Source of the DNA: an uncultured delta proteobacterium
GTDB lineage: Bacteria > Myxococcota_A > Polyangia > Polyangiales > Polyangiaceae
Direction of reading: 5' to 3'
Length of the DNA: 64,000 nucleotides
NCBI GenBank assembly: GCA_963841435.1
Contig: CAWJCS010000003.1
Span: 896,001 to 960,000, forward strand
Shown here: one piece after another, positions 1-64,000 of the stretch
Layout: the number at the start of each line of letters is the position of its first letter
Numbering within the stretch: the first letter of the stretch is position 1
Translations under genes and position numbers: made by a program
Notes under the pieces: model-generated
Seen by the model: the letters and a program-made list of their open reading frames with translations, nothing else
What the model was told of the DNA's origin: nothing
Databases searched by the model: none

Positions 1-440
1 TCACCGAGCAGGAAGCGCGCCGTTCTACCCTCGGGCGCCCGCGCGAACGGCGCGAAGCGCGGCGTCTCCACGAGGTAGACGAGATCACCGATGGCCTCGT
101 CACGACGCCCGGCGAGCACCTTCTCCTCCACGACGGCAAGCTCGTCGCGCAGGCGCTGCGCGCTGAGCCCCTCGGTCGGCGCGAGGTGACGGGCGTCGAG
201 GGCCTTCTGGTACGAAAGGATGGCGGCGCTGCGCGTGTCGAGCGGCTGCGGCCCCGTCGGCGCGGCGGGCGCAGGCGCTTCGGCCGCGGGGGCTCCTTCC
301 GGCGCGGCGGAGGCGCCCTCGGGAGGCGCGGCGGGCGCGCCGGGGGCGCTCGACGTGGCGGCGCCGGACGGCGGGGGCTGAGCAAGCGCGGTCGACGTGA
401 AAAAGACGAGCAGCGAAACCCCCCCGAGCGCCGCTCGCAT
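1..440 (-). CDS. Exported protein, probably TPR-like/helical; 3' part runs off the window
   Basis: ATG at 440-438 overlaps the TGA of the upstream gene. Reads MRAALGGVSLLVFFTSTALAQ (signal peptide), a Pro/Ala linker, then helical AIGDLVYLVE; open to the window edge. Confidence 0.65.
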   Translation of the reverse strand, partial: MRAALGGVSLLVFFTSTALAQPPPSGAATSSAPGAPAAPPEGASAAPEGAPAAEAPAPAAPTGPQPLDTRSAAILSYQKALDARHLAPTEGLSAQRLRDELAVVEEKVLAGRRDEAIGDLVYLVETPRFAPFARAPEGRTARFLLG

Positions 441-1192
441 CAGTCGAGCACCTGCGCGCGGAGACGCACGCGAAGGTCGTACTCCCCGTCCTCGTCGTCC
501 GGGAAATCGTCGGCCATGTCGGAGTCGTCCTGGATGCGAAAGCTCGTTTCGAGGCGCTTGCTCTCCGGAACGACGACGGCGAATTTCGAGACCTGATACG
601 TACGATACGCGCGGTTGCGCGCGTCGTAGCGCTCGATCTCGACGCCGAGCATGTGATGGCCCGGCGCGACGGCGTGCTCGTACACGACCTGGGGCTCGTC
701 GCCGCCGCCGAAGCGCTCCGCCGCAGCGAAGATGACGCCGTCGTCGAGCGTGACCTTGAAGCTTGCGACGCGCGCGTCGTCGCCCTCGACGCCGACGAGC
801 ACGCGGAGCTTGCTCGAGAAGAGCGTCGTCGTCACGGCCGCCACGCGGCCGCGCAGCGCGGCGATGTCGGCGATGAGTCGATCGTAACCGGGCGGCGGCG
901 GCTTCGGCGCGCCCGAAGGGAACTCGTTGGGCTCGGGCGTGAGCGGCGAACGCTTCACGGCGGGGGTGTCACCCTGCGTTTTCGGCGGGGCCTCGCCGAG
1001 GTCGTCGCCGGACGCCGCGGAGCCGGGCGCGGGCTCGTCCTCGGTCGCGGCGGGCTCGGCCTTCGCCTCGGGGGGCTTCGCGGGCTCGGCGGCGGCCGCA
1101 GGCTTGACCCCCTTCTTGGAGCGCGGCTGTGCCTGGGCGCCGAATGCGATCCCGAGCACCAAGAGGCCGATCAGAGGGACCTTGCCTCGCAT
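440..1192 (-). CDS. Secreted hypothetical protein (signal peptide, low-complexity linker, short coiled coil, beta-rich C-terminus)
   Basis: 250-aa ORF with signal peptide MRGKVPLIGLLVLGIAFGAQA; translationally coupled to the next gene. Confidence 0.75.
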   Translation of the reverse strand: MRGKVPLIGLLVLGIAFGAQAQPRSKKGVKPAAAAEPAKPPEAKAEPAATEDEPAPGSAASGDDLGEAPPKTQGDTPAVKRSPLTPEPNEFPSGAPKPPPPGYDRLIADIAALRGRVAAVTTTLFSSKLRVLVGVEGDDARVASFKVTLDDGVIFAAAERFGGGDEPQVVYEHAVAPGHHMLGVEIERYDARNRAYRTYQVSKFAVVVPESKRLETSFRIQDDSDMADDFPDDEDGEYDLRVRLRAQVLD

Positions 1193-1259
1193 CGAGCGAT
1201 CGAGCCTAACACGCCTCCAAACGGCGAGAAAGACCCAGGAAACCCGGGCGGCGTCCCGG

Positions 1260-2007
1260 CTAGCCCTTCAGCTGGTTGGCGACCGCTTTCGCGGCCTTCT
1301 CGGCGGCCTCCGGGTCACCGAGGTAGTAGCGCGGCTTGATGGGCTTCAGGTTCGCGTCGAGCTCGTAGACGAGCGGGATGCCGGTCGGGATGTTGAGCTC
1401 GACGATGTCGGCGTCGCTCACGCCGTCGAGGTGCTTGACGAGGGCGCGCAGGCTATTGCCGTGCGCCGCGATGACGACGCGCTCGCCCCGCTTCACGCGC
1501 GGCGCGATGTCGCTCTCCCAGAAGGGCAGGAAGCGCTCGACCGTGTCCTTCAGGCACTCCGTCTTCGGGATCTCGTTCTTGGCGAGACCCGCGTAGCGGC
1601 GGTCCTTGCCGGGCCAGTGCTCGTGCGACTCGTCGAGGGCGGGCGGCGGCACGTCGTAGGAGCGGCGCCAGAATCTTGACCTGCTCCTCACCGTGGCGCG
1701 CGACCGTCTCGGCCTTGTTGAGGCCCTGCAGCGCGCCGTACATGCGCTCGTTCACGCGCCAGGTGCGCTGCACGGGGATCCACATCAGATCGAGGTCTTC
1801 GAGCACGATCCAGAGCGTCTTGATGGCGCGCTTGAGCACGGAGGTGAAGGCGAAATCGAAGCTCAGCCCGGCCTCCTCGAGCAGCCGCGCCGCTTCGTGC
1901 GCTTCCTTCACCCCGAGCTCGCTCAGCGGGACGTCCACCCAGCCGGTGAAGCGGTTGTCGAGGTTCCACTGGCTCTGACCGTGTCGCAACAAAACGAGCT
2001 TGTGCAT
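1260..2007 (-). CDS. gpmA: 2,3-bisphosphoglycerate-dependent phosphoglycerate mutase; +1 frameshift at about 1672
   Basis: [23 protein letters not shown] and [12 protein letters not shown] in one frame; [20 protein letters not shown] and [13 protein letters not shown] in the next. Removing one base restores QVKIWRRSY. Confidence 0.95.
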
Positions 2008-2203
2008 GGCGCTTCGTGTCCCCTTAGACGCGCGCCGGGGATGCTGCAAGCGGCGCGCAACAGGTCGCCGCCACCGAGCCGGCGCAGTCAGCTCGTTCGC
2101 CCGCGCTGCCGCCGACGAACCGGCACGTTTCGACGGCGCGGCATTTTCTTTTGATTGGGGCGACCGACGCGCGGCGGCGAAACGTGGACGCCGCACGTCG
2201 TTC

Positions 2204-2243
2204 CACCCGGACGCACCCGGACGCACCCGGACGCGCCCGAACG
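2204..2243. repeat. 10-bp tandem repeat CACCCGGACG x3 plus one degenerate copy
   Basis: Copies at 2204, 2214 and 2224, plus CGCCCGAACG at 2234; intergenic. Confidence 0.85.
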
Positions 2244-2296
2244 CGTCTCCGTGTGGGACTCCGGCGCTCGTCCGCCGGTCCCCGGCAAGTGCGGGG

Positions 2297-2980
2297 CTAG
2301 CTCGAGAACGGGATGAACAGGCTCAGACCGCCCGTGGCCGTGATGTCGTTCACGATCTTGTCGACGCCGAGCTGCACGCGCTGCTGCGAGTGCACGATGT
2401 CGCGCGTGTCGAGCCGGAACGCGAGCCATTCGGTGAGGTAGAACTTGAAGCCGAAGCCGCCGGAGCCGCTCAGGCCGAGATCACCCGGCTCGACGGTCGC
2501 GCCGCCGCCGAGCGCGACGTAAAAATCGTAGCGACCGATGGCGCCGCCGAGCCAGCGGACCTTGCCGTAGGCGATCGACCAGACCAGATGCCCGAGGAAG
2601 AACTGGATGGGGTTCGAATCCGCCTGGACGATGTCGATGAGGCCCTGCTGCCGCTGCTCGATGGCCTCGAGCAGGGAGTACTTCTGACGGGCGCGGAGGT
2701 AGCTTGCCTCGAGGCCGAGATCCTCGGTGAAGTGGAAGGTGTAGGCGCCGCCGTAGGTGGGAGCGCCGTCGGAGATGTCGCCCGCGTACCAGCCGCCGAA
2801 CGCCGAGATCTCGTGGCGGAGGGCCTTCTTGATGAGGCGCGGCACGACGCCGCGGTACGCGCGCTGGCCGATGAGCTGCTGCTTGAGCGCTTCGTCGACG
2901 CACTGGGCGCGGGCCTTTGCGGGCACGAGCAGGGCGAAGGCGACGGCCAGCGCGCCGAGCCAGACACGGACCGGGGGCAT
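2297..2980 (-). CDS. Outer-membrane beta-barrel protein (myxobacterial GltA/B/H-like type)
   Basis: Signal peptide from ATG 2980; [44 protein letters not shown]-terminal GLSLFIP. Confidence 0.75.
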
Positions 2981-3203
2981 GTTCAGCGCGCCCTCGACGG
3001 GGGGCAGAACAACGCGGAAGCGGGTGCAGCGGCGCCGGCGCTCAACTCGCCATAGGGAACTATCACACCTGACACCGGCACGAAAAGCGCAGTTTTTCGC
3101 GCGGCCCCGCTGCCGTCTCGGGCACGCCTCGCTGCGCGGCCGACGGCGGCGGGGCGCGCCTCTCACGCCCCGCGCTGCGCGGTCGGCGCTAGGCTCTGGT
3201 TCC

Positions 3204-4541
3204 ATGCGGATACCGCTGTCTCTCGCGGCGCTCCTTCTGTTCGTGACGACGCGCGTCGCGGCCGAGCCGGCCCGGGGGGCGGACGCCTGCGCCGGCCCGC
3301 TCCGCTCGACGCTCACCACCGTCGGCTGCCGGCTCGCTGCCGGTCTCGGCGAGCGAGCGCAGGGCGCGCTCGTCATCGGCGTCACCCCCACGGCCGACCC
3401 ACCGGTCGCCGTGCGCGCCGAGCTCGCGAGCCGCCTCGCGCGGCTGGTCGCGGGGTCGATCGGGAGCGGCGCCACCGCCTGGCCCGCCGTGCTCGGCGCG
3501 GCGCGCGCCAGAGCGCTCTCCGACGGCCGGCGCCCGCTCGTGGTCGTCACGGCGCGCCTGGGCGACGCGCGCCTCGAGGTCACGGCCGACGCGTTCGTCG
3601 GCCGTGACACGCTGTGGCGCCGCCTGCGACGCGGGCGCTCGGGGCCCGTTTCGCACGCGTTCGCGGAGGGCCCACTCGACGCCGAGCTCAAGACGTTCTT
3701 GCCGCCCGTGCCGCTCGTCGCTCGCGAGATCATCAAGGGTCAGGGCGCCGACGCCGACCTCGTGGCGGTCGCCTGTGGCGACCTCGACGGCGACGGATCG
3801 CCCGAAATCGCAGCGCTCGGGCGTCGCCGAGTGTCCGTTTTGCGACTACGCGGGGGTCGCGTCGAAACGGCGGCGGCGAGGCCGCTCACGGCGCTCGCGC
3901 CCGTCGCCGGCACGCCGCTCCGCGAGCCGATCGCCGCGGCGTGGATCCCCGCGAAAGGAGCGCTCGACCTCGGCGTGACCGATCGAGCGGCCGCGCTGCG
4001 CCTGGACGCGAAGCTCCAGAGCGTGACGCCGCTCGCCGGGCGGCTGCCGTGGCCGGGAGGAGGCTGTGCGAACGTCGCCGAGCTCGGCGTGGCGCCGAAG
4101 CTCGAGCCGTGCCGTCCGGGAGAGGCGGCGCCGGGCGGCGAGGCCCCGGGCGCCGGAGCGGGCGATGCGCTCGCGGGCGCGCGCGTGACGCGGCGTGACG
4201 GCTCGGTCGCCGTCGTGCGTGCCGTACGGCTGCTCGGCACGAGCACGGCGAGCATCCGCGACGGCGCGCGCACGCTCACGGTCGAGCCCGTGGGAGCCGA
4301 GCTCGCCGTCGGGGACCTCGACGGCGACGGCTCGGCGGAGCTCGTCGCGAGCCTGGACACGCAAAAGCGCGAGGAGGACGCCATCGTCGTCTACGGCTTC
4401 TCCGCCGACGGTCAGGCGAGCGAGCGCTTCCGTCTACCCGTGCCGAGCGGCGTGCGCGCCGTCGGCGTGTGTCCGCTGCGCTCGAGCGCGATGGCGCCGA
4501 TCGTGGTTGCCACGGGAGATGGCCTTTGGCTCGTGCGCTGA
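3204..4541 (+). CDS. Secreted FG-GAP/VCBS-like repeat protein
   Basis: Signal peptide from ATG 3204; two GDLDGDGSxE motifs. Confidence 0.75.
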   Translation: MRIPLSLAALLLFVTTRVAAEPARGADACAGPLRSTLTTVGCRLAAGLGERAQGALVIGVTPTADPPVAVRAELASRLARLVAGSIGSGATAWPAVLGAARARALSDGRRPLVVVTARLGDARLEVTADAFVGRDTLWRRLRRGRSGPVSHAFAEGPLDAELKTFLPPVPLVAREIIKGQGADADLVAVACGDLDGDGSPEIAALGRRRVSVLRLRGGRVETAAARPLTALAPVAGTPLREPIAAAWIPAKGALDLGVTDRAAALRLDAKLQSVTPLAGRLPWPGGGCANVAELGVAPKLEPCRPGEAAPGGEAPGAGAGDALAGARVTRRDGSVAVVRAVRLLGTSTASIRDGARTLTVEPVGAELAVGDLDGDGSAELVASLDTQKREEDAIVVYGFSADGQASERFRLPVPSGVRAVGVCPLRSSAMAPIVVATGDGLWLVR

Positions 4542-5869
4542 GGCCGGGAGCGCCCGCGCGCGCAAGCCGCCGCGCCTTCGGAGCGCTCCTTCTGCTCGCG
4601 CCCGGCGCGAGCGCGCTCGGGCGGACGCCGCTCGGCGGCACGCTGCGACTGAGCGTGCCGTTTTCGACCCGCGAGCTCGATCCGCACGCGGGCGACAGCG
4701 CGATCGCGGCGTTGTTCGCGCCAGCCGTCGCCGATCCGCTGTTCGCGCTCGACGAGGAAGGGCGCCCCTACGCGGCGCTCGCCGAAGCGCTGCCCGAGCG
4801 CACCGCCGAGGGCGCGCGCCTCACGTTGCGCGCCGGGCTCGTGAGCGCACGCGGCAAGCGCCTCGACGCGCGCGACGTGGCCTTCTCGCTCGCCCGCGCC
4901 GCCCGCCTCGGCGGGGCCGCGACGCTCGGCGAGCTCCCGGCGCCGAGCCCCGATGCGCGCGACAGGCTCGCGCTCGTGTTTCCCGGCGCAGACCCGACGG
5001 CGGTCGCCGTCGCGCTCGCGAGCCCTCTCACCGCGCTCGTCCCGCGCGGCTTCTCCGCGGCTCGCCCCGACGGCACGGGCGCATTCCGGGCCACCGTGAC
5101 GGCGTCGGGACTGACGCTCGAGCGCAACGTCGTCGCGGCGCGCGGCCCGGCGTTCCTCGAACGCGTCGAGGTGACGCGCGCCGCCGGTCTCGCCGACGCG
5201 CTGCGCGCCTTCGAGTCGGCGCGGGCCGACGTGGGTTGGCTCGGAGCGGGCCTTCACCAGCCGCGGCGCGGCTCGGTGGCACTCGCCGGGCCGGACTACG
5301 GGCTGCTCGTGCTCCGCACCGGACGCGAGGCGCGCGCCTGGGCCGCGCCGGGCATCGCGCAGGGGCTCCTCGACCGCGTGCCGCCGGGCGCCCTCGCGCA
5401 CCTCGGCGTGCGAGACGTGGGCGGCACGCGACGCGCGGGCGCGCTGTGGGACGGCGGTGCCGCCGAGCTCGTCGTGGCATCCGACGAACCGATGCTCGGC
5501 GAGATTGCCGAGGCGCTCGCGGGCCTGCTCGCACCGCGCGCGGGGACGCTCGCCGCGCGCGGCGTCCCGCCGAGCGAGCTTGCCGCACGGCGAGCCACGG
5601 GCGCCTTCGCGCTCATGCTCGACTTCGTGCGCCTCGCCGGTCCGCCGGGGCGCGCAACCTTGCTCGCGCTGCTCGCCGCGACGAGCCCCGAACTCGCGCG
5701 CCGCCCGCCGCGCCCACCGTCTTACGAGCCACGCGACGTGGCACGCACTCTCCCGCTCGGCGTCGTGGGCGCCCTGCACGTCACGGGCGCGCGGGTGCCC
5801 GAGCTCGGCGGGCTCGAGCACTGGCAGCTCGGCAACGCCTATCTCACGCCGAATAGCGCACCGCCCTGA
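4538..5869 (+). CDS. ABC-transporter substrate-binding protein, family 5-like (start uncertain)
   Basis: GGTLRLSVP..LDP, DPLFALDEEGRPYAALA, LDARDVAFSL, DGTGAF; Tat-like SRRAF near the N-terminus. Confidence 0.7.
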   Translation: MRPGAPARASRRAFGALLLLAPGASALGRTPLGGTLRLSVPFSTRELDPHAGDSAIAALFAPAVADPLFALDEEGRPYAALAEALPERTAEGARLTLRAGLVSARGKRLDARDVAFSLARAARLGGAATLGELPAPSPDARDRLALVFPGADPTAVAVALASPLTALVPRGFSAARPDGTGAFRATVTASGLTLERNVVAARGPAFLERVEVTRAAGLADALRAFESARADVGWLGAGLHQPRRGSVALAGPDYGLLVLRTGREARAWAAPGIAQGLLDRVPPGALAHLGVRDVGGTRRAGALWDGGAAELVVASDEPMLGEIAEALAGLLAPRAGTLAARGVPPSELAARRATGAFALMLDFVRLAGPPGRATLLALLAATSPELARRPPRPPSYEPRDVARTLPLGVVGALHVTGARVPELGGLEHWQLGNAYLTPNSAPP

Positions 5870-5933
5870 CGTTGGCGGCGACGCGTCACGCGGCGCCGGG
5901 ACGACCGCGCTACGACCGCGGCACCGTTCGCCG

Positions 5934-6797
5934 TCAGCGGGCGGCGTCGAGCACGGCGCGGCCCGCCGCTTCGAAGTGGGCCTGTAAGACGGCGCCGGGG
6001 ACGGCCGCGTCGCGCCGCGCCGAGATGCTGCGGGCGGCGTCGAAGGCGGCGCCTTCGAGGCCGAGCGCCGTGTAGAGCGCGCCCTCGAGCTCGGCGAAGA
6101 GCGCTTCCTCGTCGGGGCCGAGCGGGCCGCACTCGGGGGCCGCCCGGCCGCGGTCGCGCGCGAGGCGGCGCCGCGCGGCCATCTTCAGCCGCATCTTGAG
6201 GACCGACAGCAGGTACACCGACGAGCCGTTCATGTCGGACGCGAGCCGGTCGCGGTCGGCGCGCCAGGCCGCGTCGAGGTCGAGCTCGGCCGCGCGCCAG
6301 GCGGGCGCCCCGGCGAGGCCCGCGAGCGCGGAGAAGTAGCCCACCTGCTCGGTGTGGTGCTCCTCGCTCGCGAACTTGTCGAGGTGACACAGGTCGTGGA
6401 TCAAGAATTCGAAGCCGTCACGCGGACCGTGCTCGACCGAGACGGGGAGCAGGCTCGCGCAGCGCGCACCGCGCGCCTGCAGCGCGAGCACGTGCGCCGC
6501 GGCGGGCACGTCGCGGCGAAGCTCGACGGAAAAGCCGCCCGACCAGCGAAACAGCGCCCGCACGGCGCGCTCGGGCACGCGGCAGAGCCGCCGTGTCGCG
6601 AGCAGCGAGAGCGCGGGCGACGGTGGCCCGCCGAGCGGCTCGCGCCGCGCGCCCTGATCAGCGCGGCGGCCGAGCGCCTGCGCGGCGCGCTCGACGAGGT
6701 ACGCGGCGGCGTGCTCGGCGTCGTTTTCGGGCGTGGAACGGCTCGGCCCGCCGGCGTCGACGCTGTCGAGCAGCGGTCGCCCCAAAAAACCAACCAT
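5934..6797 (-). CDS. Hypothetical protein with HDLCH motif
   Basis: 287-aa ORF filling the gap; FLIHDLCHLDKF, HHTEQVGYF, SDMNG. Confidence 0.6.
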   Translation of the reverse strand: MVGFLGRPLLDSVDAGGPSRSTPENDAEHAAAYLVERAAQALGRRADQGARREPLGGPPSPALSLLATRRLCRVPERAVRALFRWSGGFSVELRRDVPAAAHVLALQARGARCASLLPVSVEHGPRDGFEFLIHDLCHLDKFASEEHHTEQVGYFSALAGLAGAPAWRAAELDLDAAWRADRDRLASDMNGSSVYLLSVLKMRLKMAARRRLARDRGRAAPECGPLGPDEEALFAELEGALYTALGLEGAAFDAARSISARRDAAVPGAVLQAHFEAAGRAVLDAAR

Positions 6798-6827
6798 CGC
6801 CTCGCGTCCCGGGCTGCACCGCGCGCG

Positions 6828-7589
6828 CTACGGTACCTTGGTCGGCTCCGGCAGCTGGGCGCCGCCGCGCACGGCCTTGACGATGCTTTCGCTGAGCTTG
6901 TCGTCGGCCTTCACGCATTTCAGGCTCACGTCGCCGCTCGTCGCGCCCTTGCACTCCTTGCGACGCGCCTGGTACGCCTCGTTGATGGTGCTGTCGGTGC
7001 GCAGTGCTTCCTGCACGTTGTCGTCGAGGAAGCGCCAGTCGATGTGGGCCGCCTTGGGCTGCGGCGGCTTGTCGAGCGTCATCTCCTCGGCCGAGAGCGT
7101 CACGCAGCTGCCGTCCCAGCGCAGCGCGTCGTAGCTTGCACCCGCGCCGCTCACCTGCATGCCGCCGAGATCGGCCTTTCGCTCCATCAGCACGAGGACT
7201 TCCTCGTCGAACTCGAGCCAGCCGTTGTCCGACGCGCCACCCGAAGCGTTCCAGGCCCTGGTTTTTCCGCGCAGGTAGCCGCGCGCCCACGGCGAGCCGT
7301 TGGCGAACAGGTAGAGCGCCACGCCGGGAAAGCTCGCGGCGCAGAGCCTTTCGACGAATTTTCGCGGCGGGACGCAGGTGCCACCCTTCTTGCTGCACTC
7401 CTTGGGGACGCCCGCCGTCTCGCTCGCGCGGGTCGCTTCGCCCTCGCCGGCGCTCGACCCGTCACCCTCGTCGCTCGCGGGGCCCTCGGCGGCGTCGCTC
7501 GATGCCGAGGGCGCGGCCGGCGGGGGTGCGCCGCCACCGCAGGCGAGCAGAAAGAGCGCGACGGGGATCGGAAGCTCGAAGGCACGCAT
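6828..7589 (-). CDS. Cys-rich lipoprotein
   Basis: Lipobox LLAC-GGG, low-complexity linker, paired cysteines. Confidence 0.75.
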   Translation of the reverse strand: MRAFELPIPVALFLLACGGGAPPPAAPSASSDAAEGPASDEGDGSSAGEGEATRASETAGVPKECSKKGGTCVPPRKFVERLCAASFPGVALYLFANGSPWARGYLRGKTRAWNASGGASDNGWLEFDEEVLVLMERKADLGGMQVSGAGASYDALRWDGSCVTLSAEEMTLDKPPQPKAAHIDWRFLDDNVQEALRTDSTINEAYQARRKECKGATSGDVSLKCVKADDKLSESIVKAVRGGAQLPEPTKVP

Positions 7590-7594
7590 GGTCG

Positions 7595-8326
7595 TCATTT
7601 CCCCTTGACGTTCGGCGGCACGGCGACGGTCGCCTTCGCTTTCCAGTGGTCGACACTCGCCTTGACGCGGGCAAGCTGCCTGACGGCGCGGCGATTGGCC
7701 GGACCCGTCCCGAGGCCCCAGAGCCCCACGTCGAGCTCGACGCTCTCGCCGTTGCCGAGCGGCTTCATGCCGTGCTTGCCAGGCCATTCGCGTGAAAGCT
7801 TGACGGTGGTTCCGGCGCCGAGCGGCTGGTCGCCATCGCCCTCGCGCTCGTCCCCGAAGGACTCGGCGTCGCTCTTGCCCCCGCGCTTGACCGCACCGGC
7901 GAACGCGAGCGGTCCGTTCTTCGGAGCGAGCAGCGAGCGGTCCTCGCTCGCCGTGGCCGAGACGACGACGCGCACGCCGAAGCCCGCGGGCGTCCGCACC
8001 GTCTCGGCTTTGATCATGAAGCGCACGTCGTCGACCTCGGCCTTGAGCCCCTCGGGCATGAGCACGTAACGAACGGTGCGCTGGGCGTTCGGGTCGCGCG
8101 CCGGCGGTGCGGGCTCGTCCGGCTGATCGTCGGCGGGCACCGTGTCGTCGGTCCGAGCGGGATCGGAGCCGACGCTCTCCGCGGGCTCCAAAGGGGGCGG
8201 CTCGGGCGCGACGCTCGCGGGCGCTTCGGGGGCCGCGGCCGCTGGGGTTTCGGCGGCGCCGCCGCCGCAGGCGACGAGCGCCATCGCGAGGGGAGCGAGA
8301 AGGACGAGCGGAGCAATGACCCGCAT
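7595..8326 (-). CDS. Lipoprotein
   Basis: Lipobox LVAC-GGG, Pro-rich linker, beta-rich domain. Confidence 0.75.
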   Translation of the reverse strand: MRVIAPLVLLAPLAMALVACGGGAAETPAAAAPEAPASVAPEPPPLEPAESVGSDPARTDDTVPADDQPDEPAPPARDPNAQRTVRYVLMPEGLKAEVDDVRFMIKAETVRTPAGFGVRVVVSATASEDRSLLAPKNGPLAFAGAVKRGGKSDAESFGDEREGDGDQPLGAGTTVKLSREWPGKHGMKPLGNGESVELDVGLWGLGTGPANRRAVRQLARVKASVDHWKAKATVAVPPNVKGK

Positions 8327-8487
8327 CGCTCCCTCTTACCCTGGAAAATGCACGGCTTGAAAGGCCCTTGCCTCGACCGCCCGAGCCGGCGGGGCCCTCG
8401 GGCGCGCGAGCACGCGAACGACGCGTCGCGCCACGGCCGAAAAGTACCATCGCCACGTCACACACGCGAGGCTACGCTTCGCGCCAA

Positions 8488-9834
8488 ATGACCGGCGGAG
8501 AGCGCGAATCCGGGACCCCGCCGAGCGGAGCCGCACCCCACGGTGCACCGCGCTTCCAGAAGATCCGCCGCATGAACCGGGGGGGCATCGGTTGCATCGA
8601 CGTAGCCAGGGACCCGGTGATCGGGCGCCGCGTCGCCATCAAGGTGTTGCGCTCGGAGCTCGAGGGCAACGATGCCGCCGCGCTCAAGTTCGCCGAGGAG
8701 GCGCAGATCACGGGTCAGCTCGAGCACCCGAACATCGTGCCCATCTACGATCTCGGGTACGACGAGCGCGGTCCGTACATCGTGATGAAGCTCATCCGCG
8801 GGCTCAGCCTCGCGGAAGCGATTGCCGACGTGCGCGGCCGCGAGCGCCCCGAGCGGCTGCAGGAGCTCGTCGAGGTCGTGCTCAAGCTGTGCGATGCGCT
8901 CGCGTTCGCCCACAGCCGCGGCGTGATTCACTGCGACGTTAAGCCCGAGAACGTGATGGTGGGGGATTTCGGCCAGGTTTACCTGATGGATTGGGGGGTG
9001 GCGCTCGTCGCCTCGGGACGCGAGGGCTCCCCGAGCCAACGCGGCACGCTGCCGCCCCCCGCTTCGCCGCAAAAGGAGCCCTGCGATGCCGCCGAGCACG
9101 ACTCGTTCGTGCACATCGACATGTCCGCCGTCTCGAGCAGCAAGGTGTGGGGCACGCCGGCCTACATGGCGCCCGAGCAAGTGTCGGCCAGGAGCGAAGC
9201 CATCGACGAGCGCACCGACGTCTTCGGCATCGGCGGCATCCTGCACGAGATCCTCACGGGCCGACCGCCCAACGACTGGCAGAAGCTGATCGGGCCGGGG
9301 CTCAACCACCCGCTCGAATCGTTGCCCGACAAGAGCGACCTCTGGCCGCGCCTGCCACCGGAGCTCTGCCGCATCGCACTTAGGGCGCTCTCGCCGAAGA
9401 GCGAGGACCGCTACCCCACGATCCCCGCGCTCAAGGCCGATCTCGAGCAGTTCTTGCGCGGCGGGGGCTGGTTCGAGACCCAGACCTTCCCGCCCGGTGC
9501 CCTCGTGATTTCCGAAGGAGCGCCCGGCGACGCCGCGTACATCATCGAGAGCGGGCACGCCGACGTGTTCAAGCACATGAACGGCGAGCGCACCTTCGTG
9601 CGCCGTCTCGGCCCGGGGGAGGTCTTCGGTGAAACGGCCGTGCTCACGGGCGGCGCGCGCACCGCGACCGTCGTCGCAGTTGACGCGCTGAGGCTCAAGG
9701 TGATCACGGGTGAGTCGCTGAACCGGGAGCTCGATCTGAACCCATGGCTCGCGGCGTTCGTGCGCTCGCTCGCGAGGCTATTTAGCGAGACGGACCAGCG
9801 TCTGTCACGACCGGAGGGGCTCGGTCGCACGTAG
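8488..9834 (+). CDS. Hanks-type Ser/Thr protein kinase with C-terminal cyclic-nucleotide-binding domain
   Basis: RGGIG, VAIK, LEHPNIVPIYD, HCDVKPEN, DWG, GTPAYMAPE; C-terminal EGAPGDAAYIIESG and FGETAVLTGGARTATV. Confidence 0.92.
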   Translation: MTGGERESGTPPSGAAPHGAPRFQKIRRMNRGGIGCIDVARDPVIGRRVAIKVLRSELEGNDAAALKFAEEAQITGQLEHPNIVPIYDLGYDERGPYIVMKLIRGLSLAEAIADVRGRERPERLQELVEVVLKLCDALAFAHSRGVIHCDVKPENVMVGDFGQVYLMDWGVALVASGREGSPSQRGTLPPPASPQKEPCDAAEHDSFVHIDMSAVSSSKVWGTPAYMAPEQVSARSEAIDERTDVFGIGGILHEILTGRPPNDWQKLIGPGLNHPLESLPDKSDLWPRLPPELCRIALRALSPKSEDRYPTIPALKADLEQFLRGGGWFETQTFPPGALVISEGAPGDAAYIIESGHADVFKHMNGERTFVRRLGPGEVFGETAVLTGGARTATVVAVDALRLKVITGESLNRELDLNPWLAAFVRSLARLFSETDQRLSRPEGLGRT

Positions 9835-9885
9835 GGGGCGGAGGTCGGTAGCGAGAGAAAAAACCAGCAGCGAGAGGGAGACGCC

Positions 9886-12800
9886 ATGACGGTCACGACA
9901 AGCAGCAAGAGCCTTCGTACGTTGACGGAGCTGACGCTCCTCGCGGACATCAAGCCGGGCTTCGTGCCCGTGCCCGACCTCATGTCTTACGCGACGCGCC
10001 TCGGCGCGCTGCTCAAGGCCCTGTTCGGGCTCAGGCGGCAGAGCATCGAGGCGGAGCCGTCCGGCTACGTGGGACCGCTCGAGCGCTTGCAATCGCTGCA
10101 CTTCGTGCGCTGGTCGATCCTCGAGGGGAAGAAGCTCTTGCTCGGCGTGAGCTTCGACCGCGCCTGGGAGCCTTACATTCGCGGCATCGTTGACGAAGCG
10201 GGGCCGTTTCTCGACGTGATCTTTTGCCATACCAAGGACTACGACGGGCACGCGACGAGCGACGGCTACGCGAAGTTCTCCCAGTGGGTGCGCGCGCATC
10301 AGGTTGACGTGCCGTTCTTCTACGCCGGCAATCCCGGCCTCACCGTCGACGACGAACGCTTTCTCGCCGAGTACGAGCGGCGCGTGCGCGCCGGCGACGA
10401 CGCGACGGACCTGGTGCTCCCCGAGCCCGGCGCCGAGGCACCGAAGCAAGAAGCCCCGGACATCGCCCAACGTCGCCTCCGGCGCGCGACGCGGGCGCTC
10501 GCGCTGATTCGCGAGTTTTTCCCGCCCGGGCGAGACCAGGACTTCTTCGACCACGCGGTGTTTTCGCTGCTCGAGGGCCTGGTCCCGCGCTCGGCCGGCG
10601 AGAGCATCGACGACGCGCTGAAGGCGCTCGCCGCCGCCGCGCCCGACATAGCCCAGCCGCTCGCAGCGATGCGCCAAAAAGTTCCCGGAGCGGCGCTGCT
10701 CGAGGACGACGAGGAGGCCGACGATCTGTCCGACGATCTCCAGGGTAACGTGCGCACGGGCTACCGTGGCATGACCCATGGCTGCCTCGCGCTCTTGCGC
10801 TGCGACGGCCGAAAGGCGGCGCGGAAGCTGCTCGCTCGCCTCGTCGCTCACGTGACGACCGACGCGTGCGCGAACGAAGCCAAGGAGGCCGTCAACGTGG
10901 CGCTGACGCGGGACGGCCTGCGCACGCTCGGCGTGAGCGAGGCCGAGCTCGCCGTCTTCCCCGCCGAGTTTCTCGAAGGCATGGAGGCGCGCGCCGGGCT
11001 GCTCGGCGACGTTGAGGCCGAGCATCCGTCGCGCTGGCAGCTGCCGAGGTTCGACGGCGATCCGGTGCCCCTGTCGAGCGTCGACGCAGTGCTCTCCGTG
11101 CAGGCGTCGCCCGCGAAGGTCGGGCCGAACGACCACGTGTTCGGCGCCGAGCATCCACTCGCGCCGCGGCTCGCCGCGCTGCTCGAGGGCCTCGAGGGGG
11201 TGAGCGTGCTGCACGTCGAGCCGCTCCTCAGGCGGCCACAACCTCCAACCGAGCCCTTCGTGCGCGAGCACTTCGGCTTCGTCGACGGCATCAGCCAACC
11301 GGTTCCCCGGGCGCGGCGCGCGGACGCACCGCCGTCCCGCGACGAGGTCGCGCTCGGCGAGGTCGTGCTCGGGTATCAGGACGATCACGGAGAGCGCCCT
11401 CCGGGAAGCGACGGCGGGCTGCTCAGGCACGGCAGCTTTCTCGTCGTGCGCAAGCTCGTGCAGGACGTGAGGGCGTTCCACGCGTTCGTGGCCACGTCCG
11501 GCATCCCCGCCGAGCGGCTCTACGGCGCGCTCATGGGACGCAAGCGCGACGGCGCGCCCCTCGTGGGACGCGGGGCGAAGGGAGACAACGATTTCGACTA
11601 CTCGGAAGCCGAGGCGAACCAGAAGTGCCCGGTCGCTTCGCACGTGCGCCGCACGAACCCGCGCACGCCCGATCGCCTGTCCGTGCACGGCCGGCCCATG
11701 CGCACGCCGCGCATCGTGCGGCGCGGCTTCTCGTTCGGCCCGATCGACCCCGAGATCGAAGCCCCCCGCGGCCTCGTGTTCATGGCCTACAACGCGAGCA
11801 TCGCGAATCAGTTCGAGGTGCTGCAGCGCTGGATCAACGGCGGCAACAGCACGGGCGACCTCAGCAGCCACTCCGACCCCGTCGTGAGCCACGCGCACCC
11901 GCGCGTCGTCACCGTGCCCCACGACGGCAAGCACGTTCGGCTCCAGAAAACGAAGCCGTTCGTCACGCTCGCGTGGGGCATGTACCTCTTTTCGCCATCG
12001 CGGAGCGCGCTCAGCGAGCTCGCCGCGCGCGACGAGACGCGCGACCGAGAGCTCGCGCGGGTCGACGAAGACGAGCTGGCCGCGCGGGGACACGAGATCA
12101 TCACCAAGCTCGAGCTCGCTCACGCCGTGCTCGGCGAAACCGCTGCGCGGGCAGAGTGGAAGCTCGTGCTCGAGGATCGCGGCGCGCGCGAGCAGGGGCG
12201 GGCCGTGTGGGCGGCGATCCGCCGGCGGGGCGGCGCGCTCCGCACTCCGTACGGCGTGCTCGTGGGGAGCGCCGACGCGGTGCTCGACGTGCTCGCCGAC
12301 GACGGGCGCTGCTCGGTGCGCGGCTACTACGAACGCATGGAGGCCTCCGTCGGGCCGCTCTACCTCGGTATGGACCGCTGCCCGGTCGCGCACGAGGGTG
12401 CGGGCTCGCAAGCCGACCAGCATTACGAGCGCGTGGTCCAGCCGGGAACCTACGACGCGTCGGCCGAGGCTCCCAATCGCTTCATGCGCGGCCTCACGCG
12501 CGAAGACGCCTTCTCGGCCACCCGGCAGGCGGCGCTGCTCACGCTCGCGGGGCTCGCGACGCTGAGCCCGCTCGTTGACCTTCGCTACTACGCCGCGGGA
12601 ACGGCGCGCCGCGTGTCGGAGGCTTGGTTCGGCCTGCCCAACGCGGATGAGCAGTTTCGGGAGATCTTCTCGGTCGCGGCGCAGAGCATTTTCGATCCCC
12701 ACCCGGAGCCCGTGGTGCTCGCCGAAGCGGAGAAGGCTCGCGAGAAGCTCCGCACCGCGGAGGAGAAGCTGCTCGAGACGAACCCGCCCATGCTCGCCGC

Positions 12801-13359
12801 CCTGCCCGGTTTCGACGACGAAGAGAAGAAGCGGGCGCTCGTCGGGGGCGCGCAGGGTTTCCTCGTGGCGACCGTCGCAAGCTTCGTGGGCGTCGCCGCC
12901 GACTGGCTCGAGAGCGGACGCGCCGCGCGGCTCTCGCAATGGCTGCGCACCGCGGCCCCCCGCGGGCTCACCGATCCGCACCAGAAGCCGTCGGCTGCCG
13001 ACCTCGAGGACTGCGTCTGGCTCGTGCGCGAGCTTTACGACGCGCTTCGGCGCCACCCGCAGCCGGACATCCTGTACAGAAAGGCCGTCGTCCCGAAGAG
13101 CGTGGCGGACGGTGCCGTGTTCGTCGCGCCGGGCGACACGCTGGTCGTCAGCCTGGCCTCGGCTGCGGCGGAGCGCCCGGAATCGATCGACATCCTGTTC
13201 GGCGGGGCCGATCCACGCCGCGCGGACGACCCGCATCCGCTCCACTACTGCCCAGGCAAGGAAGCGGCCATCGGCGTCATGCTCGCGCTCGCCGTGACGC
13301 TGCTCCAAGAGCACGAGCTCAGGCTCGAGGTGCCGCTGTCGATCTCGTTCAAGGCGTGA
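9886..13359 (+). CDS. Fusion of N-terminal DyP-associated domain, DyP-type peroxidase and cytochrome P450-like domain (1157 aa)
   Basis: DyP motifs EHFGFVDGISQP, GSFLVVRKLVQDV, CPVASHVRRTNPR, RIVRRG, GLVF..QFEVLQRW; P450-like DALRRHP and FGG..HYCPG; RBS-like GAGGGAG upstream. Confidence 0.85.
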   Translation: MTVTTSSKSLRTLTELTLLADIKPGFVPVPDLMSYATRLGALLKALFGLRRQSIEAEPSGYVGPLERLQSLHFVRWSILEGKKLLLGVSFDRAWEPYIRGIVDEAGPFLDVIFCHTKDYDGHATSDGYAKFSQWVRAHQVDVPFFYAGNPGLTVDDERFLAEYERRVRAGDDATDLVLPEPGAEAPKQEAPDIAQRRLRRATRALALIREFFPPGRDQDFFDHAVFSLLEGLVPRSAGESIDDALKALAAAAPDIAQPLAAMRQKVPGAALLEDDEEADDLSDDLQGNVRTGYRGMTHGCLALLRCDGRKAARKLLARLVAHVTTDACANEAKEAVNVALTRDGLRTLGVSEAELAVFPAEFLEGMEARAGLLGDVEAEHPSRWQLPRFDGDPVPLSSVDAVLSVQASPAKVGPNDHVFGAEHPLAPRLAALLEGLEGVSVLHVEPLLRRPQPPTEPFVREHFGFVDGISQPVPRARRADAPPSRDEVALGEVVLGYQDDHGERPPGSDGGLLRHGSFLVVRKLVQDVRAFHAFVATSGIPAERLYGALMGRKRDGAPLVGRGAKGDNDFDYSEAEANQKCPVASHVRRTNPRTPDRLSVHGRPMRTPRIVRRGFSFGPIDPEIEAPRGLVFMAYNASIANQFEVLQRWINGGNSTGDLSSHSDPVVSHAHPRVVTVPHDGKHVRLQKTKPFVTLAWGMYLFSPSRSALSELAARDETRDRELARVDEDELAARGHEIITKLELAHAVLGETAARAEWKLVLEDRGAREQGRAVWAAIRRRGGALRTPYGVLVGSADAVLDVLADDGRCSVRGYYERMEASVGPLYLGMDRCPVAHEGAGSQADQHYERVVQPGTYDASAEAPNRFMRGLTREDAFSATRQAALLTLAGLATLSPLVDLRYYAAGTARRVSEAWFGLPNADEQFREIFSVAAQSIFDPHPEPVVLAEAEKAREKLRTAEEKLLETNPPMLAALPGFDDEEKKRALVGGAQGFLVATVASFVGVAADWLESGRAARLSQWLRTAAPRGLTDPHQKPSAADLEDCVWLVRELYDALRRHPQPDILYRKAVVPKSVADGAVFVAPGDTLVVSLASAAAERPESIDILFGGADPRRADDPHPLHYCPGKEAAIGVMLALAVTLLQEHELRLEVPLSISFKA

Positions 13360-16300
13360 GGCAACGCTTGGCGCGCGCGGCGAACGCGTGCATCCCGAGC
13401 TCGCGGAACGCCTCGGGCAGCGTGCCCGCGAGGTCGCGCGCCTCCTTGGCGTCCTTTTCGCCGTGGAGCAGCTCGGCCCGCGTGAGCTGCGTCAGCAGGA
13501 GCTCTCGCCGCGACTCGTGGGAGGCCGCGACCTCTTCGGCCCGATTCGAGCTCCGATTTCGCGCGCTCGATGTCCCTTTCTCGCGCGGCAAGCCGCGCAC
13601 GCACACGGTACGCCGGCACCTCGCCCAGGCGGTCGCCCGCCTCGGCACGCTCGAGCGCCCGGCCCGCGGCCCGCGCAGCCCCCTCGTCGTCGCCCGCGGC
13701 GAAAAGCGCCTCGGCGAGGCAAGCGCACCAGAACGACAGAAACAGGCGCATCCCGCGCTCGTCGAGCCAGGACACCACGCGGCCGAGCTCACCGAGCGCC
13801 GCCGGATCGGCACCGAGCATCGCTCGCGCGAACGAGCCGAGCGCCTCGCTCGTCGCGAACACGTAGGGCCCGCTCATCCGCTCGGCGCGCAGACGGCTCA
13901 CGCTCGCGGTCTGCACGCAGTCGCCGTAACGCCCCTGCCAGACCTCTATCATACCACGGAGCCCCATCAGCGAGGCCTCGACGGCGTGCTCGGCGCCCCG
14001 CACGGCCCTGAGCGCGGTCTCCATCGTGGCAGCGCTCTCTTGAAAATCTCCCTGGTAGCCCTGCACGAGCGCCTCGACGCCGAGGGCGTACGCGAAACCC
14101 ACGGGCACGGCGCGCAAGAAGTGAGTCTTCACCTGCGTGCGCTTGAGCTCGAGGGCGCGCTCGAGCATGGCGAGAGCTTGCGTGCACTCCGCGGATGCCG
14201 CGTGCACGTGTCCTAGATTGGCGAGGAGTTGCGCCACGAGCTTGAAGCTGCCCGTGTGCTCGGCGATGGCGAGCGCGGCACGCGCGTGGGACGAGGCGGA
14301 CTTGGCATCCCCGAGCGCGTAGTGGATCCAGCTCAGCCAGTAGTGGCTGCGCGCGATCGCCTCGGGATCGTCCAGCTTGACGGCGAACTCGAGCGCCCGC
14401 TCGAGCAGCCCCACCTGCTCGGGCGCGGGGCTGAACACGCACGCCGCCGCCCATTTCCAGGCAATCTCGAGCCAGCGTCGGCGCGTGGGCGCCGACGTTG
14501 AAATGCGGTCGAGCTCGAGCATGGCGGCGCCGTATTGCTGGCGCGCGCAGTCGAGCGACGACGCCGCTGCCGCCTTGTCGCCCGCGAGCTCCGCGTACAT
14601 GCTGGCGCGCTCGGGCTCGGCGGCGCCCGCCCAATGCGCGGCGAGCGCCTCGCTCCGTTCGAGCGCGCCGCTCTCGCCGAAACAGTCTTCGATGGCGCGT
14701 GCGATGGCACCGTGCAAGCGGCGGCGCTCACCGAGCTTCACGGAATTGTACACCACCTCACGCGTGATGCCGTGCTTGAAGCGGTAGAGTCCCGAGCTAT
14801 AGCCGGCGTAAACGAGGTCGTTCTCGGCGAGCGAATCGAGCGCCTGGGCCAGACCGTCGGGGCCGACGATGCGCGAGAGCAGCCATTCCTCGAACTCGCT
14901 GCCGATCACGGCGGCCGCCTGCGAGACCAGTGAAAGCGCCGGGGGCAAGCGCTGAACGCGAGCCTGGATGAGACCGTGAATCGTGCTCGGCACGCTCTTT
15001 TCGCGACCGAGGTCGAGCTCCACGCCGTCGCGCGACAGCGCCTGGCAGAGCTCTTCCAAGAAGAGGGCATTGCCGCCCGCGCGCTCCTTCATGGCGCCCG
15101 TGGTCTCGAGATCGAGCGCCGTGGGCATGAGCGCCCGCATCATGGCGTCCACCTCGTCCGTGTCGAACGGCATCAGCTCGATGAAGCCGCTCTCGCCGGA
15201 GACCGGCGCCATCACCTTCCCGGTACGCGCGCACGTCACCACGAGCACGCGCCGGGCCTCGCGCGACAGGCCCGCCACGAGATCGGCGAGCAGCTGCCGT
15301 GAGGCGTCGTCCGCCCACTGCCAGTCGTCGAGCGTCAGAACGACGGGGCCGCGCTCGGAGAGGGCGGTGATCCATTGCACGAACGCGTTCGAGAGCGACC
15401 CGTCCTCGGACTCTTGCTTCACGGGCGCGCCGAGCGACAGCGCCTGCAACAACGCTGGCAGTTGACGCAAGAGGCGGCGATCGAGGGCAGCGAGCTCTGC
15501 TTCCACGCGGCGCGCCGACGCTTCGCGAGGCGTATCGGCCTTGAGCCCGAACGCCTGGCGGAGGATCTGCAAGAACGGTTGCAGCGGCGCGATGTTGCCG
15601 TAGCTCTCGCAGTGCCCGGCGAACGTCCGGAGCTCGGGTTGCTCGAGCCGGCGCCGAAACTCCTCGAGCAGCCGCGTTTTGCCGACGCCCGCGTCGCCGC
15701 GCACCTCGAGCACCCGGACCTTGCCCGACAGCACGGCCGCGAGCGCACCGTCGAGCGCAGCGATCTCGCGCGAGCGGCCGATGAACGTCGTGAGCCCACG
15801 CCGGGCGCGCGCCTCGAAGCGCGTCGCGACGCCCGTGCGCCCGAGCACGCGATACACGGGCACGGGCTTGCCCTTGCCCTTCAAGCGCAAAGGCTCGACG
15901 GCCCGCGTCTCGAAGAACGGCTCCACGCCGCCGAGCGCGCTCTCGCTCGCGAGGATCTCGTCGTTCCCCGCCGCCGCGCAGAGACGCGCCGCCGTGTTGA
16001 CCGGGTCGCCGACGAGCTCGTAGCGGCCCTCCGCGGGGTCGGCTTCGCGCGCGTACACGAGGCCCGCGTGGATGCCCGTGTGCAATCGCGCGATGAAGCC
16101 CGGCGGCAGATCGACGTTCGAGCTTTAGCTCGCGGATGGCGGCGTGCAGCTCGAGCGCGGCCTCCGCGGCCCTTCGCACGTCGTCCTCGCCAGGGGTCGG
16201 CAGGCCGAAGACGGCGAGGAGGCCGTCGCCGTAGAATTGATTGAGCGTGCCGCCGTGCTTCTCGATGATGCCCTTGGCGAGCGCTTTCGTGCGATGAAGC

Positions 16301-16434
16301 AGCAACGCCACGAGCTCGGGATCGCTCTCCTCGTTGAGCGCCGTGTAGTCGCAGAGATCCGAAAAAAGCAGGCCGACGTGGCACCGCCGCTCGACCGAGA
16401 CGGGCCCGTCCGACCTTTTGCCACCTCGTGTCAT
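13349..16434 (-). CDS. Class III nucleotidyl cyclase-AAA/STAND NTPase-TPR protein; +1 frameshifts at about 16117 and 13545
   Basis: LLFSDLCDYT, QFYGDG, GIHAG, GDPVNTAARL; Walker A GDAGVGKT, Walker B LTLDDWQWAD, GGNALFLEEL, YRFKH; helical repeat C-terminus. Confidence 0.88.
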
Positions 16435-16600
16435 CGCCGGACCGGATCCTAGAGCGCCTGCAGGCGACGTGGGAGGCCGCCCTTTTCCCCACGCGTCCGG
16501 AGTTTGCCGCTGGGCGCTCCGAGCGCGCAAAAAAGGCGTGATGCCGGCCGTAACGGGCGGCGACGGCGGGGAGGTGGGGCCCGGGAGGGGCCCGGCGGCG

Positions 16601-17779
16601 TCAGGAGCGGCGAGCCGCCTCGTGCTCGATGCGGGCGGCCTCGAGCAGCCCTGGAGATTCGAGCAGGTCCGCAGCCGTCCTGGCCATGGCCTTGGCGGCG
16701 ACCAGCATCGTTTCGTAGCCGCGCGCGCTGTCGGCACACGCGGCGAAGGCGCGCTCGTGGCAAAGCGCGTGACCCTCGTCGCAAATCGCGAGCCAAGGGT
16801 GAATCGCGGGGACGGCGAGGCTCACGTCGCCCATGTCGGTGGACGCCGAGCCCACGCTGGGATCCGTTTCACGCGGCTTACGCCCCAGCACCTCGAGGGC
16901 CGCACCGAAGCGCCGCGCCATGGCCATGTTGTTGAGCATGCCGCTGTAACCGACCTCGCGCTGGACGCGCACCTCGACATCGGAGGCGAGCGCTGCCGCG
17001 CGCGCGCAGCGCTCGACGAGATCGGCGACGGGACCCACCCCTTCGGTGGTGGGCGCGCGAACCGTGAACTCGCACGCCGCGTCCTCCACGATGATGTTCG
17101 GCGCCTGGCCCCCGTTCGTGACGATGCCGTAGATCCTCACGCCGTCTCGCAGATGAACGCGCTGAGAATCCACGAGCCGGAAGGTGTCGAGGCAGGCCGT
17201 GAGAGCGCTCTTGCCGTCCCAGGGTGCGAAGGCGGCGTGCGCGGGGACGCCATGGAACGCGACCTGCACGCGCAGCGTCGCGAGAGCCGGGTGCGCGAGC
17301 ACGTCGCGGTCGAACGGGTGAAACATCATGGCCGCATCGACGCCCTCGAACACGCCCGCTTCGATGAGCCGGATCTTACCGCCGCCGCCCTCCTCGGCGG
17401 GCGTGCCCACGAGCTCGATCGCGCCGGGCAGGGAGGCCCCGTGGCGCGCGAGCGCGAGGAACGCCCCCACGGCCGCGCCGGCGATGAGATTGTGCCCGCA
17501 GGCGTGCCCGATCTCCGGCAGCGCGTCGTACTCGGCGAGGACGGCCACGCGCGGCCCCTCGGCGGCGCCCGCCCGCGCGCGAAAGGCGGTGGCGAGCCCG
17601 CCGAGACCGCGCTCGACGACGACGCCGGCCACGCCCTCCACCATCTCGGAAATCCAGGAGCTCGCCTGCCGCTCCTCGAACGAGAGCTCGGGGTGATGGT
17701 GGATCTGGCGCGAAAGCTCGGTCAGCCGTTCCCCGAGCTCGTCAACGGCGCGATCGATGGCAGCGCGATCGAGCGGCAT
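16601..17779 (-). CDS. M20 family amidohydrolase
   Basis: HPELSFEE, AEYDALPEIGHACGHN, GTPAEEGGGGK, STDMGDVS. Confidence 0.92.
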   Translation of the reverse strand: MPLDRAAIDRAVDELGERLTELSRQIHHHPELSFEERQASSWISEMVEGVAGVVVERGLGGLATAFRARAGAAEGPRVAVLAEYDALPEIGHACGHNLIAGAAVGAFLALARHGASLPGAIELVGTPAEEGGGGKIRLIEAGVFEGVDAAMMFHPFDRDVLAHPALATLRVQVAFHGVPAHAAFAPWDGKSALTACLDTFRLVDSQRVHLRDGVRIYGIVTNGGQAPNIIVEDAACEFTVRAPTTEGVGPVADLVERCARAAALASDVEVRVQREVGYSGMLNNMAMARRFGAALEVLGRKPRETDPSVGSASTDMGDVSLAVPAIHPWLAICDEGHALCHERAFAACADSARGYETMLVAAKAMARTAADLLESPGLLEAARIEHEAARRS

Positions 17780-17808
17780 GAGCCTACAATAGGGCGCTCC
17801 CCTTCCCC

Positions 17809-18972
17809 GTGCCACCCCGCCGTCGTCTTCTCGTGAGCCACGGGCTCGTGCTGCTCGTTTCGGGCGTAACCGCCGCCTGTGCGAATCCACGCGCGCCGTC
17901 CAGCACCCAGCCGGCCGCGCTCCCCACGAAGAGCTCGACCGTCGCCGTCGAAAGAGCGCCCGCCAAAGCGAAACCAGAGCCGTCGAAGCTCGCGCCGCCC
18001 GCGCCCGTGAAGATCGAGCTCAGGGAAGTCGCGATGGGGACGAGCGTGACGTTCGTGGCGTTCACCAACGAGCGTGCCGACGAGGCCGCCGTGCGCGCCG
18101 CGATGGCGAGCGCGCTCACGCGCATGCGCGGGCTCGAAGCCGTCCTCAGCGAGTGGCGCGACGACAGCGAGATCGGCCAGTTGAACCTGCACGCGGGCGA
18201 GTGGGTTCCGATGGGCCCCGAGTCGCTCGAGGTCATCCAGAAGGGCCTGTGGGCGGGGCGGCTGTCGGGCGGCGTGTTCGACATCACGTTCCAGGCGATG
18301 AAGGACGTGTGGAAGTTCGGCACCGCGAGCGAGGCCGAGCCCCACGTTCCGACGCACAAGGAGATCGAGGCGCGCCGCCGGCTCGTGGACTATCGCAAGG
18401 TCGAGATCGACGAGGGCGCGCACGCCGTTCGCATCGGCAAGCAGCAGCAAGTCGGCCTCGGCGGCATCGCCAAGGGGTACATCGTCGACAAGGCGGCGCG
18501 CGTGCTGCGCGATGCGGGCGTCGACGCGTTTCTCGTCCAGGCCGGCGGCGATCTGTACGGCGCGGGCCGCAAGCCCGACGGCTCTCCCTGGGTGAGCGGC
18601 ATCCAGGATCCGCGCGGCGCGCCCGGGCAATTCTTTGCCACGATCGAGCTCACCGATCACGCCTTTTCGACCGCCGGCGACTACGCACGCGCCTACGTCG
18701 TCAAGGGCAAGCGCTATCACCACATCATCGATCCGCGTACGGGCTATCCGGCAACGGCGTGCCGCAGCGTGACGGTCTGGGCCCCCGACGCCTTCATCGC
18801 CGACGCGGTCGACGACATCGTCTTCATCCTCGGCCCCGAAAAGGGCATCCCGCTCGTCGAGTCACTCGACGGCGTCGGAGCGGTCATCGTCGACGAAAAG
18901 AATCACGTCACGGTGACGCGCAGGCTCGAGGGCAAGGTGCACGTCGTGTCAGCGCCGACCGACGGCATCTGA
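17809..18972 (+). CDS. apbE: FAD:protein FMN transferase (lipoprotein)
   Basis: AMGT, GGVFDIT, GGIAKGYIVD, AGGD, STAGDY, YHHIIDPRTGYP. Confidence 0.93.
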   Translation: MPPRRRLLVSHGLVLLVSGVTAACANPRAPSSTQPAALPTKSSTVAVERAPAKAKPEPSKLAPPAPVKIELREVAMGTSVTFVAFTNERADEAAVRAAMASALTRMRGLEAVLSEWRDDSEIGQLNLHAGEWVPMGPESLEVIQKGLWAGRLSGGVFDITFQAMKDVWKFGTASEAEPHVPTHKEIEARRRLVDYRKVEIDEGAHAVRIGKQQQVGLGGIAKGYIVDKAARVLRDAGVDAFLVQAGGDLYGAGRKPDGSPWVSGIQDPRGAPGQFFATIELTDHAFSTAGDYARAYVVKGKRYHHIIDPRTGYPATACRSVTVWAPDAFIADAVDDIVFILGPEKGIPLVESLDGVGAVIVDEKNHVTVTRRLEGKVHVVSAPTDGI

Positions 18973-19002
18973 GGGGAAGGAGGCGCGGCGAGCTCGGCCC
19001 CG

Positions 19003-20071
19003 CTAGAGCGCGCCGTTCAGCGGGTCGTAGTCGCTGGCGCCGCCCTTCTTGCCCTTCTTGGACTTGAACGTCGGGTCCATCGACGGGCGTGACGCACCGG
19101 CCGGCGCCGTGCGCGGCGCTGGCGCCGCCGGCGGTTTGGCTTTCGGAGCCACCTCGGCCTTCGCGGCCGTTTCGGCAGGCGCCGGCTCGGCACTCGCGGG
19201 CTCGGTTTCTTCGGCGGTCGCCGTGGCGGTGGGCGCGGCCGCGGCGACCTCGGGCTCACTCGACGGAGCGCGCTCGGTCATCTTCTCGACGGCGCGCGGC
19301 GTGCCGAACCCGGGCCCGCCGAGCGCGGCTTCGAGCGCCAGATAGGTCGAACTCCTGACCGAGCGAGGTCGCCGCGGCGTGGACGACCGCGTTGCGATAG
19401 AGCGTGACCACGAGGCCCGCGGCGATCGACAGCCCGATGACCAGCGCGCCCGAACGCGAACGAGGCAGCGCGCGACGCGCCGTGTCCGTGAGCGAGCTTG
19501 GCACGGGCACCGACGGCGGCACCGACTCGACGAACGGCGACGGCGCGGCCGCGACCGTCGGGGCGAACGAAGCGGGCGCCGGATTGGACCAGGCGGAGGC
19601 CGGCGGCCAGGAGCTCCCCGTCGAATCCGGAGCGGGTGCCGAACGGGCGGACGGTGGCGGCGGCCGCGTGCTCATCGGCGGGGGCGGTGCCGGCGCTCGC
19701 GAGGAGACCACCGGTGGGAACGACGAGGCGGCGGGGGCGGGCGCCCGCGACGGGACGACCGGCGGCGGATACGACGAGGCCGCGACCGGGCTTGCCGAGA
19801 CGGCGGGTGGCCAGGACGTCGCCGTCTGCGCCATGCGGTTCATCGGAGGCGGCTCCGAGACCGGGATGCTGACGGCGGGCCCGTCCTCCTCTCCCAGCCC
19901 CGCGACGACGCTGAGCGGCAACCACTCGGCCATCCCCGGCTGCCAGATCAGCGTGTCCGCGCTGATGATGTCGAGGCGGAAAAGGTCGTCGAGCTTTTCG
20001 AGCGTGAGCTTTTTGACCTCGTCCGGGCCCATCCGAACGTGCCAGAGATCGTCTTCGCTTTCGTCGGCCAT
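19003..20071 (-). CDS. GYF_2-domain membrane protein with Pro/Ser-rich linker; +1 frameshift at about 19350
   Basis: ISADTLIWQPGMAEWLPL; transmembrane ALVIGLSIAAGLVV; continues TYLALEAALGGP..YDPLNGAL in the next frame. Confidence 0.75.
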
Positions 20072-20377
20072 GGTCCCTCGGTGGCGCGAGGAGCGTAGCA
20101 GCGACCGCCGGCGCGCAAGGCGGCCGTCACTGGACCGACGATCCACGGGCTGCCTGCAAGGCGACTAGAAAATTCCCGAGAAAATGGCGTGGCCGCGCCG
20201 TTTCGGCGTTGGCCGACCGGCACGACCCCTGGGAAACTTACAAGCTCTTGGTAAAATTTGTTCGGTGGCGGAAATTCGAACCTATCGTCCGCGCATTGAG
20301 CTTGGAGCGGATCACCGACGAGCAGTACAGGTGACGTCGCAAGCGGCGGCGCCCCGACCCCCAACCCGAGAAATCCG

Positions 20378-21148
20378 ATGGCAAGAAATCCCTTCGACGA
20401 CGATCCGGACGTCGCGGCGATGCGCTCGATGCGGCCGCGCTCCGGTCCGACCTCCTGGGGCCGCGTGCTGTTCGGCGTGCTCGTCGTGGTAAGCGGCACG
20501 TTCGGCTTCGCCTATTACCTACCGCTCTACCGGGCGCACGCCGCCCTCGTGAGCGATCATGCGCGCCTGCGCGGTGAACTCGAAGGAGTCGAGAGCAATC
20601 TCAAACAGACCCGCGAAGAGCTGAAGACGGTGAGCGAGCGCAAGGACGAGCTGCAAGCCGAGCACGAAAAGGTCGAGGCTGCCGCCAAGTCGCAGAGCGC
20701 GGGGGCCCAGTCTCTGCGCGACAAGTTGCTCGACGCGCTCGACAAGCCCGAAAAGAAGAAGCAAGCGATGGTGGGCCTCGACGACGCGGGCGTGCGCGTG
20801 GCGCTCGCCTCGAGCTTTCTGTTCTCGACCGGCAAGATCGACGTGAGCTCCTCGGGGCGCGCCGCGCTCTGCGAGCTCGCGAAAAGCAGCGGCTCGGCGA
20901 CGCTCAACGTCTCGGGCGTCGCCACGGACGACGACGTGCCCGCGCTCTTGAAATCCAAGCTGCCCAGCGCCTGGGCGTACACGGGCGCCGCGGCAGCGAG
21001 TGTCGCCGAGACGCTGGAATCGAAATGTCAGGTGCCGCGCGGGCGCCTGCGGCTCGGCAGCGTTCCGGGCGGCAGCGCGGCTTTCGCCGGGCAGAGCCCG
21101 CCGTCACCCCGCGTCGAGATCGTCGTCGGCACCGCCAAGAAATCCTGA
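20378..21148 (+). CDS. Membrane-anchored coiled-coil protein with degenerate OmpA/MotB-like C-terminal domain
   Basis: N-terminal TM segment, coiled coil, LASSFLFSTGK..GRAAL, terminal PRVEIVV. Confidence 0.7.
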   Translation: MARNPFDDDPDVAAMRSMRPRSGPTSWGRVLFGVLVVVSGTFGFAYYLPLYRAHAALVSDHARLRGELEGVESNLKQTREELKTVSERKDELQAEHEKVEAAAKSQSAGAQSLRDKLLDALDKPEKKKQAMVGLDDAGVRVALASSFLFSTGKIDVSSSGRAALCELAKSSGSATLNVSGVATDDDVPALLKSKLPSAWAYTGAAAASVAETLESKCQVPRGRLRLGSVPGGSAAFAGQSPPSPRVEIVVGTAKKS

Positions 21149-21188
21149 CCGCGCCCGCGTGCGGCGTGGGCCCGCGCCCAACGCGAGA

Positions 21189-22283
21189 CTAGAGCGCGTC
21201 GTCGCGCCCGAGCCGCTCGAGCTCGGCGACGATCGCGCGCACGTCCTGCGAGCGGTCGCGGGGCACGATGAGCAGCGCGTCGTCCGTCTCGACGACGCAC
21301 AGGTTGTCGATGCCGAGCGCAGCGACGAGCCGGCGGCGCCGGCCGCTCGTGAGGTCGAAAAACAGGTTGTTCTTGGACTCGAGCGCGAGGGCGTGGCCGT
21401 GGCTCGCGTTGCCGGCGGCGTCCTTCTCCGCGAGCTCCCAGGCGCTCTCCCAGCTACCGAGGTCGGTCCAGCCAATCGACGCCGGCACCACCAGGAAGCT
21501 TTCGAGCTTCTCCATCACCCCCACGTCGATGCTCACGCGCGGCAGAGCCTCGAACACGCGACGCGTCTCGGCGGTTTCGCGCTCCGGTCCCAACTTCGCC
21601 GCCTGCTCGATGGAGCGAAGGCCCGCGGCGAGCTCCGGGAGGTGGCGTTCGATCGCCGCCAGCATCGCGTCGGCGCGGAAGATGAACATGCCCGCGTTCC
21701 AGACGTGGCGGCCGCCCTGCCTGTAACGCTCGGCGGTCGCGAGATCGGGCTTCTCGGCGAAGGAAACCCCCTGGCGCACGCCGGGCGACACGCTCTCGCC
21801 GACTGCGACGTAGCCGTAGCCGGTCTCCGCGCGCGTCGGCTCGATGCCGATCGTGACGACGCGACCCGTGGACGCCGCGTCGAGAGCGACGCGCAGCACC
21901 TCGCGAAACGCCCCGACATCGGCGATGTGGTGGTCGCTCGGCAAAACGACGATGCGCGCCTCCGGATCACGCCGGTGGACGAGGGAGGTGGCCCAGCCGA
22001 TGCACGCGGCGGTGTTGCGCGGCATGGGCTCACCGAGAAAGGCGCTGTCCGGCAGCTCGGGGAGCGCCGCGCGCGTCGCGGAGACGAGGTCCGCTCCCGT
22101 GGCGATGACCACGTGATCGTCGTCCATCAGCGGTCGGATCCGCGCGACGGTGGCGCCAATGAGCGGGAGGTCCTCGCTCGGTCCCAGCGGCAAGAGCTGC
22201 TTCGGACGCGCCCTGCGCGACGCCGGCCAGAACCGCGTGCCGCTGCCGCCGGCGAGGATCACGGCGTGAGCGTGCGGAATCAC
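21189..22283 (-). CDS. manC: Mannose-1-phosphate guanylyltransferase
   Basis: VILAGGSGTRFWPASR..PKQ, EPMPRNTA, LPSDH, ETGYGY, FAEKP, WNAGMF, SIDVGVMEK, WTDLGSW. Confidence 0.93.
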   Translation of the reverse strand: MIPHAHAVILAGGSGTRFWPASRRARPKQLLPLGPSEDLPLIGATVARIRPLMDDDHVVIATGADLVSATRAALPELPDSAFLGEPMPRNTAACIGWATSLVHRRDPEARIVVLPSDHHIADVGAFREVLRVALDAASTGRVVTIGIEPTRAETGYGYVAVGESVSPGVRQGVSFAEKPDLATAERYRQGGRHVWNAGMFIFRADAMLAAIERHLPELAAGLRSIEQAAKLGPERETAETRRVFEALPRVSIDVGVMEKLESFLVVPASIGWTDLGSWESAWELAEKDAAGNASHGHALALESKNNLFFDLTSGRRRRLVAALGIDNLCVVETDDALLIVPRDRSQDVRAIVAELERLGRDDAL

Positions 22284-22368
22284 CGGGCCCCCCGTAGCAC
22301 GGGATGGCGGCCCGGGCAGCGCTCGATCGCCCCGGGGCCGCGGACCGCGTGGAATTTCAGCCGTGGGC

Positions 22369-22950
22369 TCACGCGGGCTCGTCGCCGTCGGCCTCGGCTT
22401 CGGCGTCGTCCGGCAGCTCGTCGAGCCCGGTGCCGCCGCGCACGGGGATGGCGCGAGCGTGCCCCACCTTCTCGAGCGCGCTAGCGAGCTTGTCACGGTC
22501 GCTCACCTCGGGAAGGTACGCCCGGGTGCCGTCCCAGAGCTCGAGCACGATCGAGCGCTGGCCGTCGAGCAGGATGCGATCGATCTGCGCCCACTTGTAA
22601 CGCTTCGTGCGGGGGATGCCGAGCGAGACGACATCGCGAAACTCGAGACCATCGCCCCGGATGCGGACGCCGCGCATGCTCGTCTTCACGATCGAGGAGA
22701 CGGCCCCGAGCACGAGCAGCGCAGCGACGGCCCGCGCGCCGATGAAGCCGCGCAGGCTCCGCTCCACCACCTGGTGGTAGAGAAACGTGCCCGCTGGCGC
22801 CCGTTCCCCGAGGAAGACGAGCACCACGGCGGCGATCGCGACGCCCAGGTACACGAGCGACGGGAGGTGGGTCACGAACGGCGGACCGAAGACGGTCTCG
22901 GCGGGCCGATACGTCATGTCGAAGCCCGGCGGGCGCGACGGGCGAGCCAT
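22369..22950 (-). CDS. Two-TM membrane protein with PH-like C-terminal domain
   Basis: Two hydrophobic segments followed by GVRIRGDGLEF and YKWAQIDRI. Confidence 0.7.
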   Translation of the reverse strand: MARPSRPPGFDMTYRPAETVFGPPFVTHLPSLVYLGVAIAAVVLVFLGERAPAGTFLYHQVVERSLRGFIGARAVAALLVLGAVSSIVKTSMRGVRIRGDGLEFRDVVSLGIPRTKRYKWAQIDRILLDGQRSIVLELWDGTRAYLPEVSDRDKLASALEKVGHARAIPVRGGTGLDELPDDAEAEADGDEPA

Positions 22951-23024
22951 GTGCAATGGACCCTAACGTCCGGCTCTGCCTTTGGGTAGCTCGACGACGA
23001 TCGTGGTACTCAAGCGATACCGCC

Positions 23025-23573
23025 ATGCCGACCATCGTGAGTCGCCGTGCCGCGCGCGCGCCCGAGCTCGACGCCCGTCGGGTGCGCGTGCTCGGCGATC
23101 GCATGCTCGGCGCCCTGGATCTCGGCGACGCCGAGCTCAGCGTCCACCTAGTGGATGACTTTACGATCCAGGTGCTCAACCGGGATTACCGTAAGAAGGA
23201 CGCCCCCACCGACGTGCTCGCGTTCCCCCTGTCCGCGCGGCGCGGCGCCCCCCGGGACGCGCCGCGGCTACTCGGGGACGTCGTGATTTCCCTGCCTACC
23301 GCGCTCCGACAGGCCCGCTCCCGAAAGCGTGCGCTCTTGCCCGAGGTCCGCTTCCTGCTCGCCCACGGCCTTCTGCACCTCGTGGGCTACGACCACGGAA
23401 CGCCGAGCCAGAAGCGGGAAATGGACCGTGAGACACGACGCCTCGTCCGCGCGGCGTCACCGTCGCGGTCGGGCAGCGCAACCCGCTCCCGGGGTCGGAT
23501 GCCCCCACCCAACAGGCCCGCCAGTAAGCGCGCTAGATCCCGGAAACTTCCTTCGAAATCGCGCCTAACCTAG
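23025..23573 (+). CDS. ybeY: rRNA maturation endoribonuclease YbeY
   Basis: LNRDYRKKDAPTDVLAF, LGDVVIS, HGLLHLVGYDH. Confidence 0.95.
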   Translation: MPTIVSRRAARAPELDARRVRVLGDRMLGALDLGDAELSVHLVDDFTIQVLNRDYRKKDAPTDVLAFPLSARRGAPRDAPRLLGDVVISLPTALRQARSRKRALLPEVRFLLAHGLLHLVGYDHGTPSQKREMDRETRRLVRAASPSRSGSATRSRGRMPPPNRPASKRARSRKLPSKSRLT

Positions 23574-23736
23574 CGGTTTCAGGGCAGATTGCAGTATTGC
23601 GAGCTACCGACCGACGAGCCAGCAGGAAACAAGGGACGATGCAAAGTGGCTCGCCGGATCCAGCGTACATGCTGCTACCCGGGCACCCCCTCCGTCCCGT
23701 TATGCATAAAAAAAGCTCTAAGGGAGCTTTTCTCTC

Positions 23737-23766
23737 TTGAATACCCATGGACTCCCCTGGTATCCG
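23737..23766 (+). promoter_or_regulatory. Possible sigma70-type promoter for the HU gene
   Basis: TTGAAT-N18-TATCCG in an AT-rich intergenic region, preceded by the inverted repeat AAAAGCTC/GAGCTTTT (23711-23731). Confidence 0.35.
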
Positions 23767-23878
23767 TGCCGGTGCCTGGTTGACGAAGCCACCGGCCCCA
23801 GAAAAAGGGGCGGATCGGCGACTGCGACCTGGTGGGTCGGTAACGGGAAACACTGGATTTGCGTACAGGAGGACTGGC

Positions 23879-24190
23879 ATGGCAGGCAAGAGGCTGACGA
23901 AGGCTCAGGTGATCGCTGAGCTCGCTGGTGCGACGGATCTCGACAAAAAAAGCGTGGCGCGCGTGTTCGAAGGGCTTTCGGATCTGATCCGCAAGCAGCT
24001 TTCGGTGCGCGGACCGGGTGAATTCGTGGTGCCGGGGCTGGTCAAGCTCCGCGTCGTGAAGAAGCCCGCGACCAAGGAACGCCAGGGCATCAATCCCTTC
24101 ACGAAGGAGCCCATCACGATTCCGGCGAAGCCCGCGAGCAAGAAGGTGCGGGCGACCGCCCTCAAGGCCCTCAAGGATCTCGTTCAGTAA
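23879..24190 (+). CDS. hup: HU/IHF family DNA-binding protein
   Basis: AGGAGG RBS; LTKAQVIAELA, PGLVKL, RQGINPFTKEPITIPAK. Confidence 0.93.
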   Translation: MAGKRLTKAQVIAELAGATDLDKKSVARVFEGLSDLIRKQLSVRGPGEFVVPGLVKLRVVKKPATKERQGINPFTKEPITIPAKPASKKVRATALKALKDLVQ

Positions 24191-24220
24191 AGAACCGAGA
24201 GTCCAAAGGGACACGAGAGT

Positions 24221-24257
24221 CCCCGGCGCCCCTGTGGCGACCGGGGATTTTCGTTTT
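24221..24257 (+). terminator. Intrinsic terminator
   Basis: CCCCGG-CGCC..GGCG-A-CCGGGG stem followed by ATTTTCGTTTT, downstream of the HU gene. Confidence 0.7.
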
Positions 24258-24289
24258 GTAGCCCTGGCTCGCGACGCGCGGCGGGAGCG

Positions 24290-25099
24290 TCAGAAGTAGA
24301 ACGTCGCGCCGGCTCGAAAGAGGCCGCCCGCCGAGCCGTTCGTCGCCAGGTGCGTGCTCGGGTCGACGAACTCGGGATCGCCGTGGGGGCTGTCGGTGCG
24401 GTAGCGCGCGAGCGCGACGAGGTCGGCGCCGATCGCCGCTCGACGCACGATCCGCCACTCGACACCGAGGCCACCCTGCACGCCGGCGTGCGTGTAGCTC
24501 GCGTCGTACGCAGAGACGGCAAGGCCCCCGTAGCGATGCACGCGCACCCACGACTGACTGAGCGCGACGCCACCGAGCAGGTACACCTGCACCGGGTCCC
24601 CGGGGTTCACGAACAAAAGGGCGTTGCCGACGAAAGCGCGCTCCGAGCGGTGGTTACCCGCATAGTCTTTGCCACCGACGAAATCGAAGCCCACGTCGGC
24701 CGCGAACGGTGGGAGCGGTCGAAAGCGGAACGCGACGCCGAGGCCGGCCATGCCCGCGCCGCTCGCGGCCCCGCTGCCGAGCAGCGCTCCGTCGAAGTGC
24801 AAGTTGAAACCGTATTCGCGGCGCGGGCGGTGGTGGCGGTGCCGCGAACGGGGCTCGGGCGGCACGTCGAAGTGCATTTCGTCTTCGGCGCCGTCCGAGG
24901 CGACGCTCGCCGGTGGCTCGGGCGCCTCGTCGAGAGGCGTCGCCTTGGGGGGCGGCGCGAGAGGCTCGGCGGGTGGCGGCTCGGCTGGAGCCTCACCGTC
25001 GTCGCAAAACCAGCCGTCGGGACAAGAGTCTGCCGCCCACACCACCCGGGGCAGCACGCCGAGCGCGGCAATCAGGACGGCAACACGACGCACCAGCAT
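24290..25099 (-). CDS. Outer-membrane beta-barrel protein
   Basis: Signal peptide, CPDGWFC motif, Pro-rich linker, amphipathic strands, terminal ATFYF. Confidence 0.75.
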   Translation of the reverse strand: MLVRRVAVLIAALGVLPRVVWAADSCPDGWFCDDGEAPAEPPPAEPLAPPPKATPLDEAPEPPASVASDGAEDEMHFDVPPEPRSRHRHHRPRREYGFNLHFDGALLGSGAASGAGMAGLGVAFRFRPLPPFAADVGFDFVGGKDYAGNHRSERAFVGNALLFVNPGDPVQVYLLGGVALSQSWVRVHRYGGLAVSAYDASYTHAGVQGGLGVEWRIVRRAAIGADLVALARYRTDSPHGDPEFVDPSTHLATNGSAGGLFRAGATFYF

Positions 25100-25155
25100 G
25101 CCGTCGAACAAAGGTAGCACGCTCGAGCGCGGCCGACGTGGTAGGCAAGGCCCCA

Positions 25156-26344
25156 ATGGGCGCCGTGATTCTCAAGGCCGGCCACGTTCAGCCGGTTTGG
25201 GCCGGGCACCCGTGGGTGTTCGCGCAGGCGATCGAGCGCGTCGAGGGCGGCGTCAGTGCCGGCGACGACGTCGAGGTGCTCGATCCGCGCGGGCAGGCGC
25301 TCGGGCGCGGGCTCTACTCGCCGGGCTCCGCGATCCCCGTGCGCATCTACACGCGCGACCGCACGCGCGCCATCGACGGCGCGCTGCTCGCCGAGCGCAT
25401 CGAGCGCGCCGTCCGGCGTCGCGCGCGGCTCGGACTGCCAGGCCCCGACACCGACGCGTATCGGCTGGTCCACGCCGAGGGCGACGAGGTACCGGGGCTC
25501 ATCGTCGATCGCTTCGGGTCGGTGCTGAGCATCCAGATCGGAACGCTCGGGCTCAAGCAGCGCGAAGCCGCCATTCTCGAAGCGCTCTCGAAGCTCGAGC
25601 CGAAGGCGATCGTCGATCGCACGCCGGAGCGCGCCGCCAAGAGCGAGGGCTTCGAGGCGCGCTCGGGCGTAATCCGCGGCGACACAACACTCGACGCATT
25701 TTCGTTTCGCGAGCGCGGCCTCACCTTTCGCATTCCACTCGAGCTCGGACAGAAGACTGGCTTCTATCTCGACCAGCGCCCGCTGCGCGCGCGCATCGAA
25801 GAGCTCGCGCGCGACCGCAGCGTGCTCGACGCGTTCTGTTACGTCGGCGCTATCGCGCTCGGGGCCGCGCGCGGCGGCGCCGCCTCCGTCGAGGCCGTCG
25901 ACATGAGCGCGCTCGCCGTCGAGGTGGGTGCCGAATGCGCGGCGGAAAACGGCCTTTCGGAGCGCATTCACTTCGAGCGCGGCGACGCCCACGAGGCGCT
26001 CGCCCACGTCGGACGCAAGGGCGGAGTTGACCTCGTGATTCTGCGATCCGCCGAAGCTTGCGCCGAGCCGGGCGGCGCGCACCCGAGCACTCGACATGAT
26101 GAGGCGGCTCGCGGGCGCCGGCACACGCGCGACCAAGCCGGGCGGGCTCTTCGTGCTCTGCTCGTGCTCCGCCTCGATCGGCTTTCCCGAGCTCACGCGC
26201 GCGCTCGCGCTCGGCGCGCGCGACGTGGGCGCTCGCGCGACCATTCTCGAGCGCTTCACACAAGGCCCCGATCACCCCGTGCCCGCCGCCTTCCCCGAGG
26301 GGCTCTACCTCACCTCGGTGATCGCCGAGATTGACGTGGAGTAG
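25156..26344 (+). CDS. rlmI: 23S rRNA m5C1962 methyltransferase-like protein; +1 frameshift at about 26039
   Basis: GHPWVF, HAEGDEVPGLIVDRF, GQKTGFYLDQR, VLDAFCYVG; DPPK and CSCS..DHPV..FPEGLYL in the next frame. Confidence 0.9.
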
Positions 26345-26352
26345 GCCCGCGG

Positions 26353-27132
26353 ATGCGGCCGCTCACCGCGCTCACCGGCGACGAGGCGCGCGCTCTCACG
26401 GGCCTCTTGTTCGATCTCGACGACACGTTGCTCGACCACGGGCGGCTCGGCGAAAATGCGTACTCGGCGCTCTTCCGGCTGCGCGAGGCGCGACTCTCGC
26501 TCTACGTCGTGACGGGGCGGCCGCTCGGCTGGGTGCGACTGCTGGCGCGCCTCTTCCCCATCGACGGCGGCGTCGCAGAGAACGGCGGCGCGCTCGTGGG
26601 GCCGGGCGGCGACTTCATCGACAGCGTGCCGCCCGGCGTGCGCGCCGAGCGCCGGGCGCGGCTCGCGTCACTCGTGCGCGAGCTCGGCGAGGCATTCGTC
26701 GAGCTCGCGCCGCCCGACGACGTGGGCGAGCGGCTCACCGACTACACGTTCGACGTCGGCGAGCGCCGCGCGGTCCCACGCGAGACGATCGAGCGCGTCA
26801 CGGCGTTCGCCCGCGAACGCGGCGCCGTCGTTCACGTGTCGAGCGTGCACCTTCACGTGGGGTTCGACGCCGTCGACAAGGCGTCCGGCGCCGTGCGGCT
26901 GCTCTCGAAGCTCGCCGGCGTCGATCCCACGGCGGCGCTCGCGCGCTATGCGTTCGTGGGCGACAGCGAAAACGACGCGGCCTGCTTCGCTGCCTTCAAG
27001 ACGACGTTCGGCGTCGCGAACCTGCGTGGTCGCCCGACCCTCATGCCCCGCTACCTCACGAGCGCGCCCCGAGGCGCAGGCTTCGCCGAGCTTTCACGCA
27101 CGCTCGGCGCGCTCCGGGCCTCGTCGGAGTGA
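26353..27132 (+). CDS. HAD superfamily IIB hydrolase
   Basis: FDLDDTL, VTGR, AENGG, DK, FVGDSEND. Confidence 0.9.
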   Translation: MRPLTALTGDEARALTGLLFDLDDTLLDHGRLGENAYSALFRLREARLSLYVVTGRPLGWVRLLARLFPIDGGVAENGGALVGPGGDFIDSVPPGVRAERRARLASLVRELGEAFVELAPPDDVGERLTDYTFDVGERRAVPRETIERVTAFARERGAVVHVSSVHLHVGFDAVDKASGAVRLLSKLAGVDPTAALARYAFVGDSENDAACFAAFKTTFGVANLRGRPTLMPRYLTSAPRGAGFAELSRTLGALRASSE

Positions 27133-27150
27133 CGGGCCTCGTCGGAGTGA
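27115..27150. repeat. Exact 18-bp tandem duplication spanning the HAD stop codon
   Basis: CGGGCCTCGTCGGAGTGA at 27115 and 27133. Confidence 0.9.
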
Positions 27151-27183
27151 CGGCCCTTGGGCGGGGTGCTATTGGAGCGCGCC

Positions 27184-28395
27184 ATGAGCGCCTCCCAAGC
27201 CGAGCTCGTCGCCCTGGGGCAAGAGCACCTCTACCCGAACTACCGCCAGGCCCCGATGGTCCTTGCGCGCGGGCGAGGCGCCGTGCTCTTCGACCTCGAA
27301 GGTAAGCGCTACCTCGACATGGTGGCGGGCATTGCCGTGAGCGCGCTCGGCCACGCGCACCCGGCGCTCGTGAAAGCCATCGCGGAGCAGGCCGCGCGCG
27401 TCATCCACACCTCGAATTACTATTACAACGAGCCCAACGTCCGACTCGCCGCGAAGCTCTGCGGGCTCACCGGTATGGACCGCGCGTTTTTCTGCAACTC
27501 CGGCACCGAGGCGATCGAGGCGAGCCTCAAGCTCGTCCGGCGCCATTTTTATGCACGCGGCGAGACCGAGCGTTACGAGGTCATCGCGTTCGAGAACTCG
27601 TTCCACGGTCGCACGCTCGGCGCGCTCGCCGCCACGGGCCAGGAAAAGTACAAGCAGGGCTTCGGTCCGCTGCCGGGCACTCGTCACTTTGCCTATGGTG
27701 ACGTCGAGGGCGTGCGCCGCGCGCTCGGTCCGCGCGTCGCGGCGGTGCTGTTCGAGCCCGTCCAGGGCGAGGGCGGTGTGATCCCGGCGCCGCCCGGCTT
27801 CATCGAGGCGCTTCGCGCGCTGTGCGACGCGAGCGGCGCGCTGCTCGTCGCCGACGAGATCCAGACGGGCATCGGCCGTACCGGCACTTTCCTCGCCTGC
27901 GAAAAGGTCGGCGTGAAGGCCAACGTCGTCGCGCTCGCCAAGGGGCTCGGCGGCGGCGTCCCCATCGGCGCCATCGTTTGCGGCACGAAGCTCGCCGAGG
28001 CGCTGCCGCCCGGCAGCCACGGCTCCACCTTCGGCGGCAACCCGTTGGCGTCGGCGGCGGCGCTCGCCGTGCTCGACGTCCTCGAGAGCGAGCGCCTGCT
28101 CGCGCGCGTCAACGAGCTCGGGGAGCTGCTCGCGCGCCGCCTGGCCGAGCTCGTGGAGCGCCATCCGAAGCTCGCCGTGTCGTCGCGCGGCTCGGGCTTG
28201 CTGCAAGCCCTCGTGCTCGGTAACGACGTGGATCCACGCGCGCTCATCGCGGAGCTCGCACGCCGCGGGCTGCTCCTCAGCGTCGCCGGGGGCACGGCCC
28301 TGCGCTTCACGCCGCCGCTCGTCGTCGAACCGGCCGAGCTCGTCGAGGCGCTCGACATCCTCGACGCGACGCTCGCCGAGCTCGGGAGCAGATGA
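27184..28395 (+). CDS. argD: Acetylornithine aminotransferase (class III PLP-dependent)
   Basis: YLDMVAGIAVSALGHAHP, FCNSGTEA, SFHGRT, EPVQGEGG, DEIQTG, LAKGLGGG, HGSTFGGNP. Confidence 0.93.
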   Translation: MSASQAELVALGQEHLYPNYRQAPMVLARGRGAVLFDLEGKRYLDMVAGIAVSALGHAHPALVKAIAEQAARVIHTSNYYYNEPNVRLAAKLCGLTGMDRAFFCNSGTEAIEASLKLVRRHFYARGETERYEVIAFENSFHGRTLGALAATGQEKYKQGFGPLPGTRHFAYGDVEGVRRALGPRVAAVLFEPVQGEGGVIPAPPGFIEALRALCDASGALLVADEIQTGIGRTGTFLACEKVGVKANVVALAKGLGGGVPIGAIVCGTKLAEALPPGSHGSTFGGNPLASAAALAVLDVLESERLLARVNELGELLARRLAELVERHPKLAVSSRGSGLLQALVLGNDVDPRALIAELARRGLLLSVAGGTALRFTPPLVVEPAELVEALDILDATLAELGSR

Positions 28396-30653
28396 CGCCG
28401 ACGCCGAGCGCCGCGAGCCCCCTCGGCGCCGGTCAGCGCCCCTGCTCGACCTGCGGAACGCCGCTCGATCCGCTGCGGGCCTCGCGCGTCGCGTACGTGC
28501 GCGACCGCTTCCGGTACTTTTGCAGCCCACCCTGCCGCGAGCAGTTCGACGCTGACGCGCGCGCCACGCCGCTGCCCGTGCCGCGCGCACGCGCCCACGA
28601 GTTCTTGGCGAGCGTCCGCTCGAAGGCCGAAAAGGCGGAGAGGGCCGAGCCCGATCGCGCCGTCGCGGAGCGAGCGCTCTTGGACGTGGGCCGACCCGTG
28701 ACGGCGGGCGAGACCATCGGAGCGCTCGTGGCGGAGGGGGCACCCGTCGAGGTCCAGCCGCTGCCCGCCCTGCCGCTCGAGCCGAGGGCGCTCGGCGCGA
28801 GCAACTTGCTGCTTTCGTTGTCGGGGCTCGGGTGTGCGCTCTCGCTCGGGCTCATGCTGGCCGGGGGCTCACGGCTCGTGCTCGGAGCGCGGGTCGTGCT
28901 CGCCGCCGTCGCGTGCGCGGCGCTCGTCACCGAGCGCGCCACGGCGAGCCGCGACGCCACGGAGCTCCATCCCGCGGCGTTCTCGGCGGCGCCCATCGGA
29001 GCCGCGGGGGTCGCCTGGGGAGCTCTCCTCCTCGGCGACCCGCGCACGTCGGACGCCGCGCTGCTAACGGCGGTGGTCGTCGCGCTCGGAGCCCTGTCAA
29101 CGGCGCTCCTGCGGCGCGCGCGCCGCCCCATCGACCTGGCGCGCGAAGGCCTCGTCGCCGCGCTCGACACCGAGTCGCGACGCGTCGTCGAGGACGGCAC
29201 CATCCCGGCGCGGGCGCGTGATCTGCGCCCCGGCGAGGAAATCCTCGTCGAGCCGGGTGACACAGTGCCCGCGGACGGCACCGTCATCGCGGGCAGCGGC
29301 CGCGTCGTGCCGTGGCTCTACGCGAAGACGGCGGAGCCCGTCGGCGAGGGCGATACCGTGCTCGCGGGCGGGCGGCTCACCGACGGCATGCTGCGCGTCG
29401 TCGTTGGCTGGTCGGGCCACGACCGCGCCTTTCTGCGGCTCACGAGCGACCCGCGCCGGCGCGCCGATCTGCTCGCCCCGGTGGCGCGCCTCGGGCGCGC
29501 GTTCGCCGAGCGCGGCGCGCCGCTCGTCACGGGGCTCGCGGCGCTCACGGCCTTCGCGGCGGGCCTCGACGGCGTCGAGATCCTGCTCGTCGCCGTCGCG
29601 GTGCAGGCGGCGTGCGCCCACGGCGTCACGGCGGCGCTCGCGGCACTCCGGGTGTCGAGCGCCGTGCTCGGGTCGCTCAGGCGGGGCGCGGTGTTTCGCA
29701 GCGCCGAGGCGCTCGACCGCGCCGGACACACCTCGCTCGTCGTGTTCTGCGCGCGCGGCACGCTCTTGCTCGGCGAGCCCGAGGTTGCGACGATCGAGGC
29801 GTTCGGCAGCCACGAGCCCGAAGAGGTGCTCGGGCTCGTCGCCGCGGTCGAAGCGGGTGAGCACCACCCCGTGGCGAGCGCCGTGGTGCGAGCGGCGCGC
29901 ACGCGTGGCGTCCGCCCAGACGGCGTGCGCAACGCGCGCGCCCAGCCTGGGCTCGGCGTCACGGCAATCGCGTCGAACGGGCAGCCGCTCGTCGTCGGCA
30001 GCCGCGCGCTGCTCCTGCACGAGCACGTCAGCGTGGCGATGGCCGAGCGCCGCATCCAGGAGCTCGAGTCGATGGGGCAGACCGTGCTGCTCGTCGCGCA
30101 GTCGGGGCGGCTCGCGGGGCTCATCGGCCTTCAAGACGGGCTGCGACCCGGGGCTCGCGCGGCCGTCCAACACCTGCTCGATGCCGGCCTCGAGCCCGCG
30201 CTGCTCTCCGGCGACGCCCGCGAGACCTGCGAGGTCCTCGGCCGCACGCTCGCCATCGACCACGTGCGCCCCGAAATCCCTCCAGCCGAACGCGGCGACG
30301 AGATCCGGCGCCTCGTGGGCGGCGGGGCAACGGTCGCCGTGGTCGGCCAGAGCCCGACCGACGACGCGGCGCTCGCCGCCGCGGACGTAGCGGTCGCGCT
30401 GCGCGCCGCGGGCTCGACCTCGGCCGACTGGGGCCTGCAGCTCGCCACCGACGACGTGCGCGACGCGGCCTACGCGCTGCACGTCGCGCGCGACTGTCTG
30501 CGCCGCGCTCGCGCCGACCTTTTGCTCACGGCGCTGCCCGCGGTCGCGCTTGCCGCCGTGACGGCGCTCGGTCTCTTGCCGACCCCGTGGGTACCGACTC
30601 TCGTCACGGCAAGCGCATTGTTGCGCCTGCGTAAGGCCGCGTCTCTCGGATGA
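28392..30653 (+). CDS. P1B-type ATPase homolog with N-terminal TRASH/YHS-like domain; catalytic motifs degenerate
   Basis: CSTCG..YFCSPPC; LRPGEEILVEPGDTVPADG; VVFCARGTLL in place of DKTGTLT; HHPVA; LSGD; VGQSPTD in place of GDGxND. Confidence 0.85.
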   Translation: MTPTPSAASPLGAGQRPCSTCGTPLDPLRASRVAYVRDRFRYFCSPPCREQFDADARATPLPVPRARAHEFLASVRSKAEKAERAEPDRAVAERALLDVGRPVTAGETIGALVAEGAPVEVQPLPALPLEPRALGASNLLLSLSGLGCALSLGLMLAGGSRLVLGARVVLAAVACAALVTERATASRDATELHPAAFSAAPIGAAGVAWGALLLGDPRTSDAALLTAVVVALGALSTALLRRARRPIDLAREGLVAALDTESRRVVEDGTIPARARDLRPGEEILVEPGDTVPADGTVIAGSGRVVPWLYAKTAEPVGEGDTVLAGGRLTDGMLRVVVGWSGHDRAFLRLTSDPRRRADLLAPVARLGRAFAERGAPLVTGLAALTAFAAGLDGVEILLVAVAVQAACAHGVTAALAALRVSSAVLGSLRRGAVFRSAEALDRAGHTSLVVFCARGTLLLGEPEVATIEAFGSHEPEEVLGLVAAVEAGEHHPVASAVVRAARTRGVRPDGVRNARAQPGLGVTAIASNGQPLVVGSRALLLHEHVSVAMAERRIQELESMGQTVLLVAQSGRLAGLIGLQDGLRPGARAAVQHLLDAGLEPALLSGDARETCEVLGRTLAIDHVRPEIPPAERGDEIRRLVGGGATVAVVGQSPTDDAALAAADVAVALRAAGSTSADWGLQLATDDVRDAAYALHVARDCLRRARADLLLTALPAVALAAVTALGLLPTPWVPTLVTASALLRLRKAASLG

Positions 30654-30702
30654 ATTCGGCGCGCAACTTGACGTTGGTAGTCACGCAGAGGAAGAAACGG
30701 GG

Positions 30703-31203
30703 GTGAAGAGCGGTGGCTCGAAGTCCAGCCTCGGGCGGCCGGCTCGGTCGCCCGACGCCGCGAGGCTTCGGACCGACCTCGACGACTTCATGGCCAAGCG
30801 GGGCCTGCGTTCGACGGGTCAGCGCCGGCTCATCATCGACACCCTCTTCGCGGCCCACGAGCACGTCACGATCGACGGCCTGCTCGAGCAGGTGCGCACC
30901 GTGGACCCGGGCATCGGCTACGCCACCGTCTATCGCACGCTCAAGCTCCTCACGGAAAGTGGCGTTGCGCAGGAGCACCACTTCGGCGACGGGCACACGC
31001 GCTACGAGCTTTCCGACGACCAAGCGCACCACGACCACCTCATTTGCATCGAATGCGGCAGCATCACCGAGTTCGAGGAGCCCGCCGTCGAGGAGCTGCA
31101 GGACCGCGTCGCCAAGCGCTACGGCTTCGAGATCCGCGCGCACAAGCACGAGCTTTACGGCGTTTGCTCGAGCTGCCAGGCAAAGTCCGACAAGAAGCGG
31201 TAG
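30703..31203 (+). CDS. fur: Fur family transcriptional regulator
   Basis: ATVYRTLKLL, HHDHLICIECG, LYGVCSSC. Confidence 0.93.
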   Translation: MKSGGSKSSLGRPARSPDAARLRTDLDDFMAKRGLRSTGQRRLIIDTLFAAHEHVTIDGLLEQVRTVDPGIGYATVYRTLKLLTESGVAQEHHFGDGHTRYELSDDQAHHDHLICIECGSITEFEEPAVEELQDRVAKRYGFEIRAHKHELYGVCSSCQAKSDKKR

Positions 31204-31362
31204 CCATGGCAGCTCGGGGGCTGCCCACCCTCGTCCGTGCTCGCCTCGCGGCCGAAAAGCACGCGACCAACGGCGAGCCGCGAGCCTGCGCGCGGCCGGT
31301 CCCTCCCCGGCGCTCGCGGACTCGCACGGGAGGGACTTCGCGGAGCGGCGCGCGGGGGCGGT

Positions 31363-31992
31363 TCAGCGCGAGGGCACGACGATCGTGCGCGTTTCGGTGA
31401 TGACAACGTCGCAAGCGACATCGTGCGGCAAGACCGGTAGCTCGGCGAGCAGCTGAAAATCGTACGCCACGACGACGGCGACGGCGGGCGGGCAAAAATC
31501 GGGAAGAGTCGCGTCGTAAAAGCCGGAGCCGTACCCGAGACGGTGCCCGCCGGGGCTCACGGCGAGAGCCGGAACGACGACGAGGTCGAGCGTCCCGCGC
31601 TCGGCGACCGGCGCCTCGGGTGGCGGCTCGGCGAACTGACTTCCGCGCGGCTCGAGCTCGGCGAGCGACTGCGTCCGACGGATTTCGCTGCGTGTGCCGC
31701 CGCCCGCGCTCGGCGCGACGCCGGGATAGTACACGTCCTTCTCGAGCCCCCTGAGGCGGGCGTCGAGCTCGCGCAGATCGACCTCTCGCCGCTCGAGCAT
31801 CGGAAAGAAGAGCGCCACGCCGCGACTCGTTCGTAGCGCCGGCAGCTCGGAGAGGCGCTCCACGATGCGGGCGCTACGCTCGGCGAGCGCGGCCGCCGGA
31901 TGCGCCGAGCGCAGCGCCCGCATGCGCTGCCGGAGCTGGATCTTGGCGCGCCCGGCAAGCTCCACGTAAAGCCGGGGGTCTAGCGGATCCAT
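31363..31992 (-). CDS. 5-formyltetrahydrofolate cyclo-ligase
   Basis: KIQLRQRMR, LDLVVVPALA, RLGYGSGFYD, PHDVACDVVITE. Confidence 0.92.
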   Translation of the reverse strand: MDPLDPRLYVELAGRAKIQLRQRMRALRSAHPAAALAERSARIVERLSELPALRTSRGVALFFPMLERREVDLRELDARLRGLEKDVYYPGVAPSAGGGTRSEIRRTQSLAELEPRGSQFAEPPPEAPVAERGTLDLVVVPALAVSPGGHRLGYGSGFYDATLPDFCPPAVAVVVAYDFQLLAELPVLPHDVACDVVITETRTIVVPSR

Positions 31993-32064
31993 GCGAGAAG
32001 GACATACCGCGCCTTTCGTTCCGGGGCGAGAGTCGGACGTTCGGGAGCGGTGCTACGGTTCGCC

Positions 32065-34149
32065 GTGCGCGTGTTGGCGGTGGTGCCGGCCTTCCGGGCG
32101 GAGCGGACAATCGCCGCCGTCGTCCGTGAGCTCGGCGTCGCGCTCGGCGCTGAAGCCGGGCCCGTGATCGTCGTTGACGACGGCTCGGACGACGACACCG
32201 CGCGAAATGCCGAAGCGGCCGGCGCGCTCGTCCTTCGCCACGCGAAGAACCTCGGCAAGGGCGAGGCGCTCCGCACGGGCTTCGACCGAGCACTCGTCGA
32301 AGGCGCCGACGCCGCGGTGAGCGTCAACGCCGACGGCCAACACCCGGTCGAGGAGGCCTTGCGCGTCGCCCGCCACCCTGCGAGCCGCGAAACGCTCGTG
32401 CTCGGTGTGCGAAACCTCGCCCGCGACGGCGCGCCGCGCGCGAACCGCTTCTCGAACGCGTTCTCCAACCGCTTCCTCTCCTGGTTCGGCGGTCGAAAGC
32501 TCGCGGACACGCAATGCGGCCTGCGCCGCTACCCGCTGCCCGAAGCCCTCGGGCTCGGCGCCCGAGCCAAAGGCTACGCGTTCGAGTCCGAGCTCCTCTT
32601 GCGTGCCGCGCGGCGCGGACGCCCCATCGCCGAGCTTCCCGTTCGGGTCGTCTACCCGCCCGTCGGCGAGCGCGTCTCGCACTTTCACCCCGTGCGCGAC
32701 CCGGCGCGCATCATCTATCGGGTGCTACAAACCGTGCTCCTCGTGCCGCGCGCCGGGCACTACCTAGGGCGGCTCGCGCTGGGGCTCGCCGTCACGACGC
32801 TCGCCGCCGTGGCTCTTTCACACTGGCTGCTCGCGAGGGTGCTTTCGCCCACGCCCGTCGCCGTCAAGGCGCCCGGCGGCGCCGTCGAGCACGTCTCGGC
32901 GAGCCTCGAGCGCTTCGCGGGCTCCTACGTGCTCCGCCGCGGCGCGCTGCTCCAGGTCGGGCTCGACGGCGACCCCGAGCGCATCGGCTTCGCGCAGGCG
33001 CGCCTCTTGCGCCACGAAATGCTGGAAAACGAGCATGTGCTGCTCGAGCGCTTCGGCGCCGCCGTGCCCTACCGCATCGCGCGGACCGCGCTGCTCGATC
33101 TCGCGCGCCTTCGCTATCGCTCGCTCGATCACGGCTTCTCGCCCGAGCGCCGGCGCGAGATCGCCGCGGGGGCGCTCGGCTTCCAGCCCGACCCCTACGC
33201 CGATTTCGTCCCAACCTACCAGCGCTTCGTCTTCTTGAACGCACTCTACGACATCGCCCTCTCGTTCGAAGACTCGCCGCTCGTCGGTTGCACCACGTTC
33301 GTCTTCCACGGCCCGGCCGAGCCCGAGGGCGGCGCGCTGCTCGCACGGGCCTTCGACATGGAAGTCGACCCGATCTTCAATCGAAAGAAGGCCATCTTCC
33401 TGGTGCGCGAGCCCGGCGCGATCCCGTTCGCGTCCGTAGCGTGGCCCGGCCTCGTCGGCGTCGTGAGCGGGATGAACGTCGAAGGCGTCGCGGTCGTCGT
33501 GCACGGAGGGCGAGCCGGCGAACCGGCGACGCACGGCGAGCCCGTCGTGCATGCCCTGCGTCGAGTGCTCGAGCACGCGCGCACCACGGCCGACGCCGTA
33601 CGGCTCTTCGCCGAGCGTGAGCCGCTCGTCAGCCACCTCGTCGTCGTCGCGGACGCGGCGGGAGACGCGGCCGTCATCGAGCGCGTTCCGGGCCGAAAAC
33701 CCTACGTGCGAAGGCTTCCGCCGCGCGCCGGCGTCACCAACCACTTCGAGGGGCCTTCGCGCAACGACCCCAAGAACCTGCGCGTCATCGCCGAATCGAG
33801 CACGCGCGACCGCCGCGCACGCGCCGACGAGCTCGCCGCCCGCGCCGCGGCTCCCGTGCGCCCCTCGGCGGCGCTCGCCATGCTGCGCGACCGCAGCGGC
33901 CCCGGCGACACGCCCCTGCCGCTCGGCGATCGGCGCGCCATCGACGCCCTGATCGCGACGCACGGCATCATCGCCGACACGCGCACACGCACGCTCTGGG
34001 TGAGCGAGAGCCCGCACCTGCTCGGTCGCTTCGTTGCCTTCGACCTCGAACGCCTGCTCGCCCCGGACTACGCGCCGAACGACGAGGCACTGCCGGCGTT
34101 GCCGGCGGACCCGGACGAGGCGACGCTCGCGCGAGCACGGGCAGAGTGA
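32065..34149 (+). CDS. Fusion of GT2 (DPM1-like) glycosyltransferase, TM helix and C45-family Ntn-hydrolase/acyltransferase
   Basis: VVDDGSDD, NLGKGEAL, NADGQH, DTQCGLR, FESE, SHFHPVRD; then NALYDIA, GCTTF, ARAFD, GVVSGMN, TNHF, ATHGII. Confidence 0.85.
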   Translation: MRVLAVVPAFRAERTIAAVVRELGVALGAEAGPVIVVDDGSDDDTARNAEAAGALVLRHAKNLGKGEALRTGFDRALVEGADAAVSVNADGQHPVEEALRVARHPASRETLVLGVRNLARDGAPRANRFSNAFSNRFLSWFGGRKLADTQCGLRRYPLPEALGLGARAKGYAFESELLLRAARRGRPIAELPVRVVYPPVGERVSHFHPVRDPARIIYRVLQTVLLVPRAGHYLGRLALGLAVTTLAAVALSHWLLARVLSPTPVAVKAPGGAVEHVSASLERFAGSYVLRRGALLQVGLDGDPERIGFAQARLLRHEMLENEHVLLERFGAAVPYRIARTALLDLARLRYRSLDHGFSPERRREIAAGALGFQPDPYADFVPTYQRFVFLNALYDIALSFEDSPLVGCTTFVFHGPAEPEGGALLARAFDMEVDPIFNRKKAIFLVREPGAIPFASVAWPGLVGVVSGMNVEGVAVVVHGGRAGEPATHGEPVVHALRRVLEHARTTADAVRLFAEREPLVSHLVVVADAAGDAAVIERVPGRKPYVRRLPPRAGVTNHFEGPSRNDPKNLRVIAESSTRDRRARADELAARAAAPVRPSAALAMLRDRSGPGDTPLPLGDRRAIDALIATHGIIADTRTRTLWVSESPHLLGRFVAFDLERLLAPDYAPNDEALPALPADPDEATLARARAE

Positions 34150-34168
34150 GTATTTTCGGCTCTGAAAG

Positions 34169-35365
34169 CGTGATCTGGTCGTCCAAGACTCCGAGGTCGT
34201 GGTGGGCGCGGGCTTTGATGGTTTTTTCCTGCTGGTCTTCGCTGAAAGCTCTCGCGACCCTCGCAATCCGCAAGCAAACACGCGCCCGGCCTCGCCGGTT
34301 CCTTTGCTTGGGTGGTGGTCTCTCGAGGCGATCGTGATCTGGTCGTCCAAGACTCCGAGGTCGTGGTGGGCGCGGGCTTTGATGGTTTTTTCCTGCTGGT
34401 CTTCGCTGAAAGCTCTCGCGACCCTCGCAATCCGCAAGCAAACACGCGCCCGGCCTCGCCGGTTCCTTTGCTTGGGTGGTGGTCTCTCGAGGCGATCGTG
34501 ATCTGGTCGTCCAAGACTCCGAGGTCGTGGTGGGCGCGGGCTTTGATGGTTTTTTCCTGCTGGTCTTCGCTGAAAGCTCTCGCGACCCTCGCAATCCGCA
34601 AGCAAACACGCCCCCGGCCTCGCCGGTTCCTTTGCTTGGGTGGTGGTCTCTCGAGGCAATCGTGATCTGGTCGTCCAAGACTCCGAGGTCGTGGTGGGCG
34701 CGGGCTTTGATGGTTTTTTCCTGCTGGTCTTCGCTGAAAGCTCTCGCGACCCTCGCAATCCGCAAGCAAACACGCGCCCGGCCTCGCCGGTTCCTTTGCT
34801 TGGGTGGTGGTCTCTCGAGGCGATCGTGATTTGGTCTTCCAAGACTCCGAGGTCGTGGTGGGCGCGGGCTTTGATGGTTTTTTCCTGCTGGTCTTCGCTG
34901 AAAGCTCTCGCGACCCTCGCAATCCGCAAGCAAACACGCCCCCGGCCTCGCCGGTTCCTTTGCTTGGGTGGTGGTCTCTCGAGGCAATCGTGATTTGGTC
35001 GTCCAAGACTCCGAGGTCGTGGTGGGCGCGGGCTTTGATGGTTTTTTCCTGCTGGTCTTCGCTGAAAGCTCTCGCGACCCTCGCAATCCGCAAGCAAACA
35101 CGCGCCCGGCCTCGCCGGTTCCTTTGCTTGGGTGGTGGTCTCTCGAGGCGATCGTGATCTGGTCTTCCAAGACTCCGAGGTCGTGGTGGGCGCGGGCTTT
35201 GATGGTTTTTTCCTGCTGGTCTTCGCTGAAAGCTCTCGCGACCCTCGCAATCCGCAAGCAAACACGCGCCCGGCCTCGCCGGTTCCTTTGCTTGGGTGGT
35301 GGTCTCTCGAGGCAATCGTGATCTGGTCTTCCAAGACTCCGAGGTCGTGGTGGGCGCGGGCTTTG
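34169..35365. repeat. Tandem array of 164-bp units: 7 complete plus a 49-bp partial copy
   Basis: Units start at 34169, 34333, 34497, 34661, 34825, 34989, 35153 and 35317; only 4 variable sites; no spacers. Confidence 0.97.
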
Positions 35366-35378
35366 CCCGCGCTTGTTT
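35354..35378 (+). terminator. Terminator-like hairpin closing the array
   Basis: GCGCGGGC-TTT-GCCCGCGC followed by TTGTTT. Confidence 0.6.
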
Positions 35379-35429
35379 CGACCTGGTAGGTTTGACGGAT
35401 CCGTGCGGCTGGGACGGCTCCGTCCGGGC

Positions 35430-36528
35430 TCAGCGCTCTAGGCCGATCCAGGCGCCGCCGCAGGCGAGGCCGAGCGCGATGGGCGCCACGGCGAGGGCGA
35501 AGAGCACGCCGATCGGCGCCGCGAGCCACAGCATGCCGACGAGCAGGCCCAGCGTGAGCGCTGCCGCGAGCGCTGGCTCGAGGAGCCCCTGCCCCGAGCT
35601 CGCCCGCGCCACGAGGTACCCGGACAGCGGGAAGGCGGCGAGCACGGCTGCACCGAGCAGCACGAGGGGGCCCGAAGAGCGCACGTCGGCCTCGTCAGCG
35701 AGCGAAAAATCGATCCCCAGCCGATTGCCGGCCACGACCGATGCCGAAACGAGCACGACGACGAGCCCGAGCGTCGCGAACGCGCCGAGCACGATCCAGC
35801 GCAGCATCAGCGGTCGCTCGCGCTGCACGAGCCGCGCGCGAACTTCCTCGATCGACGGCGGCTCGAGCGTGTGCACCGAATGGACCGCACCCTCGCCGCG
35901 CAGCGCCATGAACGTGCCGAGCGCCATGAAGAGCAGCATCGGGGCCGTCACGACGAGAAGCCCGGGCCCGCGTCCCCAGAGGATGTGGTCGTAGAGCCCG
36001 TGCAGCAGCATCGACACGAGCCAGGCCACGGAGAACCAGCGGTCGTGCCGGTGCACCGCGCCGAGCGCATAGCCCCAGACCCCCGCGAAGAACAGCGACG
36101 CAGGAGCGGAGAGCAGGAGGCGCGCGAAGTCAACGGCGTCGCCCGCTGGAAGGGGGAGCAGCATCGCCTCGGCCGCGGAGAACCCCGCAGCAGCCGCCGC
36201 CGCATAGAACAATCCCTGCCGTGGGCTCTCGACGCGCCGCCGACGGTACAGGGTCCAGACGACGAGCACCTTGACGCCCTCCTCGAGCGGCGCCGCGAGG
36301 AGGAAGGTCGCGAGCAAGGCGCCGCTCGCTCCCGAGCGCGTCACCTCGAAGCTTAGCTCCGCGAAGCCGAGCACCCACTGCTCGACCTCGATCGTGAGCG
36401 CCCCCGCGAGCGCGCCCCCCACGGCCACGAGCAACCCCAGCCGACGCGAGAATCCGCGCGCGCCCGCGTGCGCGGAGGTAGATCAGCAACGCAAGCAGCA
36501 GGGGCAGGGCTGCAGCGAAGACCCGCAT
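35430..36528 (-). CDS. PrsW-family intramembrane metalloprotease; +1 frameshift at about 36451
   Basis: APLEEGVK, GFSAAE, LHGLYD; many TM segments; the N-terminus lies in the adjacent frame. Confidence 0.85.
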
Positions 36529-36531
36529 GAT

Positions 36532-37269
36532 TCAGAAATGCAGACCGGCCACGGCCGTCGCGGTGACGCCGAGACCGATGCTGCTGGCGTCCGTGGCCGT
36601 AGGGGTCTCCGCCGAGTGCGAGAGAAAGAGCACGTCGCCCGAGACGTTGGCGCCGAGCGAGAACATGCTCGTGAAGTAGTAGTCGAGGCCGCCGAACAGG
36701 CGCGCGTCGAGCCCCACGGCAGGCTGTTCCTTGAACGGCGTCGGCGAGACGTTGTCCGCCGTGACGCGAACGAAATCGTAGACGCGCGCGTACCCGACGC
36801 CGATCCCTCCGTACGGTTCGAGCGCACCGAACGGGAAGTGGACGGCACCTTCGGCGTCGATCGTCACGTGCTTGAAGGCGTAGGCCGTGCCCCAGCGAAA
36901 GCGCGCACCGAGCGTGAAGAACAAAAGCCGCACGCCGAACGCGGCCCCCGCCGTGAAGCTCGTGGACTTCAACTGGTAGATCCCCTCCTGATTGAAATCC
37001 TTTTCCTTGATGGCTCCGAGCCCGAGGTGCGTCACGCCGACCTCGCCGTTCAACCACACGAACTCGAGCCCGCGCCCGGAGTCCTCCCGGTCCGCCTGTT
37101 GGAGCGTCTGCTCCGGCGTCGGCTCGCCCGAGCCCTCGTTGCCGCCCTGGCTTTCGATCGCGGGCGGCGGTGCGAGGCCGCCCGACGACAGACCCGGATC
37201 GGCCGCTTGAGCGAGCGCCGACGACGAGACGCCCGTGACGAGCAAGAACGGCAAGAGCGCGAAGCGCAT
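36532..37269 (-). CDS. Outer-membrane beta-barrel protein
   Basis: Signal peptide, EPYGGIGVGY, GLDYYF, terminal AGLHF. Confidence 0.75.
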   Translation of the reverse strand: MRFALLPFLLVTGVSSSALAQAADPGLSSGGLAPPPAIESQGGNEGSGEPTPEQTLQQADREDSGRGLEFVWLNGEVGVTHLGLGAIKEKDFNQEGIYQLKSTSFTAGAAFGVRLLFFTLGARFRWGTAYAFKHVTIDAEGAVHFPFGALEPYGGIGVGYARVYDFVRVTADNVSPTPFKEQPAVGLDARLFGGLDYYFTSMFSLGANVSGDVLFLSHSAETPTATDASSIGLGVTATAVAGLHF

Positions 37270-37278
37270 GGCAGAAGC

Positions 37279-38148
37279 TTAGCGGAAGCGGACAGTTTCG
37301 GGAGTCCTCGTGTCGCCGAGCTCCTCGCACACGGCGCGGAGCTCCGGTTTCACGGCGCCAGTCCAGGCGAGATCGTCGGGGGTTTCGTCGAGCGGTACGT
37401 CGAGGCACAGGGTTGCAAGCTCGCGGTAGAGCGCCGCCGCCTCGCGGTGGTCCCTAAGCGACTGGGCGAGTGCCTGCTTGCCCCTGAGCTCGACGCCCCA
37501 GGCGTCCGGGTCGTCCTCGATGCGCTCGAGGGACTCGAAGCGTGCGAGCAGCGTGCTCGCCGCCTTCTTTCCCCAGCGTGGCACCCCGGGGATGCCGTCG
37601 GCGGCGTCACCCACGAGCGCGAGAAAATCCGGGATCGAGCGCGGGCTCACGCCGAACTTGGCGACGACACCGGCCTCGTCGAGGGTCACGTTCTTGTAGC
37701 GATCGTAGAGCACGACGCGACCATCTCGCACGCACTGCGTGAGGTCCTTGTCGGGCGTGCAGAGCAGCACCTGCTCCACGCGCGGATCGGCCGCCGCGCG
37801 GGCCGCGAACGTCGCGAGCGCATCGTCGGCCTCGAACTCGATCATCGACCAGGTGACGATGCCGAGGGCGCGCGTGGCGCGTTCGGCGAGGGGGAACTGT
37901 GAGAACAGCGCGGGGTCGATGCCCTCGCCGGTCTTGTAGCCGCCGAAGAGCCGGTTGCGAAACGATTCGATGACGGTGTCGAATGCCACGGCGACGTGTG
38001 TCACGGCCGCAGACGCCACGAAGCCGGCGAGGCTCCTCAAGAGCACCCGGGACGCTCCCACCTCCTGCCCCCCGGGACCCGCGCTGGCCGGAGCGCCGTA
38101 GAACGCGCGAAAAAGCTCGTAGGTTCCGTCAATCAGGTGGATCCGCAT
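37279..38148 (-). CDS. 5'-3' exonuclease / flap endonuclease (stand-alone PolA N-terminal-like domain)
   Basis: LIDGTYELFRAFY, YK, FEADD, DKDL, LVGDAADGIPGV. Confidence 0.92.
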   Translation of the reverse strand: MRIHLIDGTYELFRAFYGAPASAGPGGQEVGASRVLLRSLAGFVASAAVTHVAVAFDTVIESFRNRLFGGYKTGEGIDPALFSQFPLAERATRALGIVTWSMIEFEADDALATFAARAAADPRVEQVLLCTPDKDLTQCVRDGRVVLYDRYKNVTLDEAGVVAKFGVSPRSIPDFLALVGDAADGIPGVPRWGKKAASTLLARFESLERIEDDPDAWGVELRGKQALAQSLRDHREAAALYRELATLCLDVPLDETPDDLAWTGAVKPELRAVCEELGDTRTPETVRFR

Positions 38149-38235
38149 CGAAACGCCAACACCGCTTGCGTTCCGGGTGTCCTCTTTGGAAGAATGGGGC
38201 CCGCTCTGCCCCTGGGGGCTTCAGTCGAGACTACC

Positions 38236-38544
38236 ATGCGTACCGACAACCGATTGCTCGTTCTTTGCTCCTTGGGCGGACTGCTCACGGCGCTCAGCTG
38301 CACCCTCATCACCGACGTCAACCGTACCAAGATTCCGCTCGATGCCGGCAGCACCGAGGGCGGTCAGCCTGGCAGTGGAGGCACCACCGGTGGAACGAGC
38401 GGTTCCGGCACCGGCGGCTCGACGATGGGCGGCTCGTCGGGCTCGGGCACCGGCGGCACGAACACCCAGGGCGGCATGGGTGGTGAGGGCGGCGACGCCG
38501 GGCTCGGTGGCGAGGGCGGCGACCTCGTGAGCTCGAACAACTAG
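38236..38544 (+). CDS. Small Gly-rich lipoprotein
   Basis: Lipobox ALSC followed by a Gly/Ser/Thr-rich tail. Confidence 0.65.
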   Translation: MRTDNRLLVLCSLGGLLTALSCTLITDVNRTKIPLDAGSTEGGQPGSGGTTGGTSGSGTGGSTMGGSSGSGTGGTNTQGGMGGEGGDAGLGGEGGDLVSSNN

Positions 38545-39179
38545 CGTCGGCTGAGCCTGCGGCACGCGACGGCGAGGAGCCCGAGCGCGCAGAACAGGGC
38601 GCCGTCGAGCTCGCGCGGCAAGCGCGGGCGGGGTGCGATGCTTGCGCCGCATCCGTACTTCGGACAGTGCGCGAGCGAGCCCTCGCCCGGCACGTCGGGA
38701 TCCCGGGCCTGACGAAGCTCGGCTACGTCGGGCAACTGATCCGAGTCGGAGTCGCAGAGCGGCCCTGGCGGCACACCCGCTGGCGGCGGACCGTCGCACG
38801 GGTTCTTCTCGAGGGCCGCAAGCGCGGCCGCGAGGCTCGCCGTGTCTCCAGCGCCGATCTTGGCGATGCCGGCGTCCTTTCCGGCCTGCGAAAGATTCGC
38901 GAGAAACACGCCGTAGCCGAGGGCCCCTTCCGTCCTCGTCTCGACGCCTTCGTCCTTGCGGGTGCTGGCCCCACCCTGCGGGCTCGTGTGGCAGAGCAGG
39001 CACGGCGGGGGGCACGCCGAATAGGCACCCGTCTTCTCGAGATAGTCTTGGATGGCGCCGGGGAAGCTCGGCGACGCCTGGGCGCGCGCGCCCAGCCCGA
39101 GCACACCGAACGCGAGCGTGCAGGCGACGAGCCGCACCAAGCTTCGAGCAGCACACCACGCACCCAATCTCGACCCCAT
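38541..39179 (-). CDS. Secreted monoheme (CxxCH) protein with MYXO-CTERM-like anchor
   Basis: Signal peptide ending AQA; CLLCH; CDSDSDQLPD; YGCGA, hydrophobic stretch, RRLSRR. Confidence 0.8.
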   Translation of the reverse strand: MGSRLGAWCAARSLVRLVACTLAFGVLGLGARAQASPSFPGAIQDYLEKTGAYSACPPPCLLCHTSPQGGASTRKDEGVETRTEGALGYGVFLANLSQAGKDAGIAKIGAGDTASLAAALAALEKNPCDGPPPAGVPPGPLCDSDSDQLPDVAELRQARDPDVPGEGSLAHCPKYGCGASIAPRPRLPRELDGALFCALGLLAVACRRLSRR

Positions 39180-39326
39180 GCTCCCATTCTTCGCACATCG
39201 ACGGGCCGCGCGCTACACGCGCTCCGCGGCCGGCCGTGTCGCGCGGCCTTTTCGCAAGCCTGCCGCGCACGGACGCGCCGGCGACGGGCGCCGGCACCCC
39301 CGCCGCGGTGTGCGCCGGGCGAAGCT

Positions 39327-39929
39327 TCAGCGACGCCGACGGCGTACGACGACCAAGACTCCGACCGCCGCGAACAGCAGCGCGCCGTCGAGCTCGTGCG
39401 GCGAGCGCGGGCTCGGGGCGATGCTCGCCTTCGCTCCGCAGCCGTACTGCGGGCAGTCGACGAGACCACCGGGACCGTCCGGGTTCGTACCAGCGCGGAG
39501 CTCGGCGACGTCAGGAACGCCATCGTGGTCGGAGTCGCACACGTGCCCTGGATCGCTGTAGCAATCCAGGGTTTCGAGTGCCTGCAACGCAGGCCCCACC
39601 GTGGTCTCGTCGGCGTCCCCCAACGGTCCCGGCGGCCGCCTGCCGCGCAGGTCGTAGCCGATGCTCGACTGGTTGCGAATGTTCCGGGTGAAGCCCATGT
39701 CGCGCACGGTGAGGACGCCGCCCTGCGGGCTCGTGTGGCAGAGCAGGCACGCCGGGGGGCACGAGGGCGCCTCTCCGGTCAACGTGAGATAATCCATGAT
39801 CGCTCCCGGGAAGCTCGGCGATGCTTGAGCGGCGACGGGCGTGGCGAGCGCACCGAGCCCGAGCGCGAGGCACAAAAGGCGGGCGCCGAGGGTGCGGGAA
39901 AACGCGAAGGGGGACATCGAGTGGCTCAC
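39327..39929 (-). CDS. Paralogous secreted monoheme (CxxCH) protein with MYXO-CTERM-like anchor
   Basis: AQASPSFPGAI; CLLCHTSPQGG; CDSDHDGVPD; YGCGA, hydrophobic stretch, RRRRR. Confidence 0.8.
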   Translation of the reverse strand: MSHSMSPFAFSRTLGARLLCLALGLGALATPVAAQASPSFPGAIMDYLTLTGEAPSCPPACLLCHTSPQGGVLTVRDMGFTRNIRNQSSIGYDLRGRRPPGPLGDADETTVGPALQALETLDCYSDPGHVCDSDHDGVPDVAELRAGTNPDGPGGLVDCPQYGCGAKASIAPSPRSPHELDGALLFAAVGVLVVVRRRRR

Positions 39930-41159
39930 AGGAACGCGTGCAGCTGCGTGAGAATGGTCGTCTCCGGGGGGCGAATGATCGCGTCGAGTCGAAGATCGAG
40001 GTGGGGCAGGAAGAACCAGGCCGCCGAGGCCCAGACGCCGATCCCCGGCTTGCCGACCGTCTTCGTGGCCTCGAGGCCGAGCACCTGGTCGGCCTTCGGC
40101 TGGCCCGAGTCGAGCACCTCGCCGGTGAGCAGGGCGTGCAGCCCCTGTACGATCTCGTAGTCGGCCTGCAAGAACCCCGTGTAACCGAGCGAGCGCGTCG
40201 AGTCGGTGATGAGGTCGGCCTCGGCGAGCACGGCAACGGGGTCGCCGATGGCGAAGCGCGTGAAGAGCCCGTGAGCGCCGCGCGCGACGTTGGACTCGAG
40301 GGTCAGGCGATCGCGCTTGGCGTACGTGTACAAGCTCGACACGCCGAAGGCGGCGCGGCTGCCCACCATGAGCTCCAAGTAGAAGCTGTAGCCGCGCTCA
40401 CGAAACTCGTCGGGGTTGATCTGGTAGTTACCCAAGATCACCATCCCCTCGCCCCGTACGGCCTCGGAGTTGTAGGCGAGCGCGAGGCCGTGCTCTTGAT
40501 CGGATTCTCGATCGGTGCGCGTCGCCTCCCTCACCCACATCGTGTGCTCGGGGATTCGCACGCCGAACGGCAGGTTCAAGCGCCCGGCGCGCGCCGTCCA
40601 GGTGCCCTCGCCGAAATCCATGCCGATGTAGTGGTTGCGCGAGATGGCGTTGAATTCCTTGCCCTGTCCCGTCGTCACCTGCGCGGCGCGCGCGTGCGGC
40701 GAGCCCACGGCGACGCGCGACGCCCCCACGCTGCCTCCGGCGAAAAAGGAGCCGAAGCGCAGCTGTCCGTACAGATCCATCTGCATCGGGAAGGCCCTGA
40801 AGTCGCCGCTCTTCAGCGTCGACGCCATGCGCAAGCTGCCGCCCATGAGCAGCGGCTCGGGAAGCTGGATGAAGCCGAGGAACCCCGACGTTCGAGCTCG
40901 GCTCTGCCTCCTCGGCGTTCTTTCCGTCGTAGCGCATGCGCAGCAACAGATCGCTCTGCGCGCGGCCGTAAGCCGTGAGCACCTCACCGCCCGACGGATC
41001 GCCGTGGCACACGGGGCAGCCCGTGTACGCATGACGGATCATCCACGTGTACGCGTCGGCACGACGCGGCGTCAGAAGGACGACGGCGAAGCCCGCTGCG
41101 ATCAACAGCGCGCGCAGAAGCCCGCGAAGAGCGGGCGAGGAGTGCGCGGCGACCGGCAT
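39926..41159 (-). CDS. Monoheme cytochrome c-beta-barrel (porin-like) fusion; +1 frameshift at about 40891
   Basis: Signal peptide, YTWMIRHAYTGCPVCH..LTAYGR, then amphipathic strands (RAGRLNLPFG) ending QLHAFL. Confidence 0.78.
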
Positions 41160-41326
41160 GCGTCAGCACTATTTTACGGCGGCGCACCCGCTGTCAATCA
41201 CAAGAACAGGGTTTTTCTGGTGAAACTCGTGCGCGGTTGGCACAGACGCAGAGCGACGCACGGCAGAGCTCACCCGTGCGCGCAAGCCGTGCGCGGGGGA
41301 AGCCTCGAATCGAGACGGTGTCGCGA

Positions 41327-41878
41327 TCAGCTCTCGCGCAGCTTGAACTTCGCGGTGACCTTGACCTTCGTGTCGGTGCACACGCCGAGGTAGCAGGGCT
41401 TCTCGATGCCGTGGTCGGTGATGTTGACCTCGAAGTTGCCGTTGACGAGCAGGTCGCTGCCGAGCCGCTTCACGGTGTAGTTGAACTTCTTGTCCTTCGT
41501 AACGCCGTGGAGGCGGAACTTGCCGGTGGCGCTGCCCGAAACCTCTTGCTTGTCGGCAGGCATCTTGATGGCGCTCTTCTCGACGGTGAGGCTTGCGTCG
41601 GGGAACTGCTCGACGCCGAGGTAGCGCCCCGTGTGCTTGTCCCTGAGGCCGATGCCCGTCTTCAGGTTCTTGAGCGACGCCTTGAGGACGAGCTTGCCGC
41701 CATCCTCCGCTGCCGTGAGCTGGTTGCCGTGACCGTTGATCTTGAGACCGCCCGGCCCGGTGGCAGTGAACGTCACGTCCGGCTTGTCGATGACTTTCAG
41801 GGAGGAGGCCGCAGCAACGGCCGCGAAAGTGAGCGCGGCGAGCGCGGGTGCGAAGCGAGCAATACCGAAACGGGCCAT
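41327..41878 (-). CDS. yceI: YceI family periplasmic lipid/quinone-binding protein
   Basis: Signal peptide; LKTGIGLRDKH, FP, GKFRLHGVTK, ITDHGIEKP. Confidence 0.88.
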   Translation of the reverse strand: MARFGIARFAPALAALTFAAVAAASSLKVIDKPDVTFTATGPGGLKINGHGNQLTAAEDGGKLVLKASLKNLKTGIGLRDKHTGRYLGVEQFPDASLTVEKSAIKMPADKQEVSGSATGKFRLHGVTKDKKFNYTVKRLGSDLLVNGNFEVNITDHGIEKPCYLGVCTDTKVKVTAKFKLRES

Positions 41879-41979
41879 CCAACAGTTCTCCTTGACCTTG
41901 TTCACTCTGGAATGCCCGGCGCCTTCAGCGCCGGGTCCACGAATCCACAAAACGTACTACGGGGCATCGGGGCGACGGA

Positions 41980-42054
41980 TTCCCTAGAATATTAAGTAAG
42001 AGTGTTTTCCACATCTTAGCGAATCATGTTTTTATGTGAATGGAATTTTATTTC
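41980..42054. promoter_or_regulatory. AT-rich regulatory island upstream of the yceI operon
   Basis: Strongly AT-rich stretch in a high-GC background, between the rsmG stop and the yceI start. Confidence 0.5.
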
Positions 42055-42055
42055 G

Positions 42056-42697
42056 TCAGGAAGGGACGAGCGGGGCGTAGAGCGCCGCTCGGCGCTCCTT
42101 GCCGCAGAGCGGCCACCGAAACGCCACCTCCCGGACCAGGGACCAGCCCTCTCGGGCAGGGAGCGCCCCCCGCGCCATGAGCACCCAGACTCCCCGGCGC
42201 GCAATGCGAGCCCCCTCGGCCAGCCACTCGGGCGGAGGCAGCGTCGCACGCGAGATGGCCACGTCGAACGACGCCGCCGCGAGCGACTCCGAGCGGGCGC
42301 GCTCGACGCGCACCGAAAGCGGCGCGAGGGACGCCAGGGTCGTGCGCAGAAACGCGACGCGCTTGGCGCGCGGCTCGAGCAGCGTCATGTCGAGGTCGGG
42401 TCGGAGCAGGCCGAGGCCGAGACCGGGGGCGCCGATGCCGCTTCCCACGTCTACCCAGCGTTCTTCGCGCGCCACGAGACCGGAGGCGACGATGGCGGCC
42501 GCGTCGGCGAACAGCAGGTCGACGAGCTCCCCTGGGTCGCTCACGCTCGTGAGATCGATGCGCGCGTTCCAGGTGACCGCCCGCTCGACGAACGTCACGG
42601 CCCGAGCCACGAGGGGCGACCCCTCTTCGGAAAGGAGGCCGAACGCCCCGAACTCGCGTGCGACGAGCGCGGAAAAGTCGGGACCCGAGTTGGCCAA
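42056..42697 (-). CDS. rsmG: 16S rRNA m7G527 methyltransferase
   Basis: WNARIDLT, VDVGSGIGAPGL, LEPRAKRVAFL, ISRA. Confidence 0.88.
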   Translation of the reverse strand: MANSGPDFSALVAREFGAFGLLSEEGSPLVARAVTFVERAVTWNARIDLTSVSDPGELVDLLFADAAAIVASGLVAREERWVDVGSGIGAPGLGLGLLRPDLDMTLLEPRAKRVAFLRTTLASLAPLSVRVERARSESLAAASFDVAISRATLPPPEWLAEGARIARRGVWVLMARGALPAREGWSLVREVAFRWPLCGKERRAALYAPLVPS

Positions 42698-42725
42698 GGG
42701 CCCAAGAGTACTCTAGGAAGAGCGC

Positions 42726-43772
42726 ATGGTGCCCGCCGACGCAGCGCCGCCCTTCGGGGACGTGGCGTTGGAGCTCCTTGGTCGGGTCACGGGGCGCGCG
42801 GGGCCATTCGCGCTGACCGAGCTCGCAGGCGGCGCGTCGCCGCGGCGCTTTCTGCGCGTCGAGCTCGGTCCCGGGCAGCACGCCGTGCTCATGGTCGTCC
42901 CGCCCGAAACGCCCGACGTGGCGTTCGCCCGCGAGCGCGGTCGCCCCTGGCCGTTTCTCGAAGTGCGTGAGCTGCTCGAAAGCCGGGCCGTGCGCGTGCC
43001 TCGTCTGCTCGCCGAAGACCTCGCGCGCGGCCTTTTGCTCGTCGAGGACCTCGGGGTCACGCTCGCCGAGCACCTCGAACGCCGGCCTTTCGATCGCGAG
43101 CGACTCTACCGGCGCGCCGTGGTCGACCTCGCACGCGCGCAGGCGGCGCTCGAGCCGCTCCCCGAGGGGTCCGTCGTCGGCGAGCGGGGCTTCGACGAAA
43201 CGCTGTTTCGCGCGGAGCTCGAGCATTTCTGGGAATGGGCCGTCGTGGCGCGTGGCGTCGCGGGCGGCGCGCGGGCGGACTTCGACCGCGCCGTCGCGTG
43301 GCTGCTCGCAGAGCTCCTCGCGCTGCCTCGCGGCTTCTGCCATCGCGACTATCAGAGCCGCAACCTCATGGTGCTCGAAGCCGAGCGCGGCGACACCGAG
43401 CTCGCGTGGATCGATTTCCAGGACGCGCTGCTCGGGCCGCGCGCCTACGATCTCGTCGCGTTGCTCTGCGACAGCTACCAGCCGTTCGACCTCGCGTTCG
43501 TCGACGCGAGGCTCGACGACTACGCGGCGGCGCGCGAGCTCGACGCGACGGAGCGGCTCACGCTCGGTCGCGAGTTTGCGCTGCTCGCCGTGCAGCGCAA
43601 ACTAAAGGACGCCGGGCGCTTCGTGTTCATGGAGCGCCGGCGAGGCGATCCGAGCTTCCTCCCCTTCGTTGACCCGACGCTCGCGATGGTGCTCGCCGTG
43701 CTCGAGCGCCTCGGCGAGAGCGCCGTGCTCGGTGGCCTCGCGGCGCTCGTGCGGACCGCTCAGGGGCGCTGA
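42726..43772 (+). CDS. APH-family phosphotransferase (AmgK-like anomeric sugar kinase)
   Basis: GGASPRRFLR, LVEDLG, CHRDYQSRNLM, IDFQDALLGP, YDLVALL, QRKLKDAGRF. Confidence 0.85.
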   Translation: MVPADAAPPFGDVALELLGRVTGRAGPFALTELAGGASPRRFLRVELGPGQHAVLMVVPPETPDVAFARERGRPWPFLEVRELLESRAVRVPRLLAEDLARGLLLVEDLGVTLAEHLERRPFDRERLYRRAVVDLARAQAALEPLPEGSVVGERGFDETLFRAELEHFWEWAVVARGVAGGARADFDRAVAWLLAELLALPRGFCHRDYQSRNLMVLEAERGDTELAWIDFQDALLGPRAYDLVALLCDSYQPFDLAFVDARLDDYAAARELDATERLTLGREFALLAVQRKLKDAGRFVFMERRRGDPSFLPFVDPTLAMVLAVLERLGESAVLGGLAALVRTAQGR

Positions 43773-44696
43773 CCGGGCGGCGGAGGTGAGCTCGGATGGA
43801 GCGGCGCCCACACGTCGTCGAGCGCGCCGTCACAGAAAAGCAGCCAGCTCTGGTCCGGCAGCCCGACGCGGGCGGCGACCTCCCGAAGCACGCCGAGCGC
43901 GCGCTCGACCCCGTCGAGCGCCAGGTCCACGTACGAGTAGCGCACACCGACACCGCCTCCCACGACGCGCCCGCAGCGCTCCGACACGAGCGCCGCGTCG
44001 AGCGCGTCCTCGAGCACGCGGCGTGCCGACAGCGCGAGCCGCGGCTCGAGCTCCTTGCTCTTGACCTTGAGATAGCAGAAGAGCTCGCCGTGCCTGGAGA
44101 ACCGGCGCGACGCGAACGGCGCTCCACTCAGAAAGCACTTGAGCATCTCCGGCATGAACGTCGAGCAGAGCGCCACGTCGGTCTGAGCCGGGTAGTCGCG
44201 GGCGGGCTCGACGTTCGAGCTCGAGCAACGTCCAGCGCTGCTCGCCACCGAGCGCCCAGAGCGGACACGCCGGCAGGCCCTCGTAGAGACCCGAAACGGC
44301 GCGCGCGCACGTAGCGGGCAGCTCGGCGACGGGCCAGAACCTCGGGGCCCCCGCTTCCGCTTGCAGCACCGCGAGCGCGCCGCCGCGCGGAGCGGGCTGC
44401 ACGGCGAGCTCACCGACGAAGTCGTTGACGAAGGCGTCTCCAGCGAGCCCGCGCACGAGCTCGGCGGCGGCGGCGTGCTCGGTGTCGGTGCCGCGCCCGC
44501 CGGGTAGCTCGATGAGCACGTCGAGCAGGTGCCCCCGCGCGAACCCGGTGCGGGCGCGGGCGCGCGAAAGATCGATGCCGGTCCGTTCCTGCGTGCGCCC
44601 GACGGCCGCGTCGAAGTCGACCGCAGCACGCCCGCGCTCCGGCGACAGACGCAAAAGGAGGTCTCGCTCGGGGGGCAGAGCGCTCGGCGTCGGCAT
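43760..44696 (-). CDS. Hypothetical protein; +1 frameshift at about 44214
   Basis: Two overlapping ORFs join as WTLLELDVEPARDY; C-terminal LEDALDAAL..GGGVGVRYSYVDL. Confidence 0.65.
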
Positions 44697-44701
44697 GGCG
44701 A

Positions 44702-45316
44702 TCAGTGCACCTGGTGGCGCGCCTTCTTCTTCTTCTTGCTCTTCTTCGGGCCGAGCTCGAGCACTTCGGCGCGGACCTCGGCGACGCCGCGCCTCAACAT
44801 GCCGAGCTGCTCGGCGGCAGACGTTGAAAGGTCGAGAATCCTTCGGGATTTTCCGAAAGGCCCGCGGTCGTTCACGCGCACGTAAACGACGGCGCCCGTG
44901 TCGATGCGAATCACGCGCAACACCGTGCCGAATGGCAGCGTTCGATGCGCCGCCGTCGGCAGCGCCGGGTCGAAGACCTCGCCGCTCGCCGTCTTGCGCC
45001 CGGCGAACGCCGCGCCGTAGTACGACGCTTCGCCGCGCAGCACGCGGCGCGCGGAGCGCCCGCGGTAGGTCGCCTCGAGCTCGCGTGGGTTCCGCGAGGG
45101 CGCGGGTGGCGGCCGGCGCTCGCTCGTTCGCCCAGCCTTCGCCGCGGTCGGGGGCGACGGGGGTCCGGGCTCGGGCTCCGCTGCAACCGTGGGGGCGGCG
45201 CTCGCGGTGTGCGGGAGCGGCGGCGGCGTCTTGCAGGAGAGCACCACGAGCCCGACACCGAAGTGGAAGGCGCGCCTGATGTCACCGGCGCTGACGCGTG
45301 ACACACTCGGTAGCAT
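44702..45316 (-). CDS. rlpA: Septal ring lytic transglycosylase RlpA family lipoprotein
   Basis: GEASYYG, TASGEVFD, TAAHRTLPFGT, VRVNDRGPF, ILDLS. Confidence 0.93.
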   Translation of the reverse strand: MLPSVSRVSAGDIRRAFHFGVGLVVLSCKTPPPLPHTASAAPTVAAEPEPGPPSPPTAAKAGRTSERRPPPAPSRNPRELEATYRGRSARRVLRGEASYYGAAFAGRKTASGEVFDPALPTAAHRTLPFGTVLRVIRIDTGAVVYVRVNDRGPFGKSRRILDLSTSAAEQLGMLRRGVAEVRAEVLELGPKKSKKKKKARHQVH

Positions 45317-45423
45317 CGGACGAGACTACCGCGAACGACACGACGCCCGAAACCCCGTCCGGAGGGACGCACGCGAAGCCGCGGCAGCCGGGCGGGAACG
45401 GAGGGCCCCGCGAGCTCTCGGGC

Positions 45424-46032
45424 TCAGTCGATGAACGGGCCGGGGTCGCCAGCGCCCTCGCGCACGACCTTCGGCATGTTACCCGTGAGGTCGACGACCG
45501 TGGTCGGCTCGGTGCCGCCGGGACCGGCGTCGAGCACGAGCGCGAGACCCGGAAACTCGTCGTCGAGCTCGCGTGGATCGAGGTGCGGTACCTGACCATG
45601 GCGAGCCGCGGTGCTCGAGATGATCGGACGCCCGAGCTCGGTCACGAGCGCGAGGGCGACCGGGTGATTGGGGATGCGCACGCCGACCGTCCTGCGCGGC
45701 GTCTGCACGATGCGCGGCACCTCGCGCGTGGCCTCGAGGATGAAGCAGTAGGGCCCCGGCAAAAATTCCTTGAGCGTGTGGAAGACGCGATCGTGCATGA
45801 CGGCGTAACGCGCCACCTCCGTGAGATCGCGACACACGAAGGAGAGCATGTGGCTCTTGTCCATGCCCTTGATCTGATAGAGGCGGTCGACGGCCTTCTT
45901 GTTCATGAGATCGCAGCCGAGGCCATAAACGGTATCCGTCGGATAAGCGATGACCTCGCCCGCCTCGAGCGCATCGACGGCGCGGCGGATTTTACGCGGT
46001 TCTGGCCCCGTTGGGTTGATCTCGAGCAGCAT
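45424..46032 (-). CDS. Sua5/YciO/YrdC family protein
   Basis: IAYPTDTVYGLGC, LPGPY, VGVRIP, PTTVVDL. Confidence 0.92.
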   Translation of the reverse strand: MLLEINPTGPEPRKIRRAVDALEAGEVIAYPTDTVYGLGCDLMNKKAVDRLYQIKGMDKSHMLSFVCRDLTEVARYAVMHDRVFHTLKEFLPGPYCFILEATREVPRIVQTPRRTVGVRIPNHPVALALVTELGRPIISSTAARHGQVPHLDPRELDDEFPGLALVLDAGPGGTEPTTVVDLTGNMPKVVREGAGDPGPFID

Positions 46033-46036
46033 GGGC

Positions 46037-48073
46037 TCACGCTTCGATCTCGAGCAGCCGCGTCGTTCGCGGCAGAAGCTCGATGTCGAACGCGCCGACG
46101 CTAGCACGGAAGTCACGGCCGTCGAGCAAGTCCACGGCACGCGACACCCCTCGTAGCTCGACCCTGGCGAGCAGCGAGTGCTCGGTCGCGTTGATCACGA
46201 ACAAGACACGCGGCCGCCCTTCGCGGTCCACGTGCACGGTCGCGCGTGCCGCCTCGGGTGTCACTCTCAGCGTGGGGAGGGAAAGCTTGTCGCGCGCGCG
46301 CGAAACCGCGTGCGCGATGGCCTCGTCGTCGAACGGCAAGACCGGCGGCACCGCGTCCGAAGGCGACGCGGAAAGCTCGAGCGGCCGAGCGAGCGGTCGG
46401 AACGAACCGTCGAGGACTGGGGCGTGGGGCCCCAGCGTCACGGCGCGGCCCTGCGCGCGGACCTTTACGACGCGCTCGAAGAGCGCCGGGTCGAGCGCGC
46501 CCGGGCAGGCAATCAGCGTCCAGCGAGCGATTTTGAGAGAATGACGTGCCACGTCGTCGCTGGAAAAGGCGTACGGCAGATGCTCGCGCTCGAGCGCTGC
46601 CTCGAACCGCTCGAGGAACAGCGCGGTCTCGACCGCGCGCGGCGAGCCGAGCCCGAGCTCGTCCTCGAAACAGGCGTCGTCGGCACCGCCGCCCAGGACT
46701 TGCAGCGCCGCCGCGCTGAGCGGCCCGAAGGCGTGCATGACGCGAGCGAGACGGCGGAACGCGCGCGGCACCATGACGTGCACGGGGGCCTCGCGCGAGA
46801 GCTCCCAGAAGCGCACCTTCGTGAGCGCGGCGGCGAGACGTTGCCAAGCGTCGGCGCTCGGACGCTCGCGCCCCGTGCGGTCGAACGGCGCCCCGATCCA
46901 GCGATCGCGCTCGACGGTCATGTAGAGGTTGTAGCCGCGCAAGCCGTAGGCGAGCGCCGTGAGTGCCGTGAACGCGTTGTCTTCTTCGCCGAGCGGCGCG
47001 AAAAACGGTGGGAAGCCCGCGCCGAGCTCGCACGCGAACGCCGCATGGCCGCGCGCCGCCGAGCGCACGGCGAGCTCGGAGGTGCGGCGTGCGATCTCGG
47101 CGCGCTGCGGCGGGGAGGCGCCGTGGTAGTAGTCGAGTCCGAGAAGCTCGATGGCGTTGCCGACGCGACCCGGATCGAGTGGCGTCGCGGCCTCGCTGAG
47201 CGGCAGGTTGTGGGTCGTGGGGATGCCCGATAGGCCCGCCCGCTCGAGCCCGCGGCGAAAGCGCTCGAGCGCCGTGGCGAGCAAGACCTCCTGGAATTCC
47301 GCCCAATCGAGGTGCCGCGCGAGATCCGCGCTCGTGTTCGCGTGGAAACGGCGCGGGGGCTCGACGTTGAAGAACGTCACGCCCGGATCCCCGAGCGCCT
47401 CGCGCAGCCGCTCGACCTTGCCGTACTTGTCGCCGAGAAACGCGCGGAACAGGGCCACGGCATCGTGGTGGTAGTCCTGGTCGTAGACGCCGTCGCGAAA
47501 GTACATGGCCCCCTCGTTGTCGACCTGGAGCAAGACGATGGGGCCGCGAGGCCAGACGAGCGGCGCAAGCTCCCGGCCGACGGCTTCGAACCAGAAACCC
47601 GCCTCGGTGTGGAACGCCTCGCTCGCGTAGCTCGGCACCGGAAACGCGAGCGGTGGCACGGGGAGGGCGACGGGCTTCCCCCCCGCCGAGACCGCCTGGC
47701 ACTCCTTGTTCCAGATCACGCGCTCGGGGATGCCGAAGAACGTGAGCTCCGCGTTCACGTGCGGACCCGGCCGGGCAATCACCTTGAGGCCGAGCTCGCC
47801 CGCGAGGCGCACGAAACGCGTGACGTCACGGCGCGGATCGTGTTTGCCGAAGTCGAACTCGCCCGCCGCCCGCTCGTGGAGCCCCCACGGCACGTAGGTG
47901 TCGACGAGCCCGCAGCCGAGGCTCTTGACGGCCTCGAGCGCGGGACGCCATGCGTCGGGATCGAGGTGGAAATAGTGGACGCTCCCCACGAGGAGCGGGA
48001 GGACCTCCCGCCCCAGCCGCAAACCTTCCGGGACGAGCTCGATCCCCGAGTCTTGGCCCGCACGGCGGCTCAT
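46037..48073 (-). CDS. Beta-galactosidase-like glycoside hydrolase (GH35/GH42 clan)
   Basis: GSVHYF, TYVPWGLHE, ARPGPHVNAE, GPIVLLQVDNE, GYNLYM. Confidence 0.85.
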   Translation of the reverse strand: MSRRAGQDSGIELVPEGLRLGREVLPLLVGSVHYFHLDPDAWRPALEAVKSLGCGLVDTYVPWGLHERAAGEFDFGKHDPRRDVTRFVRLAGELGLKVIARPGPHVNAELTFFGIPERVIWNKECQAVSAGGKPVALPVPPLAFPVPSYASEAFHTEAGFWFEAVGRELAPLVWPRGPIVLLQVDNEGAMYFRDGVYDQDYHHDAVALFRAFLGDKYGKVERLREALGDPGVTFFNVEPPRRFHANTSADLARHLDWAEFQEVLLATALERFRRGLERAGLSGIPTTHNLPLSEAATPLDPGRVGNAIELLGLDYYHGASPPQRAEIARRTSELAVRSAARGHAAFACELGAGFPPFFAPLGEEDNAFTALTALAYGLRGYNLYMTVERDRWIGAPFDRTGRERPSADAWQRLAAALTKVRFWELSREAPVHVMVPRAFRRLARVMHAFGPLSAAALQVLGGGADDACFEDELGLGSPRAVETALFLERFEAALEREHLPYAFSSDDVARHSLKIARWTLIACPGALDPALFERVVKVRAQGRAVTLGPHAPVLDGSFRPLARPLELSASPSDAVPPVLPFDDEAIAHAVSRARDKLSLPTLRVTPEAARATVHVDREGRPRVLFVINATEHSLLARVELRGVSRAVDLLDGRDFRASVGAFDIELLPRTTRLLEIEA

Positions 48074-48207
48074 GGCGGCGCGAGGCTAGCACCCCCGGGT
48101 GATTGGGCGATGGGGGGGGCGGCGACGGGCCGATGACGGGCGGCAACCGGACGGCAAAACTCCGGGGATTGATCCGCGAAACGCGTAGCGCTAAAGATCC
48201 CGACCCC

Positions 48208-48513
48208 ATGACCTTCGTCGTCACCGACAACTGCAAGGGCTGCCGTTTTACGGATTGCGTCGCCGTCTGCCCGGTGGACTGCTTCCATGCCGACGCCGAG
48301 ATGCTCTACATCGATCCAGGCGAGTGCATCGACTGTGGTGCCTGCGTGCCGGAATGCCCGGTCGAAGCCATTTACGACGAGTCGCAGCTGCCCGACGACA
48401 AGCAGAGCTGGATCAAGCTCAACGCGGACAAGGCGCCGAGTCTGCCGGTCATCAATCAGAAGGGTGACCCGGCCCCCGGCGCCGAAGAGCGCAAGCAGGC
48501 CCTCGGCTTCTGA
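48208..48513 (+). CDS. fdxA: Dicluster ferredoxin (FdxA type)
   Basis: MTFVVTDNCKGCRFTDCVAVCPVDC and CIDCGACVPECP. Confidence 0.93.
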   Translation: MTFVVTDNCKGCRFTDCVAVCPVDCFHADAEMLYIDPGECIDCGACVPECPVEAIYDESQLPDDKQSWIKLNADKAPSLPVINQKGDPAPGAEERKQALGF

Positions 48514-48523
48514 CGGGACGCCT

Positions 48524-49441
48524 TCAGCGACCGAGCCCGTAGTGCTCGAGCAGGTCGTCGAGCGCCCGGGAGAGGGTGAAGCGCGGGGCCCACTCGACGG
48601 CCGCGCGGATCTTGCCGATGTCGGCAACCAGCAGCTCCCGATCGACGGGGCGCAAGCGCGACGGATCCACGGCGACGCTGAGGGGGCGACCGAGCTTTTC
48701 TCGCAACAGGTCCATGATCTCGGCCACGGAGTACGCCGTTCCCGAGCCCACGTTGAACGCCTCGCAGCCCCGAGCGCGCTCGGCAAGCCTCAGGATGGCG
48801 CCGGCGATGTCGCGCGTGTCCACGTAGTCGCGGCGCGCGGCAGTGTTGCCGAGCGGGACGTGGTCGCTCGTCTTCAGCGTGTCGAGGATGTGGGGGAAGA
48901 CGTGGGGGTTCGTCTCGCGGGCGCCGACGGCGTTGAAGATCCGCAGGAGGACCGCGGTGGCGCCGGACTCGGCGTGATACTCGCGAACCAGGGTTTCCCC
49001 CTCCGCCTTCGATTCGCCGTACACGTCGCAGGGCTCGACCCTCGAGGTCGCCTCGTTGCAGACCACGGTGTCGGGCGCGTAGACGGCGGCACTCGACGCG
49101 AACAGGACACCGGGCGCACCCGCGCCCTTGGCGGCGTCGAGCACGCTGCGCGTCCCGTCCACGTTGATGGACCGGGTCTCCTCGGGTCGCGCCACGCAAT
49201 CCGGGATGAAGTGGAGCGCCGCGAGGTGCACCACCCAGTCGGCGCGCGCGTCAACCATGGCGCGTTCGACGCGGTCCTGATCGCGCACGTCGCCCTCGAC
49301 GACGCCGACACCCGCCGGCAAGTAGTCGCGGCGACCGCGCACGAAGCTGTCGTAGACGACGAGCTCGTGACCGCTCGCCACGAGCTCGTCCGAAAGCGCA
49401 GAGCCGATGAAGCCCGCTCCGCCCGTCACGAAGAACCTCAC
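48524..49441 (-). CDS. NAD-dependent epimerase/dehydratase
   Basis: VTGGAGFIG, HLAA, ASSAAVY, YGESK, RDYV. Confidence 0.92.
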   Translation of the reverse strand: MRFFVTGGAGFIGSALSDELVASGHELVVYDSFVRGRRDYLPAGVGVVEGDVRDQDRVERAMVDARADWVVHLAALHFIPDCVARPEETRSINVDGTRSVLDAAKGAGAPGVLFASSAAVYAPDTVVCNEATSRVEPCDVYGESKAEGETLVREYHAESGATAVLLRIFNAVGARETNPHVFPHILDTLKTSDHVPLGNTAARRDYVDTRDIAGAILRLAERARGCEAFNVGSGTAYSVAEIMDLLREKLGRPLSVAVDPSRLRPVDRELLVADIGKIRAAVEWAPRFTLSRALDDLLEHYGLGR

Positions 49442-50628
49442 CGCCGCCCCCGCTTCAAAAGCTCGGTGTAGACGCGGTAATAGCCCTCGGCCATCGCCGA
49501 CAGAGAATACTTCTCCTCGACGACGCGGCGCCCCGCGCGCTTCATGTCTGGCAGCCTCGCACGCGCGCCGATGAGCTCTTTTAGCACGGCCTTCACGCCG
49601 CCGACGCTTTCGGGGTCGCGAACGAGGAGCCCCGTGACGCCCGGCGTGACGGGCTCGCGCACGCCGGGGCGGTCGGAAACCAGGCACGCGAGACCGCACG
49701 ACATGGCCTCGAGCGTCGCGACCGAGAGCCCTTCGCGGGTCGAGAGCTGCACGAACACGTCGGCCTGCGTCAGGAGCTCGCGCTTGTGCGCCTCGTCGAC
49801 GAAGCCGAGAAAGCGCGTCGCTCCGCTGCTCGCGCTCGCGAGGCGCGCCACCTCCCCTTCGCTGGGTCCGGTTCCGGCGATGACGAGCTTCAGGCGTGTC
49901 TCGCCCTCGCGCACGAGTGACTCCACGGCCTCGATGAGGATGGGAATGTTCTTGCGCGGCACGATGCGCGAAATCGACGTGAGCGTGATCACGTCGGTTT
50001 CGGGGCGCTCGCTGGGACAATAGAGTGCCGTATCGACGCCGTTCGGCACGACGAACACCTCCCGCACACCCATGTTGCCGCGCAGGTAGTCGGCGAGGTC
50101 CTCGCTCACGCTCACCACGACGTCGGCTTTGGCGAGCACGGCGCGCGTCAGGGGCTCGAGCGCGCGCGGCAGCTCGTACACGTCCGCGTTGCCATGCACC
50201 GTCACGACGAGCGGCCAGTGCCCGAAGGGCTTCATGGCGATCACCCCCAGCCCGAGCGGCAGCGGGAAATGCAGGTGCACGAGATCCACGCCCGAGGTCA
50301 GTCGCTTGAGCGGGCGCATGCAACCGAGCGCGTCGAGCACGGCGACGCACGCCTTGGCGGGAAACGGGACGTGATGGGCGCCCGTCGCGTAGTCCTTCCA
50401 GCGCTCGGGCGCGATGTTCGGATAGCGGTGCACCCCGAGGTCGTCATAGCGCTCGTAGCGCGGGCTGCCGGCGTACCCTCGCGTCAAGACGACGTTCTCG
50501 ATGCGATCGCCGAGGCCGTGGGCGATGGCGGCCAGCACCATCTGCGCGCCACCCTGGCGCGGCCAAAACGTCGGGATGAGCGACATCACGCGGATGGGCC
50601 GCGCGGCTTCGGCGAGCCCGACCGTCAT
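49438..50628 (-). CDS. Glycosyltransferase family 4
   Basis: GGAQ, VVTVHG, VPNGVD, KNI, EGLSVATLEAMSCG. Confidence 0.92.
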   Translation of the reverse strand: MTVGLAEAARPIRVMSLIPTFWPRQGGAQMVLAAIAHGLGDRIENVVLTRGYAGSPRYERYDDLGVHRYPNIAPERWKDYATGAHHVPFPAKACVAVLDALGCMRPLKRLTSGVDLVHLHFPLPLGLGVIAMKPFGHWPLVVTVHGNADVYELPRALEPLTRAVLAKADVVVSVSEDLADYLRGNMGVREVFVVPNGVDTALYCPSERPETDVITLTSISRIVPRKNIPILIEAVESLVREGETRLKLVIAGTGPSEGEVARLASASSGATRFLGFVDEAHKRELLTQADVFVQLSTREGLSVATLEAMSCGLACLVSDRPGVREPVTPGVTGLLVRDPESVGGVKAVLKELIGARARLPDMKRAGRRVVEEKYSLSAMAEGYYRVYTELLKRGRR

Positions 50629-51674
50629 GCCGGCACCGCCGAGGGCAGGGCGCCCGTGAGCACGCGGCGGATCGCCGACAGGCCGTCCTTCGCGAGCGCC
50701 TCGAGTCCCTCGATCCGATGGTCCTTGATCAGCGTCTGGAGCCCTTGGGTCTTGTGGGGCTCGCGGTTGTCGAGCACACAGGCGGGCTTGCCGAGGCCAA
50801 CGGCGCAGATCGCCGGATGGTAGCGATCGGAGATGACGCCCGACGAGCCGGCGACGATCGACACGAGCTCGCCCACGGACCGGCACGGCACCGACGGCAC
50901 GCCCAGCCGCGCTGCGAGCTTTTCCAGGAAGTGCCCGTCGGCGGGAACGTCGCTCGTGGCGAGCACGACCTTTTCCTCGGGCGCGAGGGGAAGCTCACGT
51001 CCGCCGCAGCGCAGACGCCCGCGGCCGATGTGAATGCTCTTCGGGTCGAGGTTATTGGCCCGCAAGAACAGCAAGCGATAGGGCGTCGGGAGCGGGCACG
51101 GGGGAACGCGTCCCACGGCGGCCTCGAACGGATAAAGGAACGCGTAATCGGCCGAGGGAACAGAGGGCAAACCGTGCTCCGTGAGGTAGGCGTGCGTCGT
51201 CGCTTCGCGCGCCACGCACAGGCTGGCACGGCCGAGCGTCGCGAGAGCGTCCTCGGCGAGCGGTCCGATCGAGTGGCTCGCGAGCAGGAAGGGAATGCCG
51301 AGGTCGGCGGCGACCTCGAGATCCGAGAGTGCGCTCGGCCAGCGCGCGTCGTAGCGCGCCAGGAACGGTCCCGGCGCGCTCACGATGGCATCGTAGCCCG
51401 AGAACAGCGCCGCGCGTCGTTTGCGGCGCCCCGGCTCGAGGGTCACGCGGCGCACGGCGCGCGGCACGAAGCGCCAGCTCCAGGCGAACGTCTCGCGCAC
51501 GTGTCGATCGGCGAGCGACAGGAGCTCCTCGGTGCCCGCTCGTGCCACGCCCGGGTAGCCCGCGAGATCGAGCACGGACGGGCGAAGCTCCCGAAGCGAG
51601 CGCAAAAGCACGGAAGCCTGCAGCACGTCCCCGAGATTGCCCCTCAACCAGGCATGCACGACCAAGAGCTTCAC
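50625..51674 (-). CDS. Polysaccharide pyruvyl transferase family protein
   Basis: GNLGD, SHSIGP, VARE, SADYAF, SDRYHPAI. Confidence 0.85.
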   Translation of the reverse strand: MKLLVVHAWLRGNLGDVLQASVLLRSLRELRPSVLDLAGYPGVARAGTEELLSLADRHVRETFAWSWRFVPRAVRRVTLEPGRRKRRAALFSGYDAIVSAPGPFLARYDARWPSALSDLEVAADLGIPFLLASHSIGPLAEDALATLGRASLCVAREATTHAYLTEHGLPSVPSADYAFLYPFEAAVGRVPPCPLPTPYRLLFLRANNLDPKSIHIGRGRLRCGGRELPLAPEEKVVLATSDVPADGHFLEKLAARLGVPSVPCRSVGELVSIVAGSSGVISDRYHPAICAVGLGKPACVLDNREPHKTQGLQTLIKDHRIEGLEALAKDGLSAIRRVLTGALPSAVPA

Positions 51675-51820
51675 GACACTGGATCCACGGCTCGTTTCAC
51701 TGGTCGGCACCCCGGGTCTTATCCCCGGGCCGCGCCGCTGGGAAGCGGCGAAGTCGGGCCAAACCGCCTGGGTCGCGCTGATACACCATCAAGGGGGCCA
51801 GAGGAGCCCACGAGCCGAGC

Positions 51821-52873
51821 TCAGGGAGCTCCGAAATCGAGCCCGATGCGCGAATGAAGCTGGAGCACGCCGCGCTGCTGGCCGCCTTGACCCAGCGCCG
51901 CCGCCAAGACGGACTGTATCTCCCCGTTTTCCGGAAAGGGCGATCCGGGCCGAATGCCGACGCGCCCGTCGGATTTCGATTGGAACTCCAAGAGGTCGCG
52001 TGGGGCATCGGGTGGCAGCCCCACCATGTCGAAGCGAGCGCTCGCTGCGTAGCGCTTCGCGCCGATCGAGAGCGTCACGAGGTCACCCTGGATTTCCTCG
52101 ACCTTCACGAGGCGATACGTGACCAGATCGAGCCCGAACACGCCCTCGCGACTCGTCACCATCCACAAAGCGCCGACGCCGACGGGCTGGGCCGGGCGCG
52201 GCACGGCCAGCATCGCCAGCGTGTCCTCGAGCATCCGAAAGAGGTCGCGCACGTCGGCGGCGTTTGCCCGAGCGTCGGAATGGTACGCCGTGCCCGAGCC
52301 GTCGGGGCGCACCTCGTACGAGATCCGCGCGCCCTTGAACTGGGGCAAGTGCGCGCCCGTGGCGCTCACCTTGGCGTCGGCGATCGTGGCGGTCACGGCG
52401 ACGTTCTCGGCGGCACCCGGCGCGGTGGGCTCGGCGCTCGGCGCTTTCTCGGCGTCGAACGCGAGCGATACATCGATCGGCGTGCCGCTCTGCCGCGGGT
52501 CTTGCTGCAGCAGGATCTGAACGGTGCCTTTCGACTTCCAGCCCGGCTTCGGTTGTCCGGTGCCGAGGCTCACGCGTGGCTCGGCGCCCGTGCCACCCAG
52601 CGTCAGCTTGATGCTGGCACCGCGCGGCATCTCGCGGTCGGCCTCGCCGGGCCCGAACACCCCGTTCGGCGGTGGACCGCCCGAGGCCGCGGGCACGGGA
52701 CCGCGCGGGACGCCGACCGACGCCGCCGCGACGGCCTTGGCGACGTTGGGATCGATGACGGCCGTGCGGTCGACGCTCGCCGCGGGCTCGGCGGCTTGCT
52801 CCTCCTGCTTTTTGCAGCCGATGCCGAGCCCGCAAGCGACCAGGACCCAAATGACGACGATCCTATGGCGCAT
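51821..52873 (-). CDS. Lipoprotein of unknown function
   Basis: Lipobox GIGC-KK; GAEPRVSL, PVGVGALW. Confidence 0.75.
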   Translation of the reverse strand: MRHRIVVIWVLVACGLGIGCKKQEEQAAEPAASVDRTAVIDPNVAKAVAAASVGVPRGPVPAASGGPPPNGVFGPGEADREMPRGASIKLTLGGTGAEPRVSLGTGQPKPGWKSKGTVQILLQQDPRQSGTPIDVSLAFDAEKAPSAEPTAPGAAENVAVTATIADAKVSATGAHLPQFKGARISYEVRPDGSGTAYHSDARANAADVRDLFRMLEDTLAMLAVPRPAQPVGVGALWMVTSREGVFGLDLVTYRLVKVEEIQGDLVTLSIGAKRYAASARFDMVGLPPDAPRDLLEFQSKSDGRVGIRPGSPFPENGEIQSVLAAALGQGGQQRGVLQLHSRIGLDFGAP

Positions 52874-52918
52874 TTCGCCCTCCCCTACCCGCGCCCCGAG
52901 CGATTGTAAAGTCCCGGC

Positions 52919-53647
52919 ATGCAGCCTCACCAACCTGGACGGCGTGGGCCGAAGATCGAGCACGCGTGCTTCGTTTGCGGCAAGAAGGGACACTTCCCCG
53001 AGCTGGTGCGCGCGGGCATCGCGCGAAGCGCCGTCGCCGAGCACATCAGCCACACGCGCGGCGTCGAGTGGCAGCCCGACAGTCGTATCTGCCAGGACTG
53101 CCTGGCCCGGGCGCGTCAAGAGCGGCTCGTCGCACGGCTCAGCGCCCAGCGCGGACACCTCGACGAGGTCGACGCCGACCTCGTCCGGCGCATCTCGGAA
53201 CGCGAGAGCGTCGTCGAGAGCGAGGACCACGACGCCTCGCCGAGCCTCGGCGGCACCGTCGCCGACGCCGTCGCCCGCTGGGGCGGCTCGTGGACCTTCG
53301 TGGTCACTTTCCTCGTGCTCATCGCCGTGTGGTCGACCTCGAACGCACTCCTGCTCCGGAACCGCGGCTTCGATCCCTACCCCTTCATCCTGCTAAACCT
53401 CGTGCTTTCGTGCGTCGCGGCGCTGCAGGCGCCCGTGATCATGATGTCGCAGAATCGGGCCGAGCGACGCGATCGGCGCCGCGGCGAAAACGACTACCGC
53501 GTCAACCTGAAGGCGGAGATCGAGGTCGCCGCGCTGCACGAGAAGCTCGATCACCTCCTGCACGTGCAATACGAGGAGCTCGTCGAACGCCAGGAAACGG
53601 CGCTCGACCTGCTCGAGCAGCTGATTGCCGCGAAGCACGCGCGCTAA
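52919..53647 (+). CDS. DUF1003 membrane protein with N-terminal Cys-pair domain
   Basis: ADAVARWGGSWTF, FDPYPFILLNL, QAPVIMMSQNR, NLKAEIE. Confidence 0.9.
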   Translation: MQPHQPGRRGPKIEHACFVCGKKGHFPELVRAGIARSAVAEHISHTRGVEWQPDSRICQDCLARARQERLVARLSAQRGHLDEVDADLVRRISERESVVESEDHDASPSLGGTVADAVARWGGSWTFVVTFLVLIAVWSTSNALLLRNRGFDPYPFILLNLVLSCVAALQAPVIMMSQNRAERRDRRRGENDYRVNLKAEIEVAALHEKLDHLLHVQYEELVERQETALDLLEQLIAAKHAR

Positions 53648-53654
53648 GGTCGTG

Positions 53655-55322
53655 GTGAAGGCCTTCTTCGAGCGCGGTCGCGTGGCCCTTTCGCGACGTT
53701 TTCCCCGTGCGCCGGGGCTCATCGGCAGCGTCGTGGCCGTCGCTTGCCTCGACGCCGTGGTCAACGCCCGTTACCCGGGGCCCGAGCCACCCGCGTGGTA
53801 CCTCGTCGCGAGCCCGGACATCGTCGTCTTGCTCGGCGTGCTCGCGCTCTTCGGCCGCGCCGGGCGTCCCGTGCCGAGGAGCCTTCGCTGGCTCGCCCTC
53901 GCGCTCCTGCTCGGCATCAGGCTCCTGCGCTTCGGCGACGGCGTGTCTCTTCGCCTGCTCGACCGACCCTTCAACCTCTACATCCAGCTCCCGCTGCTCG
54001 GCGAGCTGCCGCGCCTCGCGCGCGAGGCGCTCGCGCCGCACGAGATCGCGCTCGGGCTCCTCGCGCTGCTTGCCGCCGCCGCGATCATCGGCGCGACCAC
54101 GGCGTGGGCCCTCGGCGAAAGCGCGCGCGCCGTCGCGACGACCCAGGGTCGGCGCCTCACGGCCGGCGTCGTGGCCGGCTTCGCCGTCGCCGGCCTCTTC
54201 GTTTCGAAGCCTCGCGGCGGCGCGGGCCTCTTCGGTCACGTCCCCTCGAGCGGCGTCGGTCGCATCGGCGACGAGATCGGGTTCTTGGTCCACGCCCGGG
54301 CCCTCAAGCGCGAGCGCGCCGAAGAGGTGCGCGCCACCCGCGAGCGGCTCCGGAAGGCCCCGCATGATCTCTCGCGGCTTCGGGGCGGCGACGTGCTGCT
54401 CTTCTTCGTCGAAGCCTATGGGGAGACGGTGCTCCACAGCCGGTCACAAAAGGACAGACTTGGCCCCGTTTACGCAAGCATGGAGCGCGAGCTTTCGGCC
54501 GGCGGGTATCACGTCGCGTCGGGGCTCCTCGAATCGCCCATCTTCGGTGGTCAATCCTGGCTCGCGCACGCGACCCTTTCGAGCGGCATCCGCACCACCG
54601 ACGAGCTCGAATACCGCGTGCTCGGCGAAGCCGCCCCGCCGGCCCTCGCCGAGTTTTTCGAGGCGGCCGGCTACCGCACCGTGCTCGTTCAGCCCGCAAC
54701 GAAGACGGTCACCGGCATCACGAACTACCTCCGCTTCGAAAAGCACTACTACGCCGCCGACTTCGGCTACCGCGGTCCGGGCATCGGCTGGGGCACGATC
54801 CCCGACCAGTACTCGATCGATCTCGTCCATCGTCGCGAGCTCGAAAAGCCTCACGGTCCGACCTTCGTCGAGTACACGCTCGTCTCGAGCCACGTTCCGT
54901 GGCGCGAGGTGCCCGTCTTCGTGCCGGGTCCCACGGACTTCGGCGACGGCTCGCTGTACCGCAAACTTCCAATCACGCGCTCGGAGGTCACCCTCGGCGA
55001 CGAGCGCGCCGCCTCGGCGGCATTTGCGGGCGGCATCGCCTACGATCTCGATGTCTTGAAGGCCTATCTGCTCGAGCGCGTGCGCGGCGACACCCTCGTG
55101 GTGGCCCTCGGCGACCACCAACCAGCGGCGGGTGCGACCGAGGGCAGCACGACTCGCGGCGTCATGGTCCACGTCTTCTCGCGGAATCCGAGCTTCGTCG
55201 ACGCCTTCGTCAGAAGGGGCTACACCCAAGGGATGCGACCCAGGGAGCCTGCACGGCGGCAGGGCCTCGAGTCCTTCCTTCCCCACTTCCTCGCTGACTT
55301 TTCGGCTGGTGGCGGAGCGTGA
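53655..55322 (+). CDS. Membrane-bound alkaline-phosphatase/sulfatase-superfamily protein
   Basis: N-terminal TMs; FFVEAYG, SPIFGGQSWLAH, PDQY, SSHVPW, LGDHQP. Confidence 0.8.
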   Translation: MKAFFERGRVALSRRFPRAPGLIGSVVAVACLDAVVNARYPGPEPPAWYLVASPDIVVLLGVLALFGRAGRPVPRSLRWLALALLLGIRLLRFGDGVSLRLLDRPFNLYIQLPLLGELPRLAREALAPHEIALGLLALLAAAAIIGATTAWALGESARAVATTQGRRLTAGVVAGFAVAGLFVSKPRGGAGLFGHVPSSGVGRIGDEIGFLVHARALKRERAEEVRATRERLRKAPHDLSRLRGGDVLLFFVEAYGETVLHSRSQKDRLGPVYASMERELSAGGYHVASGLLESPIFGGQSWLAHATLSSGIRTTDELEYRVLGEAAPPALAEFFEAAGYRTVLVQPATKTVTGITNYLRFEKHYYAADFGYRGPGIGWGTIPDQYSIDLVHRRELEKPHGPTFVEYTLVSSHVPWREVPVFVPGPTDFGDGSLYRKLPITRSEVTLGDERAASAAFAGGIAYDLDVLKAYLLERVRGDTLVVALGDHQPAAGATEGSTTRGVMVHVFSRNPSFVDAFVRRGYTQGMRPREPARRQGLESFLPHFLADFSAGGGA

Positions 55323-56233
55323 TGGAAGGAGCGTCGCCTCGGCCCGATCACTTAGGCGAGGCCCGAGCCTGGGCGCTCTTGCGAGTGCTCGCGGCACGTG
55401 CGAGCGCTGGCACGCCGCTCGCACGCCGCGCGGAGTTCGATTTCGACGGTGACGACGCGCCGCGCGAACGCAGTAGCGGCGCGGGGCTCGTTGCGGTCGA
55501 TCCCGATCACCCGCGTGGCTTCGTCGCGAGGGCGGCCGCCGACGCGGCGGTGAGCGAGCTCTTCGACCTGTACCTCCCGCTGTGCACGGGCGCTCGCAGC
55601 GCGCGGTTCGTGCTCGCGCACGTGGGCCAGAGCCTCGACGGGCAGACGGCAACCGCGACGGGAGCCTCCCGCTACGTGACGGGCCCCGAGAACATTCGCC
55701 ACCTGCACCGCCTGCGCGCCCTTTTCGACGCCGTGATCGTCGGCGCGCACACCGTCGAGCTCGACGATCCGAAGCTCACGACCCGCCTCGTCGTCGGCCG
55801 GCACCCGACGCGTGTCGTCATCGATCCCCACCTGCGGCTGCCAAAAGACCGCACGCTGTTTCGCGATCCGACCGCGGAGACGCTGGTCGTGTGCCGCGAT
55901 GACGCGACGGGGCCGAGCCACGTGCGGCGCGAGAACCTGATCCGCCTGCCCGCGACGGGTGACCGGCTCTCCGTACCGGCCATCGTGGAGGCGCTCGGCG
56001 CCCGTGGCCTCGGGCGCCTGTTCGTCGAGGGGGGCGGTGTCACGGTGTCGCACTGCCTGTCGGCGCGCGCGCTCGACCGCCTGCACGTCAGCGTCTGCCC
56101 CGTGTTCCTCGGAGCGGGGCGGCCTGGCATCGTGCTCCCGGGCATCGACGGGATGGACGGCGCCTTGCGCCCCCACGCCCGGCGCTTCGGCATGGGGGAC
56201 GACGTGCTCTTCGATTGCGCCTTCGAGAGGTAG
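55319..56233 (+). CDS. RibD C-terminal-type reductase
   Basis: GQSLDGQTA, HRLRALFDAVIVGA, DDPKLTTR, FVEGGG. Confidence 0.88.
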   Translation: MMEGASPRPDHLGEARAWALLRVLAARASAGTPLARRAEFDFDGDDAPRERSSGAGLVAVDPDHPRGFVARAAADAAVSELFDLYLPLCTGARSARFVLAHVGQSLDGQTATATGASRYVTGPENIRHLHRLRALFDAVIVGAHTVELDDPKLTTRLVVGRHPTRVVIDPHLRLPKDRTLFRDPTAETLVVCRDDATGPSHVRRENLIRLPATGDRLSVPAIVEALGARGLGRLFVEGGGVTVSHCLSARALDRLHVSVCPVFLGAGRPGIVLPGIDGMDGALRPHARRFGMGDDVLFDCAFER

Positions 56234-56259
56234 CCTCCCGTGACGCCGAGCACGCCGAG

Positions 56260-57294
56260 ATGACGCCAAGCCCCCGCGTCTTCGTGGTCGAGCCCGAGGC
56301 CGGGGGCCGTGTGAGCGGCGGCTATCTTTATAATCTAAGGCTTGCCGAGTCCCGTGTCATCGCCCGGCGGCCCGCAGCGCCCGGCGGGCTCGAGGGCGCG
56401 CTCGAAGCCATTGGCGCCGCACCCGGCGACACCGTGCTCCTCGACTCGCTGCTGCTCGAACCGCGCGCGGCCGCCCTGCTCGCGGCGCTCGGCCGCGCGT
56501 CGGGCGCCCGCGTGGGCGCGCTCGTCCACGCCTTCCCGTCGTTCGTGCGGCGCGCGTCCGAGCCGCGCCCATTCACGGGCGAGCTTCGACCGACCGCGGC
56601 GGAGCTCGAAGCGCTCGCAGCGCTCGACATCGTCGTCACGCCTGGCGCGTACGTGGCTCGCGTGCTCGCGGCGGCCGGCTGCCACCTCCCCTGCCTCGTG
56701 TGTCCGCCCGGCGTCGACCGCCCGGCGACGAGCCCCCGAGCACGCCCTCCCGGCGACGCCGTCCGCCTCGTGACGCTCGCCAATCTCACGCCGAACAAGG
56801 GGATCCCCGCTTCGATCCGTGCGCTTTCGCCACTTCGCAGGCACGCCTTTCGGCTCACCGTCGTCGGCGCCGCGCCGAGCGCAGAGGACCTCGCGGACCT
56901 CGTCGCAGAGGTCGAGGCGTCAGGCCTTGCCGACCATGTGCGCTTCGCGGGCCCGCTCGCGCACGCCGACGCGCTCGCGCGGCTCGCCGAGAGCGATGTG
57001 ACGTTGCTCTCGAGCTACACGGAAAACGCGCCGCTCGCCGTGCTCGAAGCGCTCGCTGCCGGCGTTCCCGTCGTCGCGTACGCGGCGGGCGGCGTGCCGG
57101 ATCTCGTCGAGCACGAGCGCTCCGGCCTGCTCGTCCCGCTTTCCGACGAAGCCGCGCTCTCGGCCGCCCTCGAGCGCGTGCTCACGAGCGCCCCGGAGCG
57201 CGCCCGCCTCGCCGCGGGCGCGCGCGAGGCCGGTGCGAAGCTCCCCTCGTGGGACGATGCGGCCGCAGCGTTTCAGCGCGCGCTCGGCGCGTAG
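56260..57294 (+). CDS. Glycosyltransferase family 4
   Basis: SGGYLYN, PPGVD, NKG, ENAPLAVLEALAAG. Confidence 0.88.
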   Translation: MTPSPRVFVVEPEAGGRVSGGYLYNLRLAESRVIARRPAAPGGLEGALEAIGAAPGDTVLLDSLLLEPRAAALLAALGRASGARVGALVHAFPSFVRRASEPRPFTGELRPTAAELEALAALDIVVTPGAYVARVLAAAGCHLPCLVCPPGVDRPATSPRARPPGDAVRLVTLANLTPNKGIPASIRALSPLRRHAFRLTVVGAAPSAEDLADLVAEVEASGLADHVRFAGPLAHADALARLAESDVTLLSSYTENAPLAVLEALAAGVPVVAYAAGGVPDLVEHERSGLLVPLSDEAALSAALERVLTSAPERARLAAGAREAGAKLPSWDDAAAAFQRALGA

Positions 57295-57956
57295 GCCAAG
57301 TAGAACGAGCGCGCGAACGACAGCGTCACGAACGCGCTGCCGAGCGCGGCAGAGGCCACGCCGAGCGGATCGCCGAAGACGAGCCCGGCGAGCAGGCTCG
57401 CGACGAGCAGGCCGAACCCGATGCGTCCGATGAGCGAGCGGGGCGCAGGCCCCCCTCGTGACGGCCACGCGCTGAGGACGAGCACGTACGCGTAACGCAA
57501 GAGACCCGGCCACAGGATCCAGCCGCCGAAGCGGCCCCGCTGCCAGAGTTCGACCGCGAGCACGAGCACGAGCAGCGAGTCCACCTCGACGTCGAAAAGG
57601 GCGCCGAACGACGACACGAGGCCCGAGCGGCGAGCGAGCCAGCCGTCGAAGGCGTCGAGCGTGAGCACCGTCAGCGTGAGCACGACAATCGGAAGCGGGC
57701 CGGCGCCGTGCAACGCGAGACCGAGGGAAAGCACGAGCACGAGCCTGAGCGCCGTGACGGCGTTCGCGCTCCCGAAGCGACCGTCAGGCGTGAAGCGCCC
57801 CCGCGCCCCCGCAACGAGCCACGCGAACGACAGGGCCGCGCCCAGCACGAGCGGCCACGGATGGCCGACGACGGCCGTCACGGCCCAGGCGGCGAGCACC
57901 AGCCCCGCGTGCCGGGTCGGCAGGGCATCGCGTGGCGTGGGCTCGGAGGCTGGCAT
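57273..57956 (-). CDS. CDP-alcohol phosphatidyltransferase family protein
   Basis: [28 protein letters not shown]. Confidence 0.9.
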
Positions 57957-58049
57957 CGGCGAGAGTATCCGTCAGGGCGGGGCCACGGGTGCCCGCGCGC
58001 GCCACCTTCGCGCACCAGCGCGGGCGAGAGGAGTGCTAAACATGCGGTG

Positions 58050-59039
58050 GTGAGCGCTGCCCGGCCGAGCGGAACCGCACGCGCCTTCTGGGTCGAGGCG
58101 CCCGGCCGCGGGGCCATCCGCGACGAGCCGCTCCCCGAGCCCGGCCCCGGTGAAGCCCTCGTGCGCGCCCTGGTGAGCGGCGTCAGCCGCGGCACGGAGA
58201 GCCTGGTGTTCCGAGGTCGCGTGCCCGTGAGCGAGCACGAGCGCATGCGCTGTCTGCACCAGGCGGGCAGCTTCCCGGGCCCCGTGAAGTACGGCTACGC
58301 GAGCGTCGGCGAGGTGGTCTCGGGCTCGCCAGCGCTCGCCGGGCGCCGCGTGTTCTGCCTTCATCCCCATCAAACGGCCTACGTCGTGCCCGAGAGCGAG
58401 CTCACCCCCCTGCCCGACGGCGTGCCCACCGACCGCGCCGTGCTCGCTGCGAACCTCGAGACGGCGCTGAACGCGCTCTGGGACGCGCGACCCCAGCTCG
58501 GCGACACCGTCAGCGTCGTCGGCGCCGGAGTCGTGGGCTGTTTGATCGCTTGGCTCGCGAGCGGCTTGCGCTCGGTCGACGTGGAGCTCATCGACGTGCT
58601 GCCGGACCGCGCAATGCTCGCGGCCGCGCTCGGCGCGCCGTTCGCCACGCCGGACGGCGCCAAGCGCGAACGGGACCTCGTCTTCCACGCGAGCGGCCGC
58701 AGCGAGGGGCTGCGGACGGCGCTCTCGCTCGCCGCCGCCGAAGCCACCGTGCTCGAGCTCTCCTGGTTCGGCGACGAGCCCGTCACCCTCCCGCTCGGCG
58801 AGGCCTTTCACCCGCGACGGCTCACCCTGCGCTCGTCCCAAGTCGGCACGCTGAGCCCCAACGCCCGTGCGCGTTTCACGCGAAAAAGCCGTCTCGAGCT
58901 CGCACTCTCGCTGCTCACCGACCCCGCGCTCGACGCCCTCGTCGGCGAGGAGAGCCCGTTCGAGTCGCTGCCCGAGGCCATGAAGTCGCTCGCGAGCTCG
59001 CCCGGGCCGCTCTGCCACCGCGTGCGCTACGGGGGCTAG
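58050..59039 (+). CDS. MDR-family (zinc-binding alcohol dehydrogenase-like) oxidoreductase
   Basis: [45 protein letters not shown]. Confidence 0.88.
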
Positions 59040-59100
59040 GCTCGCGTTGGGCGCTTCCAAGACTGCCTGAGTCGAGGCTAGGGTAGGCTCCGTTGGAGCC

Positions 59101-59504
59101 ATGTACAGCGTTTGCGTCCGAGGCCACGTGATGATCGCCCACAGCTTCAAAGGCGAGCTGTTCGGCCCCGCCCAGCGCCTGCACGGCGCCACCTACGTCG
59201 TCAACGTGGAGCTCCGCGCGCGCGAGCTCGGACCGGAGGGCGTGGTGGTCGACATCGGCCGCGCGAGCCAGGCGCTCGCCGCGCTGCTCGCCGAGCTCGA
59301 CTACCGAAACCTCGACGACGAGCCCGCCTTCGCCGGCAAGAACACGACGACCGAGTTTCTCTCGGCGTGATCTTCGATCGCTTCTGCGACCGGCTGAAGC
59401 TCGGCGAGCTCGGTCCCGGCGCCGAGCGAGTCGAGGAGCTTCGCGTGACGCTGCGCGAGTCGCACGTCGCCTGGGCCGCGCGCGACGGCGCCGTGCCGCG
59501 CTGA
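59101..59504 (+). CDS. 6-pyruvoyl-tetrahydropterin synthase/QueD-like protein; -1 frameshift at about 59365
   Basis: MIAHSF..AQRLHGATY, YRNLD, NTTTEFL; continues VIFDR..VTLRESHVAWA in another frame. Confidence 0.85.
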
Positions 59505-59545
59505 CGGCAAGCCGTTCGGCGCGGGGCCACGCCGTTTCGGCGCCG

Positions 59546-60961
59546 TCAGGCTAGCTGCGTGAGCGGCCCCGTGTCGGGGTTGACGTTGCCGACGCTCGTC
59601 GTGCTCGACATGCCCATGAGCTGGCAGATCGACACGAGGAGCTTGGCCGACGCTTCCTTGTTCACGTCGAGAAAGCGTCCCGTCGAAAGGCCGAGCGAGC
59701 CGCCGCCCGCCATCACGGCGCACCAGGGCTGCATGGCGTGCGACGTCGTCCCGAGCTCGCGCGCCCAGACGACGAGCGTGTTGTCGAGCAGCGAGCTGCC
59801 GCCCTCGTCGATCGCGTCCATCGCCTGGAGCATCGCGACGATCTGTTCGCAATACCAGGTGTCGATGGCCATGAGCTTGTCGCGGTTGTCGGCGTTCTGA
59901 TGCGACATGGTGTGGTGCGCCACCGTGTGGCCGAGCCAGGTGTGCGTCACGTTGCTGAAGCCGCAGCTCAGCTGCACGCTCATCACACGGGTGAGATCGC
60001 AGGCGAAGACGTGCGGCACCAGGCCGAGCATCGCGCCGACCTCCGCCGGGAAATTCGCGTTGTTGGCGGAGCGTCCACTCGCCTCGGGGCGAGCCGGCAG
60101 GGTGCATCCGACCACGGGAGCGGGCGGCATGGCCTTCACGCGTGCCTCGATGGCGCGGAGCCCCGCGAGGTGCGCGTCGATCTTCGGGTACTCTTCCGAG
60201 CTTACCTTGGTGCGTAGCCGGTCGAGGTCGCTCATCACCAGATCGAGAATGCTCGTCTGCTCGAGCTCTTTTTGCACGGCCGCGGGATCGACCATCGGCG
60301 GCTCGCCCGTCGACGGCATCACGCCCGCGAAAAGCCGGTCGAAAGCGGCTTGCGGGTTCGTTTCCGGGTGCAGCGGCTGGTCGTCGCCCTTGTAGATGAC
60401 GCGCGTCACGCTCGTGGGGTTGCCGCACTGCACGCCGAGCTCGACGGTGCGATAGGACGTCTCGAGCATGGGATCCGAAGGCGAGCGCAGGTAAGGCAGC
60501 CCGTCGCCGTACGCCGCTGCCACGATCTGATCGACCGAGGGGCCGCTGCCCCAGCCCGTGCGATGCCCATTGCCGCCGTCGAAGTCGGCTCCGTTGCCGG
60601 GATCCTTGAGCTTTGCTCCCGTGAACATCCCGGCGCTGCCGAAGGCGTGCTGCTCGCCCGCTCCGGTTGCGCTCATCTTGAGGCCCCAGGGGATCACGAT
60701 CTTTTGCTGGAGCGGTGCGAGCGGCTGGTGGATCGGGTGCAGCGTGAACGCCGTCTCGCTTCCCTGGGGCTTCCAGTCGATGGGGCCCGCGGAGCTGTCG
60801 GAGTCGGCCGTGCCGTCGGGCGTGAAGATCAAGAGCAGTCGCTTCGGCCGTGCCAGCTCCTGACCGCTCGCGTTGAGCAGCGGAACGAACGGCGCGGCGG
60901 CCGTGCTGATACCCAGGCTCTTCAGAAAGCCGCGACGGGAGAGGAAGGGGCGGGATCTCAT
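59546..60961 (-). CDS. DUF1552 family protein with Tat signal
   Basis: LSRRGFL, PKRLL, SVDQIVA, NPQAAFDRLF, FACDLTRV, LLDNTLV. Confidence 0.88.
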   Translation of the reverse strand: MRSRPFLSRRGFLKSLGISTAAAPFVPLLNASGQELARPKRLLLIFTPDGTADSDSSAGPIDWKPQGSETAFTLHPIHQPLAPLQQKIVIPWGLKMSATGAGEQHAFGSAGMFTGAKLKDPGNGADFDGGNGHRTGWGSGPSVDQIVAAAYGDGLPYLRSPSDPMLETSYRTVELGVQCGNPTSVTRVIYKGDDQPLHPETNPQAAFDRLFAGVMPSTGEPPMVDPAAVQKELEQTSILDLVMSDLDRLRTKVSSEEYPKIDAHLAGLRAIEARVKAMPPAPVVGCTLPARPEASGRSANNANFPAEVGAMLGLVPHVFACDLTRVMSVQLSCGFSNVTHTWLGHTVAHHTMSHQNADNRDKLMAIDTWYCEQIVAMLQAMDAIDEGGSSLLDNTLVVWARELGTTSHAMQPWCAVMAGGGSLGLSTGRFLDVNKEASAKLLVSICQLMGMSSTTSVGNVNPDTGPLTQLA

Positions 60962-60973
60962 CGTGATTCCGTA

Positions 60974-62812
60974 TTAATTGCCGATCGCGCGCACGTGGCG
61001 GAACGCGGGGGATAGGACGATGGACGTGATGAGGTCGCGCACGTTGCCAGTCGTGGCGAAGCTCTCGTGAATCGCGCGTAGCGCGCAGCCGTCGTCGGTG
61101 GATTCCATGCGACCGAGCGAGTAGCGGAACCACTGGTTGGCGACGCAGTCACTCACCGTGCGGCTCGCCGCGAGGCGCTGCCCGAGCTCGACGCCGCCGA
61201 CGTAGGGGACCTCGAGGTCGGGGCCGGCGTCGTAGATGACGCCCGTCGCGTCGATCGTTTCGCCCCCTTCGGTGGTGCGGTACTTGCCGATGCCGTCGTA
61301 GTTTTCGAGCGACAGCCCAATCGGGTCCATCTGCGTGTGGCAGCCGCCGCACGTGGGGTCGGACTCGTGGGCCACGAAGCGGTCGCGCGCCGTGGGGCCG
61401 AGCGAGGGCGGCAGCGGCGACGCCATCACGTCGAGCGGCGGCGGCTCGATGGGCTGGCACAGGATGTTCTCCCGCACGGCGATGCCGCGATGAACGGGCG
61501 AAGGGGAGTCCCCACGGTAGTGCTTCACGAGAAAGGCAGCCTGCGTGAGCAGCCCGCCGCGCTCGGTGGGATCGAGCTCGACGCGCGTGCCGGGGGTAAA
61601 GCCGGGCGGCTCGGCAAGACCGTAGGTCCCGAACAGCGGGCCCTCGGGGAAGGAGAAGCTCGCCGTGAACAGCGTGCTCAACAGGCCGTCGCCGCTTCGG
61701 ACGACGTAATCGGTGAAGGTCGTCGTCTCGTCGATCATCGCGGTCGCAACGTCCGGCTGCGTCTGGCCGAGCGTGCCGAACTCGTTCGCGTTGATGGCGA
61801 GCCACTGCAAGTGGAACGACGGCACGGAGTCGCGCGCCTTCGGGTCGGCGAGCATGCGGGCGACCTGGGCGTCGAGCGTCGCGTCGTCGTCGAGCGCGCC
61901 CCCGGCGGCGAGATCGAAGAGCGCCTGGTCGGGCATCGTGTCCCACATGAAGTACGAGAGGCGCGAGGCGAGCTCGTACGACGTGAGCGGTTCCGGCTTG
62001 GCGGACGGCGCGCCGCTCGCGCCGATGTCGGCGTGGTAGAGGAAGAACGGCGATTGGAGCATCGCTTCCACGACGAGGCGGAAGCCGTTCGTGGCGTCGC
62101 TCCCCCCGACGGCGAAGAGGGCCGCGTAGGCGTCGACCTCGGACGGCTCGAGCGGACGGCGGTAGGCTTTGAGCCCGAATTCGGCGATGAAATTTCGAAC
62201 GCACGCATCGCCCGTCGCAAGGTCGCAAGGCGAAAGCTCGGCGATGCGGCTCTTCGCGCCGACGGCCAGCGCCTGTGCCGCTTCCTGGAGCTGCTGAACC
62301 ACGAGATCGGTGATGGGCGAGATGGCGTTGCTCGTGAACGGACCCACGGTTTCGTCGGGGGAGATGCCCGCGGCGGGGGTTCCCGTCGCGCCCAACAGAT
62401 CGCGCACGGTGTGCTCGTACTGTGTTCGCGTGAGCCTCGCGACACGGCTCCGGCCGACGCGGAGCTGATCGCCCGTCTCGCTATCGCATTGGTCGGCGGG
62501 CGGATCCACGATACCGCCGCTGCCCGACGCGCCGGCGCTGCCGCCGGTGCCACCGCCCGTGCCGCCCGTGCTCGCGCCGCCTGTCGCCGACACCGAGCCG
62601 CCAGTGCCACCGGATGCCGAGCTGCCACCGGATGCCGAGCTGCCGCCCGTGGCACCCGTGCTGCTCGTGGCCCCGCTGCCCGTCGCGCCATCGGAGGTCG
62701 AGTCACTACTGATGGTGGCCTGACAACCGACGAGCGAAAGCGCGCTCAGCACGCCGAACAGCGTGAGACGCTGAGCGGCGAACGCGGCGCGGATGGGTCG
62801 CTCGTTTGCCAT
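60974..62812 (-). CDS. DUF1592/DUF1588/DUF1595/DUF1585 lipoprotein with CxxCH
   Basis: Lipobox LVGC, RLTRTQY, AYRRP, LQSPFFLY, YELASRLSY, SPVHRG, CGGCH. Confidence 0.9.
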   Translation of the reverse strand: MANERPIRAAFAAQRLTLFGVLSALSLVGCQATISSDSTSDGATGSGATSSTGATGGSSASGGSSASGGTGGSVSATGGASTGGTGGGTGGSAGASGSGGIVDPPADQCDSETGDQLRVGRSRVARLTRTQYEHTVRDLLGATGTPAAGISPDETVGPFTSNAISPITDLVVQQLQEAAQALAVGAKSRIAELSPCDLATGDACVRNFIAEFGLKAYRRPLEPSEVDAYAALFAVGGSDATNGFRLVVEAMLQSPFFLYHADIGASGAPSAKPEPLTSYELASRLSYFMWDTMPDQALFDLAAGGALDDDATLDAQVARMLADPKARDSVPSFHLQWLAINANEFGTLGQTQPDVATAMIDETTTFTDYVVRSGDGLLSTLFTASFSFPEGPLFGTYGLAEPPGFTPGTRVELDPTERGGLLTQAAFLVKHYRGDSPSPVHRGIAVRENILCQPIEPPPLDVMASPLPPSLGPTARDRFVAHESDPTCGGCHTQMDPIGLSLENYDGIGKYRTTEGGETIDATGVIYDAGPDLEVPYVGGVELGQRLAASRTVSDCVANQWFRYSLGRMESTDDGCALRAIHESFATTGNVRDLITSIVLSPAFRHVRAIGN

Positions 62813-63044
62813 CACGTGGTCCTCGAAATCGACAGTGCCTCGGGCCCGTGGAAGCAGGCCGAGCTGAAACGATTAAGTTACTATGATTATACCGCTCCAG
62901 CAAGTCGCCGCGGCGCTCGCGCCGCCACTGAATCGTTCTTCTGTGACCGCAAGTCAGAAGTGCAAAGCTCGGGACGGTCAACCACTCTTGAACACGATGT
63001 CGGATGGCAGCGCACACGATGGGGGCGCGGGACCGCAAGCTCGT

Positions 63045-64000
63045 CTAGAACGGCGGCGGTTCGGCCGCGGTGGTGCGATCCTCATCGTCGTGTTCGGGCG
63101 GCGACGGGGTCGTCGGAGCTTCGGGCTCGTCCTCGACGCCGGCATCGAGCGCGTCAACGGCCGTGCTCGGCGGCTCGACAGGAGCATCCGCCGTGGCGAC
63201 ACCCGTCGGTACAGTTCCGTCTAAAAATTCCTCGTCGATGGCGTCGGCCTGACCAGGGTACGCGAGCAAACCCGTGTGCGGATCGATCGTCGCTGTCACG
63301 ATGCCGCCGGGGCGTGGAAAGTCCGTGCTCGGGTGCCCGGCATGCGCCGCCTTCATGAAGCTCACCCAGATCGGCAGCGCCGTGACGGCGCCGGATTCGC
63401 CCCAGCCAAGCCCAATCGGCTCGTCGTAGCCGACCCACGTGCCCGCGACGATTTCCGTGGAAAACCCGACGAACCACGCGTCTTTCGCCTTGTTCGTCGT
63501 GCCCGTCTTGCCGGCAACGGGCCGACCGAGCGCCTTGGCGCGCTGACCGGTACCGTTCTGGACGACGCTCTGCATGAGGCTCGTCGTGAGGTACGCCTCC
63601 TCGGCGCTCATCACGCGCCGCGCGGGCGGCGTGGGCGGCAGCGGAAGCTCGACACCGCCGGGACCGACGACGCGCAGAATCAATCGCGCGGGCACAAGCT
63701 CACCGCCGCTCGCGAGCGTCCCGATCGCGTTGGCGAGCTCGAGCGGCGTGACCTCGTACGCGCCGAGCGCGAGGGACGGCGTCGGCTCGAGCCGCGACTC
63801 GATGCCGAGCGCGTGCGCCCAGGCGACGACGTTCGGCGCGCCCACCTCCTTCAGCAAGAGAGCCGCCGCGTCGTTGTCGCTCTTCGCGATGGCACCGCGC
63901 ACGCTGAGCGCGCGCGTCTCGGGAACGACGCCGTCGGGCACGCCCGCGTCCGGCTTGGGCTTTTCGTGGTTGGGCAGCGTGAGCACGCTCGCGGGCGTGA
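63045..64000 (-). CDS. Class A penicillin-binding protein (PBP1A), C-terminal part; 5' end outside the window
   Basis: SDN, SLALG, GKTGTTN, DAWFVGF, ALPIW. Confidence 0.92.
   Translation of the reverse strand, partial: TPASVLTLPNHEKPKPDAGVPDGVVPETRALSVRGAIAKSDNDAAALLLKEVGAPNVVAWAHALGIESRLEPTPSLALGAYEVTPLELANAIGTLASGGELVPARLILRVVGPGGVELPLPPTPPARRVMSAEEAYLTTSLMQSVVQNGTGQRAKALGRPVAGKTGTTNKAKDAWFVGFSTEIVAGTWVGYDEPIGLGWGESGAVTALPIWVSFMKAAHAGHPSTDFPRPGGIVTATIDPHTGLLAYPGQADAIDEEFLDGTVPTGVATADAPVEPPSTAVDALDAGVEDEPEAPTTPSPPEHDDEDRTTAAEPPPF

Follow-up and report, generated by a model that had tools for sequence, protein, structure and literature searches.

A candidate local cyclic-nucleotide signalling cassette of a sensor cyclase, a cyclic-nucleotide-binding kinase and a DyP-P450-fold enzyme

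INTRODUCTION

Local circuits that join a cyclase, a Crp-type receptor and a target gene are known from Sinorhizobium meliloti (CyaD1/CyaD2/CyaK-Clr-smc02178) and Rhodospirillum centenum (cGMP-CgrA). The sensor domains of their cyclases differ, and they regulate genes unrelated to the enzyme described here. The locus that we analysed lies in a 64-kb stretch of DNA (the window) and resembles these circuits in that a dedicated cyclase occurs with a Crp receptor by the regulated gene, and with CRP-like sites, in its Crp-bearing relatives; the window itself, however, has a kinase instead of Crp. By shared domains, this kinase resembles PKA and PKG in joining cyclic-nucleotide (cNMP) binding to a Hanks-type kinase, and like PKG it has both on a single polypeptide, but its cNMP-binding domain is single and C-terminal. 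The cyclase of the window has the domain order of mammalian soluble adenylyl cyclase, namely cyclase, P-loop NTPase and TPR.

By description, the mycobacterial cyclases Rv0386, Rv1358 and Rv2488c also have the order cyclase, AAA_16 P-loop ATPase and TPR. Unlike the Rv0386 type, a class IIIc adenylyl cyclase with a MalT-like ATPase and a LuxR helix-turn-helix, the window cyclase has no LuxR helix-turn-helix and is tied to a convergent neighbouring enzyme gene. In a passage whose wording mixes Rv0386 and Rv2488c, a non-canonical Gln-Asn pair and a guanylyl side activity are given for Rv0386 (bioRxiv 10.1101/2024.03.06.583649). The substrate pair of the window cyclase is likewise non-canonical, but is Gln/Arg...Glu.

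The enzyme encoded between the two signalling genes recalls the fungal Ppo, linoleate diol synthase or DOX-CYP enzymes, which one article describes as a peroxidase-type domain with a C-terminal P450 that acts on fatty acids and needs no redox partner (PMC13049297). Like these, the window enzyme is a predicted two-haem fusion with a C-terminal P450-fold domain. The fungal N-terminal haem domain, however, has the animal peroxidase/cyclooxygenase fold while that of the window is a DyP domain of unrelated fold; the window P450 is far more divergent, and the fungal enzymes lack both the extra N-domain and a cyclase partner. Pycsar resembles the locus in encoding a class III-like cyclase with a cNMP-binding partner, and there is weak PADLOC similarity, but the window cyclase carries an ATPase and TPR and the usual partner in the cassette is a transcription factor.

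We consider it reasonably probable that the sensor cyclase, the cNMP-binding kinase and the two-haem enzyme form a local cyclic-nucleotide signalling cassette. The cassette is found across many bacteria and appears undescribed; a literature search on it found no description.

RESULTS

Layout of the locus

The arrangement proposed in a sequence-only reading was borne out by the ORF coordinates (Table 1). The kinase-cNMP and fusion ORFs lie on the same strand with 51 bp between them, and the fusion and cyclase genes converge, their 3′ ends sharing 11 bp; the cyclase gene runs from an ATG at 16434 to a stop at 13349-13351. The same reading had called the flanking genes unrelated, and we agree: an ORF bearing a lipobox and an M20 peptidase gene flank the cassette, and its neighbours within the window are housekeeping or unrelated genes. 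In the window flanks we found no lipase gene (the lipase partners come from other lineages), no Crp/Fnr-type regulator and no ferredoxin or reductase gene adjoining the fusion gene, and the two intergenic regions contain no CRP-like site. Across the 7.78 Mb of the genome, cNMP_binding matches number only 13; given this scarcity and the recurrence of the neighbourhood in other genomes, the arrangement is more than a coincidence.

Table 1. Features of the locus, with positions counted from the first letter of the window
Feature	Position	Strand	Basis
ORF bearing lipobox	7595-8326		Pfam: no match
Hanks type Ser/Thr protein kinase with C-terminal cyclic-nucleotide-binding domain, 448 aa	8488..9834	+	Pfam; ATG 8488
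Three-part predicted two-haem enzyme (N-domain, DyP peroxidase, P450-fold domain), 1157 aa	9886..13359	+	one ORF
N-terminal domain, res 1-280: putative ferredoxin-like/ABM-type alpha+beta part (~res 10-147), then helices	9886..10725	+	AF2 model
DyP-type peroxidase domain, res 282-712	10729..12021	+	PDB, Pfam matches
Highly divergent P450-fold domain, res 715-1157, with Cys-ligand loop H-x-C-P-G	12028..13356	+	profile, fold
Class III nucleotidyl cyclase, AAA_16 (STAND-like) ATPase and TPR region	13349..16434	-	Pfam; three frames in assembly
Second frame break, one base too many, near 3′ end	13541	-	flanking peptides
TPR-rich C-terminal sensor region, 369 aa of frame B	13541..14648	-	TPR_12/TPR_2
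Cyclase catalytic domain	15840..16434	-	motifs, Pfam
First frame break, one base too many, inside cyclase domain	16116	-	flanking peptides
M20 peptidase	16601-17890		flank of cassette

The cyclase-fusion pair and its receptors

In order to determine which genes accompany the fusion enzyme, homologous loci were compared; since these loci are related, the counts below do not represent independent samples. A cyclase-ATPase-TPR gene, sought by tblastn with the ATPase-TPR part, lies beside the fusion homologue at 73 of 80 genome loci. At six of the seven remaining loci the contig ends too early; L011 alone has DNA downstream and yet no cyclase gene. The corresponding figure for metagenome loci is 47/62, with less than 1.5 kb of downstream sequence at 12 of the 15 misses. 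Sixty-nine of the pairs are convergent; the 3′ ends overlap in 38 and are 0-50 nt apart in 21. The cyclase-ATPase-TPR gene is a near-obligate neighbour of the fusion gene. This comparison, which the earlier reading had put forward as its check, speaks strongly for a functional unit. The cassette is patchy within the genus, where 4 of 18 genomes have it, and is spread overall over several phyla.

A cNMP-binding protein was encoded within 1.5 kb of the pair at 38/80 genome loci and 16/62 metagenome loci. ORFs with a cNMP domain numbered 42 in 39 of the 80 loci, and 40 of them lay within 1.5 kb, giving a density of 0.185 per kb within this distance compared with 0.0026 per kb beyond it. Among 67 candidate ORFs scanned, 38 matched cNMP_binding, and 36 of these also matched HTH_Crp_2; a Crp-type regulator stands beside the pair at 36 other loci. 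When the 320 nt that precede the fusion gene were scanned at up to 2 mismatches, a CRP-like site was present at 20 of 37 Crp-bearing loci compared with 5 of 39 others, the in-gene controls giving 0/37 and 1/39. Separate LuxR/GerE genes were also seen near the cassette at some loci. The earlier reading had placed a cyclase and a cNMP receptor around the haem enzyme, and both do recur, but the kinase is not the usual receptor. In most lineages this is a Crp-type transcription factor, and the kinase occupies the slot filled by Crp at, for example, L012, L067, L071 and L075. Since the window has a kinase in this place, a receptor swap from transcription factor to kinase would have occurred. The window copy is unusual because the kinase stands where a DNA-binding signal receptor is usual.

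The kinase-cNMP gene

The kinase-cNMP protein matched Pkinase (PF00069, E 1.6e-32) and, above the family cut-off, cNMP_binding (PF00027, E 2.9e-19). Its translation contains the motifs VAIK, HCDVKPEN, DWG and APE, with the catalytic Lys and Asp and the DFG-type Asp; in the glycine-rich loop, Asn replaces the first Gly. The phosphate-binding motif of the cNMP-binding domain, FGE...ARTA, includes the cassette Arg. The ATG start is backed by a 446-aa homologue at metagenome locus L097 (74%/71% identical).

At L097 the kinase-cNMP, fusion and cyclase genes stand in the order of the window (74/71/56/66% identity), and at a second metagenome locus, L101, kinase-cNMP and fusion genes are followed by a contig end; fusion identity at these loci is 46-56%. 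A kinase adjoins the fusion gene at only these 2 of 62 metagenome loci, and among the 80 genome loci only one had a kinase domain, distant from the cyclase-fusion pair. Same-genus relatives with the pair (G003, G004, G015) have Crp and LuxR regulators and no kinase. The cassette does not generally include the kinase. Full-length kinase-cNMP homologues were matched in about 19 of 60 genomes of the bacterial family; the kinase may be a recent, loosely attached neighbour, because none of five homologue loci inspected in these family genomes adjoins a fusion gene. At L163 a kinase-cNMP gene adjoins a stand-alone DyP gene.

The two-haem fusion enzyme

The fusion gene is single copy in the genome and has about 120 full-length homologues. 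Its N-domain has no Pfam match and no PDB sequence relative, and fits no known family. A Foldseek search with its AF2 model (pLDDT 86.7) gave nothing at E ≤ 0.001. The best Z from VIA-align was 7.2; over residues 10-147 ABM-like chains (rhamnose mutarotases, SnoaB, TcmI) reached Z ~5, weakly supporting an ABM-like domain.

The earlier description of the enzyme as a DyP-P450 protein holds for the DyP part and, at the profile and fold level only, for the P450 part. The DyP domain matches 20 DyP chains of the PDB at E 5.9e-34 to 8e-13, the best of them, 8re3, across the whole domain; it scores 31.7 bits against PF20628 (cut-off 20) and 96.1 bits against TIGR01413, slightly below the cut-off of 100.5. 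Asp467 of the GXXDG motif is conserved in 70 of 73 homologues, and His586 and Arg612 in all 73; we take these to be the distal Asp, the proximal His and the distal Arg. The C-terminal domain has no Pfam match, PF00067 included, at E ≤ 10. A profile of 72 sequences found P450s only among the 60 matches listed (best E 1.8e-4) with the Cys loop aligned, H-x-C-P-G standing against HxCxG of CYP51 and CftA. Using the AF2 model (pLDDT 91.3), the Foldseek matches listed from the PDB were all P450s (best E 5.5e-9, TM 0.54-0.62). Cys1122 is present in 72 of 73 homologues, and the Cys is invariant in alignment A1. No ExxR motif of the K helix is conserved among the 73 homologues, the aligned positions varying as R/Q/E ... 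Q/L/R in a register set by a weak CYP97 match. The DyP domain is complete, and the enzyme is predicted to bind one haem through His in this domain and a second through Cys in the P450-fold domain.

Some fusion homologues are also fused to patatin (PF01734) or GDSL (PF13472) domains. In one cluster of 12 loci the gene immediately upstream of the fusion encodes a patatin. A GDSL ORF lies 3′ of the fusion gene, and L092 has a gene for an AMP-binding enzyme upstream. These lipase partners point to a substrate derived from lipids, which fits the lipid signal that had been proposed from the sequence of the window.

The sensor cyclase and its frame breaks

The domains of the cyclase-NTPase-TPR gene are as first described, but the gene occupies three frames in the assembly, which had been missed. 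Guanylate_cyc (PF00211) is split, with profile positions 3-96 in one frame and 103-176 in another. AAA_16 (PF13191) matched at E 1e-27 and TPR_12 at E 2.5e-10, and the ATPase has a Walker A (GDAGVGKT) and a Walker B (DD) motif. The TPR region has 48% mean column identity in alignment A3 (70 sequences). No frame piece matched a LuxR-type helix-turn-helix (GerE). The catalytic residues are intact, comprising both metal-binding Asp (FSD, GDG) and the transition-state Asn/Arg of VNTAAR, and their conservation across 71 homologues is 0.8-0.9 or more. The substrate-specifying pair, at positions assigned from known motifs, reads Gln...Glu in the window; across the family it is Arg/Gln...Glu. It matches neither adenylyl (Lys...Asp for ATP) nor guanylyl cyclases (Glu...Cys for GTP). 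The intact L097 homologue (1027 aa, 66% identical) matched class III cyclases of the PDB, 2w01 at E 1.3e-17.

The context of the break at 16116 is GCTCGAACGTCGA, which is identical at another frame break near 44212, and that of the break at 13541 is GCTCGAATCGG. L097 spans both sites unbroken, with KLDLELPPGF at the first and CLDRAEDVAQSH at the second, and the sequence on either side of the breaks is conserved, stop-free in the proper frame and in register with L097. Five frame breaks were found in the window, or about one per 13 kb; the two in the 3.1 kb of the cyclase gene exceed this average. The three other broken genes are gpmA (inside a conserved motif), a methyltransferase gene (at a DPPK motif) and one more. 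Each of the five breaks falls in a GAT^TC or TCGA^A context, and one 13-mer is common to two of them. Genome-wide, a +1 phase shift was found at 8 of 52 assessable GATTCTG sites compared with 8 of 714 GATCTG sites, and the 6-mers of strongest +1 excess are sub-words of the shared 13-mer. Both breaks are most likely assembly errors, a reading in which we have good confidence because breaks elsewhere in the window have the same kinds of context and the L097 gene stays open across each site.

DISCUSSION

Starting from the domain content, the conserved active-site residues and the conserved gene association observed, we infer a signal flow together with its nucleotide, kinase target and substrate. 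The STAND-like ATPase and TPR region would respond to a cue and turn on the N-terminal class III cyclase, and the cyclic nucleotide made would be read by the cNMP-binding domain of the kinase. The kinase gene is probably co-transcribed with the fusion gene, and the kinase may phosphorylate the fusion enzyme or a regulator. In most other lineages a Crp-type factor would bind upstream of the enzyme gene. The fusion enzyme most likely oxidises or rearranges a lipid-derived substrate, e.g. fatty acids or their hydroperoxides, which patatin or GDSL lipases, its partners in other lineages, could release. A more specific reading, which we offer as speculation and hold to be rather doubtful, is that the locus is a bacterial counterpart of the axis from soluble cyclase to cNMP-dependent kinase. 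The STAND sensor cyclase would detect a lipid-derived cue, perhaps lipid peroxides or the product of the enzyme, a possibly non-canonical cNMP would gate the Hanks kinase, and the kinase would switch a self-sufficient DyP and P450 oxylipin-type enzyme by phosphorylation. If so, the Crp-bearing relatives would be a transcriptional version of the same switch.

The cassette could be real and its copy in the window decaying, the cyclase gene being a pseudogene with two genuine frameshifts and the kinase and enzyme being without local cNMP input, or not working. Two breaks fall in this one gene, whereas the kinase gene and the 3.5-kb fusion gene next to it are unbroken, the available public sequencing run covers neither 16116 nor 13541, and the cassette is patchy in the genus, so loss does occur. 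However, the breaks are single extra bases in the same contexts as those in gpmA and the two other genes, their conserved, stop-free flanks remain in register with L097, and the genome-wide excess of +1 phase shifts falls on the same words; we regard decay as unlikely. We think it improbable, to a still greater degree, that only the cyclase and the enzyme form a unit and that the kinase-cNMP gene is a chance or recent neighbour reading the cNMP of other cyclases. Its homologues are common in the family and did not adjoin the fusion gene where inspected, and the one kinase match among the genome loci is distant, but the order of kinase-cNMP and fusion genes recurs in L097 and L101 with fusion enzymes of 46-56% identity, the gap is short and on one strand, the kinase sits in the Crp slot, cNMP domains are scarce in the genome, and the L163 gene adjoins a DyP gene.

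A suicide system triggered by phage or stress, like Pycsar or CBASS, in which the sensor cyclase would detect infection and the cNMP would activate damaging effectors (kinase, two-haem enzyme, patatin lipase), seems to us very improbable. STAND ATPase and TPR sensors and patatin effectors (CapV) are known in defence systems, which counts for such a system, as does the patchy distribution over several phyla. In PADLOC the cyclase domain shows generic similarity to PycC models (E 9e-13 with the homologue from L001), and the cNMP domains resemble Pycsar effector domains. Yet the defence circuit raised in the sequence-only reading drew generic kinase and cyclase matches only: neither the fusion enzyme nor the ATPase-TPR part had a PADLOC match, and TIR/TM effector models matched none of the six proteins scanned. 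The neighbours in the window are housekeeping or unrelated genes. The usual receptor is of Crp type and CRP-like sites lie upstream of the enzyme gene, which indicates gene regulation.

Conserved pairing of the two-haem enzyme with a sensor cyclase

The sequence-only reading of this DNA (G+C ~70%) had described a signalling module of a cNMP-binding kinase, a DyP-P450 fusion and a converging cyclase-NTPase-TPR gene. As a description of layout this stood: the intervals between the genes are as stated (see the table), and the flanking genes (hypothetical lipoprotein-like ORFs, an M20 peptidase, ApbE and others) are unrelated to the three. One intact frame for the cyclase gene was not recovered in this assembly, and the P450 assignment holds at the level of the fold only. 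Direct reading of the kinase translation located all of the catalytic motifs VAIK, HCD, DWG and APE, and FGE...ARTA in the phosphate-binding cassette of its cNMP domain. No Crp gene was found near the cassette in the flanks of the window.

Coordinates of the cassette genes, of the reading frames of the cyclase gene and of further frame breaks (window positions)
Feature	Position	Strand	Details
Kinase-cNMP ORF, 448 aa	ATG 8488 to 9834	+	Pfam: Pkinase, E 1.6e-32; C-terminal PF00027, E 2.9e-19
Fusion ORF, 1157 aa	9886-13359	+	51 bases 3' of the kinase-cNMP ORF
Cyclase-ATPase-TPR gene	ATG 16434, stop 13349-13351	-	3' end overlaps that of the fusion gene by 11 bp
Cyclase frame 1, first 106 codons	16434-16117	-	Pfam: Guanylate_cyc positions 3-96
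Cyclase frame 2, next 858 codons	16115-13542	-	Guanylate_cyc 103-176; AAA_16, E 1e-27; TPR repeats
Cyclase frame 3, last 63 codons	13540-13352	-	
Break in phosphoglycerate mutase gpmA	1641-1689	-	between EEQVKI and (W)RRSYDVPPP
Break in SAM-dependent methyltransferase	26023-26068	+	between DLVIL and DPPK
Break in hypothetical gene	44183-44237, near 44212	-	

When one genome was scanned for each species, 99 stretches coding for relatives of the fusion emerged, of which 80 loci were kept; they stem from Polyangiales, Burkholderiales, Sphingomonadales, Bradyrhizobium, Sneathiellales, Acidobacteriota and one actinomycete MAG. A homologue of the ATPase-TPR part of the window's cyclase was present in 73 of the 80 loci, and of its two cyclase pieces in 71. 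Six of the seven misses are cut off by a contig edge within the fusion gene or shortly beyond it, and one locus alone (L011) has downstream DNA without the cyclase. The pair is convergent in 69 cases, as in the window, with 3' ends that overlap in 38 and lie 0-50 nt apart in 21. An independent scan of metagenome contigs found the cyclase in 47 of 62 loci; in 12 of the 15 misses the contig extends <1.5 kb downstream, and the other three are undecided. As for the window's flanks, the M20 gene recurs in 1/80 loci and the lipoprotein gene in 0/80. Within the genus, 4 of 18 genomes carry the pair, counted by strong matches.

Domains and distribution of the two-haem enzyme

Residues 282-712 of the fusion constitute a complete DyP-type peroxidase that is matched by 20 PDB DyP chains (best 8re3, E 5.9e-34), and its site residues are kept in the homologues (distal Asp in 70/73, proximal His in 73/73, distal Arg in 73/73). 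Residues 715-1157 have no Pfam match, even at E <= 10, and as a lone sequence give a hint of a P450 at most (CYP97, E 0.33). When a profile of 72 homologous C-terminal domains (alignment A1) was compared with the PDB, all 60 rows listed were P450s (best E 1.8e-4), and the H-x-C-P-G loop of the profile aligned with the Cys-ligand loop of P450s. The AlphaFold model of these residues has a pLDDT of 91.3, and the matches that Foldseek listed for it are all P450s (CYP184A1, CYP102, CYP97, CYP51; best E 5.5e-9, TM 0.54-0.62). Profile, model and structure search together identify the C-terminal fold as that of a P450. Of 73 homologues compared, 72 retain the Cys, and no ExxR motif is conserved among them. 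By 'P450' we therefore mean the predicted fold and haem-thiolate site, which lie outside the Pfam family as defined.

The N-domain (residues 1-280) belongs to no Pfam family and has no sequence relative in the PDB by profile search. Its model has a pLDDT of 86.7 and gave no Foldseek match at E <= 0.001; the first 150 residues reach middling Z values of 5-7 against ABM-type alpha+beta barrels (VIA-align), and residues 1-175 match only unnamed hypothetical proteins of 145-167 aa in the ESM Atlas. A complex prediction for the TPR region (alignment A3) with the N-domain (alignment A2) gave a score of 0.00, the mark to be reached being 0.32.

Proteins with this three-part architecture form a family that has at least 120 members, ~1150-1600 residues long, some with extra patatin (PF01734) or GDSL (PF13472) domains. 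It occurs in ~99 of 185,579 species genomes scanned and ranges over myxobacteria, alpha-, beta- and gamma-proteobacteria, Acidobacteriota and one actinomycete. Some relatives depart from this architecture. A 1620-aa protein (P0122) joins a DyP domain to a canonical PF00067 P450 and covers 37% of the fusion query. At two loci of another genome (L095, G020:C243, 715-7403; L096, G020:C473, 7478-14145) the fusion homologue matches the N-domain and DyP only, to about residue 830, and still adjoins a cyclase-ATPase-TPR gene, 33% identical. The window's own genome has a stand-alone DyP paralogue (L082, G000:C6:1399301-1400671) that is 39% identical to fusion residues 283-714.

The usual receptor is a Crp/Fnr-type regulator

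ORF clustering and a local iterative search detected 42 cNMP-domain ORFs in 39 of the 80 loci. Forty of the 42 lie within 1.5 kb of the pair, a density of 0.185 per kb over 217 kb; beyond that distance it falls to 0.0026 per kb over 774 kb. Pfam assigned cNMP_binding to 38 of 67 candidate ORFs, and since 36 of these 38 also carry HTH_Crp_2, the usual third gene of the cassette is a Crp/Fnr-type regulator, placed 5' of the cyclase or of the fusion gene; the remaining candidates are mostly antisense and family-less. Strains of Variovorax, Xenophilus, Bradyrhizobium and Sphingomonas, among which culturable carriers of the Crp form can be sought, are represented in the set of loci. We searched 320 nt ahead of each fusion gene for CRP-like sites, taken as a TGTGA-N6-TCACA palindrome with at most two mismatches. 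Such sites occur in 20 of 37 receptor-bearing loci versus 5 of 39 others, the loci being partly related and non-independent, and in an equal-sized in-gene control in 0 of 37 and 1 of 39. These counts support the view that, where the cassette has Crp, the enzyme gene is controlled at the level of transcription. The window has 5 matches to the CRP consensus versus 7.3 expected by chance, and the intergenic regions that precede the kinase and cyclase genes contain none of them.

Other genes also recur around the pair. A patatin-like phospholipase gene lies directly 5' in a cluster of 12 loci, a GDSL-like ORF is found 3' of the fusion or fused to it in some, LuxR/GerE regulators are recurring partners, and one relative has an AMP-binding enzyme. 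At locus L092 (G015:C95), the AMP-binding (acyl-activating) enzyme (4545-6356, +) ends 15 bp ahead of the fusion gene, with Crp and LuxR regulators further 5'; a 147-aa stand-alone cNMP-binding protein (13327-13770, +), 52% identical to the CNB domain of the window's kinase, is encoded divergently from the cyclase gene.

A kinase in the place of Crp

The proposal that the three genes form a functional unit was strongly upheld as regards linkage of enzyme and cyclase, in genomes and metagenomes alike. It was not upheld for the kinase as a general partner: a kinase match occurs in one of the 80 genome loci, distant from the pair, and same-genus relatives with the pair have Crp and LuxR regulators instead. 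The window's arrangement is repeated in two metagenome loci. L097 has all three genes, with identities of 74% and 71% for kinase-cNMP, 56% for the fusion and 66% for the cyclase, which converges on it, and the flanks match those of the window (lipoprotein and M20). In L101 a kinase-cNMP gene (60% and 70% identical) lies directly 5' of a 46% identical fusion, after which the contig ends. With 13 cNMP_binding matches in the 7.78 Mb of the window's genome, a chance adjacency of kinase-cNMP and fusion is unlikely.

Full-length kinase-cNMP homologues are present in ~19 of 60 family genomes. None of five such loci inspected adjoins a fusion gene, and one (L163) adjoins a stand-alone DyP gene, which hints that kinase-cNMP proteins may associate with DyP enzymes beyond the fusion. 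We read the arrangement as a receptor swap in one sub-lineage, in which a kinase of a locally common type would have taken the place of Crp. The kinase in this position is a feature specific to the window's cassette.

Two details of these loci may be recorded. In L163 (G050:C52) the DyP match (2840-4225, -), which covers fusion residues 284-706 only, is directly upstream of the kinase-cNMP match (1489-2754, -). In L097 two extra ORFs (13638-15025, -), which by eye resemble an anti-sigma/ECF sigma pair, lie between the cyclase and M20 genes and are absent from the window.

A possible circuit and its relation to known systems

The window's cyclase retains intact catalytic residues, namely both metal Asp and Asn/Arg; the Walker motifs and both haem sites are present, and the gene association is conserved. 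In the circuit that we propose, the ATPase-TPR part would sense a cue and activate the cyclase; the cNMP would be bound by the CNB domain of the kinase in the window and by Crp in other loci; and the output would act on the two-haem enzyme, post-translationally in the former case and transcriptionally in the latter. The specificity positions of the cyclase, assigned by motif, read Gln...Glu, as against Lys...Asp or Glu...Cys, and such unusual residues raise the question of the nucleotide product. Because of the lipase partners, the substrate of the enzyme is probably lipid-derived. No redox-partner gene was seen adjoining the fusion in the window; such an absence suits P450s that use peroxide or hydroperoxides.

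The proposed circuit logic is like that of cyclase-Crp-target cassettes, and in the window's version it would resemble PKG-like cNMP-gated kinases. To our knowledge, cNMP-gated protein kinases are established in eukaryotes and hardly at all in bacteria. With sensor and enzyme unchanged and Crp exchanged for a cNMP-binding kinase, the window's cassette would allow the existence of such kinases in bacteria to be tested in a well-defined context. The mycobacterial Rv0386 group, as presented in a preprint (bioRxiv 10.1101/2024.03.06.583649), combines a cyclase with a MalT-like ATPase, TPR and a LuxR HTH, and resembles the window's cyclase except that the latter lacks the HTH. Fungal dioxygenase-P450 fusions (PMC13049297) are analogous to the present enzyme, which differs from them in its first haem domain, of a fold unrelated to theirs. 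PADLOC returned generic similarities and no specific system for the cassette proteins. Our searches of papers outside subscription journals brought up no account of an enzyme that joins DyP and P450 or of the cyclase and Crp genes around it, and no specific treatment of CNB-Hanks kinases like this one in bacteria. The cassette is apparently undescribed in print, and its parts and signalling logic are of known kinds. For this uncharacterised enzyme family, a sensor cyclase that accompanies its copies provides a handle on function and timing.

Frame breaks in the cyclase gene

In this assembly the cyclase gene is read in three frames, and one surplus base, at 16116 and at 13541, accounts for each of the two junctions. 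A survey of the whole window with a period-3 G+C model, gene ends set aside, detected three further breaks, none of them a gene end. All five occur in two contexts, GATTCTG for the breaks in gpmA and in the methyltransferase gene and GCTCGAA for the remaining three, and the identical 13-mer GCTCGAACGTCGA is found at the 44212 break and at the first cyclase break. That a housekeeping glycolytic gene is broken within a conserved motif, and that the same contexts keep returning, suggests a long-read assembly (7.78 Mb in 6 contigs) with systematic insertions of one base; long-read base-calling typically makes such errors at particular motifs. The presence of two breaks within one 3.1-kb gene is above the window average and would suit a genuine pseudogene. 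The L097 cyclase is a single ORF of 1027 aa; at the two sites it has KLDLELPPGF and CLDRAEDVAQSH, which stay in register with the peptides on either side of the breaks in the window. We consider it likely that the breaks in the cyclase gene are assembly artefacts, and a true pseudogene appears improbable.

Phase shifts over the whole genome also favour an artefact. A genome-wide 5-mer phase-change test was swamped by true gene ends and was replaced by a test of +1/+2 asymmetry, in which +1 shifts account for 16816 positions versus 12750 for +2, both being counts of non-independent events. Ranked by their +1 excess, the leading 6-mers are contained in the 13-mer (+1:+2, AACGTC 33:4, GCTCGA 84:34, GAACGT 33:6, TCGAAC 39:12). 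At assessable sites a +1 shift was found for GATTCTG in 8 of 52 versus 8 of 714 for GATCTG, and for CTCGAACG in 10 of 193 versus 36 of 1892 for CTCGACG; the thresholds were strict and place the majority of sites outside the assessment. Five of the 20 occurrences of TCGAACGTCGA were assessable under them, and two of the five are shifted, perhaps the window's own two. Among 30 relatives no close reference spans the breaks (best 46% identical), and contigs of a public soil-metagenome run (X1, share 0.05) cover only 14889-14923, 15375-15571 and 15676-15714, with 16116 and 13541 outside. As the assembly seems to contain one-base insertions at particular contexts, genes of this genome that look like pseudogenes call for checking. 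One X1 contig, of 197 nt, is identical to window positions 15375-15571, which places this organism, or one very closely related to it, in that soil sample.

Follow-up and report, generated by a model that had tools for sequence, protein, structure and literature searches.

The window analysed here, a 64-kb stretch of DNA from an uncultured member of the Polyangiaceae, encodes a single-chain protein (P0001) that fuses a complete DyP-type peroxidase to an atypical P450-fold domain, as the first-pass annotation of this DNA had proposed, and the latter domain has a conserved cysteine. P0001 belongs to a widespread, undescribed family of DyP–P450-like proteins whose genes are frequently accompanied by lipases and near-constantly by a nucleotide cyclase. 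We interpret these proteins, with confidence about evenly balanced as to the inferred chemistry, as reductase-independent, peroxide-driven, lipid-oxidising two-heme enzymes tied to cyclic-nucleotide (cNMP) signalling. The features on which this interpretation is built are collected in Table 1.

Table 1. Features of P0001 and its two neighbouring genes, with positions in the window
Feature	Position	Strand	Basis
Whole ORF P0001, 1157 aa: N-domain, DyP domain, P450-like domain	9886..13359	+	ATG start, no internal stop
Conserved alpha+beta N-domain, aa 1-~170	9886..10395	+	38-sequence alignment, AF2 model
Helical linker, partly variable, aa ~171-281	10396..10728	+	Alignment, AF2 model
DyP-type peroxidase domain, aa 282-712	10729..12021	+	PDB, Pfam and TIGR01413 comparisons
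D467, distal Asp of the GxxDG motif (GFVDG, aa 464-468)	11284..11286	+	8re3 alignment, family conservation
H586, predicted proximal heme ligand (SHVRRTNPR)	11641..11643	+	Aligns with SHIRRMNPR of 8re3
R612, predicted distal Arg (RRG)	11719..11721	+	8re3 alignment, family conservation
Divergent P450-fold domain, aa 713-1157	12022..13356	+	AF2, Foldseek, profile versus PDB
Predicted I-helix, aa 978-1010, invariant G991	12817..12915	+	Model helix 266-298; CYP51 I-helix alignment
DALR, aa 1052-1055, at the K-helix ExxR position	13039..13050	+	Alignment with the EAAR motif in P0120
Expanded Cys loop FGGADPRRADDPHPLHYCPG (F1105...C1122-P-G)	13198..13257	+	Family alignment; C1122 codon 13249-13251
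Partner gene: class III nucleotide cyclase, AAA_16 (STAND), TPR	13245..16407	-	Tail-to-tail, 115-nt overlap with the 3' end of P0001
Ser/Thr protein kinase with cyclic-nucleotide-binding domain	8368..9834	+	51 nt before P0001; Pkinase E 1.6e-32, cNMP_binding E 2.9e-19

The three-part ORF is uninterrupted, as first read, and its third-position GC of 0.89, compared with 70.6% GC for the window, marks the forward frame as coding. An antisense ORF of 1169 aa (9805..13314) was rejected as a GC-rich shadow of P0001 and not a gene. The N-terminal domain carries the motifs LHFVRW and SFDRAWEPY together with residues that are invariant in an alignment of 38 sequences (G25, R38, R50, E55, F90, D91, Y97 and R99), and its AF2 model (pLDDT 82) has the order beta-alpha-beta-beta-alpha(-beta)-alpha. 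Searches with this domain returned no Pfam match, no PDB-sequence match and no significant PDB-fold match; it is present at 37 of the 40 loci compared and constitutes a family-specific, uncharacterised module. The N-terminus of P0001 does not resemble a signal peptide, the family N-terminus being a folded domain, and P0001 is predicted to be a cytoplasmic three-domain protein with two hemes.

The central domain is matched best by the structure 8re3_A, which aligns over nearly its entire chain (residues 9-441 of 445) with aa 282-712 of P0001 (E 5.9e-34), and all 22 PDB matches to the domain are DyPs or deferrochelatases. The Dyp_perox HMM search that the first-pass annotation had suggested places Dyp_perox_C above its cut-off (31.7 bits, cut-off 20), and TIGR01413 falls narrowly short (96.1 bits, cut-off 100.5). 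The three motifs on which a complete DyP had been called (GFVDG, SHVRRTNPR and RRG) are all present within this full-domain match and their key residues are strongly conserved: among 215 family DyP domains H586 and R612 occur in every one and D467 in 209. We regard the domain as a C/D-type DyP that is predicted to be catalytically complete, its heme being ligated by His, with Asp and Arg on the distal side. The GxxDG Asp, the proximal His and the distal Arg are common to P0001 and the DyP of Deinococcus radiodurans (DrDyP; 8RE2/8RE3), an enzyme placed in class C in an excerpt of PMC13234801. Unlike the C/D-type enzymes DrDyP, DyP2 (4g2c), AnaPX (5c2i) and BadDyP (2d3q), which are stand-alone proteins of about 440-490 aa, the P0001 domain is embedded between two further domains. 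The classical DyP substrates named in excerpts of PMC11561623 and PMC8230527 are dyes, phenolics and lignin models, which favours the degradative role that is weighed last among the alternatives below.

The C-terminal domain escapes the routine domain databases. No Pfam model detects aa 713-1157 at E<=10, the Pfam p450 model PF00067 matches neither the domain (E<=10) nor the whole of P0001 (E<=1), and a PDB search with the single sequence reached only E 0.34. The AF2 model of the domain is confident (pLDDT 94.1, pTM 0.92) and finds at least 500 PDB matches at E<=1e-3 with Foldseek; those listed are all P450s, aligned over their full length with TMq values of 0.49-0.63. Sequence profiles concur, since P450s make up 57 of the 60 PDB matches listed for the family profile and 60 of the 60 listed for a later profile (best E 5.7e-5), with alignments that span the K-helix to the Cys loop. 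The family HMM moreover matches the PF00067-positive P450 domain of a relative, P0120, at E 3.4e-19. The P450 assignment made in the first pass thus holds for the fold, although the Pfam HMM is blind to it. Fatty-acid P450s head the fold ranking of the model; the E-values of many P450 families differ by no more than a factor of ten, and the ranking is therefore non-discriminating.

The candidate thiolate named in the first pass is C1122, which is invariant in 221 of 221 family members, aligns on the Cys of the P450 HxCxG motif both in the PDB profile matches and in P0120, and is the predicted heme ligand. In the AF2 model it occupies domain residue 410, three residues ahead of the start of the L-helix at 413. 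Its surroundings are similarly constrained (G1106 and R1065 in 221/221, F1105 and H1120 in 220/221). F1105 and C1122 are separated by a spacing of 17, compared with the canonical 7 of FxxGxxxCxG, and across the 221 members this spacing ranges from 11 to 33, with a single member at 90 and none at 7. The segment from the K-helix to the Cys is nevertheless two residues shorter than in 7qan and NasF5053, and R1065 lies 57 residues from the Cys in P0001 compared with 61 in P0120 by hand count. A short stretch ahead of FGG makes up for this, so that the Cys loop appears to gain spacing without net lengthening, and the ordinary K-helix-to-Cys length leaves a CYP74-type net insertion unsupported. The roughly ten additional heme-loop residues noted earlier are accordingly real as FGG-to-Cys spacing but probably not as a net insertion.

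Two further departures from the P450 canon are confirmed. DALR replaces ExxR in the alignment on the EAAR of P0120, and both D1052 and R1055 vary across the family. The acid/alcohol pair of the I-helix, which serves O2 activation in P450s, is absent from the P0001 sequence GFLVAT in the alignment with the CYP51 I-helix and from the family variants: where an acid would stand the family has V, P or A, and the Thr position is A in P0001 and T in a Burkholderiales subgroup. CYP74 enzymes (allene oxide synthases and hydroperoxide lyases) likewise lack this pair and a redox partner, and in them, as in P0001, the Cys follows the aromatic-Gly anchor at a greater distance than usual. They are defined by a net insertion of about nine residues in the heme-binding loop, whereas the P0001 loop expansion appears to be offset by a short meander; unlike CYP74, the P0001 family has also lost ExxR and has a hypervariable loop length (11-33). 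A specific kinship with CYP74, as first suggested, is not upheld, for no CYP74 member occurs among the 60 profile matches listed or the Foldseek matches listed.

A survey of how widely the fusion occurs, proposed in the first pass, recovered the DyP–P450-like architecture from 40 genomes and from over 100 protein clusters; most are from Burkholderiales, with additional representatives in Bradyrhizobium and Polyangia. Including the query, 105 of 120 database matches cover at least 94% of the length of P0001, and the retention of the three-part architecture across more than 100 clusters places the fusion far beyond chance. The P450-like domain itself is carried by 518 representative clusters. 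The hosts are soil bacteria, and the proteins are currently named 'Dyp-type peroxidase family', 'EfeB' or 'hypothetical'; the literature searched yielded no report of a DyP–P450-like fusion. P0120, a protein of 1620 aa from a read-assembly source, shares with the family an N-domain-like segment (E 1.6e-8) that is immediately followed by a related DyP (E 1.3e-99). Its domain order is reversed relative to P0001 (P450, membrane region, N-domain-like segment, DyP), it includes a long hydrophobic region, and its P450 is canonical, with a PF00067 match, EAAR as ExxR and an FG-to-Cys spacing of 7.

The genomic neighbourhood provides the principal clues to function. At 27 of the 40 loci the family gene is fused to, or lies beside, a patatin or SGNH lipase gene: an SGNH-like extension or next gene at 17, a patatin-like upstream gene at nine and another patatin at one (L032); 13 loci are without a lipase. 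SGNH-like extensions occur in 27 of 251 collected proteins, and an N-terminal patatin fusion in six of 12 further proteins scanned. The window and the closest relatives of P0001 (L001 and L008, 1160-1216 aa) have a lipase neither fused nor adjacent, and the 64-kb window as a whole yielded no homologue of the partner lipases. The substrates of SGNH hydrolases include non-lipid esters, which speaks against a lipid reading. In favour of a lipid link are a FadL gene (L008) and GST genes (L033 and L037) that lie between the two genes of the module. The earlier observation that no reductase gene is adjacent holds among the window ORFs scanned and extends to the family, as 96 neighbour proteins from the 40 loci contained no conserved redox partner and only isolated flavin enzymes.

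The second recurrent companion is the cyclase. A homologous cyclase-STAND-TPR gene adjoins the family gene at 34 of 40 loci, tail-to-tail in 32 of the 34, and in 29 with a gap of -55 to +118 nt. The metal-binding and transition-state motifs of the cyclase are present, and the partner matches TIGR03903 at E 3.8e-65, far below the cut-off of that model. Its order of class III cyclase, AAA_16 and TPR is that of Rv0386-type cyclase-ATPase-TPR proteins and of TIGR03903 kinase/cyclase fusions; unlike these it has no kinase or LuxR domain, the kinase being a separate upstream gene. A frameshift located between 16106 and 16171 interrupts the partner gene, so the module may be decaying here, or the assembly may contain an indel error. 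Crp-type genes are adjacent at five of the 40 loci, and the cyclase partnership together with these cNMP receptors makes a role in signalling more likely. Genes in convergent orientation do not share a transcript, and thus the evidence for a coupling between heme protein and cyclase is the conserved adjacency itself.

The joint company of lipases and a cyclic-nucleotide cyclase suggests a connection between lipid oxidation and signalling. Under the explanation that we favour, the substrates would be lipid-derived, either fatty acids freed by the lipase or their hydroperoxides, and would be transformed by peroxide chemistry (peroxidase, peroxygenase or hydroperoxide rearrangement) rather than by NAD(P)H-driven monooxygenation; we know of no DyP that oxygenates fatty acids. 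The product or the activity of the enzyme would be coupled to cyclic-nucleotide signalling, with the STAND cyclase as sensor and emitter and with Crp-type regulators or, in the window, the cNMP-binding Ser/Thr kinase as receivers. A fully specified chain can be drawn only tentatively and is rather unlikely: a lipase would release a fatty acid, the two-heme enzyme would convert it without a reductase into an oxylipin-like messenger, the TPR part of the STAND cyclase would sense this product or the state of the enzyme, and the resulting cNMP would act on a Crp-type regulator or a cNMP-dependent Ser/Thr kinase.

The oxylipin-type idea of the first pass, in which the DyP domain would make a peroxide and the P450-like domain would rearrange it, gains independent support from the lipases at 27 of 40 loci and the patatin fusions in six of 12 further proteins. 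In its strict CYP74/Ppo form, the DyP would dioxygenate a fatty acid via a protein radical and the P450-like part would convert the hydroperoxide to a diol, allene oxide or aldehyde-type product with no other oxidant. The missing acid/alcohol pair and redox partner, the expanded Cys loop and the lipase association all suit this scheme, as do the two heme domains in one chain: fungal Ppo enzymes (linoleate diol synthases) place a His-ligated peroxidase-type domain before a Cys-ligated P450-type domain that needs no reductase, as is predicted for P0001, for which a lipid substrate is plausible too. The Ppo dioxygenase domain, however, belongs to the peroxidase-cyclooxygenase superfamily, and neither the corresponding Pfam domain nor any animal heme peroxidase-type dioxygenase domain was found in P0001, whose sole peroxidase similarity is to DyP, a dimeric alpha+beta barrel fold. 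P0001 also differs from Ppo in being bacterial, in a P450 part missed by PF00067, in its extra N-domain and in its cyclase-STAND partner. Given the CYP74 and loop comparisons above, and with no fatty-acid dioxygenase known to us among DyPs, we consider the strict scheme doubtful.

It is unlikely that the protein is primarily a redox or peroxide sensor whose hemes detect H2O2, lipid peroxides, O2 or NO and regulate the neighbouring STAND cyclase. The cyclase at 34 of 40 loci and the nearby cNMP receivers would fit such a role, and ExxR loss and a variable Cys loop would tolerate lost catalysis; yet retention of the DyP triad in 209-215 of 215 domains argues for catalysis, and lipase fusions fit a substrate-supplying pathway better. 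An anti-phage or abortive-infection system, in which the STAND protein senses infection, the cyclase emits a cyclic nucleotide and the lipase-DyP-P450 protein damages the membrane via lipid peroxidation, appears quite improbable. It draws on the STAND and TPR parts of the partner, on weak matches of the cyclase domain to Pycsar PycC models (E 7.5e-14 to 1e-2), on the patatin effectors of cyclic-nucleotide defence systems, on the varying genomic contexts of the two- or three-gene unit and on a TIR-domain gene (L030) and an integrase (L018) adjoining single loci. P0001 and its partner, however, matched no PADLOC family, the partners at L001, L002 and L009 gave weak PycC matches in the cyclase domain only, and such matches reflect general class III cyclase similarity; the flanking genes are mostly housekeeping or metabolic and not defence islands, and no recognised cNMP-binding domain was found in the heme protein. 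Detoxification or degradation of aromatic, lignin-derived or xenobiotic compounds by the DyP and a peroxygenase-type P450, with esterases de-esterifying plant-derived substrates, would suit the soil habitat of the hosts and the carbohydrate esterases among SGNH hydrolases, but is very improbable given a folded N-terminus unlike a signal peptide, patatin domains that are lipid acyl hydrolases, a conserved cyclase link not expected of a catabolic enzyme and the lack of a conserved catabolic operon around the family loci.

To our knowledge, DyP peroxidases have yet to be assigned clear roles in physiology, and reductase-independent P450s (CYP74, CYP8A, CYP5A and the Ppo P450s) are almost solely eukaryotic. 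The family described here is therefore a testable candidate for a physiological class of DyP substrates, for a new P450 clan missed by domain databases and for a lipid-oxidation input into bacterial cyclic-nucleotide signalling. If the proposed pathway is true, it would represent a bacterial oxylipin-to-cNMP route organised as a four-part signalling cassette, and would provide the first lipid-oxygenation role for the DyP fold together with a new clan of P450s.

The heme gene of the window (9886-13359, +) is a single frame of 1157 amino acids, free of internal stops as the first-pass annotation had described it; it has an ATG start and encodes P0001, a protein composed of an N-terminal domain (N-domain), a DyP peroxidase and a P450-like C-terminal domain (C-domain). 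The codon proposed at first pass for the candidate thiolate cysteine (13249-13251) is that of C1122, and the positions given for the DyP motifs are likewise correct. Third- and second-position GC values of 0.89 and 0.48, in a window of 70.6% GC, carry the signature of a real gene, and the homologues start within a few residues of the P0001 start. An antisense frame of 1169 amino acids spans the whole heme gene; by its codon-position GC it is not a gene but a shadow frame of GC-rich DNA.

The first-pass annotation had suggested a survey of how widely the fusion occurs, and the family proves to be large. In a set of 5.8 billion proteins, 105 of the 120 matches, query included, cover at least 94% of P0001; these relatives are 1140-1630 aa long, share 27-59% identity with it and are called, where named, 'Dyp-type peroxidase family', 'EfeB' or 'hypothetical'. 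Scanning species-representative genomes with one peptide pattern from a five-sequence alignment (A2) retrieved at least 40 related loci, a lower bound because a single pattern was used; the genome that the window comes from did not turn up among them. The hosts include Burkholderiales (Variovorax, Xenophilus, Rhizobacter, Ramlibacter, Pseudaquabacterium and others), Bradyrhizobium, Pseudomonadales, Polyangiaceae, Vicinamibacterales and others, and the closest named relatives of P0001 belong to the Polyangiaceae or Polyangiales. These relatives, together with a nearby gene that matches the OMP_myx_plus model, make a myxococcotal origin of the window probable. Two loci, L027 and L031, hold the family gene in two ORFs, a split due to a frameshift or an assembly error. 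The 1620-aa relative P0120 has the reverse order: a canonical P450 (aa 70-428) comes first, followed by N-domain-like motifs (~500-560), a hydrophobic region (~680-920) that is probably a membrane region, an N-domain (989-1090) and a terminal DyP (1118-1618). Here the P450 clade and the N-domain-DyP unit of P0001 are joined a second time, in an independent arrangement.

Residues 282-712 of P0001 match the Deinococcus radiodurans DyP 8re3_A over chain residues 9-441 of 445 (E 5.9e-34, PDB sequence search), and all 22 PDB sequence matches to P0001 are DyPs or deferrochelatases. PMC10820274 gives 8RE2 and 8RE3 as structures of this enzyme, which PMC13234801 places in class C. The Dyp_perox HMM search suggested at first pass puts Pfam Dyp_perox_C above its cut-off, and NCBIfam TIGR01413 scores 96.1 bits (cut-off 100.5). 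In the alignment of 215 family DyP domains the GxxDG aspartate D467 is kept in 209, and the proximal histidine H586 and distal arginine R612 in all; together with the match over the whole domain, these residues make the DyP part look catalytically complete.

The C-domain is distant from any solved P450. Pfam gives no match to the isolated domain (aa 713-1157) even at E<=10, NCBIfam and Pfam together find nothing in the isolated N- and C-terminal parts, and the only match in a single-sequence PDB search is the P450 CYP97C1 (E 0.34), at the K-helix. Among 1.84 billion representative proteins, 518 relatives were found at E<=1e-3, nearly all of them proteins of ~1150-1600 aa that match in the same position. 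A 20-sequence profile compared with the PDB returned P450s in 57 of the 60 rows listed; a 63-sequence profile matched 136 sequences at E<=1 (best E 5.7e-5), and all 60 matches listed are P450s, whose alignments are colinear between K-helix and Cys loop and set the family HxCPG on the P450 HxCxG. The AlphaFold2 model built on the 63-sequence alignment (pLDDT 94.1, pTM 0.92) retrieved at least 500 PDB chains at E<=1e-3 in Foldseek; those listed are all P450s, with ~430-490 aligned columns and TMq 0.49-0.63, and the best rows are CYP184A1, P450BioI, CYP97C1, CYP51 and BM3. At the level of predicted structure, model and matches confirm the P450 fold that the first-pass annotation had proposed for structure prediction to examine, in a domain that the Pfam p450 search does not detect. 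Across 221 aligned family C-domains, C1122, G1106, R1065, G991 and P940 are invariant, and F1105, H1120 and P1060 are each kept in 220. By P450cam geometry, R1065, on the strand that follows the K-helix, and H1120, at Cys-2, are presumably the usual heme-propionate partners.

Several features set this domain apart, and it is without O2-activation residues. The family HMM recognises the PF00067-positive P450 domain of P0120 at E 3.4e-19 and aligns its EAAR on D1052-A-L-R1055, in agreement with the earlier view that DALR replaces ExxR; both the Glu and the Arg position vary across the family, which as a whole has lost ExxR, and P0001 retains DxxR. The I-helix is a long helix in the model (domain residues 266-298), and profile alignment sets its GFLVAT on the GGQHTS of CYP51. 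V994 occupies the acid position, where family members have P, V or A, and A995 the Thr position (T in the Burkholderiales subgroup); the acid-alcohol pair is indeed missing from P0001. A resemblance to CYP152-like I-helices was considered and dropped, no CYP152 being among the profile-PDB or Foldseek matches listed.

The heme loop had been described as carrying about ten extra residues. HMMER alignments with PDB P450s contain no large gaps in this segment and make the family 2 residues shorter from the SA motif to Cys than 7qan and NasF5053, which places FGG near the PERF/meander. Aligned with P0120, FGG falls on the canonical FG of the FG...HxCxG motif (spacing 7), with an insertion after FGG and a compensating 12-residue deletion before it. 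The FGG-to-Cys spacing is 17 in P0001 and 11-33 in 221 members (mode 14, one outlier of 90), never 7, and the intervening sequence is hypervariable. R1065-to-Cys measures 57 in P0001, 56-57 as the family mode and, counted by hand, 61 in P0120. FGG as PERF/meander with no loop insertion, taken from the PDB-profile alignments, was dropped as the sole reading because FGG aligns on the P0120 FG and its spacing to Cys is hypervariable. Judged by these spacings, the anchor-to-Cys loop is expanded as a family hallmark and the K-helix-to-Cys region has no net lengthening; the extra residues thus stand as spacing from FGG (17 against 7) but not as a longer region overall. The likeness to the CYP74 loop (allene oxide synthase and hydroperoxide lyase type P450s) is one of sequence spacing; no CYP74 enzyme is among the matches listed in the profile-PDB or Foldseek rankings, and a specific CYP74 kinship behind the CYP74-like features first noted finds no support there. 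Peroxidase-P450 fusions as such have a precedent in the fungal Ppo enzymes. A strict Ppo/CYP74-like scheme, in which the enzyme makes and then rearranges a hydroperoxide, we regard as rather unlikely. P0001 contains two domains in which a heme site is predicted, and the ligand residues of both are intact. That it acts as a heme-based sensor is a doubtful proposition.

The N-domain (aa 1-~170) is conserved, with G25, R38, R50, E55, F90, D91, Y97 and R99 invariant in 38 sequences, and its model (pLDDT 82) runs beta-alpha-beta-beta-alpha(-beta)-alpha into a helical linker. Comparison with Pfam, PDB sequences and PDB folds gave no significant match: a single-sequence PDB search of the N-part found none, its profile no credible one, and Foldseek none at E<=1e-3, with no more than weak resemblance to ABM or ferredoxin-like proteins (e.g. 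9ltx, prob 0.89, E 0.26). Atlas matches at 0.92-0.93 were to unnamed clusters of 145-167 aa only, and a search limited to named clusters gave none. Searches for stand-alone copies returned 3 and 30 proteins, which, to judge by length and by the shortness of their contigs, are apparently fragments of the fusion or parts of split copies. The domain is found in 37 of the 40 loci; L026 and L039 are truncated at the 5' end, and the protein of L017, an Actinomycetes MAG, seems to be without it. Since a related segment also directly precedes the DyP of P0120 (E 1.6e-8), the N-domain looks like an accessory of the P0001-type DyP clade. A predicted complex of this domain (A4) with the TPR region of the partner gene product (A5) scored 0.00, uninformative either way.

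This partner emerged when crude ORF calls from the 40 loci were clustered: 34 loci carry a gene of ~1000-1100 aa that joins a class III nucleotide cyclase, an AAA_16 (STAND) NTPase and TPR repeats. Five of the other six (L019, L021, L026, L028, L035) stop at or just past the heme gene; the sixth, L017, has downstream DNA with a carboxypeptidase instead and no cyclase partner after its ORF. The two genes lie tail-to-tail in 32 of 34 loci, their ends -55 to +118 nt apart in 29; in 7 the distance is exactly -4. The window copy shares 115 nt with the 3' end of the heme ORF (13245-13359), and its true 3' end may lie elsewhere, since its last ~110 residues, which are Arg/Ala-rich, do not align with homologues. 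A frameshift between 16106 and 16171 (-) also divides it in two: positions 3-96 and 103-176 of the cyclase profile fall in different frames, with residues 13-91 of the L008 homologue in frame -2 (16407-16171) and residues 112-953 in frame -3 (16106-13584), and the TAA stop of the second frame (16124-16126) sits beside an AAA run. Either an indel in the assembly or a true pseudogene may lie behind this.

Features of the window and of related loci, with their coordinates
Feature	Location	Coordinates	Strand	Remark
Outer-membrane beta-barrel protein	window	2297-3736	-	OMP_myx_plus type
Several ORFs	window	within 2757-8326		no family match
Ser/Thr protein kinase + cNMP-binding domain	window	8368-9834	+	fusion
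Antisense ORF	window	9805-13314	-	
Partner (cyclase-STAND-TPR)	window	13245-16407	-	44% identity to L008 partner over 845 residues
M20 peptidase	window	16601-17890	-	
ApbE flavin transferase	window	17809-18972	+	
Nucleotidyl transferase + mannose-phosphate isomerase/GMP-like beta-helix domain	window	21189-22496	-	
Heme gene apparently without N-domain	L017	8906-11386		
Heme gene in two ORFs	L027	7545-8876 / 9248-12250		
Heme gene in two ORFs	L031	7524-9308 / 9305-12223		
FadL-type outer-membrane fatty-acid channel	L008	12843-14099		between heme and partner genes
Glutathione S-transferase	L033	12290-13132		between heme and partner genes
Glutathione S-transferase	L037	8676-9473		between heme and partner genes
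TIR-domain gene	L030	15718-17241		adjoins partner gene
Phage-type integrase	L018	14775-16562		adjoins partner gene

Acyl hydrolases are repeatedly fused or adjacent to family members, cNMP receivers recur as well, and adjacency to a STAND cyclase with intact cyclase motifs is near constant. Custom HMMs built from Pfam-positive SGNH and patatin examples of the loci detect an SGNH/GDSL-like domain in 17 of 40 loci, either C-terminally fused or in the gene that follows, and a patatin-like gene of ~700 aa just upstream of the heme gene in 9; L032 has another patatin gene, bringing the loci with a lipase to 27. Of 251 collected family proteins 27 bear an SGNH-like extension, and half of the 12 long variants scanned have an N-terminal patatin domain; with the same HMMs no fused or adjacent lipase was found in P0001 or its closest relatives, nor any in the whole 64-kb window. 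FadL and glutathione S-transferase genes between heme and partner genes fit a lipid or lipid-peroxide theme. Crp-type cNMP-binding regulators adjoin in 5 loci (L004, L005, L008, L024, L034), and the kinase-cNMP gene of the window, on the same strand as the heme ORF and ending 51 nt upstream, may be co-transcribed with it. Among 96 neighbour proteins of the 40 loci neither ferredoxin nor ferredoxin reductase nor any other redox partner recurs as a conserved neighbour, and flavin enzymes are isolated cases, in keeping with the earlier remark that no reductase is adjacent. TIR and integrase genes, in one locus each, give the 40 loci their only hints of a defence or mobile setting. PADLOC gives no match for the heme protein, and an anti-phage effector module is improbable. 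The window's kinase domain also matches the PADLOC models PD-T4-6 and mad6, as any Hanks-type kinase would. Aromatic or xenobiotic oxidation is very improbable.

Full-text literature open without subscription yielded no account of a naturally occurring DyP-P450 fusion or of the cyclase partner, and the accessible text of a 2026 review-type paper on DyPs (PMC13234801) mentions neither P450 nor fusion/multidomain proteins. Measured against that literature, what is new is a P450 clade joined to DyP, with an unreported lipase and STAND-cyclase context. We give about even weight to the reading of P0001 as a peroxide-driven, lipid-oxidising two-heme enzyme tied to cNMP signalling, the architectural part of which is near certain. 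Its substrate would be lipid-derived and its chemistry based on H2O2 or a lipid hydroperoxide, with the DyP as peroxidase or radical generator and the P450-like domain as peroxygenase or hydroperoxide-transforming enzyme. STAND proteins oligomerise when a ligand binds their TPR arm, and cyclase domains of this class are known to be active only as dimers. Oligomerisation of the partner would bring its cyclase domains together. The output of the heme enzyme would feed, or be controlled by, cNMP signalling.

What the first reader, a model, noticed from the sequence alone, without database searches (positions are those of the whole stretch)
34169..35378. Intergenic array of 7.3 near-identical 164-bp structured units capped by a terminator-like hairpin
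Seen: the array fills the gap between two convergent genes (GT2-C45 and PrsW). The unit is about 62% GC (101/164 by hand count), lower than the flanking genes. Each unit holds a nested hairpin, CAAGCAAA..CCGGC-CTC-GCCGG..TTTGCTTG, and a second possible pairing, GCTTT..AAAGC. The last partial unit supplies the left arm of a perfect GCGCGGGC-TTT-GCCCGCGC-TTGTTT hairpin. Four dimorphic sites (gatC/Ttgg, gtcG/Ttcc, cacgcG/Cccc, ggcG/Aat) are shuffled among copies, which points to recombination or conversion between units. There are no spacers and no cas or transposase gene in the window. Inference: a multimeric structured ncRNA, an amplified non-autonomous element, or a protein-binding DNA array.
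Basis: partly seen in the sequence, partly recalled or inferred. Interest (0 to 1): 0.75.

Follow-up and report, generated by a model that had tools for sequence, protein, structure and literature searches.

The report
Tandemly amplified dispersed intergenic repeat element
The 1.2-kb array is real, non-coding DNA: one member of a repeat family scattered between genes in many Polyangiaceae (myxobacterial) genomes that has been copied head-to-tail seven times here, which makes it an ordinary kind of bacterial repeat, though the family itself seems undescribed.

Summary
There are 7.3 copies of a 164-bp unit, 98% alike, at 34169-35365, between convergent GT2/C45 and PrsW genes. Four dimorphic sites and a perfect hairpin at 35354-35372 are also present.

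The unit is not unique. Read on the minus strand, it belongs to a dispersed, modular repeat family. The family has a 24-nt core (GTCTTGGAAGACCAGATCACGATC), a CCGG-CGAGG-CCGG hairpin about 28 nt further on and, in the window's subtype, a GC-rich hairpin in front.

Of the 121 stretches it returned, 73 were family copies from 26 assemblies, and 71 of the 73 are titled Polyangiaceae, Polyangiales or Myxococcales.

- Copies are intergenic and lie in either orientation.
- None of the 81 neighbouring ORFs scanned is a transposase.
- Some copies form CTAG-bounded foldback (MITE-like) pairs.
- Other copies form short tandem arrays of 133-182 bp, 2-3 copies each.

A structured-RNA reading finds no support: no Rfam match, folding z about 0, no consensus structure and no sigma-70 promoter. 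The open reading frame through the array is spurious.

Best reading: a BOX/MITE-like non-autonomous element amplified by unequal recombination. Its function is unproven. Three of the four dimorphic sites sit in the core, which is unexplained.

The parts
34169..35365 (-). Tandem array, 7.3 copies of a 164-bp unit. Family orientation is the minus strand.
   Evidence: TRF; unit dissection; 8 hits of the family profile, all on the minus strand.
35253..35378 (-). First, complete family element on the minus strand. It runs: 5' hairpin, CCACCACGACC, core, then hairpin 2.
   Evidence: Architecture matches class C members in other genomes. blastn gives 67% identity over 190 nt to L048 and 77% over 111 nt to L118.
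35354..35372 (.). Perfect hairpin GCGCGGGC-TTT-GCCCGCGC. On the plus strand it is followed by TTGTTT (35373-35378). On the minus strand it is the family's 5' hairpin.
   Evidence: The fold of this region has z = -6.54.
35314..35337 (-). Family core motif (minus strand GTCTTGGAAGACCAGATCACGATT). It recurs every 164 bp at 35150-35173, 34986-35009, 34822-34845, 34658-34681, 34494-34517 and 34330-34353. The copy at 34169-34189 is truncated.
   Evidence: Only the core at 35150-35173 carries the full family consensus. Three of the four dimorphic sites lie in this motif.
35270..35282 (.). Hairpin 2, CCGGC-CTC-GCCGG (plus strand), followed by TTCCTTTGCT. It occurs once per unit, also at 34286, 34450, 34614, 34778, 34942 and 35106.
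   Evidence: Terminator-like scan: 8 sites against a mean of 2.4 in shuffles. In the family it is conserved mostly as sequence.
33968..35101 (-). Spurious predicted ORF (P0001, 377 aa) running through the array into the antisense of the GT2 gene.
   Evidence: GC by codon position is 0.62/0.62/0.59, against 0.78/0.51/0.88 and 0.76/0.50/0.90 for the flanking genes.
32050..34149 (+). Flanking gene: glycosyltransferase family 2 fused to an AAT (C45-type) domain.
   Evidence: Pfam PF00535 and PF03417.
35430..36434 (-). Flanking gene: PrsW-family intramembrane protease. The array starts 52 nt after its stop codon.
   Evidence: Pfam PF13367.

Best explanation
The array is non-coding DNA. It is one member of a dispersed, modular intergenic repeat family of Polyangiaceae-like myxobacteria that has been amplified in place to seven full copies and one partial copy.

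A family element is about 190 nt long. In the window's subtype it consists of, in order:
- a GC-rich hairpin;
- a CCA(C/A)GAC block;
- a 24-nt core with two small dyads (GTCTT-GG-AAGAC and GATC-AC-GATC);
- a short CCGG-CGAGG-CCGG hairpin;
- a GTCGCG block;
- an A-rich tail.

It encodes nothing and has no transposase of its own. In kind it resembles the composite BOX elements or MITEs of other bacteria.

Shown here: the array, family membership, dispersal in other genomes, intergenic location in either orientation, absence of nearby transposases, and recurrent short tandem arrays of the same module elsewhere.

Inferred:
- The locus began with two adjacent copies. The periodic stretch is 7 x 164 + 49 bp, which implies a pre-existing 49-bp direct repeat.
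- It grew by unequal homologous recombination or replication slippage. Conversion or recurrent mutation then shuffled the four variant sites.
- The copies are not individually functional RNA genes.

Any effect on the cell is probably a by-product. On the plus strand the array places a hairpin with a T-rich tail every 164 bp, and a strong hairpin at its end, between two convergent genes. This could pause or stop read-through from the GT2 gene.
For: **The array is real and young.** 98% identity, 7.3 copies.

**The unit belongs to a wider family.**
- phmmer of the ORF through the array found, besides itself, four weak hits (E 7e-8 to 4e-4). They carry the same peptide motifs in shifted frames, which means the same DNA core and hairpin. 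Motif spacings are 54-58 residues (about 162-174 nt) in P0002, P0004 and P0005, and 104 residues between the two motifs found in P0003.
73 of the 121 score at least 40 bits with the module profile (91 module hits). They come from 26 assemblies. 60 are titled Polyangiaceae, 9 Myxococcales, 2 Polyangiales and 2 'Pseudomonadota bacterium'.
- The window element aligns over its whole length with members elsewhere: 67% over 190 nt and 65% over 219 nt.

**Location and context of family copies.**
- 65 of 67 module hits are intergenic. Excluding the window, the arrangements are: 9 between convergent genes, 14 co-directional antisense, 11 co-directional sense and 5 between divergent genes.
- 0 of 81 scanned neighbour ORFs carry a transposase, integrase, RT or HUH domain. 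The 81 are the nearest of 155 candidate ORFs. Neighbours include rpoD, rpoN, nusA, greA, pilQ, nuo, gatB and def.

**Related arrangements elsewhere.**
- Nine loci hold convergent inverted pairs. Most are 300-340 bp long (two are shorter, about 170 and 250 bp) and most end in CTAG.
- Tandem copies of the module occur in L033 (182 bp x 2.0), L078 (133 x 3.0), L095 (156 x 1.8) and L045 (two copies 172 bp apart, cut by the contig end).

**The array is non-coding.** The unit length is not a multiple of 3. Codon-position GC is flat at 0.62/0.62/0.59. No real homologues were found.
Against: - Mobility is not shown. I found no empty site, no clear target-site duplication for the window's subtype and no autonomous partner among the 73 loci.
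- The window unit has no terminal inverted repeats.
- Dispersal within the window's own genome could not be tested.
- The exact conservation of the 20-nt core across 26 assemblies is partly a product of searching with that pattern. Even so, it could reflect selection for a function that this reading does not supply.
- The 5' hairpins differ completely in sequence between subfamilies yet stay hairpins (mean z -2.12; 12 of 23 with z < -2). That looks like selection on structure.
- Three of the four variant sites fall in the core (my binomial estimate P about 0.011). Simple neutral amplification does not predict this.
- Copy number rests on one assembly.
Confidence: 0.6

Rival explanations
1. Protein-binding DNA array. 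The dyad-symmetric 24-bp core is the recognition site of a host protein, such as a regulator, a nucleoid-associated protein or a recombinase. On this reading the family was spread or retained because of that binding, and the array provides seven to eight sites spaced 164 bp apart, acting as a sink, an insulator or a structural element.
For: - The core contains two short dyads, GTCTT-GG-AAGAC and GATC-AC-GATC (sequence).
- In diverged partner copies the blocks TCTTGG and AGATCNCGATCG stay conserved while the bases between them vary.
- Copies work in either orientation relative to genes. That suits a DNA site better than an RNA.
- Many copies lie beside housekeeping genes.
Against: - No candidate binding protein is linked to the copies (0 of 81 neighbours recurrent or DNA-transposing).
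- Within this array the core is the most variable part. Three of the four dimorphic sites lie in it, and only 1 of 7 complete cores has the family consensus. That is not expected for sites under selection for binding.
- The apparent invariance of the core across genomes is inflated by the exact-pattern search.
Confidence: 0.15
2. Array of small-RNA genes, or one multimeric non-coding RNA that is processed into units of about 164 nt.
For: - Each unit carries a short GC hairpin followed by a T-rich tail on the plus strand: 7 unit sites plus the terminal hairpin, against a mean of 2.4 sites in shuffles.
- Class C members have a stable 5' hairpin whose sequence varies while the pairing is kept.
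- The purine-rich tract before hairpin 2 averages 3.5 A in 8 nt, against about 1.9 expected from the modules' 24% A. This gives a T-rich tail on the opposite strand family-wide.
Against: - No Rfam match at the gathering threshold or at E <= 10 in the array, nor at E <= 0.1 in 20 family loci.
- Unit folding z is +0.03 and -0.26. The module downstream of the core has mean z -0.31, with 1 of 23 below -2.
- RNAalifold finds 6 and 2 pairs in the two alignments, with 0 compensatory changes.
- Hairpin 2 is conserved mainly as sequence, and a subfamily of about 26 copies lacks the pairing.
- There are 0 sigma-70-like promoter sites in 33900-35700, and the unit has no TA dinucleotide on either strand.
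- The ECF-like GGAAC-N18-GTT motif occurs in 1 of 92 modules, the window's own.
- There is no orientation bias relative to genes.
Confidence: 0.1
3. Locus-specific neutral VNTR. On this reading a random piece of this intergenic region was duplicated by slippage and has no relatives elsewhere.
For: - Within the 64-kb window there is no other copy.
- There are no matches in the plasmid or phage collections.
- Near-identity of the copies indicates recent expansion.
Against: The unit is homologous over about 190 nt to elements at 73 loci in 26 other assemblies. Tandem arrays of the same module recur elsewhere.
Confidence: 0.03
4. Coding sequence. The array would encode a repeat protein on the minus strand, where all three frames are open, so that three DNA units make one 164-residue protein repeat.
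For: - There is no stop codon in any minus-strand frame of the unit.
- A gene caller predicted a 377-aa protein here.
- Four other database ORFs run through related arrays.
Against: - Openness follows from the unit having no TA dinucleotide and no TCA. TA is rare in this genome (0.9% of positions, about 1.4 expected per unit).
- Codon-position GC is flat at 0.62/0.62/0.59, against 0.78/0.51/0.88 in real genes.
- The ORF runs on into the antisense of the GT2 gene.
- The only 'homologues' are ORFs across the same DNA repeat in shifted frames.
Confidence: 0.02
5. Assembly artefact. The true locus would hold one or two copies, inflated by the assembler.
For: Nothing positive. The copy number rests on one assembly, and reads are not available here.
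Against: - Copies differ at four sites in six different combinations. A simple artefactual expansion would not create this.
- The contig is 1.55 Mb long.
- Related arrays of 2-3 copies exist in independent assemblies.
Confidence: 0.05

Closest known systems
BOX elements of Streptococcus pneumoniae: a composite boxA - (boxB)n - boxC interspersed repeat. Source: PMC3049150, of which I read passages from the Background, Results and Discussion.
   Same: - Both are modular, dispersed, intergenic and non-coding.
- Both have a module that occurs in a variable number of tandem copies. The paper says that number changes by unequal crossover.
- Both have open reading frames on both strands that get mis-annotated.
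- Neither has a transposase of its own.
- BOX sizes of 67-637 bp are of the same order.
   Different: - There is no sequence similarity, and the host phylum differs.
- The repeated module here is 133-182 bp rather than the short boxB (about 45 bp is my recollection, not from a call).
- The window array of 7 copies and 1.2 kb is larger than the BOX range quoted.
- The paper reports TIRs and target duplications for BOX. Neither was found for the window's subtype.
MITEs. Examples: 'BrickBuilt' of Porphyromonas gingivalis, a MITE that contains a minisatellite (PMC4596501, abstract read), and Correia elements of Neisseria (recalled, not from a call).
   Same: - Both are small, non-autonomous, multi-copy and always intergenic.
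- An internal tandem repeat sits within a dispersed element.
- The class B relatives here have long inverted arms and CTAG (or TA) at both ends.
   Different: - The window unit has no inverted termini and no visible target duplication.
- The tandem unit is the whole module (164 bp), not a 23-nt minisatellite.
- No IS with matching ends was found among the 73 loci.
Bacterial non-coding tandem repeats ('satellites') described by Subirana and Messeguer (PMC8161180, abstract read).
   Same: Both are intergenic head-to-tail repeats without spacers. For both, proposed roles are small RNAs or nucleoid-protein binding, and both roles are unproven.
   Different: Those arrays have a constant unit size (52 or 20-21 nt in Bacillus) with variable sequence. 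Here the sequence core is conserved, the period varies (133-182 bp), and single dispersed copies outnumber arrays.
REP/BIME and ERIC elements of enterobacteria (recalled from general knowledge, not from a call).
   Same: All are extragenic, hairpin-forming and high-copy. They lie in either orientation, often in 3' regions of operons, and are clustered in mosaics.
   Different: REPs are palindromes of about 35 bp with a conserved GTAG and a dedicated RAYT transposase. No such gene or motif was seen here. The element here is about 190 nt long with a non-palindromic conserved core.

Membership tests
Dispersed Polyangiaceae module family (defined here) | 24-nt core GTCTTGGAAGACCAGATCNCGATC followed after about 28 nt by a CCGG-N5-CCGG hairpin | tested here: met
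   All 7 complete window units score 51-71 bits with the family profile. The window element aligns over 190 nt with L048.
Dispersed Polyangiaceae module family (defined here) | Class C 5' module: GC-rich hairpin followed by CCA(C/A)GAC, 8-10 nt before the core | tested here: met
   Present in the first copy only (35354-35372 plus CCACCACGACC). Internal copies keep only the 3' arm.
MITE (non-autonomous DNA transposon) | Terminal inverted repeats | tested here: not met
   The window unit and array have no inverted termini. Only the class B relatives in other genomes form inverted pairs.
MITE (non-autonomous DNA transposon) | Target-site duplication | tested here: inconclusive
   Most class B copies have CTAG (or TA) at both ends, but no empty site was available for comparison. 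Nothing comparable flanks the window array.
MITE (non-autonomous DNA transposon) | Many dispersed copies in one genome | tested here: inconclusive
   Met in other genomes: at least 12 loci in JAICTZ01 and at least 10 in JBDTJC01.
MITE (non-autonomous DNA transposon) | Autonomous IS with matching ends | tested here: not met
   0 of 81 neighbour ORFs are transposases. The one 1.7-kb module pair (L056) encloses a DUF1552 gene. Only 73 loci were seen, not whole genomes.
BOX-like composite interspersed repeat | Modular build with a module present in variable tandem copy number at different loci | tested here: met
   Three alternative 5' modules share the same core module. The module is tandem x1.8 to x3.0 at L033, L078 and L095, two copies at L045 (cut by the contig end), and x7.3 in the window.
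BOX-like composite interspersed repeat | Sequence homology to boxA/B/C | not tested
   No BOX sequence was on hand. The different phylum and GC content make homology implausible, so the likeness is one of kind only.
Tandem small-RNA gene array / known RNA family | Match to a curated RNA family | tested here: not met
   Rfam 15 gave 0 matches at gathering thresholds in the window. The best match in the array had E 0.43-0.76 with bit scores well under cut-off. Nothing matched the module in 20 family loci.
Tandem small-RNA gene array / known RNA family | Own promoter and terminator in each unit | tested here: not met
   0 promoter-like sites, and no TA dinucleotide in the unit. A weak terminator-like hairpin occurs in each unit on the plus strand only.
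Tandem small-RNA gene array / known RNA family | Conserved secondary structure supported by covariation | tested here: not met
   RNAalifold found 0 compensatory pairs in 23 and in 52 sequences. Unit z is about 0. Only the 5' hairpin is significantly stable.
CRISPR array | Short repeats separated by unique spacers; cas genes nearby | tested here: not met
   Units abut without spacers. No Cas family was found among the 41 ORFs scanned.
Locus-specific VNTR / minisatellite | Unit sequence confined to the locus | tested here: not met
   Homologous elements occur at 73 loci in 26 assemblies.
Type III toxin-antitoxin RNA array (ToxI-like) | Repeat array directly upstream of, and co-oriented with, a toxin endoribonuclease gene | tested here: not met
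   The array lies between the 3' ends of two convergent genes, GT2/C45 and PrsW. Its units are 164 bp; the roughly 36-nt ToxI unit length is my recollection.

The most novel reading that the evidence does not exclude
The family may not be junk. On this reading it is a host-maintained functional element of Polyangiaceae whose near-invariant 24-nt core is a recognition site, for a DNA-binding or recombination protein or as the seed of a small RNA. The window array would then be a seven-fold sink or decoy, or a phase-variable element.

Two observations fit this reading. First, variation within the array concentrates in the core. Two of the changes are C-to-T at the cytosines of its two GATC sites, which suggests the core is a site of enzymatic activity, such as methylation, nicking or conversion. 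Second, independent arrays of a similar period (133-182 bp) recur in other genomes, which hints at a built-in amplification mechanism rather than random slippage.
Probability: 0.15. Interest if true: 0.7.

Novelty: new member of a known kind. Interest (0 to 1): 0.4.

Why it matters
Three practical points follow for genome annotation.
- The 377-aa 'protein' predicted across the array is not a gene.
- The 'terminator cap' is part of a repeat element.
- The 1.2-kb gap between the GT2/C45 and PrsW genes is filled by one amplified element, not by a novel RNA locus.

The wider point is that Polyangiaceae genomes carry a modular interspersed repeat family that I could not find described. An exact search for the core string found 0 papers. 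Searches on Sorangium or myxobacteria with repeats, MITEs or small RNAs found nothing relevant.

Such families are useful in three ways:
- as strain-typing markers, since the array is a ready-made VNTR;
- as a cause of assembly breaks in metagenome bins, since many copies lie at contig ends;
- as possible modulators of transcription next to housekeeping genes such as rpoD, nusA and tuf.

If the conserved core proves to be a protein or RNA recognition site, it would define a new regulatory or recombination signal in an understudied, natural-product-rich group.

Tried and rejected
1. **ECF-sigma promoter in each unit.** GGAAC-N18-GTT occurs on the minus strand of all 7 complete units, with only 2 other matches in the window against 1.5-3.3 expected. 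Only 1 of 92 family modules has it, the window's own. I treat it as chance.

2. **Array flanks as degenerate unit remnants.** The local alignment scores of the right and left flanks are reached by 487 of 500 and 198 of 500 shuffles. Rejected.

3. **Deep orthologous conservation at the MoxR-DUF58 locus (L019 vs L020/L025).** The MoxR proteins are only 46.6% identical and L019 has no DUF58 gene. Not shown. The three rpoD-adjacent copies (L003, L023, L037) come from closely related genomes whose whole intergenic region is alike, so they say little about constraint.

4. **An autonomous element.** The one module pair 1.7 kb apart (L056) encloses a DUF1552 gene, not a transposase.

5. **Consensus RNA structure.** RNAalifold on 23 class C elements and on 52 hairpin-2 regions gave 6 and 2 pairs with no compensatory change. 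Before the second run I dropped 7 of 59 mis-anchored rows (L073:7999, L074, L004, L107, L110, L030, L020). By eye, some members pair a purine-rich tract with a T-rich tract around hairpin 2, as the window does, but not in a common register.

6. **Hairpin 2 covariation.** 86 of 92 outer pairs are Watson-Crick. Nearly all are the same C-G, with only about 4 compensatory variants. About 26 copies (the CTGACCGAACAG type) lack the pairing.

7. **Plasmid and phage collections.** No match.

8. **Protein searches across the array ORF.** Near lengths found only the ORF itself. Shorter lengths found only P0004.

10. **Literature.** The searches found no description of this family.
Full report

Yes. Tandem Repeats Finder reports one outstanding array at 34169-35365: period 164, 7.3 copies, 98% matches, no indels, score 2324. 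Cutting the region into units gives seven full copies and a 49-bp eighth. The consensus is 61.6% GC (101/164), against 70.6% for the window.

There are exactly four dimorphic positions: unit position 7 (C/T), 13 (G/T), 116 (G/C) and 162 (G/A). Their combinations differ from copy to copy.

After GGGCTTTG the last copy runs into unique sequence that completes the perfect hairpin GCGCGGGC-TTT-GCCCGCGC (35354-35372), followed by TTGTTT.

The array fills the gap between two convergent genes:
- a Glycos_transf_2 + AAT (C45-type) gene at 32050-34149 (+);
- a PrsW-family protease gene at 35430-36434 (-).

I scanned 41 of 42 candidate ORFs of the window against Pfam. None is a transposase, integrase or Cas protein, and 15 of the 41 had no Pfam match.

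**2. Is the unit a structured RNA?**

The tests do not support it.
- Rfam 15 gives nothing at gathering thresholds in the window. Within the array only chance-level matches appear (best E 0.43-0.76, bit scores far under cut-off).
- The unit folds no better than dinucleotide shuffles in the best phase of either strand: plus -59.9 kcal/mol, z +0.03; minus -51.8 kcal/mol, z -0.26.
- The consensus scan finds 0 sigma-70-like promoters in 33900-35700. The unit has no TA dinucleotide at all, so neither strand can carry a TANNNT -10 box.
- What does stand out is a short hairpin, CCGGC-CTC-GCCGG, followed by TTCCTTTGCT on the plus strand of every unit. With the terminal hairpin this makes 8 terminator-like sites, against a mean of 2.4 in shuffles.
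- A GGAAC-N18-GTT motif on the minus strand of each unit looked like an ECF-sigma promoter. It occurs in only 1 of 92 family modules, the window's own, so I treat it as chance.

**3. Is it coding?**

All three minus-strand frames are open, and a gene caller predicted a 377-aa protein (P0001, 33968-35101, minus strand). Several points argue against a real gene.
- The openness follows from the unit lacking TA and TCA.
- 164 is not a multiple of three.
- GC by codon position is flat at 0.62/0.62/0.59, where the flanking genes show 0.78/0.51/0.88 and 0.76/0.50/0.90.
- The ORF continues into the antisense of the GT2 gene.

It is an annotation artefact.

**4. The unit is not unique**

That artefactual ORF proved useful as a probe, because it reads the unit in all three frames. 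phmmer against 1.84 billion representative proteins found the ORF itself and four weak hits: P0002-P0005, E 7e-8 to 4e-4.

These four carry the same peptide motifs as the window's three frames, LGRPDHD / LEDQITI / SWKTRSRS and KPARP / RRGRAR / TGEAG, but in shifted frames. The shared thing is therefore DNA: a core near TGGAAGACCAGATCACGATC and a CCGGCGAGGCCGG hairpin. In P0002, P0004 and P0005 the motifs lie 54-58 residues apart, about 162-174 nt. In P0003 the two motifs found lie 104 residues apart.

A profile built from the clear members scores at least 40 bits in 73 of the 121 loci, with 91 module hits. The other 48 split into 33 with no profile hit and 15 weak ones. Those 48 are mostly TGGACGACC matches inside genes of unrelated phyla, a common VDDQIAI-type peptide.

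By record title the 73 family loci are 60 Polyangiaceae, 9 'Myxococcales bacterium', 2 Polyangiales and 2 'Pseudomonadota bacterium' MAGs. They come from 26 assemblies, with up to 12 loci in one assembly.

The family's distribution and the window's gene content both suggest a Polyangiaceae-like myxobacterium. The gene content includes a Ser/Thr kinase with a cNMP domain and DUF1552 with DUF1585-1595 family genes. That is an inference only.

**5. Anatomy of the family**

The family orientation is the window's minus strand. All members share:
- the core GTCTTGGAAGACCAGATCNCGATC;
- about 28 nt;
- the hairpin CCGG-CGAGN-CCGG;
- GCGC;
- often a GTCGCG block and an A-rich tail about 125-145 nt after the core.

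Upstream of the core there are three alternative modules.
- Class A has a long conserved sequence containing CCCGGAACCAAAACGAGC.
- Class B starts with CTAG(N)CTCGAGTTGGGCGG.
- Class C has a GC-rich hairpin followed by CCA(C/A)GAC.

The window belongs to class C. On the minus strand its first copy reads GCGCGGGC-AAA-GCCCGCGC-CCACCACGACC-TCGGA-GTCTTGGAAGACC... The internal copies keep only its 3' arm.

The whole window element aligns with members elsewhere:
- L048: 67% over 190 nt;
- L045: 65% over 219 nt;
- L118: 77% over 111 nt.

The class C 5' hairpins differ entirely in sequence between subfamilies yet remain hairpins, often with three-base loops such as GAA, GCA or AGA. The region has mean z -2.12, with 12 of 23 below -2. 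The 100 nt downstream have mean z -0.31, with 1 of 23 below -2.

Hairpin 2 is kept mainly as sequence. 86 of 92 outer pairs are Watson-Crick, almost all the same C-G, with about 4 compensatory variants. About 26 copies of the CTGACCGAACAG type lack the pairing. RNAalifold finds no consensus structure in either alignment.

**6. How the copies sit in genomes**

- With a crude GC3-based gene caller, 65 of 67 module hits are intergenic.
- Leaving out the window, arrangements relative to flanking genes are 9 convergent, 14 co-directional antisense, 11 co-directional sense and 5 divergent. There is no orientation preference.
- I scanned 81 neighbour ORFs, the nearest of 155 candidates. None has a transposase, integrase, reverse-transcriptase or HUH domain.
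- The neighbours are ordinary, often housekeeping, genes: rpoD (three related MAGs, same position), rpoN, nusA, greA, pilQ, nuoD/G, gatB, def, nrdB and gltA.
- One copy lies between fusA and tuf (L105, read by eye). One lies next to RNase P RNA (L092).
- Many loci hold a second, diverged copy on the other strand. Nine are convergent pairs. Most are 300-340 bp long (two are shorter, about 170 and 250 bp) and most end in CTAG. These are foldback, MITE-like elements. Four class A loci hold divergent pairs; aligning three of them, beside rpoD, shows a large palindromic intergenic block.
- Direct tandem copies of the module also recur: L033 (182 bp x 2.0), L078 (133 x 3.0), L095 (156 x 1.8) and L045 (two copies 172 bp apart, cut by the contig end).
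- 31 short-period repeats lie within 300 bp of modules.

The window's 7.3 copies are the largest array seen.

**7. What it most likely is and how it arose**

The array is a locally amplified member of a dispersed, modular, non-autonomous intergenic repeat family.

The periodic stretch is 7 x 164 + 49 bp, not a whole number of units. That means the ancestral locus already had a 49-bp direct repeat spaced 164 bp apart, that is, two adjacent module copies, as at L033, L045 and L095. Unequal homologous recombination or slippage between such copies then expands the array. This is the mechanism the literature gives for the variable boxB arrays of pneumococcal BOX elements (PMC3049150, passages read).

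These steps are inferred, not shown. I tested whether the array's flanks are decayed unit remnants. They are not distinguishable from chance.

**8. What does not fit neatly**

Three of the four dimorphic sites (162, 7, 13) lie inside the 24-nt core, which spans the unit junction. Only 0.59 of 4 would be expected there, and my binomial estimate gives P(>=3) about 0.011. Only one of seven complete cores (35150-35173) has the full family consensus.

Sites 162 and 7 are both C-to-T changes at the cytosine of the core's two GATC sites, one on each strand. All four allele combinations occur for each pair of the three core sites, though they are only 6-15 bp apart. Recurrent mutation at a hot spot, or very short conversion tracts, would explain this. 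Methylated cytosine is a guess.

The pattern argues against each copy's core being under selection for binding. It also hints that something acts on the core.

The conserved but sequence-variable 5' hairpins, and the recurrence of arrays of similar period in independent genomes, keep open a functional or mechanistic role that I could not test.

**9. Comparison and novelty**

In kind, this is closest to three things:
- composite interspersed repeats such as BOX;
- MITEs that contain internal tandem repeats, such as BrickBuilt (abstract);
- bacterial non-coding 'satellites' (abstract).

It fails two defining MITE tests for the window's subtype: it has no inverted termini and no autonomous partner was found. 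It also fails every test for a known RNA family, for CRISPR and for a locus-specific VNTR.

I found no description of the family:
- 0 papers contain the core string;
- searches on Sorangium or myxobacteria with repetitive elements, MITEs, small RNAs or tandem repeats returned nothing relevant.

These searches cover only the open-access library held here. I file the finding as a new member of a known kind, of moderate interest.

Noticed in passing
window 34169-35337 (cores at 34330-34353, 34494-34517, 34658-34681, 34822-34845, 34986-35009, 35150-35173, 35314-35337): Three of the array's four dimorphic sites fall inside the family's 24-nt core. Two of them are C-to-T changes at the cytosines of the core's two GATC sites, one per strand. 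All allele combinations occur among sites 6-15 bp apart. Only one of the 7 complete cores keeps the family consensus.
   Followed up: partly
window 34277-35286, minus strand, once per unit: GGAAC-N18-GTT, the shape of an ECF (SigH/SigE/SigR-type) promoter, overlaps hairpin 2 in all 7 complete units. It is absent from the other 91 family modules examined, so it is probably chance.
   Followed up: yes
window 33968-35101 (-): A gene caller's 377-aa protein (P0001) runs through the array and into the antisense of the GT2 gene. Flat codon-position GC shows it is not a gene.
   Followed up: yes
L040:7729-8048, L018:7742-8049, L069:656-972, L100:24-341, L103:279-591, L088:29-345, L091:31-338, L013:7983-8236, L074:7980-8149: Foldback elements made of two inverted family modules. 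Most are 300-340 bp long and most are bounded by CTAG on both sides (L013 and L074 are shorter, about 250 and 170 bp). They look like MITEs with a TA or CTAG target, but no matching transposase was seen.
   Followed up: partly
L001:8051-8194, L033:8234-8311, L110:192-282, L062:7161-7502 and others: Short-period tandem repeats (for example 24 bp x 6.0, 66 bp x 5.1) lie directly beside family modules. 31 such arrays sit within 300 bp of a module, so these intergenic regions are generally repeat-prone.
   Followed up: partly
L003:1400-2260, L023:7700-8790, L037:7300-8260: Downstream of rpoD in three related MAGs, the whole 0.8-1 kb intergenic region is a large palindromic block. It is built from two divergent class A modules with a variable, repeat-rich centre.
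   Followed up: partly
L092:490-620 (-); L105 (whole locus): One family copy lies next to an RNase P RNA gene (Rfam RF00010, 78.9 bits, truncated by the locus end). Another lies between fusA and tuf, opposite to their direction of transcription; I read that one by eye from the translated flanks.
   Followed up: no
window 59546-62872 (-); L056:6498-9539 (-): The window holds a DUF1552 (HXXSHH) gene next to a DUF1585/1587/1588/1592/1595 gene. In L056 a family module lies between two tandem DUF1552 paralogues and another just downstream of the pair. The gene pair is typical of planctomycete- and myxobacteria-like genomes (that typicality is my recollection).
   Followed up: no
window 18184-18209 (-) and 38102-38127 (-): These are the only two other GGAAC-N18-GTT matches in the window. 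The second lies inside the start of the 5'-3' exonuclease gene. Neither was examined further.
   Followed up: no
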